Part shown: piece by piece, positions 1 through 45,852 of the stretch | How the letters are laid out: each line of letters opens with the position of its first letter | Position numbering within the stretch: position 1 is the first letter of the stretch | Source of the DNA: an uncultured Saprospiraceae bacterium | GTDB taxonomy: Bacteria; Bacteroidota; Bacteroidia; Chitinophagales; Saprospiraceae | Direction of reading: 5' to 3' | DNA: 45,852 nt | Assembly: GCA_964645475.1 (NCBI GenBank) | Contig: CAZYAC010000001.1 | Coordinates: forward strand, 1 to 45,852 | The notes under the pieces: model-generated | What the model saw: only the letters and a program-made list of their open reading frames with translations | The model's database searches: none | What the model was told of the DNA's origin: nothing | Made by a program: the position numbers and the translations under genes

Positions 1-414
1 TTTTTTAAGTATTTTTGCTGGGATACCTCCAACAATACAATTTTCTTCCACATCATTGATTACCACTGCATTAGGAGCTATGATCACATTATCACCGATT
101 TTGATCGGGCCAAGTACTCTAGCACCGGCCGCGATATAGACCTTATTGCCGATGATAGGAACAGTAGGATTTTTAGAACGACCTCCTATCGTTATTCCTT
201 GGCCAATGGTACAATGATCTCCAATAATAGCATCTTGATGGATGACAACACCTATTCCTGAATGTCCAAAAAGGCTATTTTTTCCTATAGAGACACTGCT
301 AGGAATATCGCTATTGTATAATAAAAAAATACAGAATCTACATAACCTTGGCAATAAAGGAATTTTCTTTTTGTATAAAAAATGACTGATACGATGTATT
401 TTTATTAGGTTCAT
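1..414 (-). CDS. Hexapeptide-repeat O-acetyltransferase, serine-acetyltransferase (CysE/WcaB)-like; 3' end runs off the left edge
   Basis: Absent from the ORF track because it is open at the window edge. My reverse-strand translation from the ATG at 412-414 reads MNLIKIHRISHFLYKKKIPLLPRLCRFCIFLLYNSDIPSSVSIGKNSLFGHSGIGVVIHQDAIIGDHCTIGQGITIGGRSKNPTVPIIGNKVYIAAGARVLGPIKIGDNVIIAPNAVVINDVEENCIVGGIPAKILKK. This shows left-handed beta-helix hexapeptide repeats. The start lies 1 nt after the upstream stop. Confidence 0.7.
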   Translation of the reverse strand, partial: MNLIKIHRISHFLYKKKIPLLPRLCRFCIFLLYNSDIPSSVSIGKNSLFGHSGIGVVIHQDAIIGDHCTIGQGITIGGRSKNPTVPIIGNKVYIAAGARVLGPIKIGDNVIIAPNAVVINDVEENCIVGGIPAKILKK

Positions 415-415
415 A

Positions 416-1495
416 TTATCGCTGATTATCCTGTTCTTCTTTATAATATTTTTCTTTATAAAAATAATTACTAAATAAGGATTTAAATATGGGAAGTGCT
501 ACCAAATCTCTTATAAAAACGGTCAAAAATTGATATATCCTACTACGAAAAGAACGGTGTATGATAATATTTTCTTTTTGTTTCATTCCTATTTGCTTTG
601 CTCGAAAAATTTGCTTGACATTGTCTTTTTGGTTGTACCAAATGCGTCGTCTGAGGGATAATGGTTTGAAATCTTTTTCCTCGATATCGTTTATTAAATG
701 ATAACCTAATTGTTCTAACAATCCTCCTTGTATTTGTTCTATTTTTAGAATTTCCTTAGTCGACAATTCTTTTTTCCAGGTATTAATTTTTGATTTATCA
801 ATACTCGTTTTTACATACTGTTTTTCTTCTGACAAATCATTCGTGGGCGATAAATCAAGTATTTTTTTTGAAAAAGGTATTTCTAAGAAATCACAAATCG
901 AAGCTAAGGTTTCCGCCGTTTGACCAAGTAGTTTTTCATACTTGATAATCATATATTGCTGCTTGCCTATCATTTCTTGGTTTACCAATCCGTAAATATT
1001 TCCATCCAACCATTCTTGTGCGGCTAATTCTAAATTTTTATGAGATCGAGTTGACATGCTATAAGCATTAGCGCGTCCATCTCTGACAATATGAATGATT
1101 TTGGCAGCGGGGATTAACAATTGTAGGTCATTAAAAAAATGCTGTAAGTTGGGTGATTTATCTCCCCATAATTGCTTATTGTTTCTCTCTATTTTTTTGT
1201 TAATAGAAGTCGAGATCAAGTCTCGAATATTGTCGTACTGGTTTATATTTTCAACATCTATTAGTTCGGCCAACCGACCTTTATCATCGTTTTGCACCAA
1301 CCATTGTTGAAAGGCTTTTTGATCATGCTGAATATTATAAGGAAGTAGTTCATACTGATTTTTAAAGCAAGTAATTATTCTAAATCCAATCGAACGAGGT
1401 TCCATTAATATATCTGGATGTTTACCCAGCATATGCGACAATAAAGTCGTTCCTGAACGTTGAACGCCTACGATGAAAAATGCTTGTTCGCTCAT
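416..1495 (-). CDS. PAPS-dependent sulfotransferase family protein
   Basis: The N-terminal FIVGVQRSGTTLLSHMLGKHPD matches the 5'-phosphosulfate-binding loop (x-RSGTT-L). A later IVRDGRANAYS fits a 3'-PB-type motif. ATGA overlap with the upstream gene. Confidence 0.8.
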   Translation of the reverse strand: MSEQAFFIVGVQRSGTTLLSHMLGKHPDILMEPRSIGFRIITCFKNQYELLPYNIQHDQKAFQQWLVQNDDKGRLAELIDVENINQYDNIRDLISTSINKKIERNNKQLWGDKSPNLQHFFNDLQLLIPAAKIIHIVRDGRANAYSMSTRSHKNLELAAQEWLDGNIYGLVNQEMIGKQQYMIIKYEKLLGQTAETLASICDFLEIPFSKKILDLSPTNDLSEEKQYVKTSIDKSKINTWKKELSTKEILKIEQIQGGLLEQLGYHLINDIEEKDFKPLSLRRRIWYNQKDNVKQIFRAKQIGMKQKENIIIHRSFRSRIYQFLTVFIRDLVALPIFKSLFSNYFYKEKYYKEEQDNQR

Positions 1496-2454
1496 GTTTT
1501 ATCTATCTCTGTTTCCATCATCCATGTTCTAAAAGCCTGAATACCTTCCCGAAAGCTAGTGGTTGGTTCAAAACCCAATAATCGTTTTGCTTTGGAGATA
1601 TCAGCATAAGTTTGAGGGACATCACCAGGCTGCATAGGTAATCTATTGATAATTGCTTTTTCCTCAAATACGGACTCAATGGTTTCAATCATTTCACTCA
1701 AAGAGACGGTACCATGATTTCCTAAATTGATAATTTCATAATCTGTTTCATTATAATCTATGGCGGCTCGAACGCCTCTCAACAGATCATCTATAAAAGT
1801 ATAATCTCTTCTGGTACTCCCATCACCAAACATTGGAATCGCTTCTTTGTTGACGATCATTTTGGCAAATTTATGAATGGCTAGATCTGGTCGTTGACGA
1901 GGGCCATAGACCGTAAAAAACCGAAGTGCGATAAATCGTATTCCATATAAATTCGTGTAGACATGGCCCAATAATTCGCAAGATAATTTACTACTCGCGT
2001 AGGGGCTAATTGGCATCATATTTTGATCAGATTCCTTCCAAGGCACATTGGGATTGACACCATAGACACTACTTGAAGAAGCAAAAACAAATTGCTTGAT
2101 TTCTTTTTCCTTTGCTATTTCAAGCATATGTTGTGTTCCCATTACATTCGCTTGCTGACAAGCAACTGGGCTTTTGATAGAGGCATGAACGCCCGCTTTA
2201 GCCGCAACATGAACGATGGCATCATATTGGTCGTTTAACTGAATTTTTAGTTGATCTAGATCATTGATATCAATTTCTAAAAATTTAAATTTAGGATGCT
2301 TACGCAAACTGTTTAAATTTCGCTCTTTAATTCTTCGATCATAATACGGATCAAAATTATCAATGACTGTGACATGATAGTCTTCTTTAATGAGTTGCTC
2401 TGCAAGAGAACTTCCAATAAATCCAGCACCACCGGTAATTAATATATGTTGCAT
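1492..2454 (-). CDS. NAD-dependent SDR epimerase, UDP-glucuronate 4-epimerase-like
   Basis: Rossmann motif ITGGAGFIGSSL, catalytic SPYASSK (YxxxK), and ASSSSVYG plus RFFTVYGPRQRPDLA, which are typical of the Cap1J/LpsL-type uronate epimerase subfamily. Confidence 0.7.
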   Translation of the reverse strand: MQHILITGGAGFIGSSLAEQLIKEDYHVTVIDNFDPYYDRRIKERNLNSLRKHPKFKFLEIDINDLDQLKIQLNDQYDAIVHVAAKAGVHASIKSPVACQQANVMGTQHMLEIAKEKEIKQFVFASSSSVYGVNPNVPWKESDQNMMPISPYASSKLSCELLGHVYTNLYGIRFIALRFFTVYGPRQRPDLAIHKFAKMIVNKEAIPMFGDGSTRRDYTFIDDLLRGVRAAIDYNETDYEIINLGNHGTVSLSEMIETIESVFEEKAIINRLPMQPGDVPQTYADISKAKRLLGFEPTTSFREGIQAFRTWMMETEIDKT

Positions 2455-2466
2455 ATTTTTTTTGTT

Positions 2467-3504
2467 TTAAAAAAGTGCTTTTATGGCTGCTATTGCATTT
2501 CCAGCAACTTGTTCTGTGCTAAATTTTTTTTCAAAATACGATCTAGCATCTTTAGAGAATTTTTTGTAATTGTTTTTATTAAAAAAATTTATGGCCTCAA
2601 CCAAGGCTGTTGTTGAGCGAGGTTCGATGAGTAATCCTGTTTTTCTATTTTCTATAATTTCAGGAATCGCTTTCCAATTGGTTGTAATTACTGGTAAGCC
2701 TAAGCTATACGCTTCAATGATTACTCCAGGATATCCTTCTCCTTGATAAAAAGTTGGAAGTATTAAAACATCATATTTCTCTATGGTTTCTAACACTTCT
2801 TCTTTTTGTAAAACACCTTGATAAACTCCTTTTTGTTCGTCAAATTTTTCTTGAAATGACTTCCCTTGAGTCGATTCATAATTTTCTCTGATTGGTCCAT
2901 AAATATGAATGGTATAATCATCAGCGAGTTGTCTGGCAGCTTCTAATAAATGATCGATTCCTTTTGATTTGTTCACAAACCCTAAGTAAATAAACCGTTT
3001 TTCAAAATCTCGATTCCCTCTCACTTTTGTTGGCTTATCTCTTGAAGTCGGCAACTGAACGGTGTTGATATTTTTATTTTGATAAAACTGCATTAATTTT
3101 TTAGTTTGCAAAAAGAGTAAATCTGTTTTTAAGGTAGTTTTCTTAAATATCCAGTTTTGTAATTTACCAAACCGTGCTGTATAATCTTTAAAATCGCCTC
3201 CAAAAGGTCGCACCACAAATTTCAATCTAAATAACTTTGCAATAAGGTATAAAATGGGAGAAAGATATTTTATACCTTTGTCGCTACAGTTTAAAAATAG
3301 CACGTCTGCTCTAAAAACGGTTTTTAAAACCTTTAACAGCACTAAAAAAGGATTTAAAATTTTCATTTTACCATTCGCAAAATGCTGCGTATTGACCAAG
3401 GTAAAAGATTCATTAAATACTTTCAAATAATCAATCAAGTACCCAAAAGAAATCGTGGCCCCTCCAATTAGATTTTCTTCTACATTGGTAACTGGTCCGA
3501 TCAA
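2467..3504 (-). CDS. Glycosyltransferase, GT4 (GT-B) family
   Basis: C-terminal EGYPGVIIEAYSLGLPVITT...TGLL corresponds to the E-x7-E-type donor-binding region of GT4 enzymes. Confidence 0.75.
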   Translation of the reverse strand: MIGPVTNVEENLIGGATISFGYLIDYLKVFNESFTLVNTQHFANGKMKILNPFLVLLKVLKTVFRADVLFLNCSDKGIKYLSPILYLIAKLFRLKFVVRPFGGDFKDYTARFGKLQNWIFKKTTLKTDLLFLQTKKLMQFYQNKNINTVQLPTSRDKPTKVRGNRDFEKRFIYLGFVNKSKGIDHLLEAARQLADDYTIHIYGPIRENYESTQGKSFQEKFDEQKGVYQGVLQKEEVLETIEKYDVLILPTFYQGEGYPGVIIEAYSLGLPVITTNWKAIPEIIENRKTGLLIEPRSTTALVEAINFFNKNNYKKFSKDARSYFEKKFSTEQVAGNAIAAIKALF

Positions 3505-3571
3505 TAATATGTGAATATTTTTTTTGATAAATTCTTTTTTTTGGCTAGTTCGCCTGCTAGCATAAGTACTA

Positions 3572-5500
3572 TTAAATTTTCACTTTAAATCGTTTTGCCC
3601 AGCCCAACAACTGCATCATCATCCATAGTTGATGTGCGGACTTAAAAACGCTTTCTTTAGCGGTATCTCGTAAGGTTGATATTCCCTTGTGGTAAATCTG
3701 TTTCAATAGTTTTTTATCAAAATAATTTGGCCAAGGGTTTTCGTCAAATAATAATCTTTTTGCTAAATTTTTGAATGCTTCGTTTTGATATTTATGCAAT
3801 GGGATACTAAATCCCATCTTAGGGTGACTAAATACTTCTTCTGGCAGTTGGTCTTTCATTATTTTCCGTAACAAATATTTTCCTGTTTTGCCATGGACTA
3901 ATAAATGATCTGGTAACTGTACCGATGCTTCAAATAAATCAGGATCTAAAAATGGTGCACGTACTTCTAAAGAATTAGCCATACTCATCCGATCTACTTT
4001 TATCAGCATATTAGCAGGTAAGGTATGATGCAATCGGTAGTACATAATTTTTCGTAGATCTGACCATTTTCCAGAATCAGCGGGATAGTTTTTTAAGTCA
4101 ACATAATTACTTTCGTTTTTAAATATTTTAGAAGAAGAAGTTGTCAAAATTTCTTGAACTTCATTGTTTGTAAACATTTCATTCAAGGCGATTGGAATCT
4201 CATCTACTGATTGAAAAGAGGTCGAAATTCCTCTTTTAAGCTTTCTAATTAACGAATTATTTTTAAACCCTGGAGTGGATTGCGCCAAAGACAAACTGCT
4301 ATTGGCCAAACTACGAATCGGTTGGGCTAAATTTTTTAAGCGAATAATTTTTTGGTACCATTGAAATAAATCATAGCCTCCAAAAAGTTCATCACCACCA
4401 TCTCCCGACAAGGCTACTTTTACGTGTTTGGCGATTTCTTTACTTACTAAATAAGATGGAATGGCGGAGCTATCTCTAAACGGTAGTCCAACATGATCAA
4501 TTATTTCCCAAAACATTTTTTCATCAAAATCAACATTAGGCACTAATATTTCTTGGTGATCGGTGCCGCAGTATTTAGCTACTTTGCGTGCAATGCTACT
4601 TTCGTCATAGGCTTGATCTTCAAAGCGTACGTTAAACGTTTTTATCGGCTGACTAGTTTGTGATTGCAATAAGGCTACCACGGTACTAGAATCGATTCCT
4701 CCGGACAAAAATGCGCCGATGGGTACATCGCTAACCGATTGTCTAAGGACTGCATTTTCTAATACGGGCTGAATGTACTCGATGGCTTCTTCTTCCCTAT
4801 TTATCTCTTTTCGTTTTTGATAATTGATCTTAAAATAAGGTTTTTCCTTGATCCCTTTTTCATTGAAAACCATATAGTGACCTGCTTGGAGGCTTTTGAT
4901 ATTTTTAAATAAAGTGATGGGTTCTGGAACTAGCGACGTTCGAAAATAATAAGGCAATGCTGCTTCGTTGAGCTGTCGATCTATATTCTTATTTTCCAAT
5001 AATGACTTTATTTCACTAGAAAAGGAAAAAACATTATTTACAAAGTGATAGTATAATGGTTTTTCGCCAAAGCGATCTCTTGCTAAAAAATAAGAATTCT
5101 TTTTTAGATCTACCAGACAAAAGCTAAACATTCCTTTTAGCATGGTTAACATTTCGACACCATATTCTTCGTACAAATGCACCAATACTTCTGTATCAGA
5201 AACGGTAGAAAAACGATGACCTTTAGCTATCAATGGTTCTTTTAATGCTAGATAATTATAAATTTCTCCATTAAAAAAAACATAAACATCCTTGGTTTCA
5301 TTGAAGATGGGTTGTTGTCCTCCAGTGTAATCGATGATAGATAAACGCCTCATTGCTATGGTAGAAAATTCGTTGGAATGCATCCCCGCACCATCCGGTC
5401 CACGGTGAATGATTGCTTGATTCATATTAGCAACCGTGGTTTGTCTTTTGTCTGTAGACAAATGATTTTTCCAATCAACAATACCACATATTCCACACAT
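3572..5500 (-). CDS. Asparagine synthase (glutamine-hydrolysing) family amidotransferase, AsnB/WbpS-like
   Basis: MCGICG Ntn-glutaminase N-terminus with Cys2, and an internal PP-loop FLSGGIDSS. The 642-aa length fits the family. Confidence 0.85.
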   Translation of the reverse strand: MCGICGIVDWKNHLSTDKRQTTVANMNQAIIHRGPDGAGMHSNEFSTIAMRRLSIIDYTGGQQPIFNETKDVYVFFNGEIYNYLALKEPLIAKGHRFSTVSDTEVLVHLYEEYGVEMLTMLKGMFSFCLVDLKKNSYFLARDRFGEKPLYYHFVNNVFSFSSEIKSLLENKNIDRQLNEAALPYYFRTSLVPEPITLFKNIKSLQAGHYMVFNEKGIKEKPYFKINYQKRKEINREEEAIEYIQPVLENAVLRQSVSDVPIGAFLSGGIDSSTVVALLQSQTSQPIKTFNVRFEDQAYDESSIARKVAKYCGTDHQEILVPNVDFDEKMFWEIIDHVGLPFRDSSAIPSYLVSKEIAKHVKVALSGDGGDELFGGYDLFQWYQKIIRLKNLAQPIRSLANSSLSLAQSTPGFKNNSLIRKLKRGISTSFQSVDEIPIALNEMFTNNEVQEILTTSSSKIFKNESNYVDLKNYPADSGKWSDLRKIMYYRLHHTLPANMLIKVDRMSMANSLEVRAPFLDPDLFEASVQLPDHLLVHGKTGKYLLRKIMKDQLPEEVFSHPKMGFSIPLHKYQNEAFKNLAKRLLFDENPWPNYFDKKLLKQIYHKGISTLRDTAKESVFKSAHQLWMMMQLLGWAKRFKVKI

Positions 5501-5516
5501 AGTTGGGTGTTTTTAA

Positions 5517-6065
5517 TCAAATTTTCTTCAAAATTTTAAACGGATTTCCTCCAATCACTACTCCGCTGGGCACGTTTTTGTGTACCAATGTATGAGCACC
5601 TACGACTACGTTATCTCCAATGGTCACCCCTTTAAGGACCGTACATTTATCACCAATCCATACATTGTTTCCAATTTTAATAGGAGCGGTTTTGTAACCA
5701 TTTAAAGTTAAGGTTTTCTTGTCCATTTCATAATGATGATCATGGTCTAGAATACTGACCATCTGTCCGATCGTGACATGATTGCCAATCAGAATTTCCT
5801 CGTGTGCTACTATCCGCGAATATCTATTAATTCCAAATTTTTCACCAATAATTATAGATCCTTTTGCGAAAAGCATCACGTGGTCATCAACAATAATCCG
5901 CTCCTTACAAATAATCTTCCCACTTTTAAAAATATGGACCCCAGTGTTTTTTCCTATCATAGATAAAGATGGACATTTAAATCTTTTTGGATAATAAAGT
6001 CTCAATATAAGATATCGAATGACGGAGGTTGCTTTGTACAAAAAAGATTTATAGACCATTCTCAT
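5517..6065 (-). CDS. Hexapeptide-repeat acetyltransferase (maltose/galactoside O-acetyltransferase-like)
   Basis: NVWIGDKCTVLKGVTIGDNVVVGAHTLVHKNVPSGVVIGGNPFKIL hexapeptide repeats. 4-nt overlap with the upstream gene. Confidence 0.75.
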   Translation of the reverse strand: MRMVYKSFLYKATSVIRYLILRLYYPKRFKCPSLSMIGKNTGVHIFKSGKIICKERIIVDDHVMLFAKGSIIIGEKFGINRYSRIVAHEEILIGNHVTIGQMVSILDHDHHYEMDKKTLTLNGYKTAPIKIGNNVWIGDKCTVLKGVTIGDNVVVGAHTLVHKNVPSGVVIGGNPFKILKKI

Positions 6066-7240
6066 AGGTTAACTTTTTGAGTTTTGGCCAATATTTCTTT
6101 TAAGTGTTTGACAACAGTAGGTCCATAAAATTGTTGGGCTGTTTTTTTGCTCGCAGCTATTAGTTTATTTTGATATTCCTGATTATTAATAATTTTTTCC
6201 AATCCTGCAATAATTGCTTTTTCAGATGGTTCATCTACTAATTCCGCACAGTCATTTTCTATTAAAAAGTCATTTAAAAAAGAACCGGCAGGTGAATGTG
6301 AAAAAATTGGTTTTCCAGATAATAAAAATGGGATGGTCCTGGTAGGAAAAATAGTTTTATACTCAATCTCTCCGTAGCCTCCGGTAAATCCATGGGTCAA
6401 AATACAAATATCATATGCTTGCAAAACGTCGTGCACTTCATCTGGGCTGACAAAACCTTCGTACGAAATAGCGTCTACATCAATGCCTCTACTTTTTAGT
6501 AAGACTTTGGGAACATGAGTATAAAGACTTAAACTAAACTTAGGGTGGTTTTTTATGGCATTTATAAATCGCTTGGTGGCGTCTAAGTTGGATTCATTAA
6601 AATTGCCGATGGCGACTAATTTATAATGATCTTTTGAGGCTGGTTTTACCTGATTGGTTGCTGCTGCTGGATTAGGATATTTATTAAAGGTGTGTACTAG
6701 TGGGATAAATTTATCAAGTTGATATTTTTTTTCATAGAATTTTTGCATTCCTTTGCTCATTACAAAAATATGTTGAGAGGCATCAAAAATTTCTTTTTGG
6801 ATAGTCTTGGCTTTAGGATCTGTGATCGCTATATTTTCGACATAGGTATTATGAAAATAAGGACTAAAAGGTATGTTTAATTCTTTGGCAGCAATACAAG
6901 CAGCATGACAATAAAAGGGATTGGGATATACGGCGATGACCTGATCAATTTTTTCTTTGATGATCATTGCTTTTATTTTTTTGATAAGCGGTTTAAATCG
7001 CCATTTTCTAAACCAAGTAAAGTAACGATATCCTCTTCCGAGAAAATAAAGTTCACTGAAAAAATAATGAAATTCGGGGCCTGTTTTTTTTCTACTAATG
7101 TTATTATTATCTTGTATTAGTTTTTCACTCCCTAATACAATCATTTCATCTTTGGTAAAGTTGCTAGCTAGATTTTCGACAATGACACTTGATCCGCCAT
7201 TGCTAGGTAATACAGACCAGCTAACTAACAGTATTTTCAT
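6062..7240 (-). CDS. Putative GT-B glycosyltransferase
   Basis: Size, position in the locus and an MKILLVSWS...GG N-terminus typical of GT4-like enzymes. The C-terminal motif is degenerate, so the family call is tentative. Confidence 0.5.
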   Translation of the reverse strand: MKILLVSWSVLPSNGGSSVIVENLASNFTKDEMIVLGSEKLIQDNNNISRKKTGPEFHYFFSELYFLGRGYRYFTWFRKWRFKPLIKKIKAMIIKEKIDQVIAVYPNPFYCHAACIAAKELNIPFSPYFHNTYVENIAITDPKAKTIQKEIFDASQHIFVMSKGMQKFYEKKYQLDKFIPLVHTFNKYPNPAAATNQVKPASKDHYKLVAIGNFNESNLDATKRFINAIKNHPKFSLSLYTHVPKVLLKSRGIDVDAISYEGFVSPDEVHDVLQAYDICILTHGFTGGYGEIEYKTIFPTRTIPFLLSGKPIFSHSPAGSFLNDFLIENDCAELVDEPSEKAIIAGLEKIINNQEYQNKLIAASKKTAQQFYGPTVVKHLKEILAKTQKVNL

Positions 7241-7272
7241 AAATTTATAATTTTTATGCTGGCTACTAGGGT

Positions 7273-8337
7273 TTACTTTGTTCCTCTAACTAATCTCTTG
7301 TTCCAACTTTCGGTAATCTCTTCAAAAACTGATTGTAGGTTTTTAGTAATTCCCCATTGAGGGTAATCTGATTTTATTTTTGTTAAATCACTAATATAAC
7401 AAATATGGTCGCCTTTTCTATTTTGGTCGCTGTATTTATACTTCATTTTATCTCCACTAATAGATTCTATTCGTTGAAATGCTTCTAAGATAGACGTAGA
7501 ATTTTCTCTTCCTCCACCAATATTGTATACTGCTGCTGATTTTGGATTTTCAAAAAACAATTCAATAAATCTAGCCACATCATAAGAATGAATATTGTCT
7601 CTTACCTGTTTTCCTTGATAACCAAAGATAGTATATTCATCGCCTACCAGATTAACTTTAATCAAGTAGCTTAAAAAACCATGTAATTCTACTCCAGAGT
7701 GATTAGGTCCTGTCAAACAACCACCTCGTAAGGCACAAGTAGGCATATTGAAGTATCGGCCGTATTCTTGTACCATTATATCTGCGGCGACTTTAGAAGC
7801 ACCAAAAATAGAATGCTTGGATTGGTCAATGGAAAAATCTTCATTGATTCCATTATAATATATTTTATCTCCATAATCCCATCGGGTCTCTAACTCTACC
7901 AAGTTGAGGTTATTAGGGCGATCTCCATATACTTTATTGGTGCTCATGTGAAGGAAAGGAGATTCAGGACAAAATTGCCTAGCTGCTTCTAATAGGTTCA
8001 GGGTACCCATGGCATTGACATCAAAATCATCAAAGGGACGAGAGGCCGCTAGATCATGGCTTGGTTGAGCAGCCGTATGACAGATATAGTCTGGGCGTTC
8101 TTGTTTGAACAAATCAGCTATGCCTATTCGATCACGAATATCTAGTTCTATGTGTTTGAAATGTTGGCATTCTTTAACCAATTGAGCTTGCACCCACCGA
8201 GTATCTCCTTTTTCTCCGAAGAAATCGGCTCTCATATTATTATCGAGGCCCAAAATTTGCCAGCCAAGTTTATCGAAATATCGAACTACTTCAGACCCAA
8301 TGAGGCCGGAAGAACCAGTTACTAAAAGTTTTTTCAT
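7273..8337 (-). CDS. NAD-dependent epimerase/dehydratase (CDP-paratose 2-epimerase-like SDR)
   Basis: [12 protein letters not shown] Rossmann motif and GASKVAAD (YxxxK-equivalent region). [13 protein letters not shown] is characteristic of this extended-SDR subgroup. Confidence 0.75.
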
Positions 8338-8452
8338 TATAATAATTTCAGTCTGTTCTAATTATTTTAAGACTATTTTTTTTTAAGATAGCTTCATTAG
8401 TATTACGTACAGGCGCTATCATTTGGATTATTGGTACTAAAGTTTATGCTAT

Positions 8453-9328
8453 TTATAATCTTAGCCAATGATCATAGGTAAGATCAGAAGTATCAAAATT
8501 GTCATCATTGAACCATTTTTTAGGTGCAATCACCTTTTTATCCAGATTTTCATTTAGCCAAACTGCCCACCAGGCAAAAGAGCTATTAGGGATTATATAA
8601 TGCTTGCAGGCTATCATTAATTGCAGATAATTTCCAAATTTTCTGCCTTTATGTTCGTGTCCAACTATCTCTATTGGATATTCTAATTTTATGTTTTCTT
8701 GACACCATTTTATATCATCTGAAAATATAAAAAAAACAGGATTATCGACGATACTAGCCATATGTTTGGCAGCATTGATAAAATAATTTAGGTTGGTGGT
8801 ATTTAAGTTATCTACTTTTAGAAAATCTGTTCGGCGCACATTTAAACAAATTGCATTACTAGCTTTTATTTTATCCAATAAGGTTTTAGATGAGTCCAGA
8901 ATAGCCTCATTAAATTGGAAGGCATTTCTAATCTGTTCTTCTACACCTTGAAAATATAAGTGACTTTGAAACCAACCTTCATAAATGTTTTTCATGGATG
9001 CTGTAGCGATAAAGTCTTCTTGAAAATGAAAATCTATTTCCTTGATATGTTTTTTCCCATTAAGCACCCATTTTTCGATTAATTTCGTGACAGCTCTTGA
9101 TTTGGTTTGATAAATGGTTTGCAATAATTTAGGATTATTTAGAAAGTCTCCTTTAAGTTTAAAAATATCTAGGTCATAATTTCGATATACAAAGTCGCCT
9201 TTACTTCGATCGAGTAAAGAGGATAAATCTATCTTTAAATTAGTATTTAATTTGTTGGCTAATTTTAAACCAAATGCATATTGAAACATTTGATTGCCCA
9301 TTCCCCCTTTTAATCGTATAAAAATCAT
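8453..9328 (-). CDS. Alpha-1,2-fucosyltransferase, GT11 family
   Basis: N-terminal LKGGMGNQMFQYAFG, plus later VRRTDF and SSFAWWAVWL, are the conserved GT11 motifs. Confidence 0.8.
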   Translation of the reverse strand: MIFIRLKGGMGNQMFQYAFGLKLANKLNTNLKIDLSSLLDRSKGDFVYRNYDLDIFKLKGDFLNNPKLLQTIYQTKSRAVTKLIEKWVLNGKKHIKEIDFHFQEDFIATASMKNIYEGWFQSHLYFQGVEEQIRNAFQFNEAILDSSKTLLDKIKASNAICLNVRRTDFLKVDNLNTTNLNYFINAAKHMASIVDNPVFFIFSDDIKWCQENIKLEYPIEIVGHEHKGRKFGNYLQLMIACKHYIIPNSSFAWWAVWLNENLDKKVIAPKKWFNDDNFDTSDLTYDHWLRL

Positions 9329-9360
9329 TCTGCAAATTCTTTTAACCTTTCTTAAAATTA

Positions 9361-10134
9361 TTAGATCATATACGTTTTCATCTTATTTACCTCTGCCATT
9401 CCTAGTCCATTATGAACTGCCAACATATCAATCCCCAAGGAAAATACGGTATATTTTTTTTCTAAAAAACGAGCTGCCGCCTTTCGTTCTAGATCAGTTA
9501 AATGATGGTGTTCAAATAAAATAAATTTTGGTTGAAATCGGTTTAATTCTAGCTGAGATAAAATTTTCCAGTCGTAGCCTTCCGTATCAATATGTAATAC
9601 TGAAATTTGCTTCACTTTATTTCTATTAAAAAGTGTGTTGAGATCAATTCCCTCCAATAATGTTGCCTCAATAAAAGGGGCTAAAGCTCCGTCAAAGTGT
9701 TTCAAAATATGTTGTTTATCAAAAGATCCTAATTGATCAAACCAGTAAGGTAATTCAGGCAATGCTTTTTTAGCTGCTGAGTTTACCCAAAAAAAATCCA
9801 TCGTCTTACCTTCATTAATAGCGACATTTTCAAATGAAAAACGGTGTGAATCTGGATAATTATTTTTCAATTTTTCAAAACTATAAGGAACAGGTTCCAC
9901 AAAAAGCGCTTTCCATTTTTTATTTTTCTGAAGTAGTGGATACAAAGGGTCACCTGTTCTTCCATCATTTGATCCTATTTGTATAAGATAAGCATCTTCT
10001 GGTAATAATTTATCCATCCAATAAGCGGGTAACCGTTTATCTTTTAAGAAAGATTTTTTTAAAATTTTTCTTTTAACCCTAGCGAGTATGGTTTTTATAT
10101 TGGCCATTGTTATGTTTTTTATTCCAAGATTCAA
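9361..10134 (-). CDS. FkbM-family SAM-dependent methyltransferase
   Basis: IQIGSNDGRTGDP, FVEPVP and the LHIDTEGYDWKIL block (K-I-D-x-E-G-type FkbM signature). The start may instead be the second Met (MANIKT, 10107). Confidence 0.7.
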   Translation of the reverse strand: MNLGIKNITMANIKTILARVKRKILKKSFLKDKRLPAYWMDKLLPEDAYLIQIGSNDGRTGDPLYPLLQKNKKWKALFVEPVPYSFEKLKNNYPDSHRFSFENVAINEGKTMDFFWVNSAAKKALPELPYWFDQLGSFDKQHILKHFDGALAPFIEATLLEGIDLNTLFNRNKVKQISVLHIDTEGYDWKILSQLELNRFQPKFILFEHHHLTDLERKAAARFLEKKYTVFSLGIDMLAVHNGLGMAEVNKMKTYMI

Positions 10135-10147
10135 AAAGTAAAATATC

Positions 10148-10608
10148 CTATTTGTTATAGGATGCGATCATTGCTCTTTCCTCTTTAGTCGGGGCTACGT
10201 ATTGATGCTTTCGTTCGTGAGGAATATGTCTACTTTTTAGTTCATGTTTTGCTAAAAACTGTACTACATCTTCATGAAAATTGTCAAAAGACAATACCGC
10301 ATAAAATAAATTTAGATTTTCATTAGCTTTTACCAGCGTATTTTGGTTAGGGGTTTGATCTATTGCTCCTGTAAAATATCGACAGGCACAGTTGTTGGCT
10401 TCCCAACAATTTTGTAAAAAGAAGTACCTCCGGTTTTGGGAATATGAACAAACGCAATTTCTGATTGATTAAACTTAAATTGATTGTCGTGATACCCGTT
10501 AACACTAAAAATATTCTTCCAATAGTAATCAGTTTGAAAAATATGATCTATTATTCTCAAAGATGATCTAGAAACACTTCTTTTGACCCTTGCTAAATAT
10601 TTTCTCAT
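10148..10608 (-). pseudogene. Degraded family-2 sulfotransferase (frameshift plus internal deletion)
   Basis: The 82-aa ORF carries the 5'-PSB motif FVHIPKTGGTSF and then stops. A +2 frame continues as NNCACRYFTGAIDQTPNQNTLVKANENLNLFYAVLSFDNFHEDVVQFLAKHELKSRHIPHERKHQYVAPTKEERAMIASYNK*, which looks like the C-terminal third of the same family. About 100 aa between the motifs, including the 3'-PB region, are missing. Confidence 0.6.
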
Positions 10609-10613
10609 TTTAA

Positions 10614-11546
10614 CTATTTAGGTCGTTTAGAAATCTCTACTTTTTCTATTCCTGGATACGTTGGAGATTTTACCACTAAAATTCCATCCCAACTAAAACT
10701 CTCATCTACATTTGCATCCGCTATCAAATCAAAATTATACTCGTTTAGCAGCAATTTTTTGCAGTCATTATGCAGTTCATTAGAGTGCGTAGAAATAAAA
10801 ATGTATCCTACTTTATTTTCAGATAATAGTTTCTTAGCCCCATGTAACATAGCCAGTTCAAATCCTTGTATATCTGAGTGCAAAATATCGATGAAATTAA
10901 TTTTATTTCGATGACAAATCATATCAACTGTCAATACATTTTCTTTTTTATTTTCTTGATCACTTATTTTTCCTTGAATAAAAGTCCCTTTCATTTTATT
11001 GATGACAAAATTCCGTTTGCCGTAATATAAATTTTCTCTATTGGGTTCGACCATGTAACAATTAGCGGTAGGAAATAACTGCTGAAACCACATGGAATAA
11101 AAAGACCAATAAGCTCCTAATTCTAACATCGTTTTTTCTTTGTTATTTATACGCTTGAGTACTTCTTGAAAAATTTTTTCTTCTTGTGGTTCATGTACGC
11201 CTTTATTATCAATGAGCATTTGCAGCAATGGAAAACTATAATAGCTCATCGGGTCTATTTTTATACCATTATGCATAATTAAGTTGCCATTGATAATTTG
11301 TCCTGCCTTATCAACCCTATCAATATCTTTGTTATCAGGAGCATTTAATACATTTTCTACTCGAGATTGCCAATAGCTTCTTTTTTCTTCATTCAGTTCA
11401 TCCAGCAGATTATCATTTGTACTTAACAGTCGATTGAGTCGTTTTCTTTTTTTTACAGCAAGTTTATTAAAATAATGGCTGAACAAAAATTCAGGAGAAG
11501 AACTACTGTACAGGTATTTTTTAAATTTATTTTTTATACTTAACAT
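10614..11546 (-). CDS. FkbM-like methyltransferase with N-terminal extension
   Basis: MLELGAYWSFYS (SAM-binding glycine-rich loop), MVEPN, and ILHSDIQGFELAML (D-x-x-G-x-E FkbM block). Confidence 0.6.
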   Translation of the reverse strand: MLSIKNKFKKYLYSSSSPEFLFSHYFNKLAVKKRKRLNRLLSTNDNLLDELNEEKRSYWQSRVENVLNAPDNKDIDRVDKAGQIINGNLIMHNGIKIDPMSYYSFPLLQMLIDNKGVHEPQEEKIFQEVLKRINNKEKTMLELGAYWSFYSMWFQQLFPTANCYMVEPNRENLYYGKRNFVINKMKGTFIQGKISDQENKKENVLTVDMICHRNKINFIDILHSDIQGFELAMLHGAKKLLSENKVGYIFISTHSNELHNDCKKLLLNEYNFDLIADANVDESFSWDGILVVKSPTYPGIEKVEISKRPK

Positions 11547-11570
11547 TTTTTATGTCTTTAGGGAATGAAT

Positions 11571-11981
11571 TTAATTCTTGTAAATAAAAATACCATTTCC
11601 CCACAGTTCAATACCTTTTGATGAAGAGTTCAAAAAGGAATTCGTTGCAGCAAAATTATTGACATTAAACGCAACATCACCATCTCGATTACCCAGCGCG
11701 ATATTGAATGCCTTTATATTTTTAAAATCAGATGTTTTTGATTCTAACAAGCTGTAAGAATCTTCAAAAGGTTCAAAACTATAAATTTCACATTTACCAT
11801 CTAAAGAATGATGATATTCCAAAGCAGTATCTCCATCATATGCACCAACATCAAAAATAATGTTCCGTCGATTTAGATTTAGCAAATTCTTCTGAGTCTC
11901 AAAAACAAGGTTTCTTTTAGTTCGATACTTCGAGATTTGATATCCACTTTTATTAAGAATTTTATTAATTATTTTTTTCAT
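11571..11981 (-). CDS. Truncated FkbM-family methyltransferase (N-terminal half only, about 136 aa)
   Basis: IIFDVGAYDGDTALEY...IYSFEPFEDSYSLL...NIALGNRDGDVAF is the FkbM N-terminal half. The ORF stops before the K-I-D-x-E-G block. The likely start is MKKIINK at 11981, in an ATGA overlap with the wzy stop. Confidence 0.55.
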   Translation of the reverse strand: MKKIINKILNKSGYQISKYRTKRNLVFETQKNLLNLNRRNIIFDVGAYDGDTALEYHHSLDGKCEIYSFEPFEDSYSLLESKTSDFKNIKAFNIALGNRDGDVAFNVNNFAATNSFLNSSSKGIELWGNGIFIYKN

Positions 11982-13234
11982 AAATAATGTTTTGTCGTAA
12001 ACATCAGTAAAAACCAATATAATTGATGCTGAAAATTTTCTGCAGCTAAGCCAAAAATAATAATGCATACAAAAAAAGTGAAGTTGAATTGAGCTAAAAG
12101 TATTTCATCATCATCTTCGGTAGGATAAGTAAGCCTCTGAAATATCCTTAATACTGTAAAAAAGAGAAAAGCAATATACAATACTAAACTAGGCAATCCA
12201 TAATCTGCCAGTATGGCTAAATAGTCATTGTGTGGAGATAAATAATATCCACGATTTACTATTTCCAGAATCAATTTATTAGGCTCATCACTAAAATAGT
12301 GGACAAAATTTGCCTTAAACTGACCAATCCCCATCCCCATATAACCTTTATCTTCAAGTGCTCTGAATAGGCCACTCCATATCGTAAATCGAACATCGTT
12401 TTCTCCTTCATTTAATTTTTTATCAATCCGTTCTAATAAAAGCACTCTTACTCCAATTGAACTTTGATTTATTTGCCTTGATAAAAGCAGTAAAACAACA
12501 ACAAGGCTTAGAATGAAAATGGAAAATTTTCGTTTTGTACTTGCAAAAAATAAAACAAATACATTGGCGACTAAGAACATTACAAATCCTGTACGGCTTC
12601 CCGTAATTCCGAATGTATAGATCATAAATAAGATTACGATTAAATATAATATCCGGTAAAAGAACTTGATTTTAAAATTAGTTTTCAACAGCAAAAAAGT
12701 GGTTCCTGCTACTAAGCCAAAAGCTACATAATTAGGATTGTCTGTAAATCCTGCTTGCCGACCATACTGAAAATTAAGTAGAAATTTGATAAATGTATAA
12801 GATGCATTTACGATTAGACCAGCAACAAAGAAATAAAATATTTTTAGTCCCTGCTTTTTGGATATAGGAATAGATTTAAAAACAAAGAAAGTAGCTAAAT
12901 GTAGTCCTGCCTGAAATAAGTCATTGAGAAATAGCCCCATATTAAATAGGCCTCCTATTATTCGAATTAGGGAGATAATTATCCCATAGGTAAATATTCC
13001 GTACAGCAACCAGTCTGTGTTATTCCTTGGATCTAAATGCAAACCTTTGGTTAATACTCGTATCCCAAAAACACCAATAATCAGGATAGATAAAATCCTA
13101 AATGGTTTGAAAATAGTATCTATGCCAAAAAGTACTTCTAAAACTAACTCAAAAGGCATAGAAAATGCATAGGCACAAAACAAGGTAAACAATACCTTGT
13201 CTAAATCAATTGATATGACCTTAGCGTTTAGCAT
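11978..13234 (-). CDS. wzy: O-antigen polymerase/ligase-like (Wzy_C) multi-pass membrane protein
   Basis: About 10 hydrophobic segments. GITGSRTGFVMFLVA resembles the Wzy_C core, and there is a large loop before the last TM segments. Confidence 0.65.
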   Translation of the reverse strand: MLNAKVISIDLDKVLFTLFCAYAFSMPFELVLEVLFGIDTIFKPFRILSILIIGVFGIRVLTKGLHLDPRNNTDWLLYGIFTYGIIISLIRIIGGLFNMGLFLNDLFQAGLHLATFFVFKSIPISKKQGLKIFYFFVAGLIVNASYTFIKFLLNFQYGRQAGFTDNPNYVAFGLVAGTTFLLLKTNFKIKFFYRILYLIVILFMIYTFGITGSRTGFVMFLVANVFVLFFASTKRKFSIFILSLVVVLLLLSRQINQSSIGVRVLLLERIDKKLNEGENDVRFTIWSGLFRALEDKGYMGMGIGQFKANFVHYFSDEPNKLILEIVNRGYYLSPHNDYLAILADYGLPSLVLYIAFLFFTVLRIFQRLTYPTEDDDEILLAQFNFTFFVCIIIFGLAAENFQHQLYWFLLMFTTKHYL

Positions 13235-14675
13235 ATACCACTTCTATTTTTTCTACTATTTCTTGCATGGCCACTATAACTCTATCAGTAGATTTACCAT
13301 CCTTACTAAAACATTCATTTTCTAAGGCATTCGTTCGTTCTGCTATTCTAAAATTCGGATTTTCTAAATATCGTAAAATACTTTCCTCTAATTTTTCATA
13401 AGAATGTACTACCTCGGCACCACCCATTTCTACAAATTTCTTTTGGTGTGGGTAGTCCACCAATCGACGAGCAGACTTCCAATAGTATAAATTTTTGTCT
13501 CCATCAAAAGAAGTCAATATCACCGGCTTGTCCATCATCAAAGCATCTATGGATACCGTCGACCCCGAGTTGAGGCAAATTCTACAACCTGCCAACAAGT
13601 TAGATAGATGATCCATATCTCTTTTATGCATACTCCACCTGACTTTACTTTTCACTAATTGAGGATAATCTACTGCCACCCGTTTATCCATTAAATCATC
13701 TAATCTTTTAATCCATTTTTTATCCGCTAGGCTTCCTTGTACATTCTGAGGATGGGGTCGAATAATTAACTGTAATTCTCTCCCAAATTTATTTTCATTA
13801 ATTGCTTTTGCTAACCACTCAACGATATCAATTTCGTGTGGAGCAAAACGAGGAGAACTCATGGCGACAAATAGATAAGGAAGCGCAGGGTTTAAGCCGA
13901 GTTTAGTGACTAAATTTTTATAATTGGGCGATTGTTTTATCTTAATATGATGATCAAAATGAGGTACGCCACAAATATGTATTCGGTCATCATCCGTCCC
14001 ATAATACTCCTTTAATTCATTATACATCACCTTTCCCCATACGATAAATCGATCAGGAATAACTGGAAAAATTCCCTTGCTGGTTATATTGTCCCAACTT
14101 AATAAATGTATCAAAGTAGAGATTCCTGCTTGTTTAGCAGCATATAAAAATTTGGCTTCTAAAAAATTAATAGGATAGGTAGAAACGACCAAACGGGGAT
14201 TGATTTCTTGGAGTAATTCGGTCGCTCTTTTTGACACTAAATACTTTTTTTCTTTGGCTTTAAATCGTCTGCGTATACTCGGAAAATGAGGAATTAATCG
14301 GTGAATTGGGTAATAAATAAAAGGTCGTATTCGCTTCCAAGGATGTTTTGAATCTGTGTATAAAATACTGTACAAATGCTTTTCCCAAAACACGGGATTA
14401 CTTTTGATATCTTCAAGATAATATATTCGCTTTACACCGTAATCATCATCCCATATTGTTTGAGAAATTTTGGCATCATAAACCTGAATATTACTATGTT
14501 GACTGAGGTTTTGAAAATTAGCATCAGTGGCATCAGGCGTAATGATGGCGATCTTTTTGCCACGATCAGCAAGCTGTAAAATCAGTCCTGTTTGCAACAA
14601 CATTCGAGCTGCAAAACCATGCGATATTACATAGCAGATATCTATACGCTTTGGGTTAGCATTCATTATTGGCAT
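13221..14675 (-). CDS. Uncharacterised GT-B-like transferase; candidate nonulosonic-acid (sialyl) or glycerophospho-type transferase
   Basis: It overlaps neuA by 20 nt. It contains IIRPHPQN (an HP motif as in bacterial sialyl/Kdo/glycerophosphotransferases) and a later LNSGSTVSIDALMMDKPVI. No firm family recognised by eye. Confidence 0.35.
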   Translation of the reverse strand: MPIMNANPKRIDICYVISHGFAARMLLQTGLILQLADRGKKIAIITPDATDANFQNLSQHSNIQVYDAKISQTIWDDDYGVKRIYYLEDIKSNPVFWEKHLYSILYTDSKHPWKRIRPFIYYPIHRLIPHFPSIRRRFKAKEKKYLVSKRATELLQEINPRLVVSTYPINFLEAKFLYAAKQAGISTLIHLLSWDNITSKGIFPVIPDRFIVWGKVMYNELKEYYGTDDDRIHICGVPHFDHHIKIKQSPNYKNLVTKLGLNPALPYLFVAMSSPRFAPHEIDIVEWLAKAINENKFGRELQLIIRPHPQNVQGSLADKKWIKRLDDLMDKRVAVDYPQLVKSKVRWSMHKRDMDHLSNLLAGCRICLNSGSTVSIDALMMDKPVILTSFDGDKNLYYWKSARRLVDYPHQKKFVEMGGAEVVHSYEKLEESILRYLENPNFRIAERTNALENECFSKDGKSTDRVIVAMQEIVEKIEVVYAKR

Positions 14676-15354
14676 AATTACTTGCTGCGGTCCAATCGTC
14701 CATAGTATCTATATTGATGTCAGGTGAACGTTTCATAAGGTGATGAATAATTTTGTTTCCATACAAAGATTTTTGCGTTTGAACTACGTTTGATTTTGTA
14801 ATATAAATTGAACCATCTCTATGATAAGCGGATGGTAAATCTTGTCTTCTAGTAATAATCTGTTCAGCGCTAACTGCTAGTTTTAAAAATCCAGTTTGGG
14901 GGTCTTGCTCGTATATCCAATACGGATTGTAGATATGCGGAACTTCTCGTACCGAAATTAACGAGTCTGCTTTTGCGTTTATAAATTTTTGAATCGCCTC
15001 ATTGATATCTTCTGGATTTCGAAATGGGACCGTTGGTTGTAATAAGCATACTGCATCATAAAATTGATTGTCTTTTTCAAAGAAAGAAAGTGCATGCATC
15101 ACCGTATCTATCGTCGGAGAATGATCAGCCGCTAAATGAGCAGGTCGTATAAATGGAACAGATGCGCCAAGAGATTTGCTTAGCGCTGCAATGGCATCAT
15201 CATCCGTTGTGACGACTACCTGATCTAATAAAGAACAGGCCAACGCAGACTCAATGGAATAAGCGATTAAAGCTTTTCCATGGAGGAGTTTTATGTTTTT
15301 TCGAGGTATCCCTTTTGATCCACCTCTAGCAGGTATGAGTCCTAAAATGCGCAT
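14656..15354 (-). CDS. neuA: CMP-N-acylneuraminate cytidylyltransferase
   Basis: GLIPARGGSKGIPRKNIKLLHGKALIAYSI is the canonical CMP-NeuAc/Kdo synthetase N-terminus. Confidence 0.85.
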   Translation of the reverse strand: MRILGLIPARGGSKGIPRKNIKLLHGKALIAYSIESALACSLLDQVVVTTDDDAIAALSKSLGASVPFIRPAHLAADHSPTIDTVMHALSFFEKDNQFYDAVCLLQPTVPFRNPEDINEAIQKFINAKADSLISVREVPHIYNPYWIYEQDPQTGFLKLAVSAEQIITRRQDLPSAYHRDGSIYITKSNVVQTQKSLYGNKIIHHLMKRSPDINIDTMDDWTAASNYANNEC

Positions 15355-15359
15355 CTAGT

Positions 15360-16130
15360 TTATTTCGTACTATGAAAAAAATCACTTCCCAATAAATTGT
15401 ATTTCCCTAATCGTTCCTCTCTCAGTTCTAGTGTGGTCACATCTCCTATCCTATCCCAATTTATTTCATATTCTCTTTTTAGATTATTTTTTAAAAAGCG
15501 AACATTATTGGTTCTTCCATCGACTAAAATAAAAGTGCCGGGCAATAAAATGGGTTCCATCAATAATAGGTCTCCTGACATGACAGTTCGTTCAGCACAT
15601 TGAAAACTCATTCCATTAATGGAACCTTCCACATCTTTGGGGTCGGGGCCATCGAGATAAATAAAATCGGGAACAATGTCTGGTATGTTTTTATAAAAAT
15701 GGCATAACTGACCATTATGTGTTCCTATTTCAACCTTACTATATTGAATCTTGACAAAATCTTTTAACGCTTCCGGTAATCTTTCTTTAGAAACAGCGAT
15801 CCATTTTTCAGAAGTATCTACAGAAAAACATTGAAATTGAAACCGATTGCGAATTTTTGGTGGAGGGCTGAGTGTCTCCCAATCCAATTTATTTTTCAAT
15901 AAGGCATCCGCAATAATAACGGTGGAATATCCCACGCCAAATTCTAAGACCGTAAAACTTTTTCTTCTTCTAATCAATTGGTGAAGTCGAACCAAATCAG
16001 TTTGATCAATTGCAATGGCCGTTTCTGTAGTATTAGATGTTTTATCTTGACTGTTTTGCAGATCAAATTGAGGAAAATATTTTCCAAGTTGTTCTTTATT
16101 CCAATAATCTATAATTTCTTTTTTGATCAT
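15360..16130 (-). CDS. Probable class I SAM-dependent methyltransferase embedded in the neu cassette
   Basis: VLEFGVGYSTVIIA (motif I-like) and IYLDGPDP (post-I/II acidic motif). The family call is tentative. Confidence 0.4.
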   Translation of the reverse strand: MIKKEIIDYWNKEQLGKYFPQFDLQNSQDKTSNTTETAIAIDQTDLVRLHQLIRRRKSFTVLEFGVGYSTVIIADALLKNKLDWETLSPPPKIRNRFQFQCFSVDTSEKWIAVSKERLPEALKDFVKIQYSKVEIGTHNGQLCHFYKNIPDIVPDFIYLDGPDPKDVEGSINGMSFQCAERTVMSGDLLLMEPILLPGTFILVDGRTNNVRFLKNNLKREYEINWDRIGDVTTLELREERLGKYNLLGSDFFHSTK

Positions 16131-16153
16131 CGTCTGTTTAGTTTAATCCGCTA

Positions 16154-17311
16154 TTAATAGGTCAAGATTTTAGTATAAGTGAGTGGGATATGCGCTAATA
16201 GGTCGGCAATTTTAAGACCTGCATCTCCTTGCCCATATATTTGATCACTAGGATAATTACCATGTTCTATTTGTTTCAAAATGGCCTCTTTGATTTGTTC
16301 TTTATCATAAATGACATCAGAAACATTCGCACCTCGTTCTCGGCCATTTTGTCGTGATCCAATATTGACTACGGGAACTCCGATATAGGCAGATTCTCGA
16401 ATACCAACACTCGAATTTCCGATGAGACATTGGCTATTTTTTAATACCCTCAAAAAATCATGAGGAGACATATTTTTAAAAAAGTGTATTTTCTGGAGGT
16501 CATTATTTTCTCTGAAAGACCGGATGGCATTTGAGGTACCATCCGAACCAGCATCTACATTTGGCCAGAACCAAAAAGTTGGGATTTCCAATTCATAGAC
16601 TGCTTGCAAAGTTTCTTTGACCTGTTTTCTTGACTGTTCATATTCTGTGGTAACAGGATGCTGCATGACCATAATATATCCTTGGGAAATGTCTGGTTTT
16701 TCACCTACACCACCATATTTTTCATAAGGACTGAAATTGAGTATTCCATTTAGATGAATATCGTGTGCTAGGTCAATAGAAGGGCAACCGGTCATAAAGA
16801 CGCTATCTGCTTGTTCTCCCATTTTTAGCACTCGTTCTTTAGATTTTTCAGAAGCTACAAAATGAATATCTGCTAACTTGGTAATAGCATGTCGAACTTT
16901 TTCATCAATATTTCCTGTTACCTCTCCCCCTTGTACATGCACTAAAGGAATATTTAGATAAGTAGCCGCAATAGCAGTAGACATGGTTTCAAAACGATCA
17001 GCAACGGTAACCACTGCATCGGGTTTTAAATTTTCGAAAACATTGGTTAACTCAATAATTCCTAATCCGGTCGTTTTTGCTTGTGCCGCTAAGTTTCCGC
17101 CTTCTAGTACATTAAAGACTTTAGCAGCTATTTCAAAACCATCTCGCTCTATATATTTTACAGCAGTACCATATCGACCTAATAAAGCAGAAGCAGCTAC
17201 AACTAGTAACAGTTCTAAATCAGGATGTTCTTGAATTGCTTTCAAGGCTGACTTTATCCTACTATAACTAGGACGAGCAGTAACAACTACACAAATTTTT
17301 CTTTTTGACAT
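16154..17311 (-). CDS. neuC: UDP-N-acetylglucosamine 2-epimerase (hydrolysing)
   Basis: KICVVVTARPSYSRIK, VHVQGGEVTG and GNSSVGIRE are NeuC/SiaA-type epimerase motifs. Confidence 0.85.
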   Translation of the reverse strand: MSKRKICVVVTARPSYSRIKSALKAIQEHPDLELLLVVAASALLGRYGTAVKYIERDGFEIAAKVFNVLEGGNLAAQAKTTGLGIIELTNVFENLKPDAVVTVADRFETMSTAIAATYLNIPLVHVQGGEVTGNIDEKVRHAITKLADIHFVASEKSKERVLKMGEQADSVFMTGCPSIDLAHDIHLNGILNFSPYEKYGGVGEKPDISQGYIMVMQHPVTTEYEQSRKQVKETLQAVYELEIPTFWFWPNVDAGSDGTSNAIRSFRENNDLQKIHFFKNMSPHDFLRVLKNSQCLIGNSSVGIRESAYIGVPVVNIGSRQNGRERGANVSDVIYDKEQIKEAILKQIEHGNYPSDQIYGQGDAGLKIADLLAHIPLTYTKILTY

Positions 17312-17320
17312 TTTTGCTTT

Positions 17321-18334
17321 TTAAACTAAATCTTCTGCTTTCAAAAAGTCGTACTTCGACTTCGCTACTTTTAGTTTTTTACCAAGAATATTTTTGAATT
17401 CATTGGCTGAAATTCCTTGTTGAGCAGGTTTTTTTGCTTCCAGGTCATGGAAAGTAATTTCGTGTCCTGCGGGCAGATTTTTATTAACTGCTAACGTTTT
17501 TTCAAATATTTTTTTCAATCCCAAATAAGGACTTAGATCATTTTTATCAATTGGATGCTGTAATGCTTTTTCCAAAAATCGGACAGAACGAACGAGCGCT
17601 GCTACTTCATCAATGGTTAAAGAAGAAGAGGCATCTGGCCCAAACATTCTACGATCAAAAACGGTATGAAATTCTAATATTTCAGCACCTAGAGCAACAG
17701 CGGCAATGCCCGTAGCTACTTGGCTGGTATGCTCTGAAAGACCAATACCGACTCCAGGATACCGTTGTTTCATTTCACCAATTACGTTGAGTCCTATCCG
17801 TTCTGGAGGCGTTGGATAACTGGTCGTACATTGTAGGATACTTAGCTTGTTTCCAAAGGTTTGAATAAGTTGGACAGCTGCATCTAATTCTTCAAACGAA
17901 CACATCCCTGAGGATAAAATAATAGGTTTCCCTGTTTTTGCAATTTTCTCTAAAATCAAAAAATTAGTTACTTCTCCCGAACCAATTTTATATTGGTTGA
18001 TTCCAATAGATTCTAATAAGTCAACTGCAGCTAAAGAGAATGGAGAAGACAAGAATTCTAGGTTCTTTTCTTCACAATGTTTTTTTATTCCAATCCATTG
18101 CTCTTTGGTAAATGACATTCGATCCCAATAAGCATAGCGCGTATCGTCTTCGTAAGAAAAATTGATTCTAAAAGGTTCTTCCAAACTACTTTCTGCCGCT
18201 GCTATATGGGTTTGAAATTTAATAGCATCGACTCCTGTAGCTGCGACTGCGTCTATGTAAGAATGAAGTATCCCTAAGCTACCATCATGCGCTTGACCAA
18301 TTTCAGCAATAATAAATGTATTATTCTTCGACAT
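17321..18334 (-). CDS. neuB: N-acetylneuraminate (nonulosonate) synthase with C-terminal SAF domain
   Basis: FIIAEIGQAHDGS, AIKFQT and ILQCTSYPTP-like (LQCTTSYPTPP). I prefer the start MSKNNTF at 18334 over the track start 18376, which lies inside the wzc C-terminus. Confidence 0.9.
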   Translation of the reverse strand: MSKNNTFIIAEIGQAHDGSLGILHSYIDAVAATGVDAIKFQTHIAAAESSLEEPFRINFSYEDDTRYAYWDRMSFTKEQWIGIKKHCEEKNLEFLSSPFSLAAVDLLESIGINQYKIGSGEVTNFLILEKIAKTGKPIILSSGMCSFEELDAAVQLIQTFGNKLSILQCTTSYPTPPERIGLNVIGEMKQRYPGVGIGLSEHTSQVATGIAAVALGAEILEFHTVFDRRMFGPDASSSLTIDEVAALVRSVRFLEKALQHPIDKNDLSPYLGLKKIFEKTLAVNKNLPAGHEITFHDLEAKKPAQQGISANEFKNILGKKLKVAKSKYDFLKAEDLV

Positions 18335-27385: not shown

Positions 27386-28948
27386 TTATCTTATTTGAAG
27401 TTGTTCTTTTAATGCTGATCGTTTTACTTTACCCGAACCTGTTCTGGGAAAAGATGCCACAAAGGTAATTTTCTCTGGAATAGCATAAACTGGTAATTTA
27501 GTTTTTAAAAATAGTATCAATGCTTCCTCCTTAATATCCATACCAGACCGCAAAATAATCACCGCTTCTAATTTCAAATTTTCCTCTTTTTCCTTTACCG
27601 CTAAAACGACCGCTTCTTCTACTACATCATGTGATACTAGCTTTGCTTCTATCGAGCCTAACTCAATACGATATCCACGGATTTTAACTTGGTAATCTTT
27701 TCGACCTAAAAAATGCAAAACATGATCTGCATCTAAACGAACTAAATCACCAGTCCGATAAAAGATATCATCTATATTTGCACTGTTTTTTCTTCGATAA
27801 AACGACTGTTCAGTTAGTGCTGGTTGCTGCCAATATCCTTTCATCATCGTAGCACTTCGCACACATAACTCTCCCACTCCAGTTTTTAATTCTTCCTCAT
27901 TTTCATCGAGGACAATGCTCGCGGTATTTTTCCAAACCTTACCTAGAGGAATACCCTCTTCACCAACTGGTGGACTAGGGATATTGTAATACGTACATTG
28001 ATTTAATTCTGTTGGACCGTAGATATTACTAAACTTGGCATGGCTCCAAAGTTCCATCAATTGACGTAAATATTTAGGTGGAAATGCCTCTCCTGCATAA
28101 AAAACCCACCGTAAGCTATGCATGTTTTTTTCTTCCAATGATCCATTTTGGAGCATTTGAATTAAGGCTAAGGGGACTGAATACCAAACCGTTATTTTTT
28201 CTTTTTCTATTAGCTGACTCAAACTCGCTGGCAAGACAATATGAGCATCAGAAGCAATGACGGTACAACCTCCTACAAAAGGCGCGGTAAAATATCCAAG
28301 GGTAGAAATATCAAAATAAATGGGTGCATGGTTTCCAAAAACATCATTTTCGTTTAACCCATAAAGATCTGCCGTCAAGCGAGCATACGCTAGACCACTG
28401 GCATGGGTATGCATGATTCCTTTGGGATTTCCAGTAGAACCAGAAGTGTAAATAATGTAGGCAATATCATTTTCCAAAACAGGAAAAGGCAAGGTAAGTA
28501 TTGTTGGTTGTTCTTCTAATTGCTCCCATAAAAAACTAGGAATATTACCAGCTTCTTTCACCCCTATTATGGCATCTAAATCTACCTTCGATTCAATGAT
28601 ATTTTGAATATTCCTTCTTTGTGCATTATTGGTAATTAAAATTTTAATCCCACAATCATTGATAAGAAAACGAGTTCTCTCAATCGGTACTTTGGGATCG
28701 AGCGGAACATAAATGGCTCCCGCTTGCATGATCCCATACATTGCAATTGCGGTCTCTAAACTTCTATTTAAATAAATTCCAATTCGATCTCCTTTTTCTA
28801 TTCCAACTTGATGGAGCAAATTAGCCAACTGGTTCATTTTTACATTTATCTCGCTAAAAGTCAACGACTTAGCACCAAATCGAAATGCTTCTCGATTGGG
28901 AAATTGCTTGGCAGAATTTGAAATAGTATGTGGCAATAAATAAATCAC
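27386..28948 (-). CDS. Free-standing NRPS-type adenylating enzyme (DltA-like amino acid--carrier protein ligase)
   Basis: YIIYTSGSTGNPKG, FDISTLGY (an Asp235 equivalent is present, so an amino-acid substrate is likely), NIYGPTE, YRTGDLV, GRKDYQVKIRGYRIELGSIE and GSGKVKR. Hand-derived specificity residues D-I-L-Y-F-A-I-Q-C-K match no code I recognise. Confidence 0.8.
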   Translation of the reverse strand: MIYLLPHTISNSAKQFPNREAFRFGAKSLTFSEINVKMNQLANLLHQVGIEKGDRIGIYLNRSLETAIAMYGIMQAGAIYVPLDPKVPIERTRFLINDCGIKILITNNAQRRNIQNIIESKVDLDAIIGVKEAGNIPSFLWEQLEEQPTILTLPFPVLENDIAYIIYTSGSTGNPKGIMHTHASGLAYARLTADLYGLNENDVFGNHAPIYFDISTLGYFTAPFVGGCTVIASDAHIVLPASLSQLIEKEKITVWYSVPLALIQMLQNGSLEEKNMHSLRWVFYAGEAFPPKYLRQLMELWSHAKFSNIYGPTELNQCTYYNIPSPPVGEEGIPLGKVWKNTASIVLDENEEELKTGVGELCVRSATMMKGYWQQPALTEQSFYRRKNSANIDDIFYRTGDLVRLDADHVLHFLGRKDYQVKIRGYRIELGSIEAKLVSHDVVEEAVVLAVKEKEENLKLEAVIILRSGMDIKEEALILFLKTKLPVYAIPEKITFVASFPRTGSGKVKRSALKEQLQIR

Positions 28949-30096
28949 AAGCCTAATAATTTTGCAATAATGTTACGTTGTATATCCGAAGTCCCTGCAT
29001 ATAAAATACCTCCTACAGAATCACGAAAATCTCGATCTACCCCTGTATCTGTTAAATAGCTAATGCCACCGAATGTACGCATTGCATCAAGGCTCGATTG
29101 TAAAAACGACTCACTCAAACTCAATTTTAACATAGCTGATTCCAACATAGCGGTTTCACCGTTTTGCTTTAACCATGCTGTTTTATACAATAATAACCTC
29201 GCCGTTTCTAAGCGCAATTTCATCTCCACGATCCGATTAGAAACAGATTGAAATTTACTGATTGATTGATCGTATTGTTTACGTTCTTTGGCAAAATTTA
29301 TCGTGTTTTCTAACTGTCGCTCCATTGCTCCTAATTGACTGGCTAAGATACAACAGCGATCATATTCTAAGGAATGATTAAGGATACTAAATCCTAGGCC
29401 TTCGCTGCCAAGGATATTTTCATGCGGAATTAAACAATCTTTAAATTCCAATGCTCCAATAGGAATAGAACGCATCCCCATTTTAGATTTTCTTTCACTT
29501 CGTTGAAATCCTGGCGTATCTTTGTCCACCAAAAAAGCAGAAACGCCCCATTTTCCTAATTCAGGTTTAGCATTGGCAAACACCAAGACAAAATCACAAA
29601 TTGGAGCCAAGGTGATAAGATGTTTTTTACCATTGAGTAAATAGCCATCTGATTGTTTTATGGCCGTCATTTCCATGCTAAAGATATCTGATCCCGCGTT
29701 GGGTTCCGTCAAAGCATGGCAGCCAATTAACTGTCCTTTAGCCATCGGAACGAGATATTTTTGTTTCTGTGTTTCATTACCAAAATGCAGTATTGGAGTT
29801 TGTACCGTCCACATCTGTGCATTGAGTCCAAAGGCTAGTCCATTATCTTCACAGCCATATCCAAAGCCTTCCATTGCTAGCAAGGCTCTCATAAAATCGA
29901 CTTTTTCAAAATCGCCACCATAGGGTTGGGTGACGGCAAGAGACTGAATACCGAACTGTGCACATTTCTGCCATAACGCTATTGGAAATGTTTCTGTTTT
30001 ATCTCTTTCTAGGACATGGATATTAAGTTCGTTCTTTGCAAAAGAAATAACTTCCTCTTTAAATTCCATATAATCCTCAGGCCAAGAAAAATCCAT
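28945..30096 (-). CDS. Acyl-CoA dehydrogenase-family flavoprotein (probable acyl/aminoacyl-S-carrier-protein dehydrogenase)
   Basis: CHALTEPNAGSD and the ACAD N/M/C domain order. C-terminal YAGTSDIQRNIIAK has a variant of the catalytic-base region (usually YEG; here Y-A-G). 4-nt overlap with the ligase gene. Confidence 0.75.
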   Translation of the reverse strand: MDFSWPEDYMEFKEEVISFAKNELNIHVLERDKTETFPIALWQKCAQFGIQSLAVTQPYGGDFEKVDFMRALLAMEGFGYGCEDNGLAFGLNAQMWTVQTPILHFGNETQKQKYLVPMAKGQLIGCHALTEPNAGSDIFSMEMTAIKQSDGYLLNGKKHLITLAPICDFVLVFANAKPELGKWGVSAFLVDKDTPGFQRSERKSKMGMRSIPIGALEFKDCLIPHENILGSEGLGFSILNHSLEYDRCCILASQLGAMERQLENTINFAKERKQYDQSISKFQSVSNRIVEMKLRLETARLLLYKTAWLKQNGETAMLESAMLKLSLSESFLQSSLDAMRTFGGISYLTDTGVDRDFRDSVGGILYAGTSDIQRNIIAKLLGL

Positions 30097-30174
30097 TCTT
30101 ATTTTTTTACAGTAAAAATATTATTATCATGCAAGATAAGAGCTAATAAGGTTAATTACGATAGAAATTTATGT

Positions 30175-30217
30175 TTTGGATTAAAATAACTCATTCTTTA
30201 CAAAATTTTAATCCAAA
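30175..30217. repeat. Perfect 13-bp inverted repeat TTTGGATTAAAAT-N17-ATTTTAATCCAAA
   Basis: Read directly: 30175-30187 is the exact reverse complement of 30205-30217. Confidence 0.85.
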
Positions 30218-30221
30218 CATA
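30214..30221 (-). promoter_or_regulatory. Candidate Bacteroidetes -7 promoter element TATGTTTG (TAnnTTTG) for the minus-strand train
   Basis: Plus-strand CAAACATA is TATGTTTG on the minus strand and overlaps the right repeat arm. A near-copy, TATGTTTTG, sits on the plus strand at 30170-30178 overlapping the left arm. I found no clear -33 TTTG. Confidence 0.3.
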
Positions 30222-30336
30222 CATGGTTTTTCGTAAACGATTGTATAACTTGGATTAGTTAGTCACCTTTTAACTCCGTTTAAACAAATTTTATGTGGAT
30301 GAACGATTGACAAATAGGCCATAACAACTGTATACG

Positions 30337-32109
30337 ATGTTTAAAATATTTACAGAGAGAGAGAAATTTAAATTTGTTGGTCTTGCCGTAGCTATCCTTA
30401 TCATGGGATTTCTGGAGGTGATAGGAGTAGCGTCTATCTTACCTTTTATGCAATTAATTGCAGAACCTAATGCCATAGAACAATCTTCCGTACTATCTGC
30501 AGGCTATCGTTTTTTCGGTTTTGAAACTCATCGAGAGATGCTTATCTATTTTGGTATTGGTATTATTGTTCTTATTGGTATCACGAATATCTTTGCGATT
30601 TTTACAACTTGGATACAATATAAATATTCTTGGGCTGTAGCTCATAATTTAAGCATTCGCTTACTACAGACTTATATTGGAAAACCGTATTCCTACTATC
30701 TAAAGACCAATACTTCAAAATTACAAACTTATATTGTATCCGAGGTCAACATGTTGACTGGAGGTATTATTATTCCATTTATAGAAGTAATCTCTAGGTC
30801 CTTTGCGGCGATCATTATTTTCACCTTACTATTGACGGTTGATACTAAGATTGCACTCATCATGTTCGGAAGTTTAGGGTTTGCTTATTTTTTAATCTAT
30901 CTTTCCCAAAAGGGTTTTCTTAGAAAGATTGGAACCCACAGAATAGAAATGAATATGCTTCGCTATCAAAGTTTACAAGAACTTTTAGATGGCATAAAAA
31001 CGATTCTAGTTTATAACAAGCAGCATTTTTTCTATAATAGATTTGAATATGCATCTAAAGAATTTTGTGATGTACAACCAAAGTATAATTTATTATTAGC
31101 TGCTCCTAGATATATTTTAGAATTTTTAGCTTTTGGGAGTATCCTTGGCGTTACGATGTATTTATACACCTCTGAGGGAAATATCCAATCAGCTATTCCA
31201 AGGTTAAGCCTTTATGCGGTAGCTGGATATCGACTATTACCAGCTTTACAGAAATCTTTTGCAGCAGCAGCCAAAATCAAACATAATTATCCCGTATACG
31301 AAAGATTGCGTGATGATTTAGAATATAGCTTAAAACATACCCTCAAATCAGCTTCTCCCCCTCTTCCATTGCCCTTTAAAAAGGTTATTGAGATAAACCA
31401 TTTGGGATATTCTTACGAAAATGTGGAAAATACCGTAATAAAAAATCTAAATTTGAGAATTGTTAAAGGTGAAATAGTTGCCTTTATTGGTTCTACTGGC
31501 TCTGGTAAAACTACCTTCGTTGACTTGATTGTTGGTCTGCTACACCCAAAAACTGGTTCTATAGATGTAGATGGAATTCCATTAACACCAAAAAATATTC
31601 AGTCATGGCGGGATAATTTAGCGTATGTTCCTCAAGAAGTCTTTTTATTTGATGATACGGTTCTCAAAAATTTGGTAATTGATAATAATCAAGAGACGCT
31701 TGACTTTGAAAGATTAAAGCAGGTATGTCGAATAGCCAATATTCTCGATTTTATCGAACAAGAATTGCCTAAAGGGTTTGAAACTAAAATTGGAGAGCGA
31801 GGTGTACGTCTGAGTGGTGGACAGAGACAACGTCTAGGTCTAGCGCGAGCTTTGTATACCAATCCTGAACTATTAATACTAGATGAAGCTACTAGCGCAT
31901 TAGACAGTATTACTGAAAAAAACATTATATCTTCTTTAAAACAACTGCCTGCTGATATTACCATTATTATTATTGCTCACAGACTTTCGACCATCAAACA
32001 TGCTGACTGTATTTATGTACTGGATAATGGAAGTATTTTTTCAAAGGGTAACTATAATACTTTGATGGAAACAAATGATACTTTTAGAACTATGGTAAAA
32101 CTTTCCTAA
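30337..32109 (+). CDS. ABC exporter, fused permease/ATPase (MsbA/type I exporter-like)
   Basis: Six N-terminal TM segments, Walker A GSTGSGKTT, signature LSGGQRQR, Walker B LLILDEATS and H-loop IAHRLS. Confidence 0.85.
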   Translation: MFKIFTEREKFKFVGLAVAILIMGFLEVIGVASILPFMQLIAEPNAIEQSSVLSAGYRFFGFETHREMLIYFGIGIIVLIGITNIFAIFTTWIQYKYSWAVAHNLSIRLLQTYIGKPYSYYLKTNTSKLQTYIVSEVNMLTGGIIIPFIEVISRSFAAIIIFTLLLTVDTKIALIMFGSLGFAYFLIYLSQKGFLRKIGTHRIEMNMLRYQSLQELLDGIKTILVYNKQHFFYNRFEYASKEFCDVQPKYNLLLAAPRYILEFLAFGSILGVTMYLYTSEGNIQSAIPRLSLYAVAGYRLLPALQKSFAAAAKIKHNYPVYERLRDDLEYSLKHTLKSASPPLPLPFKKVIEINHLGYSYENVENTVIKNLNLRIVKGEIVAFIGSTGSGKTTFVDLIVGLLHPKTGSIDVDGIPLTPKNIQSWRDNLAYVPQEVFLFDDTVLKNLVIDNNQETLDFERLKQVCRIANILDFIEQELPKGFETKIGERGVRLSGGQRQRLGLARALYTNPELLILDEATSALDSITEKNIISSLKQLPADITIIIIAHRLSTIKHADCIYVLDNGSIFSKGNYNTLMETNDTFRTMVKLS

Positions 32110-32120
32110 AACACAATTTA

Positions 32121-33353
32121 ATGAAACAAAGAATCACCTCTATTTTTTTTTTAATCCTCGTTCTTAGTTTTTTTCTTCCTAACTTAGTCCAAGCACACTC
32201 CCCTGATCAAAGCTATTTATACTTAAGAATATATAAAGCATCCATCGGTGGTCGTTTTGAGATGACGGCTAAGGACATGAATAAAGCACTTGACTTAAAT
32301 CTAAATGATAAATTAGATATGGCTAGTGTGAAACCTCACTTACCAAAAATTTATGCCTACTTAAAAAGTAGATCTTCCTTTCAAGCTGGTGCTGAAAAAT
32401 ATACCGTTGAATTCCAAGAATCAACGATCTTAAGCTTAGAGGAAATGGAAGATTTTGTGCGCTTTCATTTTGATTTAAAAGGCGTAACCAAAGTACCAGA
32501 AGGAATGGATATTGGCTATGAAGTTCTATTTGATAAAGATCCCATTCACAGAGGTGTCCTCATCGTCGAATATAATTGGAAGGCCGGAATTGTCAATAAT
32601 GAGGCATTAATGTCTAATATCTATAGCCCTGGAAACACCTTACAAAATCTTTCGCTTGCTGATGTATCGTTGTGGAAAGGATTCGTTGCATTAGTAAAGT
32701 TAGGGGTATGGCATATCTGGATTGGATTGGATCATATCTTATTTATTATTGCGCTTATCTTACCTTCTGTCGTGCGACGAAGAAAAGAAGGAGATGCACT
32801 CACTGCGCTTGACAGTAATAGCGCTTGGATTCCAGTCGACAACTTCAAATCTGCATTTTTATACATCATTAAAATAATCACTTTTTTTACCATCGCTCAC
32901 TCCATCACTTTAGCATTGGCATCCCTCAACATTGTCAATCTCCCTTCTTGGCTGGTAGAGTCTATCATTGCTTTTTCGATTGCACTTGCTGCGTTACACA
33001 ATATTACGCCCATCTTTAAAAGCAAAGAATGGATTATTGCTTTTGGATTTGGTTTATTTCATGGATTTGGATTTGCTAGTGTTCTTGGCGAAAAAGGTTT
33101 AGGTGGCGATTATATGATTTTATCCTTACTGGGTTTTAATGTCGGGGTTGAATTGGGTCAAGTACTCATCATCTGCATGGTATTTCCTTTTCTTTATCTA
33201 CTCAGAAAACAAAAAATATATCCTCCGATCATCAAATACGGCTCTATCGTTTTAATTTTAATTTCTTTCTATTGGATGTACGAAAGAATATTTGATGTTG
33301 AGTTGGCTTGGGGTGGTTATTTTTGGAATATCTATGATGCGATTTTCAAGTAA
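32121..33353 (+). CDS. HupE/UreJ_2-family membrane protein with N-terminal periplasmic domain
   Basis: Signal peptide ending VQA|HSPD. C-terminal TM bundle with GVWHIWIGLDHILFIIAL, FTIAHSITLA and LFHGFGFA motifs typical of HupE/UreJ-type metal permease-like proteins. Confidence 0.65.
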   Translation: MKQRITSIFFLILVLSFFLPNLVQAHSPDQSYLYLRIYKASIGGRFEMTAKDMNKALDLNLNDKLDMASVKPHLPKIYAYLKSRSSFQAGAEKYTVEFQESTILSLEEMEDFVRFHFDLKGVTKVPEGMDIGYEVLFDKDPIHRGVLIVEYNWKAGIVNNEALMSNIYSPGNTLQNLSLADVSLWKGFVALVKLGVWHIWIGLDHILFIIALILPSVVRRRKEGDALTALDSNSAWIPVDNFKSAFLYIIKIITFFTIAHSITLALASLNIVNLPSWLVESIIAFSIALAALHNITPIFKSKEWIIAFGFGLFHGFGFASVLGEKGLGGDYMILSLLGFNVGVELGQVLIICMVFPFLYLLRKQKIYPPIIKYGSIVLILISFYWMYERIFDVELAWGGYFWNIYDAIFK

Positions 33354-33409
33354 AATATTTGAGTAGATTGATCGAATAATTTGATTAATAACAATCTAGG
33401 TCATCCTTT

Positions 33410-36400
33410 ATGTCTTCAGATCCTAAAAATAAAAAATCCTCCATTTTAGCACAATGGCGAAATCGTAAAAAAGACGTTTCGCCTGCTTTTACTATTCCCC
33501 TAAAACCGAAAGAGGAAATTGCTAGACCTTCAAGTGGTCAACATCGACTTTGGTTATTACAAAAACTATATCCTGAAAATCCCTTCTATCAATATGCTCA
33601 TTTATATACCATAAAAGGAACACTAGATATTGATTTACTAAAGGATAGTTTCCAATTTTTAATAGATAAACATGCTATTTTAAGAACTAACTTCTTAGAG
33701 ACCGAAGAAGGGGTGATTTTAAAAATTAATCCTACTGAAAAATTAAATTTTGATTTTACTGACCTATCTGATTTGAAGGTTGAAACAGCGCAACAACAAG
33801 CTCAAAAAACCATCCAAACACATGCGCTTAAAACATTCAACCTTGAAAAAGATAGCTTAGTCAGGCTCCATTTATTAAAAATAACTAAAGACCAATTTCT
33901 TTTAGCCTTATCTATTCATCATATCATCGGAGACCGTTCTTCTCTACTATTAATGAATCAGGAATGGCTCAGATATTACAAAACGATTAAGGAAAATAAA
34001 GACATTCCCTCTTTTGATAAAAACAGTATACAATACGTAGACTATGCCCACTGGAAAAACCAACAAGCAACCAAGGAAAAAGATATCCAATATTGGCAGC
34101 AAAAACTAAGTGGACCGTTAGCGACACTTGCTTTGCCTACTGATTTCCAAAGACCAAAGGAATTTAAATTTAAAGGATCTACTATACGTCAGTTATTGTC
34201 TCCCACTGTTTCACAACAACTAAAACAATTAGCTAAAGACCAACAAACTACCATGTACGTGGTCCTTTTGAGTGCGTTCAAAACCTTATTATTTAGATAT
34301 ACGCATCAAGAAGACATCATTGTTGGTTGTCCTTTTAGTACAAGAGATCAAAAATCCTTAGAACAACTCATTGGATTTTTTAATGAAACTTTAGTTTTAA
34401 GAACTAGACTCTCAGATCAACTCAAATTTAGTGATTCTATTGCTGCGGTCAAAGAAACATCCATACAGGCATTGACCCATAAAAATGTCGGATTTGATGA
34501 ATTAGTTAAACGTATAAAACCCGGACGAAAGGGTACGACCAATCCATTATTTCAAATCATGTTTGTCTATAATGAGGTAGCTAATCGTCAAGCCCTTGAA
34601 GGGTTATCCATCACAGAAGAAACGATAGACTTAGGGGTTTCAAAATTTGATCTTACGCTTTTTGCAACAGATCAAGAAGATACCATTGAGCTTGCTTTAG
34701 AATTCTCCACAGAGCTATTTGAGTTAGAAACGGCAGCGCGAATATTAGACCACTTAAGCGATTTATTGACATCAATTGCAGGGGATCCTGCCCAGCAAAT
34801 TTCGCAAATCTCTTTTCTTGGAGCACAAGAAAAATCTAAGCTTTTAACGGAATGGAATAATACCAGTGTCAAGATTCCTTCCTATGATTCCATTCATCAA
34901 TTATTTGAAGAAAAGGCGACCCATCAACCTAACAAAATTGCGGTAGCATGTAATGGAGAAAAAATAAGTTATGGGGAACTCAACCAAAAAGCCAATCGGT
35001 TAGCTCAAAAACTGCTAACTTCTGGCGTCAAACCAAATGAATTTGTAGGTCTTTTTACAGGCCGCAGCATGGCGATGGTCATCGGCATTTTAGGAATATT
35101 AAAATCAGGTGCTGCTTATCTTCCACTCGATCCAAAATATCCAACCAAACGAATTGAATTCATGGTGGACGATGCAAAAATCAACACCATTTTGTATCAA
35201 AAAAAATGGGAAAAAGAAGTACCGCTTACGGTGGCATTTAGTCACAGCATTGAAGACGCTATCATTGAAAAAAAACAAGTAGATATTACTTTACCTACGA
35301 TTAGTAAAGATCAACTGGCCTATATTATTTATACTTCAGGCAGTTCTGGTATTCCTAAAGGCGTAGCGATCTCTCATCAAAATTTAATTCACTCAACTGC
35401 TGCTCGTTTTTATTTTTTCGAACAAAACCCTACTGCTTTTTTACTACTCTCTTCTTTTTCTTTTGATAGTTCTGTAGCTGGTATTTTCTGGACGCTTTGT
35501 ACTGGTGGAACTTTGGTTTTGCCACCAGCAAGAATCGAACAAGATATGCGAGCGTTGGCCCAAATAATTTTTGATCATAAAGTCAGCCATACTTTGTTAT
35601 TACCTAGTTTATACAAACTATTATTGGATAACAACAGTACTAGCGCACAGTTGGCTTCTTTACAAACCGTAATGGTAGCTGGAGAAGCTTGCTCGTCAGC
35701 TACCGTATTAGCTCATTTTAAGAAAACTAATAACGTTGAGTTGGTTAATGAATATGGCCCTACAGAAGGAACGGTCTGGTCTACAGCCTATCATATAACG
35801 CCCAAAGATGCGTTTGCAAATATCCCTATCGGGCGACCAATCCCTAACACACAACATTATATTCTAGATAAAAATGAAGCACTGCTGCCTATTGGTATTC
35901 CTGGAGAACTCCACATCGCAGGAGCAGGTATTGCTAATGGATATTGGCAGCGACCTGAATTAACGGCAAAGCGTTTTATTAGTAAATCTTTTGTCTCTTC
36001 AACGAGTGATAAACTTTATAAAACTGGAGATTTAGTCCGCTATCGAAAAGACGGAATCATTGAGTTTTTAGGGCGAATAGATCAGCAGGTAAAGATTAGA
36101 GGTCACCGAATAGAATTAGACGAAATCAAAAATCATTTACTTCACTTAGCATCGGTGGAGGATGCTTTAGCTATTATCCAAAATAGGGATACCGTCCCTC
36201 GTTTGGTTGCCTATATTATTCCAACCAATAAGGAAGAGGCTGTTTCTTTTAAAGAGGCATTGACAGAGCGTTTACCAAACTACATGATCCCTTCTGCTTT
36301 TATTAATTTGACGGAATTTCCAACATTACCCAATGGAAAGATTGACTACTCCGCTTTGCCAATTCCAACAAAAAATGACTTTATACCGGATCACGCATTT

Positions 36401-37435
36401 GTGGCAGCTAAAACAGAAATTCAAAAACAATTGACCGCCATATGGGAGTCTATATTGCAGTTAACACCCATTGGCATCCATGATAATTTCTTTGCAATAG
36501 GAGGGGATTCTATTCGTAGTATACAAATAATTAGTAAGGCTCAAGAACAGGGTATCGAAATTGCTCCTCATCATATTTTTGAGTATCAGACTATTTATAA
36601 ACTCGGTACTTTTTTAGAAAATGTAAATCAATCAAATGAGGAAAATACCAATTGGGCCTCTCTAGTCCCTCTAAAAAAAGAAGGAACTAGAAGATCGCTT
36701 TTTTGTATTCACTCTGGAGGAGCACATGTTTTTTTCTATCAAGGGTTGGCAAAATATATCGAAGCAGATCAACCATTATATGCGCTCCAACCTTCGGGAC
36801 TTAATAATGAAAATCATTTGCATTCCTCTATTGAAGAAATGGCGAGTTATTATATCTCTGAAATGCAAAAATTACAACCACACGGACCTTACTATATTCT
36901 TGGGACTTGCTTTAGCAACGCGGTAGGTCTAGAAATGGCCAATCAATTAGCGCTAGCTGGAGAGTCAATAGCACGACTAATTATCGTAGATTCAGGGCCT
37001 CAATATTTACTGGGGGCGGCGGAGCGAGGAGGAAAGAAAACCACTCGACGCTTTGTAAAAATGGTCAAAGAAAAAAATTGGTCGGGAATTCGAAAAAAAC
37101 TTCGCAATCGATTTATTAGAACCAAACAAAAAGCATTGGCTCCATTAGAGAATGAACAAGAAAAAAACCTACGATTGACCATCAATTCTCTAAATCAACT
37201 CTATCATAATTATACTTGGAAGCCATTCAACGGAAAAGTTACTTTTATTCGTAGTACAGAATTTGCAAATAGGACAGATAAAAATAGTCATCTAACACAA
37301 TGGCATAAATTAGCAAAAGGAGGGCTAGAAGTTCATATCGTAGAAGGGCATCATAAAACGCTATTCGAAGAACCAGAAGTACAGGGCTTAGCTCAGCAAA
37401 TTAATGCTTGTTTGATGGATGAAAATATCAAATAG
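33410..37435 (+). CDS. Non-ribosomal peptide synthetase terminal module C-A-T-TE
   Basis: C domain with HHIIGDRSS. A domain: YIIYTSGSSGIPKG, NEYGPTE, GELHIAGAGIANGYW, YKTGDLV, GRIDQQVKIRGHRIELDEI, LPNGKIDYSALP. T domain IGGDSIRSI. TE with GTCFS, DSGP and GHH. Hand-derived specificity residues D-S-A-L-M-A-E-V-W-K are unassigned. Confidence 0.9.
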   Translation: MSSDPKNKKSSILAQWRNRKKDVSPAFTIPLKPKEEIARPSSGQHRLWLLQKLYPENPFYQYAHLYTIKGTLDIDLLKDSFQFLIDKHAILRTNFLETEEGVILKINPTEKLNFDFTDLSDLKVETAQQQAQKTIQTHALKTFNLEKDSLVRLHLLKITKDQFLLALSIHHIIGDRSSLLLMNQEWLRYYKTIKENKDIPSFDKNSIQYVDYAHWKNQQATKEKDIQYWQQKLSGPLATLALPTDFQRPKEFKFKGSTIRQLLSPTVSQQLKQLAKDQQTTMYVVLLSAFKTLLFRYTHQEDIIVGCPFSTRDQKSLEQLIGFFNETLVLRTRLSDQLKFSDSIAAVKETSIQALTHKNVGFDELVKRIKPGRKGTTNPLFQIMFVYNEVANRQALEGLSITEETIDLGVSKFDLTLFATDQEDTIELALEFSTELFELETAARILDHLSDLLTSIAGDPAQQISQISFLGAQEKSKLLTEWNNTSVKIPSYDSIHQLFEEKATHQPNKIAVACNGEKISYGELNQKANRLAQKLLTSGVKPNEFVGLFTGRSMAMVIGILGILKSGAAYLPLDPKYPTKRIEFMVDDAKINTILYQKKWEKEVPLTVAFSHSIEDAIIEKKQVDITLPTISKDQLAYIIYTSGSSGIPKGVAISHQNLIHSTAARFYFFEQNPTAFLLLSSFSFDSSVAGIFWTLCTGGTLVLPPARIEQDMRALAQIIFDHKVSHTLLLPSLYKLLLDNNSTSAQLASLQTVMVAGEACSSATVLAHFKKTNNVELVNEYGPTEGTVWSTAYHITPKDAFANIPIGRPIPNTQHYILDKNEALLPIGIPGELHIAGAGIANGYWQRPELTAKRFISKSFVSSTSDKLYKTGDLVRYRKDGIIEFLGRIDQQVKIRGHRIELDEIKNHLLHLASVEDALAIIQNRDTVPRLVAYIIPTNKEEAVSFKEALTERLPNYMIPSAFINLTEFPTLPNGKIDYSALPIPTKNDFIPDHAFVAAKTEIQKQLTAIWESILQLTPIGIHDNFFAIGGDSIRSIQIISKAQEQGIEIAPHHIFEYQTIYKLGTFLENVNQSNEENTNWASLVPLKKEGTRRSLFCIHSGGAHVFFYQGLAKYIEADQPLYALQPSGLNNENHLHSSIEEMASYYISEMQKLQPHGPYYILGTCFSNAVGLEMANQLALAGESIARLIIVDSGPQYLLGAAERGGKKTTRRFVKMVKEKNWSGIRKKLRNRFIRTKQKALAPLENEQEKNLRLTINSLNQLYHNYTWKPFNGKVTFIRSTEFANRTDKNSHLTQWHKLAKGGLEVHIVEGHHKTLFEEPEVQGLAQQINACLMDENIK
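36692..37414 (+). other. Thioesterase domain of NRPS2 with Cys in the nucleophile position (G-T-C-F-S)
   Basis: YYILGTCFSNAVGLEMA aligns to the usual LxGxSxGG nucleophile elbow. The codon TGC at 36908-36910 encodes Cys1167. Putative Asp is in IIVDSGP and putative His in VEGHHKT. Confidence 0.7.
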
Positions 37436-38051
37436 CAGTTCTACAAAGAATTGCTTTGGCAGGGGTTTTAGAGGTGACAATCACCTGATGTTTGCTTTCT
37501 GGTGGAATACGCATAAAGTCTCCTTTATTCATATGAAAAACGGTATCATTTATATAGCAATCTACGGTTCCTTCCAAAATTAGGAACCGCTCATCTAGTT
37601 TTGGATGTTCTTCTAAAGGAATACCTTTTTTGACCCACACTACTAATAATTCTCGTTGCTCATCCGCATATAATCGGGTAGGAAAAATATTATCGTACTT
37701 GTTTGGCGGTCTCAATTCTTTGATCACTGCTTCCACTTTTTCGATGGGCGTGTGTATAGAAATATTGATGAAATGAGGTGATAATTTAGTTTTATTATCT
37801 AATTGAGTCTCAGCCCATAACTTATTATCTTGTATTACAGTTTTTATGACATGTAAGGAATTTAAAGGTGGTTTTTTTTTTATAGTAGAAAAAAACTTCG
37901 AATTGGATTTAGCCGTTTGTTTCATATAATCCTTTACCTCAGGGTGCTGTTCGCTCATCCGGATAAGCTCAGCTGCCTTATCAACACTAAGAATCCCTAG
38001 ATAATATTCTTCGATAACACCGCTCTCTATATATTTTTTAATATCTGTCAT
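37428..38051 (-). CDS. Anti-sigma factor, ChrR-like (N-terminal anti-sigma domain without CxxC, C-terminal cupin)
   Basis: N-terminal IEEYYLGILSVDKAAELIRMSEQHPEVKDYM resembles an anti-sigma domain. The C-terminal ERFLILEGTVDCYINDTVFHMNKGDFMRIPPESKHQV is a cupin fold. 1-nt TAATG junction with the sigma gene. Confidence 0.6.
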   Translation of the reverse strand: MTDIKKYIESGVIEEYYLGILSVDKAAELIRMSEQHPEVKDYMKQTAKSNSKFFSTIKKKPPLNSLHVIKTVIQDNKLWAETQLDNKTKLSPHFINISIHTPIEKVEAVIKELRPPNKYDNIFPTRLYADEQRELLVVWVKKGIPLEEHPKLDERFLILEGTVDCYINDTVFHMNKGDFMRIPPESKHQVIVTSKTPAKAILCRTAI

Positions 38052-38596
38052 TAATGATCTATTAGTTTTCTAAGATCTTTATATCCTTTTCTTATTCTAC
38101 TTTTTACGGTACCCAACGGAATATTCAACTCTTTTGCAACTTCTGATGAGGTATACCCTTCAAAATAAATGAGATTTAATATTACGCTAGATTTAGCATC
38201 TAATTTAGCTACTTTACTTCTTACGTCAATAGTATCAACAGAGATACTAATAGTAGTAGATTTTTTACAAGAATGTAAATTATCTAAACTAACCAAGCGA
38301 ATCATTTGCGAATAATTCTTTGACCTAATCATATCTATGGCCGTATTTCGAGCTATCCGAACCATCCAAGTCAATAATACACCTTTTTCTGCATCAAATG
38401 AATTAATATTATTCCAAACTTTTAAGAACGTATCTTGGAGTACGATTTCAGCAAAATCCTCTAGCTTTATTATTTGGCAAATAAAACCATACACATACCT
38501 CCCATATCTATGATACAGGAATTCGATGCCTTGCTCATCTTGGGCTATAATTAAGGAAATAATTTCTTTATCTCTTTCGTTTACAGGTATTTTCAT
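38051..38596 (-). CDS. ECF-type RNA polymerase sigma-70 factor
   Basis: Region 2 is LQDTFLKVWNNINSFDAEKGVLLTWMVRIARNTAIDMIR. Region 4 is ILNLIYFEGYTSSEVAKELNIPLGTVKSRIRKG. I prefer the start at MKIPVNER (38596) over the track start 38710. Confidence 0.8.
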   Translation of the reverse strand: MKIPVNERDKEIISLIIAQDEQGIEFLYHRYGRYVYGFICQIIKLEDFAEIVLQDTFLKVWNNINSFDAEKGVLLTWMVRIARNTAIDMIRSKNYSQMIRLVSLDNLHSCKKSTTISISVDTIDVRSKVAKLDAKSSVILNLIYFEGYTSSEVAKELNIPLGTVKSRIRKGYKDLRKLIDH

Positions 38597-38857
38597 TAAA
38601 AAATATTTCTTATTATTGGTTTCTAACCAATAGTATTTTTTGAGCTTTAAATCTAGTTTCCGGTTCACTTCCTTATAGAGGAAGAAACAAACCAAAGTGG
38701 CTATTTTCAAAAAAATTGCCTTATTTCATCGTGATTCATCATTAATAATCTGGAGATCGAAAGTAATAATAAAGTCACGAGATTAATCTACAGACAAACA
38801 ATTTGCTGTTGAAAAACTAGCTGCAACGTCAGTATTTTGTCATTTGGTGAGCTTTTA

Positions 38858-39595
38858 TTAGAGTTGATTGTTTTTGAAGGTATTCTTAGCCAAAAGCTTC
38901 AAAATAGAAGTATCTATGTGATCTAGAAGGTGCTTTAGCTGACCTTGTCGGTGTAAGTCAGTCCCCAAATAATCTACCAATCCAGCTTTTATTAGCTTCA
39001 CGGCTAGTTTTTTTTGAGCGGAACCATAATATCCCGCCAAAGAAAGTAAATTGACCTGTAGACTACACCCCATGGATTTTATTTTTTCAAATTGGTCAAA
39101 CTTATTTTTATAGTATAAATAACGTTCTGGATGTGCTAAAATAGGATGATATCCCTTTGTGTTGACAGTGAAAATAGTATTATGAATATTTGCGGGTTCA
39201 GATAATGTCGAAAATTCAATCAAAATTTTTTGATCTGAAAAACTTAATAATTCAACATTAGTTGCTAGTAAATTTTCGAAATAATCATCAACATAGTATT
39301 CAGCCGCTGCGCCCAATTCTATCTCAACTTCTGCAGTTGTAAGTGCAGCGCTTAAATCGTTTAAGCCTGATCGAATATTCTCTGGTGTATTGGGATAATA
39401 ATCACCAAATATATGAGGAGTAGTAATAATTTTTTTAAAGCCCATTTTCTTTAGGGTTTTGACCATTTCCACTGCCTCTTCTACCGTTTTAGCACCATCA
39501 TCAATGCCGGCAATCAAATGAGAATGCATATCCGTTTGTAGGAAAGAAAAGTCTATTTCTTCCGTACGATGTTTTTTTTTGAAAAATGAGAACAT
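38858..39595 (-). CDS. cpsB: PHP-family protein-tyrosine phosphatase (CpsB/CapC/YwqE-type)
   Basis: DMHSHLIAGIDDGA, ITTPH and LAHPERY are the CpsB metal-binding His/Asp motifs. Confidence 0.8.
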   Translation of the reverse strand: MFSFFKKKHRTEEIDFSFLQTDMHSHLIAGIDDGAKTVEEAVEMVKTLKKMGFKKIITTPHIFGDYYPNTPENIRSGLNDLSAALTTAEVEIELGAAAEYYVDDYFENLLATNVELLSFSDQKILIEFSTLSEPANIHNTIFTVNTKGYHPILAHPERYLYYKNKFDQFEKIKSMGCSLQVNLLSLAGYYGSAQKKLAVKLIKAGLVDYLGTDLHRQGQLKHLLDHIDTSILKLLAKNTFKNNQL

Positions 39596-39782
39596 TCTAT
39601 TTCTATTAGAAATGTAAAAAAGTGGTTAAATATCTATTATAAATAATCCATTTCCTAGTTTTATCTCGTAAATACGGTAAATTAATTCATATCACTTAAA
39701 TCCTAAAAGCTATTAATATTTTTTCACCTTATTTTTTAGTATAAAGTTAGATAGTTCAATATCTTTGAGAATGATTTAAAGC

Positions 39783-40199
39783 ATGTTTGGAAATTTAAAT
39801 ACATATCGGTCTTTTTTGCAATCCTTCCTACTACTCTCTTATCTATTGAGTATATTTCAAACACCTGCTTTTGAATTAGCCCACTTTTTGTCTCATGTCT
39901 GCCAAATAAGTCCCACACACGCTGAATTACATAGTTACGGTATCGATCACGTTCATGATCACAATCATCGTGTTTTAGCATTATTAGATAATTCTACCTC
40001 AGAAAGTGAAGACCATCCTACCAATACACCTGACCTAGAACTTAAAAAAAAGGCGGAAATAAATACCCCGCTCTTAGCTGCTTCCATGATTAGTTTACCG
40101 TATCATAGTAACAATTTCGGCAATCTTAAAAAGCCGACCAAACTTTACCAACAATTAGTCGTCCCTCCTCCTCAATTCTTCCATGTACGATTTCTATAA
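39783..40199 (+). CDS. Hypothetical small His-rich protein with N-terminal hydrophobic segment
   Basis: FLQSFLLLSYLLSIF hydrophobic stretch, then ELAHFLSHVCQISPTHAELHSYGIDHVHDHNH. It is co-oriented with the TonB receptor and 173 nt upstream of it (40373 start). Coding status unverified. Confidence 0.4.
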   Translation: MFGNLNTYRSFLQSFLLLSYLLSIFQTPAFELAHFLSHVCQISPTHAELHSYGIDHVHDHNHRVLALLDNSTSESEDHPTNTPDLELKKKAEINTPLLAASMISLPYHSNNFGNLKKPTKLYQQLVVPPPQFFHVRFL

Positions 40200-40372
40200 G
40201 AGATGTTAATTAAATAAATGCAACATTATGCTTTATTTAATCGCCATCCCTAATTCATTATTAAAAAATAAGGACAAACTCCTTTTTCCTAAAATCTGTA
40301 CTTACCTGTATGATTTGAATAATCTTCTTATCATACCTAAACTTATGGTTTGTGTTGAATAAATTAAAAGAA

Positions 40373-42595
40373 ATGACCAAATTTATAATACTCCTATTTT
40401 CTCTTTTATCTACTTACTCCTTTGCTCAAGATATACAAGGCAAAGTAACCGACAATTCAAAAGTCCCCATTATAAACGCCGATATTTATATCAATCAAGG
40501 GGACAAACACAGCCATAGTGATCACCAAGGGCTTTTTAAGCTAAAAAATATTACGGTAGGTGACACACTCATTATCAACTATTTAGGCTATCAAACTATT
40601 GAACACATTTTAGAAGAAAAAGACTTTGATCGTGTTTTAAACTTTTCCATGAAAGAAGCCTTCTTTGATCTAGAACAAGTCAGTATTTCTAATTCGGTTA
40701 AATCAGTCAATAGAGTTTCGTCCATTGATTTGAAAATTTCCCCTGTCAATTCATCTCAAGAAATATTGCGAAAAGTACCAGGTCTCTTTATTGGTCAACA
40801 TGCTGGAGGAGGAAAAGCAGAACAAATATTTTTAAGAGGATTTGATATTGATCATGGTACAGACATAACCATTGCAGTAGATGGTATGCCGGTAAACATG
40901 GTTTCGCACGCGCATGGACAAGGATACGCTGATCTGCATTTTTTGATCCCAGAAACCATTGATAATATTGACTTTGGAAAAGGACCATACTACAGTGATA
41001 AAGGAAATTTTAATACAGCCGGCTATGTAGAATTCAAAACCAAAGATAAGATTGACAAAAGTACTATTGGATTAGAATATGGTCAATTTAATACAGGTCG
41101 TTTGTTTGGTTTAATAAACTTGTTAAGTACAAATAAACACAATGCTTATCTAGCCACAGAATACTTATTGACCGATGGACCCGTAGATTCTCCACAAGAT
41201 TTTAATCGAATAAATTTAATGGGAAAATATACAGGTGAATTTGATAATAATGATCGATTTTCTGTTTTAATTAGTCATTTTCAAAGCAAATGGAACGCTT
41301 CTGGTCAGATTCCACAACGACTTGTAGACAATGGTACCATCACTAGGTTTGGTAGTGTGGATGATACCGAAGGTGGTCAAACAAGTAGGACAAATTTAGC
41401 CATTGATCACACCAAAAATATTAATGAAAATTCATTTTTAAAAACAACAGCTTATATCAGCAAATATGATTTTGAACTCTATTCTAACTTTACTTTTTTC
41501 TTAAATGATCCGATCAATGGAGATCAAATTAGACAACGAGAAAGTCGAAAACTATTTGGAATAAATACTAGGTTATTTCAAAACTATGAACTTAATAACA
41601 CGGATCTAGAAATGAGTTATGGCGTAGGATTGCGATATGATGATATTAATGAAAATGAACTTTCTAGAACAAGAGATCGTAGAACCGTCTTAAGTAATAT
41701 TTCGCTGGGAGAAGTCGATGAAACCAACCTCTATACTTTCATCAACGCAGAATTTGATTTTGGAAAATGGCTCATCAACCCAGGAGTGCGATTAGATGTT
41801 TTTAAGTTTGATTATGTGGATCAATTGGCAAATACTTTTACTAGTTTAACCGAAGCAAAAGCCATCGTTGCTCCAAAACTAAACATCTTATACAACCCTA
41901 GCTCCAAATGGCAACTATTCTTTAAATCCGGTGTTGGATTTCATTCCAATGACACCAGAGTGGTCGTCAATCAAAAAGGCACCGAGATTTTGCCTGCCGC
42001 CGTTGGATTGGATATAGGTACGATCTGGAAACCTTTCCCAAGACTTTGGATCAATACGGCGATTTGGTATTTATTTTTAGAGCAAGAATTTGTCTACGTA
42101 GGAGATGAAGGCGTTGTCGAACCTAGTGGAAAAACAGATCGTAGAGGAATAGACATTGGTGGTAGATACCAATTAGCCAATTACTTATTCTTAGACACTG
42201 ATTTTAATTATACAAAATCCAAATCAATCGACGAACCTGCGTCAGCCAACCGGATCCCATTGGCACCCGTCCTAACCGCAGCGGGTGGATTGTCGCTACA
42301 ATATCCCAATCAATTTTCGGCGAGTCTCCGTTATCGCTATATCAAAGATCGTCCTGCCAATGAAGACAACTCTATCGTGGCGGAAGGCTACTTTATCCTA
42401 GACTTCAATGCAAGCTATACTTTTAAAAAATTAACCCTAGGCCTAAATATTGAAAATTTACTCAACAGAGAATGGAACGAAACACAGTTTGCCACCACGT
42501 CCAGATTGTTTGAAGAACCAGAAGAAGTTGAAGAGATTCATTTTACGCCTGGCGTACCGTTCTTTTTGAAGGGGCAGATTAAATATAGTTTTTAG
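40373..42595 (+). CDS. TonB-dependent outer-membrane receptor with CarboxypepD_reg-like N-terminal domain
   Basis: Signal peptide MTKFIILLFSLLSTYSFAQD, then GKVTD...LIINYLGYQT (CarboxypepD_reg). Plug motifs are PGLFIGQHAGGGKAEQIFLRGFD. The long beta-barrel ends in a terminal aromatic residue (..IKYSF). I prefer the ATG at 40373 over the GTG at 40352. Confidence 0.85.
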   Translation: MTKFIILLFSLLSTYSFAQDIQGKVTDNSKVPIINADIYINQGDKHSHSDHQGLFKLKNITVGDTLIINYLGYQTIEHILEEKDFDRVLNFSMKEAFFDLEQVSISNSVKSVNRVSSIDLKISPVNSSQEILRKVPGLFIGQHAGGGKAEQIFLRGFDIDHGTDITIAVDGMPVNMVSHAHGQGYADLHFLIPETIDNIDFGKGPYYSDKGNFNTAGYVEFKTKDKIDKSTIGLEYGQFNTGRLFGLINLLSTNKHNAYLATEYLLTDGPVDSPQDFNRINLMGKYTGEFDNNDRFSVLISHFQSKWNASGQIPQRLVDNGTITRFGSVDDTEGGQTSRTNLAIDHTKNINENSFLKTTAYISKYDFELYSNFTFFLNDPINGDQIRQRESRKLFGINTRLFQNYELNNTDLEMSYGVGLRYDDINENELSRTRDRRTVLSNISLGEVDETNLYTFINAEFDFGKWLINPGVRLDVFKFDYVDQLANTFTSLTEAKAIVAPKLNILYNPSSKWQLFFKSGVGFHSNDTRVVVNQKGTEILPAAVGLDIGTIWKPFPRLWINTAIWYLFLEQEFVYVGDEGVVEPSGKTDRRGIDIGGRYQLANYLFLDTDFNYTKSKSIDEPASANRIPLAPVLTAAGGLSLQYPNQFSASLRYRYIKDRPANEDNSIVAEGYFILDFNASYTFKKLTLGLNIENLLNREWNETQFATTSRLFEEPEEVEEIHFTPGVPFFLKGQIKYSF

Positions 42596-42642
42596 GTGAA
42601 AAATGGAGCCTTCATAACTACAATGCTAATAAAAATGAACTA

Positions 42643-42667
42643 CCCCGCAGCAAGCAAGCTGTCGGGG
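42643..42667 (+). terminator. Possible stem-loop after the TonB receptor gene
   Basis: CCCCGCAGC-AAGCAA-GCTGTCGGGG, an imperfect stem with one bulged T. It is not followed by a clear T tract. Confidence 0.3.
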
Positions 42668-42725
42668 TATTCACTTTGTTAATCGGTGAACTTTGCCGGC
42701 AGGCAGCTTTAGGAGATTATAAATC

Positions 42726-42760
42726 AAAAAAGGTGATGCCAACCAATAGTTAACATCACC
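42726..42760 (-). terminator. Rho-independent terminator candidate for the HU gene
   Basis: On the minus strand GGTGATG-N15-CATCACC (7-bp perfect stem, extra AAC/GTT pairing inside) is followed immediately by TTTTTT. It lies 54 nt downstream of the HU stop. Confidence 0.55.
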
Positions 42761-42813
42761 ACACATATCATTATTCTGGTTTGTAAAGGTTTGTCAATAG
42801 CCTATAAAAGGCT

Positions 42814-43086
42814 TCAATTTAATATTTCTTCAAGTTCTTTTCCTGGTCTAAACTTTACAACCTTCTTAGCAGGAATAATGATCTGCTCGCCAGTCTTAGG
42901 GTTACGCCCAGGTCTGGACTTACGCTCTTTTGAAATAAAGGTGCCGAAACCAAATAGAGAAACTTTCTTTCCATCACGTAAGGTATCACCAATGGTGTAG
43001 AGTAAAGTATCCATGACTTCTGTGGCCTGTGCAATGCTCAAATCAGCATTTTCGGCGATCCTCGTAATGAGTTCTCCTTTGTTCAT
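42814..43086 (-). CDS. hup: HU-family nucleoid-associated DNA-binding protein
   Basis: MNKGELI...FGFGTF...RPGRNPKTGEQIIIPAKKVVKFRPGK is the canonical HU/IHF arm. 90 aa. Confidence 0.9.
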   Translation of the reverse strand: MNKGELITRIAENADLSIAQATEVMDTLLYTIGDTLRDGKKVSLFGFGTFISKERKSRPGRNPKTGEQIIIPAKKVVKFRPGKELEEILN

Positions 43087-43262
43087 TTCTTTCCGTTTAA
43101 ATGTTTGGGTAAAAATTGGCAGACTTTATGTCTCCTTAACTTCGTTGTTAGTATATATTACGGGTTTTGCGTAATTTGAGTTGCAAATAACCCTCACATA
43201 TTAAATTTTTTTTAAATTATAGATATATATACTCGTATTTTAGCGCATTTAGAATTTTTATT

Positions 43263-43442
43263 ATGAAAAAAATATTGCAATTATTACTCGTTTGTGCCAC
43301 ACTTTCACTCGTAGGCACTACTGCTAGTTCCTGTAGCAAGAAAATCGGTTGTCCTTATAATGAATACACCAACAAGGATAAAAAACCAGGAAAGAAAAGA
43401 GGGAAATCTAACTTGTTTCCAAAGAAAATGCGAAGAAATTAA
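43263..43442 (+). CDS. Small (59-aa) putative lipoprotein, lysine-rich
   Basis: Below the ORF-track size cut-off. My translation is MKKILQLLLVCATLSLVGTTASSCSKKIGCPYNEYTNKDKKPGKKRGKSNLFPKKMRRN*, with a signal peptide and an A-S-S-C lipobox-like site. Confidence 0.4.
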   Translation: MKKILQLLLVCATLSLVGTTASSCSKKIGCPYNEYTNKDKKPGKKRGKSNLFPKKMRRN

Positions 43443-43571
43443 TAGACTAAGAATAAGCAAAAGGAAGTGCGGGCTGATTCTCCTTTAGGAGTCAGAGACG
43501 AGCGATGGCCACTCTTTTTGCATTGTATGGTGGCTAAAAATCATAACCTACGCAAAGAAAATTCAAGAACA

Positions 43572-44843
43572 TTAACGCCGCAATCCATCTCCAATCAGAT
43601 TAAAAACGGTTACGGTCACAAAGATTCCAATTCCTGGGAATACGACCATCCACCAAGCCGAGAAATTACTCCGAGCAATACTTAACATTTTACCCCACGT
43701 GAAAGCATCAAAGGCTACCCCAATTCCTAAAAAAGATAAAGTTGCTTCTGCTAAGATGGCACCCGCCATTCCAAAGGCAATCGTTATATAAACGGGTGTC
43801 ATAGCATTCGGCAAAGCATGTTGCCAGATCACTCGCCAAGAAGAAAAGCCTAATGACTGTGCAGCCTGCACATAAGGCAAATTTCTAATCCTTAAAAACG
43901 CCGCCCTGACAAAACGAGCGGTCGTCGTCCATCCAAGAAACCCAATAATAAAAATGATATTCAATACCGACTTACTTTCTACAATCGATAGAATGGCTAG
44001 TAAAATAAATAATCCTGGAATGGAATTAAAAACTTCTATCGTTCGCATCACCACTCCATCTACAGGAAAAGTGATTTTTTTGTTGAAGAACGAAAATTTT
44101 TCCAACAAAGTCCCCAACAGATAAAAACCTAAAACAATAGCTAAAAAAATCATGACTCCTTTTCCCACTTCCCAACCAAAAGCACCTTCCGCCAGAACAT
44201 ATCTACGCGCACTGAATCCATAAAACATTCCCAATAGTATTCCAGGAATCAACAGAACAATTTTAATGATAGAGACTTTTAATCTTTCATTCCCAAAATA
44301 CCCTGCAATGCTTCCCATGAATAATCCGATAAATCCTGCGACCAGCATGGATAAAATTCCCACCAACATGGCAGTCCTAGTTCCGTGTATCATTCCAGCC
44401 ATTACATCACGGCCCAGTTTATCGGTTCCCAACCAATGCCGATATCGCAATGAGGAAATATCCTGTTTAGAAAAAGGACTTTTAAAACGGGTGTTTTTTC
44501 GATCAATACTCGTGGGTGAATAGGGAATGGGTGGCATCCAGACCGCCTCATAATCATGCTCCGACCATTCGGTACGAATATACTTGGCATCCCATTTAGC
44601 TAGACCCATCGCTACGGCATAATCTTTTAAAGCTGGAAAATGAGTCTCCCCCGCAATCTTACAATAAAGTGGTTTTTCGTTCGCCAGAAAATCAGCAGCT
44701 GCCGCAATGAACAACAGGAAAAACAGTGTATACACCGACCACCGAGTAGCCCGTCGGTGTCGCAGCGTAGACCACAACCCTCGCCAGCCACCAGTAGGAG
44801 GAGCATTAGATTTTTCGACATTGTTATTTATGGTTGGATTCAA
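43572..44843 (-). CDS. ABC transporter permease, oligopeptide/dipeptide (OppC/DppC)-type
   Basis: Multi-pass membrane protein. EAA-loop region YVQAAQSLGFSSWRVIWQHALPNAMTPV is typical of BPD_transp_1 peptide permeases. Confidence 0.8.
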   Translation of the reverse strand: MNPTINNNVEKSNAPPTGGWRGLWSTLRHRRATRWSVYTLFFLLFIAAAADFLANEKPLYCKIAGETHFPALKDYAVAMGLAKWDAKYIRTEWSEHDYEAVWMPPIPYSPTSIDRKNTRFKSPFSKQDISSLRYRHWLGTDKLGRDVMAGMIHGTRTAMLVGILSMLVAGFIGLFMGSIAGYFGNERLKVSIIKIVLLIPGILLGMFYGFSARRYVLAEGAFGWEVGKGVMIFLAIVLGFYLLGTLLEKFSFFNKKITFPVDGVVMRTIEVFNSIPGLFILLAILSIVESKSVLNIIFIIGFLGWTTTARFVRAAFLRIRNLPYVQAAQSLGFSSWRVIWQHALPNAMTPVYITIAFGMAGAILAEATLSFLGIGVAFDAFTWGKMLSIARSNFSAWWMVVFPGIGIFVTVTVFNLIGDGLRR

Positions 44844-44992
44844 TGGTTATTTTAACTTTAGTAAAGTTCTCGCGTTTCTTAGAATTTCATAAGACCCAAT
44901 AGCATCAAGCATCGTCATTCCATTATATATGTATATTACTATTTCCATTTTATTCATCAAAAAATGTTTTTACTAAATTATTAAACACCTCA

Positions 44993-45852
44993 CTATCTCT
45001 TCAACCTAAATCGTTTCGCCTTCTGTTTAAAGAAAAAAATACGCTCAGTAGCCAGATATAAAGTTTTATTATCCCAAAAGTCCAAAGCTTCGTATTGTTT
45101 CGGAAAAATAAATCCTGGTGCTTTTCGCTTATGCATTCGACCACGTAAAAATCGGTTTTCTTTAAAATTACTAAATATAAAAACCTTATTCTTTACCCAT
45201 GGAAAGATGCCTAAAAAACGCCCATAATTGTACGCCGTCATCACTACTGTTTTTCCGTCTGGGCTAATACAGGCACCCGTAATTACTTTTCTTTTAATTA
45301 ATAAACTATCTACCGCCGCAACAGTATATACGCCAGGTCTAGCGGGTAACACGTAATGTCGGGTTTGGTAGTTGCCATGTTTCGCTTTATTTTTTGAAAA
45401 TAAATGTAATGAATCCTGATGGTAAAAAAAGGCTTCCATGTCAAAATTTTGCGCTGCCTGTGTAGGAGGGAAAACGGATTGCTCCTGATACCGAAACTGA
45501 ATAGAATCAAGATTTCCAGTACTTCGTTCGTAAATATAAATTTTAAGATCTTTTCGTCGATTTAGATTATTCCCAAAATCTCCGATATAAATATGTCCTC
45601 GATCATCTGCTGTCAAGTCTTCCCAATCAATATTCTTAATCGTTTTAAAGGCTATGGTATCCAGTATTTTGCCTTTTCTGTCGGTACAATACAAAGTGGG
45701 CGTATGCCCTCCATCATTATGCCACCACAAAAAATCTAAACCTTCAACCCATAATCCTGACACTTCCCTCAGTGCATCAGGCAACCTTATGGTTTTTGGC
45801 TTGTCTTTTTGAGCAGACAGGTCCGTAGGAAAGATAAATATCCCAAAAAACA
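44993..45852 (-). CDS. Hypothetical secreted protein (possible beta-propeller/SdiA-regulated-like); 5' end beyond right edge
   Basis: The track ORF begins at a TTG. I read the same frame open to the window end (..FFGIFIFPTDLSAQKDKPKTIRLPDALREVSGL), which looks like the tail of a signal peptide. I recognised no catalytic motif. Confidence 0.5.
   Translation of the reverse strand, partial: FFGIFIFPTDLSAQKDKPKTIRLPDALREVSGLWVEGLDFLWWHNDGGHTPTLYCTDRKGKILDTIAFKTIKNIDWEDLTADDRGHIYIGDFGNNLNRRKDLKIYIYERSTGNLDSIQFRYQEQSVFPPTQAAQNFDMEAFFYHQDSLHLFSKNKAKHGNYQTRHYVLPARPGVYTVAAVDSLLIKRKVITGACISPDGKTVVMTAYNYGRFLGIFPWVKNKVFIFSNFKENRFLRGRMHKRKAPGFIFPKQYEALDFWDNKTLYLATERIFFFKQKAKRFRLKR

Follow-up and report, generated by a model that had tools for sequence, protein, structure and literature searches.

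Genome-mining and annotation tools handle non-ribosomal peptide clusters and capsule loci as distinct kinds of locus. In the window analysed here, a stretch of 45,852 nucleotides from an uncultured Saprospiraceae bacterium (GCA_964645475.1, CAZYAC010000001.1:1-45852), a complete non-ribosomal peptide synthetase (NRPS) set of about 17 kb sits between cpsB and wza, inside an otherwise canonical cpsB-wza-wzc capsule locus. This embedding is kept across several Bacteroidota families, and our literature searches found no description of an operon combining an NRPS with Wza/Wzc. The locus therefore raises the question of whether its two halves make one molecule, two jointly controlled products or functionally unrelated ones. 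We tentatively favour, with a probability of about 45% for the explanation as a whole, a composite locus that arose by one insertion and yields two products under joint control rather than one covalent molecule.

Layout of the locus

With domains assigned by Pfam and NCBIfam profiles, the minus strand carries, in order, an acyl-CoA-dehydrogenase-fold enzyme (ACAD), an adenylation (A) enzyme, a carrier protein, NRPS1, a GT1-family glycosyltransferase, wza, Wzc and NeuB, followed on the same strand by the distal glycan genes down to position 416 (NeuC, NeuA, a Wzy_C protein, glycosyltransferases, AsnB and a sulfotransferase). The open reading frames (ORFs), the gene order and the domains given in the preliminary description were all recovered at their coordinates, and both profile sets agree with them. 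Its junctions from ACAD through Wzc recompute as a 4-nt overlap and gaps of 26, 6, 11 and 88 nt. Wzc and NeuB overlap by 56 nt if NeuB begins at its first ATG, and by the 14 nt described earlier if it begins at the start that yields 338-339 aa, as in homologues. The earlier statement that no opposite-strand gene interrupts the array holds from 30096 to 416, where only three plus-strand ORFs of at least 80 aa occur, all short and each wholly inside minus-strand genes. An assembly artefact was rejected: an independent Logan contig has the identical order, and the fused GT1-Wza ORF of 716 aa is present, with a single substitution, on a JGI contig as well. Nor is the arrangement a chance adjacency, as dozens of independent genomes and contigs, from marine Bacteroidota, share it.

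A starter cassette and two modules

The peptide assembly genes and their domains are as follows:

28945..30096, minus strand: ACAD, predicted prolyl-carrier-protein dehydrogenase (best PDB match 4irn)
27386..28948, minus strand: free-standing A enzyme, code DILYFAIQCK (from profile and code)
27117..27359, minus strand: free-standing carrier protein of 80 aa, PP-binding domain (from profile)
22920..27110, minus strand: NRPS1, C-A-T, no TE; C motif HHLITDA, A code DLTKIGEVGK (Asn), T motif GGDSL
23421-24398, minus strand: PP-loop/AMDH-type insert in NRPS1 (aa 905-1230); SGGKDS at 24177-24194, CxxC...CxxC, with the A9/A10 motifs after the insert and then T
33410..37435, plus strand: NRPS2, C-A-T-TE; C motif HHIIGDR, A code DSALMAEVWK, T motif GGDSI, TE motif GTCFS

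The ACAD matches the prolyl-ACP dehydrogenase 4irn with 391 bits, compared with 275 bits for 5zw0, and its best NCBIfam models are PigA (394 bits) and RedW, at scores below their cut-offs and clearly above generic ACADs. The A enzyme matches the proline-carrier-protein ligase 6o6e over its full length at 242 bits, a score exceeded by other NRPS A domains. Code variants in the family include DILYLALVC, and in two relatives (L005 and L169) an ornithine cyclodeaminase gene adjoins the starter cassette. The same three separate genes in the same roles are present in PltF/PltL/PltE, PigI/PigG/PigA and RedM/RedO/RedW (pyrrolyl) and in AnaC/AnaD/AnaB (dehydroprolyl). In contrast to those cassettes, the scores here lie below the NCBIfam equivalog cut-offs, and the partner that follows is an NRPS of two modules instead of a PKS or halogenase pathway. 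From these matches, we infer that the starter substrate is proline, with a dehydroprolyl (2-electron) or pyrrolyl (4-electron) product.

The A domain of NRPS1 has an Asn code, as do all 24 long NRPS1 homologues, and carries its insert, with the PP-loop SGGKD, between A8 and A9. By description, it is comparable to CysH (cystobactamid) and AlbIV (albicidin), in which an Asn A domain likewise houses a member of the adenine-nucleotide alpha-hydrolase superfamily, about 330 aa long and with SGGKD; however, the module here belongs to a short Pro-X-His line of Bacteroidota and not to one for a para-aminobenzoate oligomer. Many orphan AMDH homologues are known, all in Asn-specific A domains (PMC7966384), and the code DLTKIGEVGK has been tied to beta-cyanoalanine in albicidin (PMC12283262). 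Our literature searches found no description of AMDH in Bacteroidota.

The A code of NRPS2 is one residue off the His code DSALIAEVWK, and its TE has Cys1167 (nt 36908-36910, within GTCFS) in the nucleophile position; this Cys-thioesterase is found family-wide. NRPS2 accompanies NRPS1 wherever the contig is long enough, i.e. in the window, in 4/4 far-side class I loci and in most NRPS-only loci. Judged by its motifs, the assembly line is complete, comprising the starter, a C-A-T and a C-A-T-TE module with intact HHxxxD and GGDS motifs. The preliminary description had argued that NRPS1, lacking a TE, needs an acceptor. The TE is indeed absent, and the divergently encoded NRPS2 supplies the remainder of the line; since the two co-occur, an exotic or non-peptide acceptor is not required. 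Acylation of an amino sugar by one of the C domains, also proposed there, was rejected, because both C domains lie within ordinary C-A-T elongation modules with HHxxxD and none is free-standing.

The boundary between GT1 and wza

20758-22908, minus strand: ORF of 716 aa with GT1 and Poly_export/SLBB domains, read here as two genes
21532..22908, minus strand: GT1-family (MGT/CrtX-like) glycosyltransferase, last gene of the NRPS set, without its own stop and in frame into wza
20758..21531, minus strand: Wza-type outer-membrane polysaccharide export lipoprotein, own ATG at 21531, lipobox Cys at Wza residue 20, Poly_export/SLBB

This ORF had been described as one gene, a reading that its homologues do not bear out. 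From residue 460 onward it reads MGKYYSIIWLFMISLCLGSC, a lipoprotein signal, and at the same residue begins a stand-alone Wza homologue of 261 aa that is 79% identical. The Wza half aligns from its residue 1 with 12 free-standing Wza proteins in which the lipobox Cys is invariant. For the GT1 half, the 119 best non-self homologues are 354-478 aa long and none contains a Poly_export domain, while each of the 150 best matches among 1.84 billion cluster representatives spans one half only. As none of these 119 and 150 best matches spans both halves, a family of GT1-Wza fusion proteins was rejected. The sole other fused copy differs by one residue, and the stop-less junction is thus present in two assemblies. 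The GT1-seeded tally contains nine distinct loci whose GT1 stop and wza start overlap by 4 nt (ATGA), an overlap also present in six metagenome contigs (L093, L095-L097, L099, L102); in some relatives the genes are spaced by 60-370 nt, leaving room for an internal promoter. GT1 accompanies the NRPS set in loci without capsule genes, and we therefore assign it to that set. The 11-nt gap at 22908-22920, taken earlier as the NRPS/Wza junction, is accordingly the NRPS1/GT1 junction.

Transcription across the boundary

30097..30336: divergent intergenic region of 240 nt, with a Bacteroidetes-type -7 box (TAnnTTTG) at 30221 on the minus strand

Between 16 and 31 kb, we found 10 terminator-like hairpins where 10.0 were expected, those on the minus strand all falling outside the intergenic gaps, in line with the earlier remark that no terminator-like structure is visible. 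Consensus promoter and terminator scans are weak in AT-rich DNA; over the same interval, those for sigma-70 promoters and intrinsic terminators stayed at chance level, and the full Bacteroidetes promoter (TTTG-N17-21-TAnnTTTG) gave 2 matches, none relevant, against 2.4 expected. The -7 box at 30221, a match to the consensus, is the only one of its type in an intergenic region upstream of the minus-strand array, and no such box occurs within 1.3 kb upstream of wza. A comparison by eye of the regions upstream of ACAD revealed no shared operator, and an Rfam scan of the whole window detected no riboswitch and no other RNA family. The array has the layout of a single operon, with all genes on one strand, short or overlapping junctions and no opposite-strand gene between them, and the NRPS genes (ACAD to GT1) and the capsule genes are likely co-transcribed. 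Because the ACAD-GT1 half has no terminator signal and runs straight into wza, the peptide and polysaccharide genes are most likely transcribed and made together.

Distribution and history of the two blocks

The composite was found in at least 27 species-level genomes in a genome scan and on 14 metagenome contigs in a metagenome scan. These loci, at least 41, belong to Saprospiraceae, Lewinellaceae, Cyclobacteriaceae, Roseivirga and Maribacter MAGs, protein identities falling as low as 40-50%. Constant co-occurrence of the two blocks, the comparison suggested by the preliminary description, is thus seen in a large clade, but not generally: 28 NRPS-only loci from Flavobacteriaceae, Saprospiraceae, Proteobacteria and Acidobacteria contain ACAD/A/CP/NRPS1/HupE/ABC/NRPS2/GT1 and lack both Wza and Wzc over a distance of at least 8 kb, and cpsB-wza-wzc loci without NRPS genes exist as well, so that each block is able to stand alone. 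Among 34 Wza relatives of <47% identity with at least 1.5 kb of upstream sequence, 15 have cpsB within 1.5 kb upstream, abutting in most, and one has NRPS genes. Whereas cpsB lies upstream of wza in these canonical Bacteroidota loci, the 17-kb NRPS set here parts the two, with cpsB placed beyond NRPS2 in the window and in three relatives (L167, L168, L170), where it flanks NRPS2. In L168, Rep3 and ParA adjoin cpsB.

In a neighbour-joining GT1 tree, built without bootstrap values, the capsule-linked loci form one clade; L030 lies inside it, yet has lost the capsule link. The same tree contains a series from NRPS plus GT1, through loci that add FkbM and GT11 with a sulfo-/acyltransferase or epimerase (L038, L045, L053, L057), to the full glycan locus. 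Distances on the NRPS side and the capsule side correlate with a Mantel r of 0.92, a value reached in 0 of 2000 permutations, and this correlation could merely mirror the species tree. NRPS and capsule genes are co-linear and co-inherited and, as judged by sequence comparison, the composite has a single origin.

Neutral hitch-hiking would offer another account of this history, in which the NRPS set, once inserted between cpsB and wza, stayed there by vertical descent and island transfer, each block having its own promoters and no functional tie to the other. The independent occurrence of both blocks elsewhere, the unlinked L030, the long GT1-wza spacers in several relatives and a tree without bootstrap values are all compatible with it. 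However, we regard it as unlikely given retention in at least 41 loci of several families at identities down to 40-50%, the start/stop overlaps at the GT1/wza junction and the single history shared by both sides of loci of a kind that usually recombines freely. Joint control of two products remains our preferred explanation.

Transport and regulatory genes of the peptide half

40352..42595, plus strand: TonB-dependent receptor (CarbopepD_reg_2 and Plug), belonging to the NRPS set by its relatives
30337..32109, plus strand: ABC exporter, fused TMD-NBD; best NCBIfam models PglK, HepA and MsbA, all below cut-off
32121..33353, plus strand: HupE/UreJ_2 membrane protein, consistently with the ABC exporter and NRPS2 across the family
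38051-38710, minus strand: ECF sigma factor
37428-38051, minus strand: cupin-domain protein adjoining the ECF sigma factor

In many relatives, a homologue of the TonB receptor (53-60%) lies directly upstream of ACAD on the same strand, with gaps of 4-44 nt. The pair of ECF sigma factor and cupin-domain protein, the latter a putative ChrR-like anti-sigma factor, is kept at this place in L167 and L170. The TonB receptor and HupE suggest re-uptake of the product and hence a metallophore-like role, for which the predicted residues would provide nitrogen-donor ligands.

Taking these genes together, we propose the following hypothetical sequence of steps, in which (i) the free-standing A enzyme charges the 80-aa carrier protein with proline; (ii) the AnaB/PigA-like flavoenzyme oxidises the prolyl group to a dehydroprolyl or pyrrolyl starter; (iii) NRPS1 incorporates asparagine, a residue then turned into beta-cyanoalanine or isoasparagine by the AMDH-type PP-loop domain inside this enzyme; (iv) NRPS2 adds histidine and the Cys-thioesterase frees the chain; (v) GT1 glycosylates the peptide and the ABC pump exports the glycopeptide; and (vi) the TonB-dependent receptor and the HupE-like protein take the product up again. 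With a pyrrolyl starter and beta-cyanoalanine, the predicted aglycone, pyrrole-2-carbonyl-beta-cyanoAla-His, would have the calculated formula C15H16N6O4 and a monoisotopic mass of 344.123 Da, each hexose adding 162.053. According to this scenario, a single event in the common ancestor of a Saprospiraceae-centred clade would have inserted the NRPS genes, and the halves would since have been inherited as a single unit, in at least one case on a plasmid-like contig. Gene content, domain order, conservation, the single origin and the co-inheritance are what the sequences show, whereas the substrates, the co-transcription, the metallophore role and the separateness of the two products are what we infer.

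Capsule and glycan genes

38858..39595, minus strand: CpsB/CapC PHP-type tyrosine phosphatase, Wzc partner, upstream edge of the capsule locus
18321..20669, minus strand: Wzc tyrosine autokinase/co-polymerase (Wzz and GNVR; Walker A SGEGKT; C-terminal YYGYGGYYYG)
13221..18376, minus strand: nonulosonic-acid block with NeuB (17321-18376), NeuC, a methyltransferase-like protein, a CMP-sugar cytidylyltransferase and a 484-aa protein
11978..13234, minus strand: Wzy_C-domain membrane protein (64.5 bits; the Wzy_C family spans polymerases and ligases)
8453..11546, minus strand: GT11/FkbM cassette, made up of the next four genes
10614-11546, minus strand: FkbM methyltransferase
10109-10614, minus strand: disrupted 240-aa gene between the FkbM genes
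9361-10134, minus strand: FkbM
8453-9328, minus strand: GT11 fucosyltransferase-family gene
416..8337, minus strand: distal glycan genes (epimerase/dehydratase, GT4, hexapeptide acyltransferase, AsnB, GT4, epimerase, sulfotransferase), content kept in L171-L173

Wza, with its lipoprotein signal and Poly_export/SLBB domains, has the features of an OPX protein, and Wzc, with its Walker A motif, C-terminal Tyr cluster and cognate phosphatase CpsB, those of a PCP-2a co-polymerase. In the nonulosonic-acid block, which includes a CMP-sugar cytidylyltransferase, NeuC passes the NeuC_NnaA cut-off, the methyltransferase-like protein has 256 aa, and the 484-aa BFO_1060/'Glyphos_transf'-like protein is a putative nonulosonate transferase; a PDB sequence search gave nothing usable for this protein or for the Wzy_C protein. 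The polysaccharide would be sulfated and methylated and contain nonulosonic acid and fucose. The GT11/FkbM cassette adjoins GT1 in basal relatives and the sister clade, and is placed variously between NRPS1 and GT1, between GT1 and wza, or after wzy. The sulfotransferase of L057 was tested as an ortholog of the 240-aa gene between the FkbM genes and proved not to be one; hence only GT11 and FkbM are claimed as shared.

The locus shares with Wzy-dependent (group 1-like) loci Wza, Wzc, CpsB, a Wzy_C protein and genes for sugar nucleotides and glycosyltransferases. In contrast to such loci, whose gene content varies with serotype, this one keeps its gene content from family to family, and the conserved glycan block of about 25 kb lacks a Wzx flippase and an initiating phosphoglycosyl transferase: neither 416-20669 nor the complete loci L171-L173 has a Polysacc_synt, Bac_transf or Glycos_transf_4 match, and both genes may lie elsewhere in the genome. 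The nearest wza-wzc-neuB loci free of NRPS genes, L109 and L134, lie on short contigs.

Thiotemplate chemistry beside surface-glycopolymer genes is also a feature of the Dlt system for D-alanylation of teichoic acids. By analogy with DltA/DltC, the A enzyme and carrier protein could place an aminoacyl or pyrrolyl group directly on the polysaccharide, as a free-standing pair adjoining surface-polymer genes might do; one relative (L002) even has an MBOAT gene and a 331-aa gene in its glycan block. However, the window contains no MBOAT or DltD-like gene, the pair always comes with the dehydrogenase and a downstream C-A-T module whose cognate C domain accepts the starter, this cassette is also found where polymer genes are altogether missing, and, unlike in Dlt, a full C-A-T / C-A-T-TE line consumes the starter. 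We consider such decoration very improbable.

Because the conserved glycan genes lack a Wzx flippase and an initiating transferase, a product shared by peptide and polysaccharide keeps some plausibility. The GT1-glycosylated peptide would then be the primer or aglycone of the downstream-encoded glycan, or its final acceptor; in the cytoplasm, glycosyltransferases and PAPS-dependent sulfotransferases would assemble the chain with the peptide as its base, the PglK/MsbA-like ABC protein would replace Wzx, the Wzy_C protein would polymerise or ligate, and Wzc/Wza would export. Several observations point in this direction: the sole transporter in the composite is the ABC exporter nearest the PglK, HepA and MsbA models; GT1-family enzymes act on small acceptors, and the GT1 here is always at the NRPS/glycan boundary; the GT1 tree holds the graded series up to the full glycan locus; the GT11/FkbM cassette is interleaved differently among loci; and the glycan gene content is conserved to a degree unusual for a capsule. 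Two products, in turn, do not easily explain why the junction is kept down to about 42% GT1 identity, and leave the moves of the GT11/FkbM cassette unexplained. On the other hand, the ABC exporter, HupE and the TonB receptor also occur in NRPS loci where GT1 is the only glycan gene, loci that share their glycan genes differ in module 1 (Ser or Asn/AMDH), the missing Wzx and initiating transferase may be encoded elsewhere, no enzyme for joining peptide to polymer was identified, and a TonB receptor suggests a small diffusible ligand. One glycoconjugate is, in our view, the doubtful alternative to two products. Its specific form, in which the glycopeptide is the primer or covalent end-group of a sulfated nonulosonic-acid polymer made without undecaprenyl-phosphate initiation or Wzx, transferred by the PglK-like ABC protein and exported by Wzc/Wza, is less probable still.

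Parallels and meaning

Natural-product 'superclusters', such as that for cephamycin and clavulanic acid, are pairs of biosynthetic gene sets kept adjacent and co-regulated. As in these, two pathways that can stand alone are kept together here and inherited as one unit; in contrast, one of the two serves to assemble and export a surface polysaccharide, and the sets meet in a start/stop overlap inside a single array of genes. At the least, the locus would represent a new pairing, inherited together and probably expressed together, of a small glycopeptide containing His and a sulfated sialo-glycan. At most, it would encode a peptide-primed polysaccharide pathway without Wzx or lipid-phosphate initiation; a peptide-anchored polymer, if real, would be a previously undescribed route linking thiotemplate peptide synthesis to capsule assembly. 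For natural-product research, the family adds many orphan asparagine modules of the AMDH type and a Cys-thioesterase shared across its members. MAG isolate labels corresponding to sample codes of PMC10233909 suggest that many carriers live on marine algae. Flavilitoribacter nigricans DSM 23189, a cultured strain and class I organism whose composite lies at about 355.8-409.5 kb of PDUD01000001.1 (L024, L169, L172), offers a culturable system for the one-molecule question.

Organisation of the locus

The NRPS and capsule blocks of the window are co-linear, were joined once and have been co-inherited, and they are likely co-transcribed. The minus-strand genes are as follows.

Minus-strand genes (ACAD to NeuB from the ORF table and Pfam/NCBIfam)
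28945–30096, −, ACAD
27386–28948, −, free-standing A enzyme
27117–27359, −, carrier protein (CP), 80 aa
22920–27110, −, NRPS1, C-A-T, no TE
20758–22908, −, 716-aa ORF with GT1 and Poly_export/SLBB domains
18321–20669, −, Wzc
17321–18376, −, NeuB
after NeuB, to 416, −, NeuC, cytidylyltransferase, Wzy_C protein, FkbM methyltransferases, GT11, GT4s, AsnB and sulfotransferase

The preliminary description had read the NRPS genes as the first cistrons of a capsule operon. All of its gene coordinates were recovered from the ORF table, its domains were confirmed by Pfam and NCBIfam, and its junctions were recomputed as a 4-nt overlap followed by gaps of 26, 6, 11 and 88 nt; the further 14-nt Wzc/NeuB overlap is obtained only if NeuB starts as in its 338–339-aa homologues. 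The array is uninterrupted, with no real gene on the opposite strand, and is free of apparent terminators, hairpins occurring at chance frequency in 16–31 kb and none being intergenic on the minus strand. A consensus scan of the window, which gives weak data, found one Bacteroidetes −7 box, situated in the divergent region ahead of ACAD; the 1.3 kb upstream of wza contain no such box. A TonB receptor abuts ACAD in many relatives, so the co-linear array extends further upstream there. Nine distinct loci of the GT1-seeded tally, and likewise six metagenome contigs (L093, L095–L097, L099 and L102), show a 4-nt overlap of GT1 with wza; the other gaps are 11–12 nt or 60–370 nt, and basal loci hold 1–6 kb of glycan genes at this point.

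The 716-aa ORF had been taken for a single GT1-Wza gene, a view replaced here by two genes. From residue 460 it reads MGKYYSIIWLFMISLCLGSC, a lipoprotein signal; from Met460 it aligns with 12 free-standing Wza proteins from their residue 1, the lipobox Cys being invariant, and a 261-aa Wza with 79% identity, found among cluster representatives, begins exactly at this residue. Among the non-self homologues found for the GT1 half, the 119 best (354–478 aa) all lack a Poly_export domain, and none of the 150 best matches from 1.84 billion cluster representatives spans both halves, each covering residues 1 to about 450 or 460–715. The closest relatives have the GT1 stop and the wza start overlapping as ATGA; in the window (21529–21534, −) GT1 has no stop codon, and its frame continues into wza, which has its own ATG and lipoprotein signal. 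The fused ORF also occurs, with one substitution, on an independent JGI contig, which excludes an assembly slip. The signal peptide could serve as a signal-anchor with lipobox cleavage, or Wza could be initiated internally. In three capsule-linked loci (L032, L035, L047), wza was undetected between GT1 (GT11 in L035) and wzc; in L032 and L047, GT1 and wzc are about 230 nt apart.

The window's cpsB (38858–39595) lies on wza's strand beyond the whole NRPS set, as it does in three of the four relatives whose far side was examined; there NRPS2 precedes cupin and ECF sigma (or PPTase) genes, then cpsB and then unrelated genes. Wza-seeded loci with at least 1.5 kb upstream were split at 47% Wza identity. 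At or above this value, GT1/NRPS genes lie upstream in 13 loci and not in two, both short contigs, one with GT11 and the other with different sugar genes; where identity rounds to 47% or lower, NRPS genes occur in one locus, cpsB within 1.5 kb upstream in 15 (in most directly adjacent to wza) and other genes in 18. Since cpsB is found beyond the NRPS set and upstream of NRPS-free wza, the NRPS set occupies the normal cpsB/wza junction. Between NRPS2 and cpsB (37428–38710, −) are an ECF sigma factor and a cupin-domain protein, kept in relatives' loci L167 and L170; we infer that the latter is a ChrR-like anti-sigma factor and the pair a candidate regulator of the composite.

Distribution and inheritance

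The GT1-seeded comparison covered 80 loci, one per species and many of them MAG contigs, with ORFs identified mechanically and named from BLASTP matches to window proteins (E below 1e-5).

Classes of GT1-seeded loci (of 80)
27, NRPS and Wza/Wzc together
6, capsule genes, upstream flank too short
28, NRPS set without Wza/Wzc within at least 8 kb downstream
11, NRPS set, downstream flank too short
3, GT1 alone
5, unclassified

The 27 linked loci come from Saprospiraceae, Flavilitoribacter (Lewinellaceae), Cyclobacteriaceae, Roseivirga and Maribacter MAGs, and those with both flanks readable share the order ACAD-A-CP-NRPS1-GT1-(FkbM-GT11)-Wza-Wzc-NeuB-NeuC; unlinked ones include Algibacter, Wocania, Winogradskyella, Hyunsoonleella, other Saprospiraceae, Proteobacteria and Acidobacteria. 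NRPS1-GT1-FkbM-GT11 without Wza or Wzc occurs in four loci, from Lewinellaceae-type genomes and Portibacter, which add sulfotransferase, acyltransferase, epimerase or Wzy_C-like genes.

In a GT1 tree (neighbour-joining, no bootstrap), all capsule-linked loci fall in one clade, with the FkbM-GT11 loci as sister and plain NRPS loci basal; within the clade, L030 is a secondary loss of the link. In the clade's basal branches FkbM-GT11 is placed either after GT1 and before wza, or after NRPS1 and before GT1; in the crown group, to which the window belongs, it comes after wzy. Pairwise distances of ACAD/A/GT1 and of Wzc/NeuB/NeuC are correlated (Mantel r 0.92, 0/2000 permutations). Neutral linkage of the two blocks is rather improbable. 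In the Maribacter sp. MAG locus L168 (54-kb contig), genes for KilA-N, a Rep3 replication initiator and ParA lie directly beyond cpsB (16157–21186), which suggests that the whole composite may be plasmid-borne there.

Peptide assembly line

The genes on the NRPS side make up a complete and recognisable assembly line. ACAD scores 391 bits against the prolyl-ACP dehydrogenase 4irn; ordinary acyl-CoA dehydrogenases are far less similar to ACAD than are this enzyme and the PigA/RedW models. The free-standing A enzyme matches the proline-carrier-protein ligase 6o6e over its full length; its code, DILYFAIQCK (family variants include DILYLALVC), was compared with proline codes. In relatives, a gene for ornithine cyclodeaminase, an enzyme of proline supply, adjoins the starter cassette.

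Substrate codes are predictions, and that of the NRPS1 A domain, DLTKIGEVGK, points to Asn. After A8, NRPS1 carries an insert of about 325 residues (aa 905–1230; 23421–24398, −) with CxxC...CxxC and a PP-loop SGGKDS, resembling N-acetyl-sugar amidotransferases (TIGR03573, 126.6 bits; PDB 8wex). The same architecture is found in the AMDH domain of CysH (cystobactamid) and its homologue AlbIV (albicidin), which convert carrier-bound Asn to beta-cyanoalanine or isoasparagine; orphan homologues are numerous, all within Asn-specific A domains (PMC7966384), and the albicidin beta-cyanoalanine module is recorded with the same code (PMC12283262). By analogy, the insert predicts beta-cyanoalanine or isoasparagine. 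All 24 long NRPS1 homologues, from Bacteroidota, Proteobacteria and Acidobacteria, have both the insert and the Asn code, and short versions mostly have a Ser code.

The divergently encoded NRPS2 (C-A-T-TE) has a code one residue from that of His. Its TE has Cys1167 (GTCFS; 36908–36910) rather than Ser at the nucleophile position, as do 22/22 aligned TE-domain sequences; Cys-TEs also release the beta-lactone of ObiF1 and the monobactam of SulM (PMC6668435, PMC11298585). The predicted chain would run from a dehydroprolyl or pyrrolyl starter through an Asn-derived residue (or Ser) to His. The accompanying GT1, ABC exporter, HupE/UreJ_2 protein and TonB-dependent receptor suggest a secreted, re-imported, metal-binding glycopeptide.

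Glycan block and products

The glycan block of about 25 kb (416–20669; full relative loci L171–L173) has near-identical gene content across families. NeuC scores above the threshold of its equivalog model, both NeuB and the cytidylyltransferase belong to the nonulosonate type, and a 484-aa 'Glyphos' protein matches BFO_1060 glycosyltransferase and 'surface carbohydrate biosynthesis' families. Several sulfotransferases are present, with a heparinase II/III-like protein in relatives. The distal order (Wzy_C, FkbM, 240-aa gene, FkbM, GT11, epimerase, GT4, hexapeptide transferase, AsnB, GT4, epimerase, sulfotransferases) is the same in the Maribacter MAG, Flavilitoribacter nigricans and one further contig, a conservation unusual for a capsule locus.

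We favour, at a probability of about 0.45, a co-expressed pair of separate products, peptide and polysaccharide, because either block can be found without the other, the assembly line brings its own genes for release, export and uptake, and module 1 differs among loci that have identical sets of glycan genes. A single glycoconjugate, a minority reading that is unlikely but ahead of neutral linkage, draws on the absence of a Wzx flippase and an initiating phosphoglycosyl transferase from 416–20669 and all three full relative loci, on the PglK-like ABC transporter, on the graded series in which glycan genes build up around GT1, and on the interleaved GT11/FkbM cassette; if true, it would be categorically new. 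A Dlt-like decoration is scarcely credible. Every component of the locus is of a known kind, and paired gene sets such as the favoured separate-product pair are analogous to 'superclusters'; the literature searched contains no description of a conserved NRPS set embedded between cpsB and wza and running into capsule genes.

Minor irregularities were seen within the block. At 10109–10614 (−), the relatives' 240-aa inter-FkbM gene is broken: its N- and C-terminal matches are in different reading frames and some 60 residues are lacking, which accounts for an 82-aa ORF and a 225-nt 'gap'. A 165-aa ORF (11571–12068, −) matches only FkbM profile positions 1–72, shares 91 nt with the 3′ end of the Wzy_C gene and may be a leftover partial copy. 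In the relative locus L002, an MBOAT gene and a 331-aa gene follow NeuC (16665–19105), and in another, L005, an Acyl_transf_3-SGNH gene takes the MBOAT position; these inserts look like variable O-acylation modules in an otherwise conserved glycan block.

Follow-up and report, generated by a model that had tools for sequence, protein, structure and literature searches.

At the end of an NRPS encoded in the DNA studied here sits a thioesterase (TE) in which a cysteine takes the place of the nucleophilic serine, and the question raised by this locus is why such a residue would be kept and how the finished chain would leave the enzyme. The window, by which we mean the whole 45,852-nucleotide stretch that was analysed, comes from an uncultured Saprospiraceae bacterium. 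Cys-type NRPS TEs are a minority, making up about 2% of known TEs (PMC13288461), so the rarity ascribed to them in a preliminary description of this DNA holds, and it makes the non-standard offloading step proposed there plausible. That description also looked to enzymes forming strained rings for precedent, and it is on this point that our reading departs from it.

A cysteine nucleophile in an intact thioesterase domain

The protein in question, NRPS2, and the parts of it that matter here are as follows.

33410-37435, + strand: NRPS2 gene, 1341 aa, domain order C-A(His, predicted)-T-TE (open reading frame list and translation, Pfam domains, A-domain signature DSALMAEVWK)
36428-36613, + strand: T (PCP) domain (PF00550, aa 1007-1068), with its phosphopantetheine serine, Ser1034, at 36509-36511 (GGDS)
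36695-37408, + strand: type I thioesterase domain, aa 1096-1333 (PF00975; alpha/beta-hydrolase fold in the AlphaFold2 model; Foldseek)
36908-36910, + strand: TGC, Cys1167, catalytic nucleophile in the elbow GTCFS (aligns with the nucleophilic Ser or Cys of solved TEs; invariant in alignment A1)
36989-36991, + strand: GAT, Asp1194, triad acid at position I, i.e. Cys+27, after beta6 (invariant D114 in A1; aligns with ...vmiD... of AB3403; behind model strand 107-113)
36992-37240, + strand: lid region, aa 1195-1277, with three predicted helices (130-140, 144-162 and 169-187 in the AlphaFold2 model) and including the cationic segment 37028-37132 (length and charge comparison)
37352-37354, + strand: CAT, His1315, triad base, the second His of GHH (invariant H235 in A1; in the loop behind model strand 226-231)

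Pfam resolves NRPS2 into Condensation (41-479), AMP-binding (499-846), PP-binding (1007-1068) and Thioesterase (PF00975, 1096-1333) domains, the last with an E-value of 2.5e-22 (80.7 bits against a cut-off of 26.4), and finds no E domain. The TE lies directly behind the carrier domain, as expected of a type I TE. It was modelled by AlphaFold2 with a pLDDT of 84.7 and a pTM of 0.81, and the top 50 Foldseek matches of the model are all TEs from NRPS, PKS or FAS systems.

The motif ILGTCFSNAVG is present as described previously, with the TGC codon at 36908-36910 encoding Cys1167, and all profile and pairwise alignments place this cysteine on the nucleophilic serine of other TEs. In phmmer searches against PDB chains, which also recovered the TE of EntF, it matches column for column the serine of 7crn (GWSLG), of NocB (GGWSFGG) and of the fatty acid synthase TE, as well as the cysteine of AB3403 (4zxh, GWCFG); the register is the same with the family profile. 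Modelling of the active site, which the preliminary description had suggested as a check, agrees: Cys1167 (residue 87 of the domain) sits between strand 81-86 and helix 89-102, at the strand-turn-helix of a nucleophile elbow, D114 (Asp1194) follows immediately upon strand 107-113 (beta6), three lid helices (130-187) lie between beta6 and beta7, and H235 (His1315) comes after strand 226-231, behind beta8. The nearby S1169 had been considered as an alternative nucleophile, but every alignment puts it in the column of the second glycine of GxSxG, and as 36 Cys-type relatives carry glycine there (Cys+2) it is not the nucleophile of this family and can be ruled out as such here. Judged by these alignments and the model, the triad Cys1167-Asp1194-His1315 is complete and the domain is intact rather than degenerate.

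The cysteine is also a property of the family. It is found in 32 of the 33 homologues from the first search that cover the site. Of 203 aligned TE domain instances, 171 have it, usually within a GxCxS elbow, 183 have the position I aspartate, and the triad histidine is present in 166 of the 170 sequences that cover it. All 58 homologous TE domains sharing at least 40% identity have cysteine, and between 30 and 40% identity cysteine outnumbers serine by 84 to 8. A wider search at E<=1e-30 gave 449 representatives after clustering at 50%, and among the best 150 of these 449 the majority are Cys-type. Farther out in this sequence neighbourhood some relatives use serine, so cysteine is not obligatory for the TE fold; its codon (TGC) is a single base away from those for serine (AGC or TCC), yet the residue is invariant among the closer relatives, which argues for selection on the cysteine itself.

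An elbow that departs from GxSxG at two positions (GxCxS) might lead one to suspect a degenerate, inactive TE or a sequencing error in the nucleophile codon. We give this reading next to no credence. Across 16 diverse family members (alignment A1), C87, D114 and H235 are invariant together with about 37 other positions, the cysteine recurs in independent genomes and metagenomes, the NRPS2 protein is identical on three contigs, one of them from an independent assembly (Logan SRR5078291), and the AlphaFold2 model is a confident one. The conservation and the independent assembly together exclude error and degeneracy, and conservation of the triad refutes the inactive domain that the preliminary description had put forward as an alternative.

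The lid had been described as carrying a highly basic insertion, and this is correct in part. The segment running from GGKK to TKQK (aa 1207-1241, nt 37028-37132) is indeed basic, with 15 K/R against a single E, and it does lie within the lid, where it falls in model helices 130-140 and 144-162. No insertion is present, however: at 83 aa the lid has the usual length for the family (mean 83.3), and 7crn, the nearest solved TE, can be aligned across this region, where it is slightly longer. What distinguishes the lid is its net charge of +15, compared with a family mean of +8.1 (sd 4.6); relatives share the cationic composition in weaker form. As a family trait, the cationic lid would probably serve in contact with the carrier domain, an anionic partner or the membrane.

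Comparison with known Cys-type thioesterases

In sequence layout the NRPS2 TE is matched by the position I Cys-TEs AB3403, BulbE-TE and MacB-TE. With BulbE-TE and MacB-TE it shares an aspartate at Cys+27 in the beta6 loop (C1167/D1194/H1315 here, C961/D988/H1097 in BulbE-TE and C89/D116/H218 in MacB-TE), a likeness judged by triad and spacing in published descriptions. Characterised Cys-TEs are not confined to strained rings, as had been supposed: PmxE and MacB-TE form Dab macrolactams and BulbE-TE N-acylates an indole (PMC13288461, among other sources). In BulbE-TE (bulbiferamide) and MacB-TE (macolacin, with PmxB-TE of the polymyxin synthetase as a close relative) the cysteine is indispensable for this N-acylating release, and the variants MacB-TE C89S and BulbE-TE C961S are capable of hydrolysis only (PMC13288461, among other sources). 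Relative to an oxoester, a thioester is far more activated toward aminolysis and similarly reactive toward hydrolysis. Both enzymes differ from NRPS2 in their substrates, as they cyclise longer peptides through a Trp indole or a Dab amine whereas the chain predicted here has three units and offers no obvious counterpart to such macrocyclisations. MacB-TE has moreover been reported to cluster with Ser-type cyclases (PMC13288461), so the position I Cys-TEs may form a grade reached by convergence and not a clade.

The best Cys-type match in the PDB is AB3403 (ABBFA_003403 / A1S_0115 of Acinetobacter baumannii, PDB 4zxh/4zxi; phmmer 9e-18, profile 6e-28, Foldseek 4e-15). It too is the terminal TE of a C-A-T-TE NRPS, with a cysteine nucleophile (GWCFG) and a triad aspartate after beta6, and its cluster, like that of NRPS2, encodes a stand-alone AMP-ligase, an ACAD-like dehydrogenase and an ACP for a short acylated peptide-like product. 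The two differ in the elbow (GxCxG against GxCxS), the similarity is strong only over the N-terminal half with the lid unaligned, and the A domain of AB3403 prefers Gly, compared with the His predicted for NRPS2, and works without an AMDH-containing partner NRPS. As AB3403 is the only solved close Cys relative and is itself uncharacterised, no function can be transferred from it. Over the whole domain including the lid, the closest solved TE is instead a serine enzyme, 7crn (GxSxG; profile 1.5e-37, Foldseek 6e-19, TM about 0.72), with the NocB TE (also Ser, GxSxG) among the top matches; the two share no more than 21-26% identity with the NRPS2 TE and, over the aligned segment, have lids without a marked positive charge.

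The link to strained-ring release fares less well. On this reading the C-terminal residue would be closed by the NRPS2 TE into a beta-lactone or beta-lactam, in the manner of ObiF or SulM. With these it shares a cysteine nucleophile and, by prediction, a short substrate, and its cationic lid (+15) recalls the positively charged pocket of SulM, which is recognised by Arg at two of three positions. The two precedents act on a beta-OH amino acid (ObiF) and a Dap sulfamate (SulM), and in both the triad aspartate has been relocated to a RifR-like position after beta7, with glycine at Cys+27 in ObiF1; SulM has the motif Gln-Cys-Asn (PMC11298585, PMC6668435). In the NRPS2 TE, by contrast, the aspartate is invariant at Cys+27 after beta6 (position I, not II) and the motif is Thr-Cys-Phe(-Ser-Asn). 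Sequence kinship is likewise lacking, in that single-sequence phmmer against PDB chains found neither ObiF1 nor SulM, and the family profile at E<=10 listed 48 PDB sequences, including RifR, AB3403 and dozens of Ser-TEs, without retrieving ObiF1 (6n8e) or the SulM entries. The A domain is predicted from its signature to be of the His type and not of the Dap or beta-hydroxy-amino-acid type; beta-OH-His is reportedly accepted under the published His signature, but the window and the orthologous loci that were inspected showed neither a beta-hydroxylase nor a threonine transaldolase. A sulfotransferase encoded at 416-1495 might also seem to favour a strained ring, but it lies about 30 kb away in a polysaccharide part of the window that is not conserved with the cluster. 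Taken together, the aspartate position, the motif, the profile searches and the His signature make a strained-ring former of the ObiF or SulM kind highly improbable here.

The assembly line and its predicted product

The neighbouring genes give an indication of what chain the TE receives.

20758-22908, - strand: GT1-family glycosyltransferase (N-terminal ~470 aa) fused in one open reading frame with a Wza-like exporter (Pfam, NCBIfam)
22920-27110, - strand: NRPS1, predicted upstream module, C-A(Asn, predicted)-insert-T, the insert being AMDH/WbuX-like with a PP-loop (nt 23433-24392, SGGKD at 24180-24194) (Pfam; NCBIfam TIGR03573, WbuX, 1.5e-36; signature DLTKIGEVGK)
27117-30096, - strand: ACP (27117-27359), stand-alone A (27386-28948) and ACAD-like dehydrogenase (28945-30096), a predicted trio for a prolyl to pyrrolyl-2-carboxyl starter (NCBIfam, PDB match, open reading frames)
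30337-33353, + strand: ABC exporter (30337-32109) and HupE/UreJ_2 membrane protein (32121-33353), directly upstream of NRPS2 in the same orientation (Pfam)

Substrate predictions here rest on 9-10-residue signatures and family resemblance. The best NCBIfam matches of the ACAD-like dehydrogenase are PigA (5e-118) and the prolyl-PCP dehydrogenase RedW (6e-98), both below the curated cut-offs, and the best stand-alone PDB match of the stand-alone A protein is PltF (6o6e); an ornithine cyclodeaminase is encoded in one orthologous locus (L030). A fatty-acyl starter like that of A1S_0112-0114 was considered for this trio and set aside, the ACAD matching PigA and RedW and the A protein matching PltF and amino-acid adenylation enzymes. 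DLTKIGEVGK, the signature of NRPS1, figures among those of the Asp/Asn type and is described as compatible with beta-cyanoAla, and the SGGKD-containing insert, whose match to WbuX (TIGR03573) is below the curated NCBIfam cut-off, has a precedent in the AMDH domain of CysH and AlbIV (PMC7966384). The NRPS2 signature DSALMAEVWK is identical at nine of ten positions to the published His code DSALIAEVWK, and DS[AV]L[MIV]AEVW recurs in every ortholog in which an A domain was found, two of which have Thr or Ala variants. By signature, the product of the cluster should thus begin with a variable starter, here pyrrole-2-carbonyl, followed by beta-cyanoAla or isoAsn and then by His. Literature searches found no product of this cluster.

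We found 80 related loci, mostly in Bacteroidota, with the family spanning Saprospiraceae, Flavobacteriaceae and Cyclobacteriaceae. HupE lies upstream of the TE-bearing NRPS in 59 of the 80 and the ABC exporter in 38 of the 80. Ten related loci also carry the GT1 part next to the cluster, most of them immediately downstream of the TE gene; in L065 it forms a gene of its own. In Flavobacteriaceae, GT1 and a PPTase close the cluster. A TonB receptor and an ECF sigma factor also occur near the cluster. The window itself is a large EPS locus in which NRPS1 lies 11 nt upstream of the GT-Wza reading frame. The idea that the NRPS decorates the adjacent Wza/Wzc/Wzy polysaccharide was downgraded, since across the 80 related loci only the GT1 part is conserved near the TE, and Wza and Wzc are not. 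Cultured carriers of the cluster include Flavilitoribacter nigricans DSM 23189, Neolewinella persica DSM 23188, Neolewinella lacunae KCTC 42187, Algibacter marinivivus ZY111 and Leptobacterium flavescens KCTC 22160.

How the chain may be released

We propose that this TE ends a two-protein assembly line. A starter, probably pyrrole-2-carboxyl derived from proline, would be loaded on the stand-alone ACP, NRPS1 would add beta-cyanoalanine or isoasparagine made from Asn by its AMDH-type insert, and NRPS2 would add histidine. Transthioesterification would then carry the chain from the Ser1034 phosphopantetheine onto Cys1167 to form a thioester acyl-enzyme. The nucleophile that releases it would most likely be a nitrogen, belonging to the chain itself or to an external acceptor, as in aminolysis or N-acylation of an azole; no gene supplying such an acceptor was identified. 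The strict retention of cysteine across the clade may reflect a release nucleophile other than water, and the proposal of nitrogen draws on MacB-TE and BulbE-TE, the assayed position I Cys-TEs in which exchange of cysteine for serine leaves only hydrolysis. We regard it as the likeliest reading, though an evenly balanced proposition, that this is a catalytically intact Cys-TE, not of the ObiF/SulM type, which forms a thioester on Cys1167 and releases its chain to a nucleophile that is not water and is likely to be nitrogen.

Simple hydrolysis is the main rival to be weighed against this, with the Cys1167 thioester being cleaved to a linear acyl-(cyanoAla/isoAsn)-His acid that is then glycosylated and exported, and the cysteine being a clade-specific feature without chemical necessity. 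The predicted chain is short and has no obvious internal nucleophile, a Cys-TE can hydrolyse its substrate given the similar rates for thioesters and oxoesters, and the conserved GT1 and ABC exporter could act on a free acid, whose glycosylation by GT1 is no less consistent with the genes present; an X-X-His peptide with a free carboxylate would also suit a metal-binding role beside the HupE/UreJ-like permease. What tells against hydrolysis is the residue itself, as serine would serve and is one mutation away, yet cysteine is kept in every one of the 58 domains at or above 40% identity across several bacterial families. In MacB-TE and BulbE-TE, furthermore, the Cys-to-Ser variants still hydrolysed whilst losing the native product, and so cysteine is not needed for hydrolysis there. 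On balance we think a purely hydrolytic TE somewhat unlikely. It might also be argued that the thioester serves to lower the pKa of the alpha-proton of the C-terminal His, allowing its inversion before release, as 7crn (skyllamycin-type) and NocB achieve with serine. The best PDB match is indeed 7crn, deposited as a bifunctional TE for epimerisation and cyclisation, the TE of NocB (nocardicin) is also among the top matches and NRPS2 has no E domain of its own. Both precedents nevertheless use serine at only 21-26% identity, and the TEs of EntF and AB3403, which are not known to epimerise, score similarly, and we consider an epimerising role very doubtful.

Implications

All Cys-type TEs assayed so far perform chemistry that is out of reach for serine (beta-lactone, beta-lactam, Dab macrolactam or N-acyl indole formation), so they are useful as markers of unusual products and attractive as biocatalysts. 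Whether the triad aspartate lies at Cys+27 or after beta7 offers a practical rule for separating the ring-formers of the ObiF/SulM kind from other Cys-TEs, and a cysteine alone should not be read as a flag for beta-lactones or beta-lactams. The partner NRPS is of interest in its own right, given that only the cystobactamid and albicidin products had been linked to AMDH-type domains at the time of a 2021 paper. With the cluster present in several cultured strains, the question of release is directly testable.

The NRPS2 TE reveals a large, coherent and wholly uncharacterised clade of Cys-TEs within a conserved Bacteroidota cluster. A more far-reaching view, which we hold to be unlikely, is that the GxCxS Cys-TEs form a distinct and widespread Bacteroidota offloading class with an unprecedented release on a very short chain, and that the cluster represents a new family of Ni/Cu metallophores. 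If so, release could occur by azole N-acylation at the pyrrole or imidazole nitrogen (compare the indole of BulbE) or by transfer, with the cationic lid as guide, to an acceptor that is external or bound to the membrane. The product would be a glycosylated pyrrolyl-(cyanoAla/isoAsn)-His in which the pyrrole N, two amide N and the His imidazole mimic an ATCUN (X-X-His) Ni/Cu site, and this would account for the HupE/UreJ-type permease found next door almost without exception, and for the TonB receptor and ECF sigma factor nearby.

Nucleophile and catalytic triad of the NRPS2 thioesterase

The thioesterase (TE) considered here is the terminal domain of NRPS2, for which the ORF list, translation and Pfam give the following.

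33410-37435, + strand, NRPS2 ORF, 1341 aa
NRPS2 domains (aa): Condensation 41-479; AMP-binding 499-846; PP-binding 1007-1068; Thioesterase PF00975 1096-1333

The PF00975 match has an E-value of 2.5e-22, and NRPS2 contains the motif ILGTCFSNAVG, in which Cys1167 is encoded by TGC at 36908-36910. When searched with phmmer against all PDB chains, the TE segment YYILGTCFSNAVGLEMA aligned with solved TEs, its elbow being partnered by YHLLGWSLGSLVIHAMA in 7crn, LGGWSFGGVVALEMA in NocB, IAGYSYGACVAFEM in the fatty acid synthase (FAS) TE and FLGGWCFGGAIAYEI in AB3403. These alignments place Cys1167 in the nucleophile column and S1169 in place of the second Gly of GxSxG, and a 16-member family profile gave the same register. 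An AlphaFold2 model built on the 16-member alignment (pLDDT 84.7, pTM 0.81) forms the elbow from strand 81-86, Cys87 and helix 89-102 (domain numbering, Cys87 being Cys1167). All three approaches agree with the preliminary description, which had read Cys rather than Ser at this position, and they dispose of its alternative that S1169 is the nucleophile.

Asp1194 lies at Cys1167+27, directly after strand 107-113 (beta6) of the model, and both phmmer and the family profile align it with the Asp of the ...vmiD... segment of AB3403. His1315, the second His of VEGHH, occupies the loop that follows strand 226-231 (beta8). Their domain equivalents C87, D114 and H235 are invariant in the 16-member alignment, as are about 35 further positions. 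Across 203 aligned TE domain instances pooled from both database searches, Asp is present after beta6 (position I) in 183, and His occupies the triad-base column in 166 of the 170 domains covering the site. Given this conservation, the domain is not the degenerate, inactive TE that had been allowed for; it is a type I TE whose Cys-Asp-His triad is intact, has the position-I layout and is conserved in that form. A second invariant His, His1106 (36725-36727; H26 of the domain), lies in the oxyanion-hole region within HSGGAHVFFY; it has no equivalent in 7crn (HPAGGLSWVY) or AB3403 (HPIGGSTFCY) and may be an extra active-site residue peculiar to this clade.

A highly basic insertion had also been described in the lid region. 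The segment at aa 1207-1241 is indeed cationic and is predicted by AlphaFold2 to form the first two of three lid helices, but it is not an insertion, since the lid, at 83 aa, has the length usual in the family (mean 83.3, sd 4.6). The nearest solved TE, 7crn, aligns through the lid in the profile search and is slightly longer there. The lid net charge of +15 is on the high side of the family, and a cationic lid is the norm throughout the TE neighbourhood, Ser-TEs included (means of +8.1 in GxCxS members and +7.6 in neighbouring Ser-TEs).

Comparison with known Cys-type thioesterases

Against the PDB at E<=10, the family profile retrieved 48 sequences, scoring best with 7crn (1.5e-37) and AB3403 (6e-28); RifR (7e-3) and the NocB, FAS, EntF, Pks13, fengycin, surfactin and Vlm2 TEs were also retrieved, and ObiF1 (6n8e) and every SulM entry were absent from these matches. 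The first-ranked fold matches in Foldseek were 7crn, EntF, AB3403 and NocB. The SulM and ObiF1 TEs share a triad Asp relocated to after beta7 (position II, RifR-like), with Gly1173 at Cys1146+27 in ObiF1 and a Gln-Cys-Asn motif in SulM, whereas AB3403, the sole other solved Cys-TE, keeps its Asp after beta6 (PMC11298585, PMC6668435). The NRPS2 TE differs from ObiF1 and SulM in its invariant Asp at Cys+27 and its Thr-Cys-Phe motif, and has both the Cys nucleophile and the Asp after beta6 in common with AB3403.

The Cys+27 Asp spacing is likewise common to MacB-TE and BulbE-TE. MacB-TE, a relative of the polymyxin PmxB-TE with the triad C89/D116/H218, closes a Dab macrolactam, and its C89S variant only hydrolyses (PMC13288461). 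BulbE-TE (C961/D988/H1097, Asp after beta6) N-acylates a Trp indole; replacing its Cys with Ser abolished cyclisation and increased hydrolysis, which its authors rationalise by the far greater activation of a thioester than an oxoester for aminolysis, though not for hydrolysis (PMC11536411). Cys-type NRPS TEs have been described before, this triad layout included, and a structure exists for one. That such enzymes are rare holds good, at approximately 2% of known TEs (PMC13288461), but their supposed restriction to strained-ring release does not, given the macrolactam of MacB-TE and the N-acyl indole of BulbE-TE.

Cys as a property of the clade

An exhaustive representative search with the TE returned 449 clusters at E<=1e-30. 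In the nucleophile column of the 203 aligned instances there are 171 Cys, 23 Ser and 9 with another residue or a gap; Cys is found in 58/58 domains with at least 40% identity to the NRPS2 TE, and outnumbers Ser by 84 to 8 at 30-40% identity. The commonest elbows, GTCFS (46), GYCFS (18) and VYCFS (17), define the clade pattern as GxCxS, with GxCxG occurring in more distant Cys-type members. A single base change would turn TGC into AGC or TCC, so that the invariance of Cys argues for selection on Cys itself. This GxCxS clade is large and uncharacterised, and belongs to an orphan conserved Bacteroidota cluster.

In more distant relatives a single protein often has two TE domains, which either stand in tandem or are widely separated (P0063, P0067, P0078, P0081, P0083-P0085, P0100, P0113, P0114, P0122, P0123, P0125, P0156). 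The pairs are Cys+Cys, Cys+Ser, or Cys with a partner having Gly, Ala or Asp at the nucleophile site, which suggests that a Cys-TE and a second TE, at times an inactive one, divide the work between them.

The conserved cluster and its neighbours

We recovered 80 related loci, mostly from Saprospiraceae/Lewinellaceae, Cyclobacteriaceae and Flavobacteriaceae; Acidobacteria contribute a few, and Rhodothermales and Chromatiales MAGs one locus each. Counted within 10-kb flanks, a HupE/UreJ_2 membrane protein is directly upstream of the TE-bearing NRPS in 59/80 loci and an ABC exporter is nearby in 38/80; ACAD, stand-alone A and ACP genes are further conserved neighbours. A GT1 glycosyltransferase lies beside the cluster in 10 loci; in the one examined, L065, it is a separate 437-aa gene directly after the TE gene, followed by a PPTase. 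The corresponding features of the window, and those adjoining them, are listed below.

416-20669, - strand, polysaccharide locus, co-directional with NRPS1
20758-22908, - strand, GT1-Wza-like ORF, 716 aa: GT1 (cytoplasmic-type) at aa 1-~470, then polysaccharide exporter
23433-24392, - strand, PP-loop insert of NRPS1 (TIGR03573 WbuX match), SGGKD at 24180-24194
27117-30096, - strand, 80-aa ACP, stand-alone A and ACAD-like gene, upstream of NRPS1
32121-33353, + strand, HupE/UreJ_2 membrane protein, 410 aa
37428-38710, - strand, cupin and ECF sigma
38858-39595, - strand, CpsB/CapC phosphatase
40352-42595, + strand, TonB-dependent receptor

The HupE/UreJ_2 protein has a signal peptide, whose removal would leave His as the first residue of an N-terminal extracytoplasmic part of ~170 aa, and its TM helices contain conserved His residues. 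Relatives carry the same TE in C-A-T-C-T-TE, separate C-T-TE and T-TE architectures. In many orthologs an extra A-less C-T pair precedes the Cys-TE, either as C-A-T-C-T-TE (about 1870-1930 aa: L009, L010, L013, L015-L017, L019-L022, L025, L028, L034) or as a separate C-T-TE protein (about 800-830 aa: L031, L036, L039, L040, L048, L053, L054, L056, L059, L067, L069, L074, L076), and this pair may be relevant to which acceptor takes the chain at release.

A Wza/Wzc/Wzy/NeuB/sulfotransferase polysaccharide locus fills 416-22908. Its genes include Wzc, NeuB, UDP-GlcNAc 2-epimerase, cytidylyltransferase, Wzy, three FkbM-type methyltransferases, GT11, GT4/GT1 enzymes, an AsnB-like amidotransferase, a hexapeptide acyltransferase, two epimerase/dehydratases and a sulfotransferase (416-1495), a content that points to a sulfated polysaccharide containing nonulosonic acid. 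Within the 10-kb flanks of the 80 loci this locus is not conserved with the NRPS cluster, and we therefore treat the link as probably positional. The 716-aa ORF has a lipoprotein-type signal sequence, MGKYYSIIWLFMISLCLGSC, at its GT1/Wza-like junction, and might represent either a genuine fusion, anchored internally in the membrane, or a pair of genes whose separating stop codon has been lost. On the other side, a 207-aa protein with a C-terminal cupin is encoded convergently with the TE gene, overlapping its stop, and overlaps an ECF-type sigma-70 gene, possibly as a ChrR-like anti-sigma/sigma pair; the CpsB/CapC phosphatase and TonB-dependent receptor follow. Synteny of the cupin, sigma and CpsB genes extends to the closest Saprospiraceae loci (L002, L003, L009, L014, L016, L021).

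The chain predicted to reach the thioesterase

Read from standard anchors, the NRPS2 A-domain signature is DSALMAEVWK. For comparison, DSALIAEVWK has been published as a signature for His (PMC12283262). The pattern DS[AV]L[MIV]AEVW occurs in every ortholog with an A domain found, from Saprospiraceae to Flavobacteriaceae, with Thr/Ala variants in two. NRPS1 (22920-27110, - strand) is a C-A-T protein with an insert of ~320 aa between A8 and A9, which matches TIGR03573 WbuX at 1.5e-36, below the cut-off, with SGGKD present. Its A signature, DLTKIGEVGK, is listed among those of Asp/Asn type, and beta-cyanoalanine is described as compatible with it. The arrangement is that of the Asn-modifying AMDH insert of CysH (cystobactamid) and AlbIV (albicidin), whose action on carrier-bound Asn gives beta-cyanoAla or isoAsn; many orphan homologs of it have been noted, each lying within an Asn-type A domain (PMC7966384). 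No part of NRPS1 is better conserved than the insert, which shows 69% identity in Flavobacteriaceae loci (L043, L065, L073, L080), where the A core shows 47%.

In NCBIfam the ACAD scores best with PigA (5e-118), then with the prolyl-PCP dehydrogenase RedW (6e-98), neither match reaching its curated cut-off, and PltF is the best stand-alone PDB relative of the stand-alone A domain; the ACP/A/ACAD trio resembles these prolyl-to-pyrrolyl-2-carboxyl systems. In Flavilitoribacter nigricans (L030), an ornithine cyclodeaminase, a proline supplier, is encoded beside the starter genes (2332-3438, - strand). Taken together, these matches make a pyrrole-2-carboxyl starter likely in the window. ACAD and stand-alone A are missing from some Flavobacteriaceae loci (L065, L073, L080), and so the starter seems to vary. 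The chain predicted on Ser1034 is acyl (pyrrolyl) - cyanoAla/isoAsn - His.

Proposed release mechanism and its alternatives

Transthioesterification would pass this chain from phosphopantetheine to Cys1167, and a non-water nucleophile, most probably a nitrogen, would then release it. We favour such a step because the position-I Cys-TEs that have been tested need Cys only for it, and because Ser never replaces Cys among close relatives. The acceptor could come from the chain itself, as an azole or amide nitrogen, or from outside it, as an amine or a sugar. Chief among the rival readings is that the chain is simply hydrolysed and then glycosylated, which we regard as possible, if doubtful. The TE is close to two known epimerising TEs, and it might instead epimerise the C-terminal His, a lesser rival than hydrolysis and a decidedly improbable one. 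Least probable of these rivals is the beta-lactone or beta-lactam formation of the ObiF/SulM type raised in the preliminary description; four of the five points on which it can be tested go against it, namely the position-I Asp, the T-C-F motif, the failure of the profile to match ObiF1 or SulM in the PDB at E<=10, and the His signature.

A pyrrolyl-X-His chain as predicted would present an ATCUN-like four-nitrogen site, and a nickel/copper link with the HupE/UreJ_2 protein is conceivable. That the TE represents a new class of offloading enzyme and helps to make an ATCUN-like Ni/Cu metallophore is, in our estimation, rather unlikely. The Cys itself will not surprise a specialist, but the clade and the cluster in which it is conserved merit a test at the bench.
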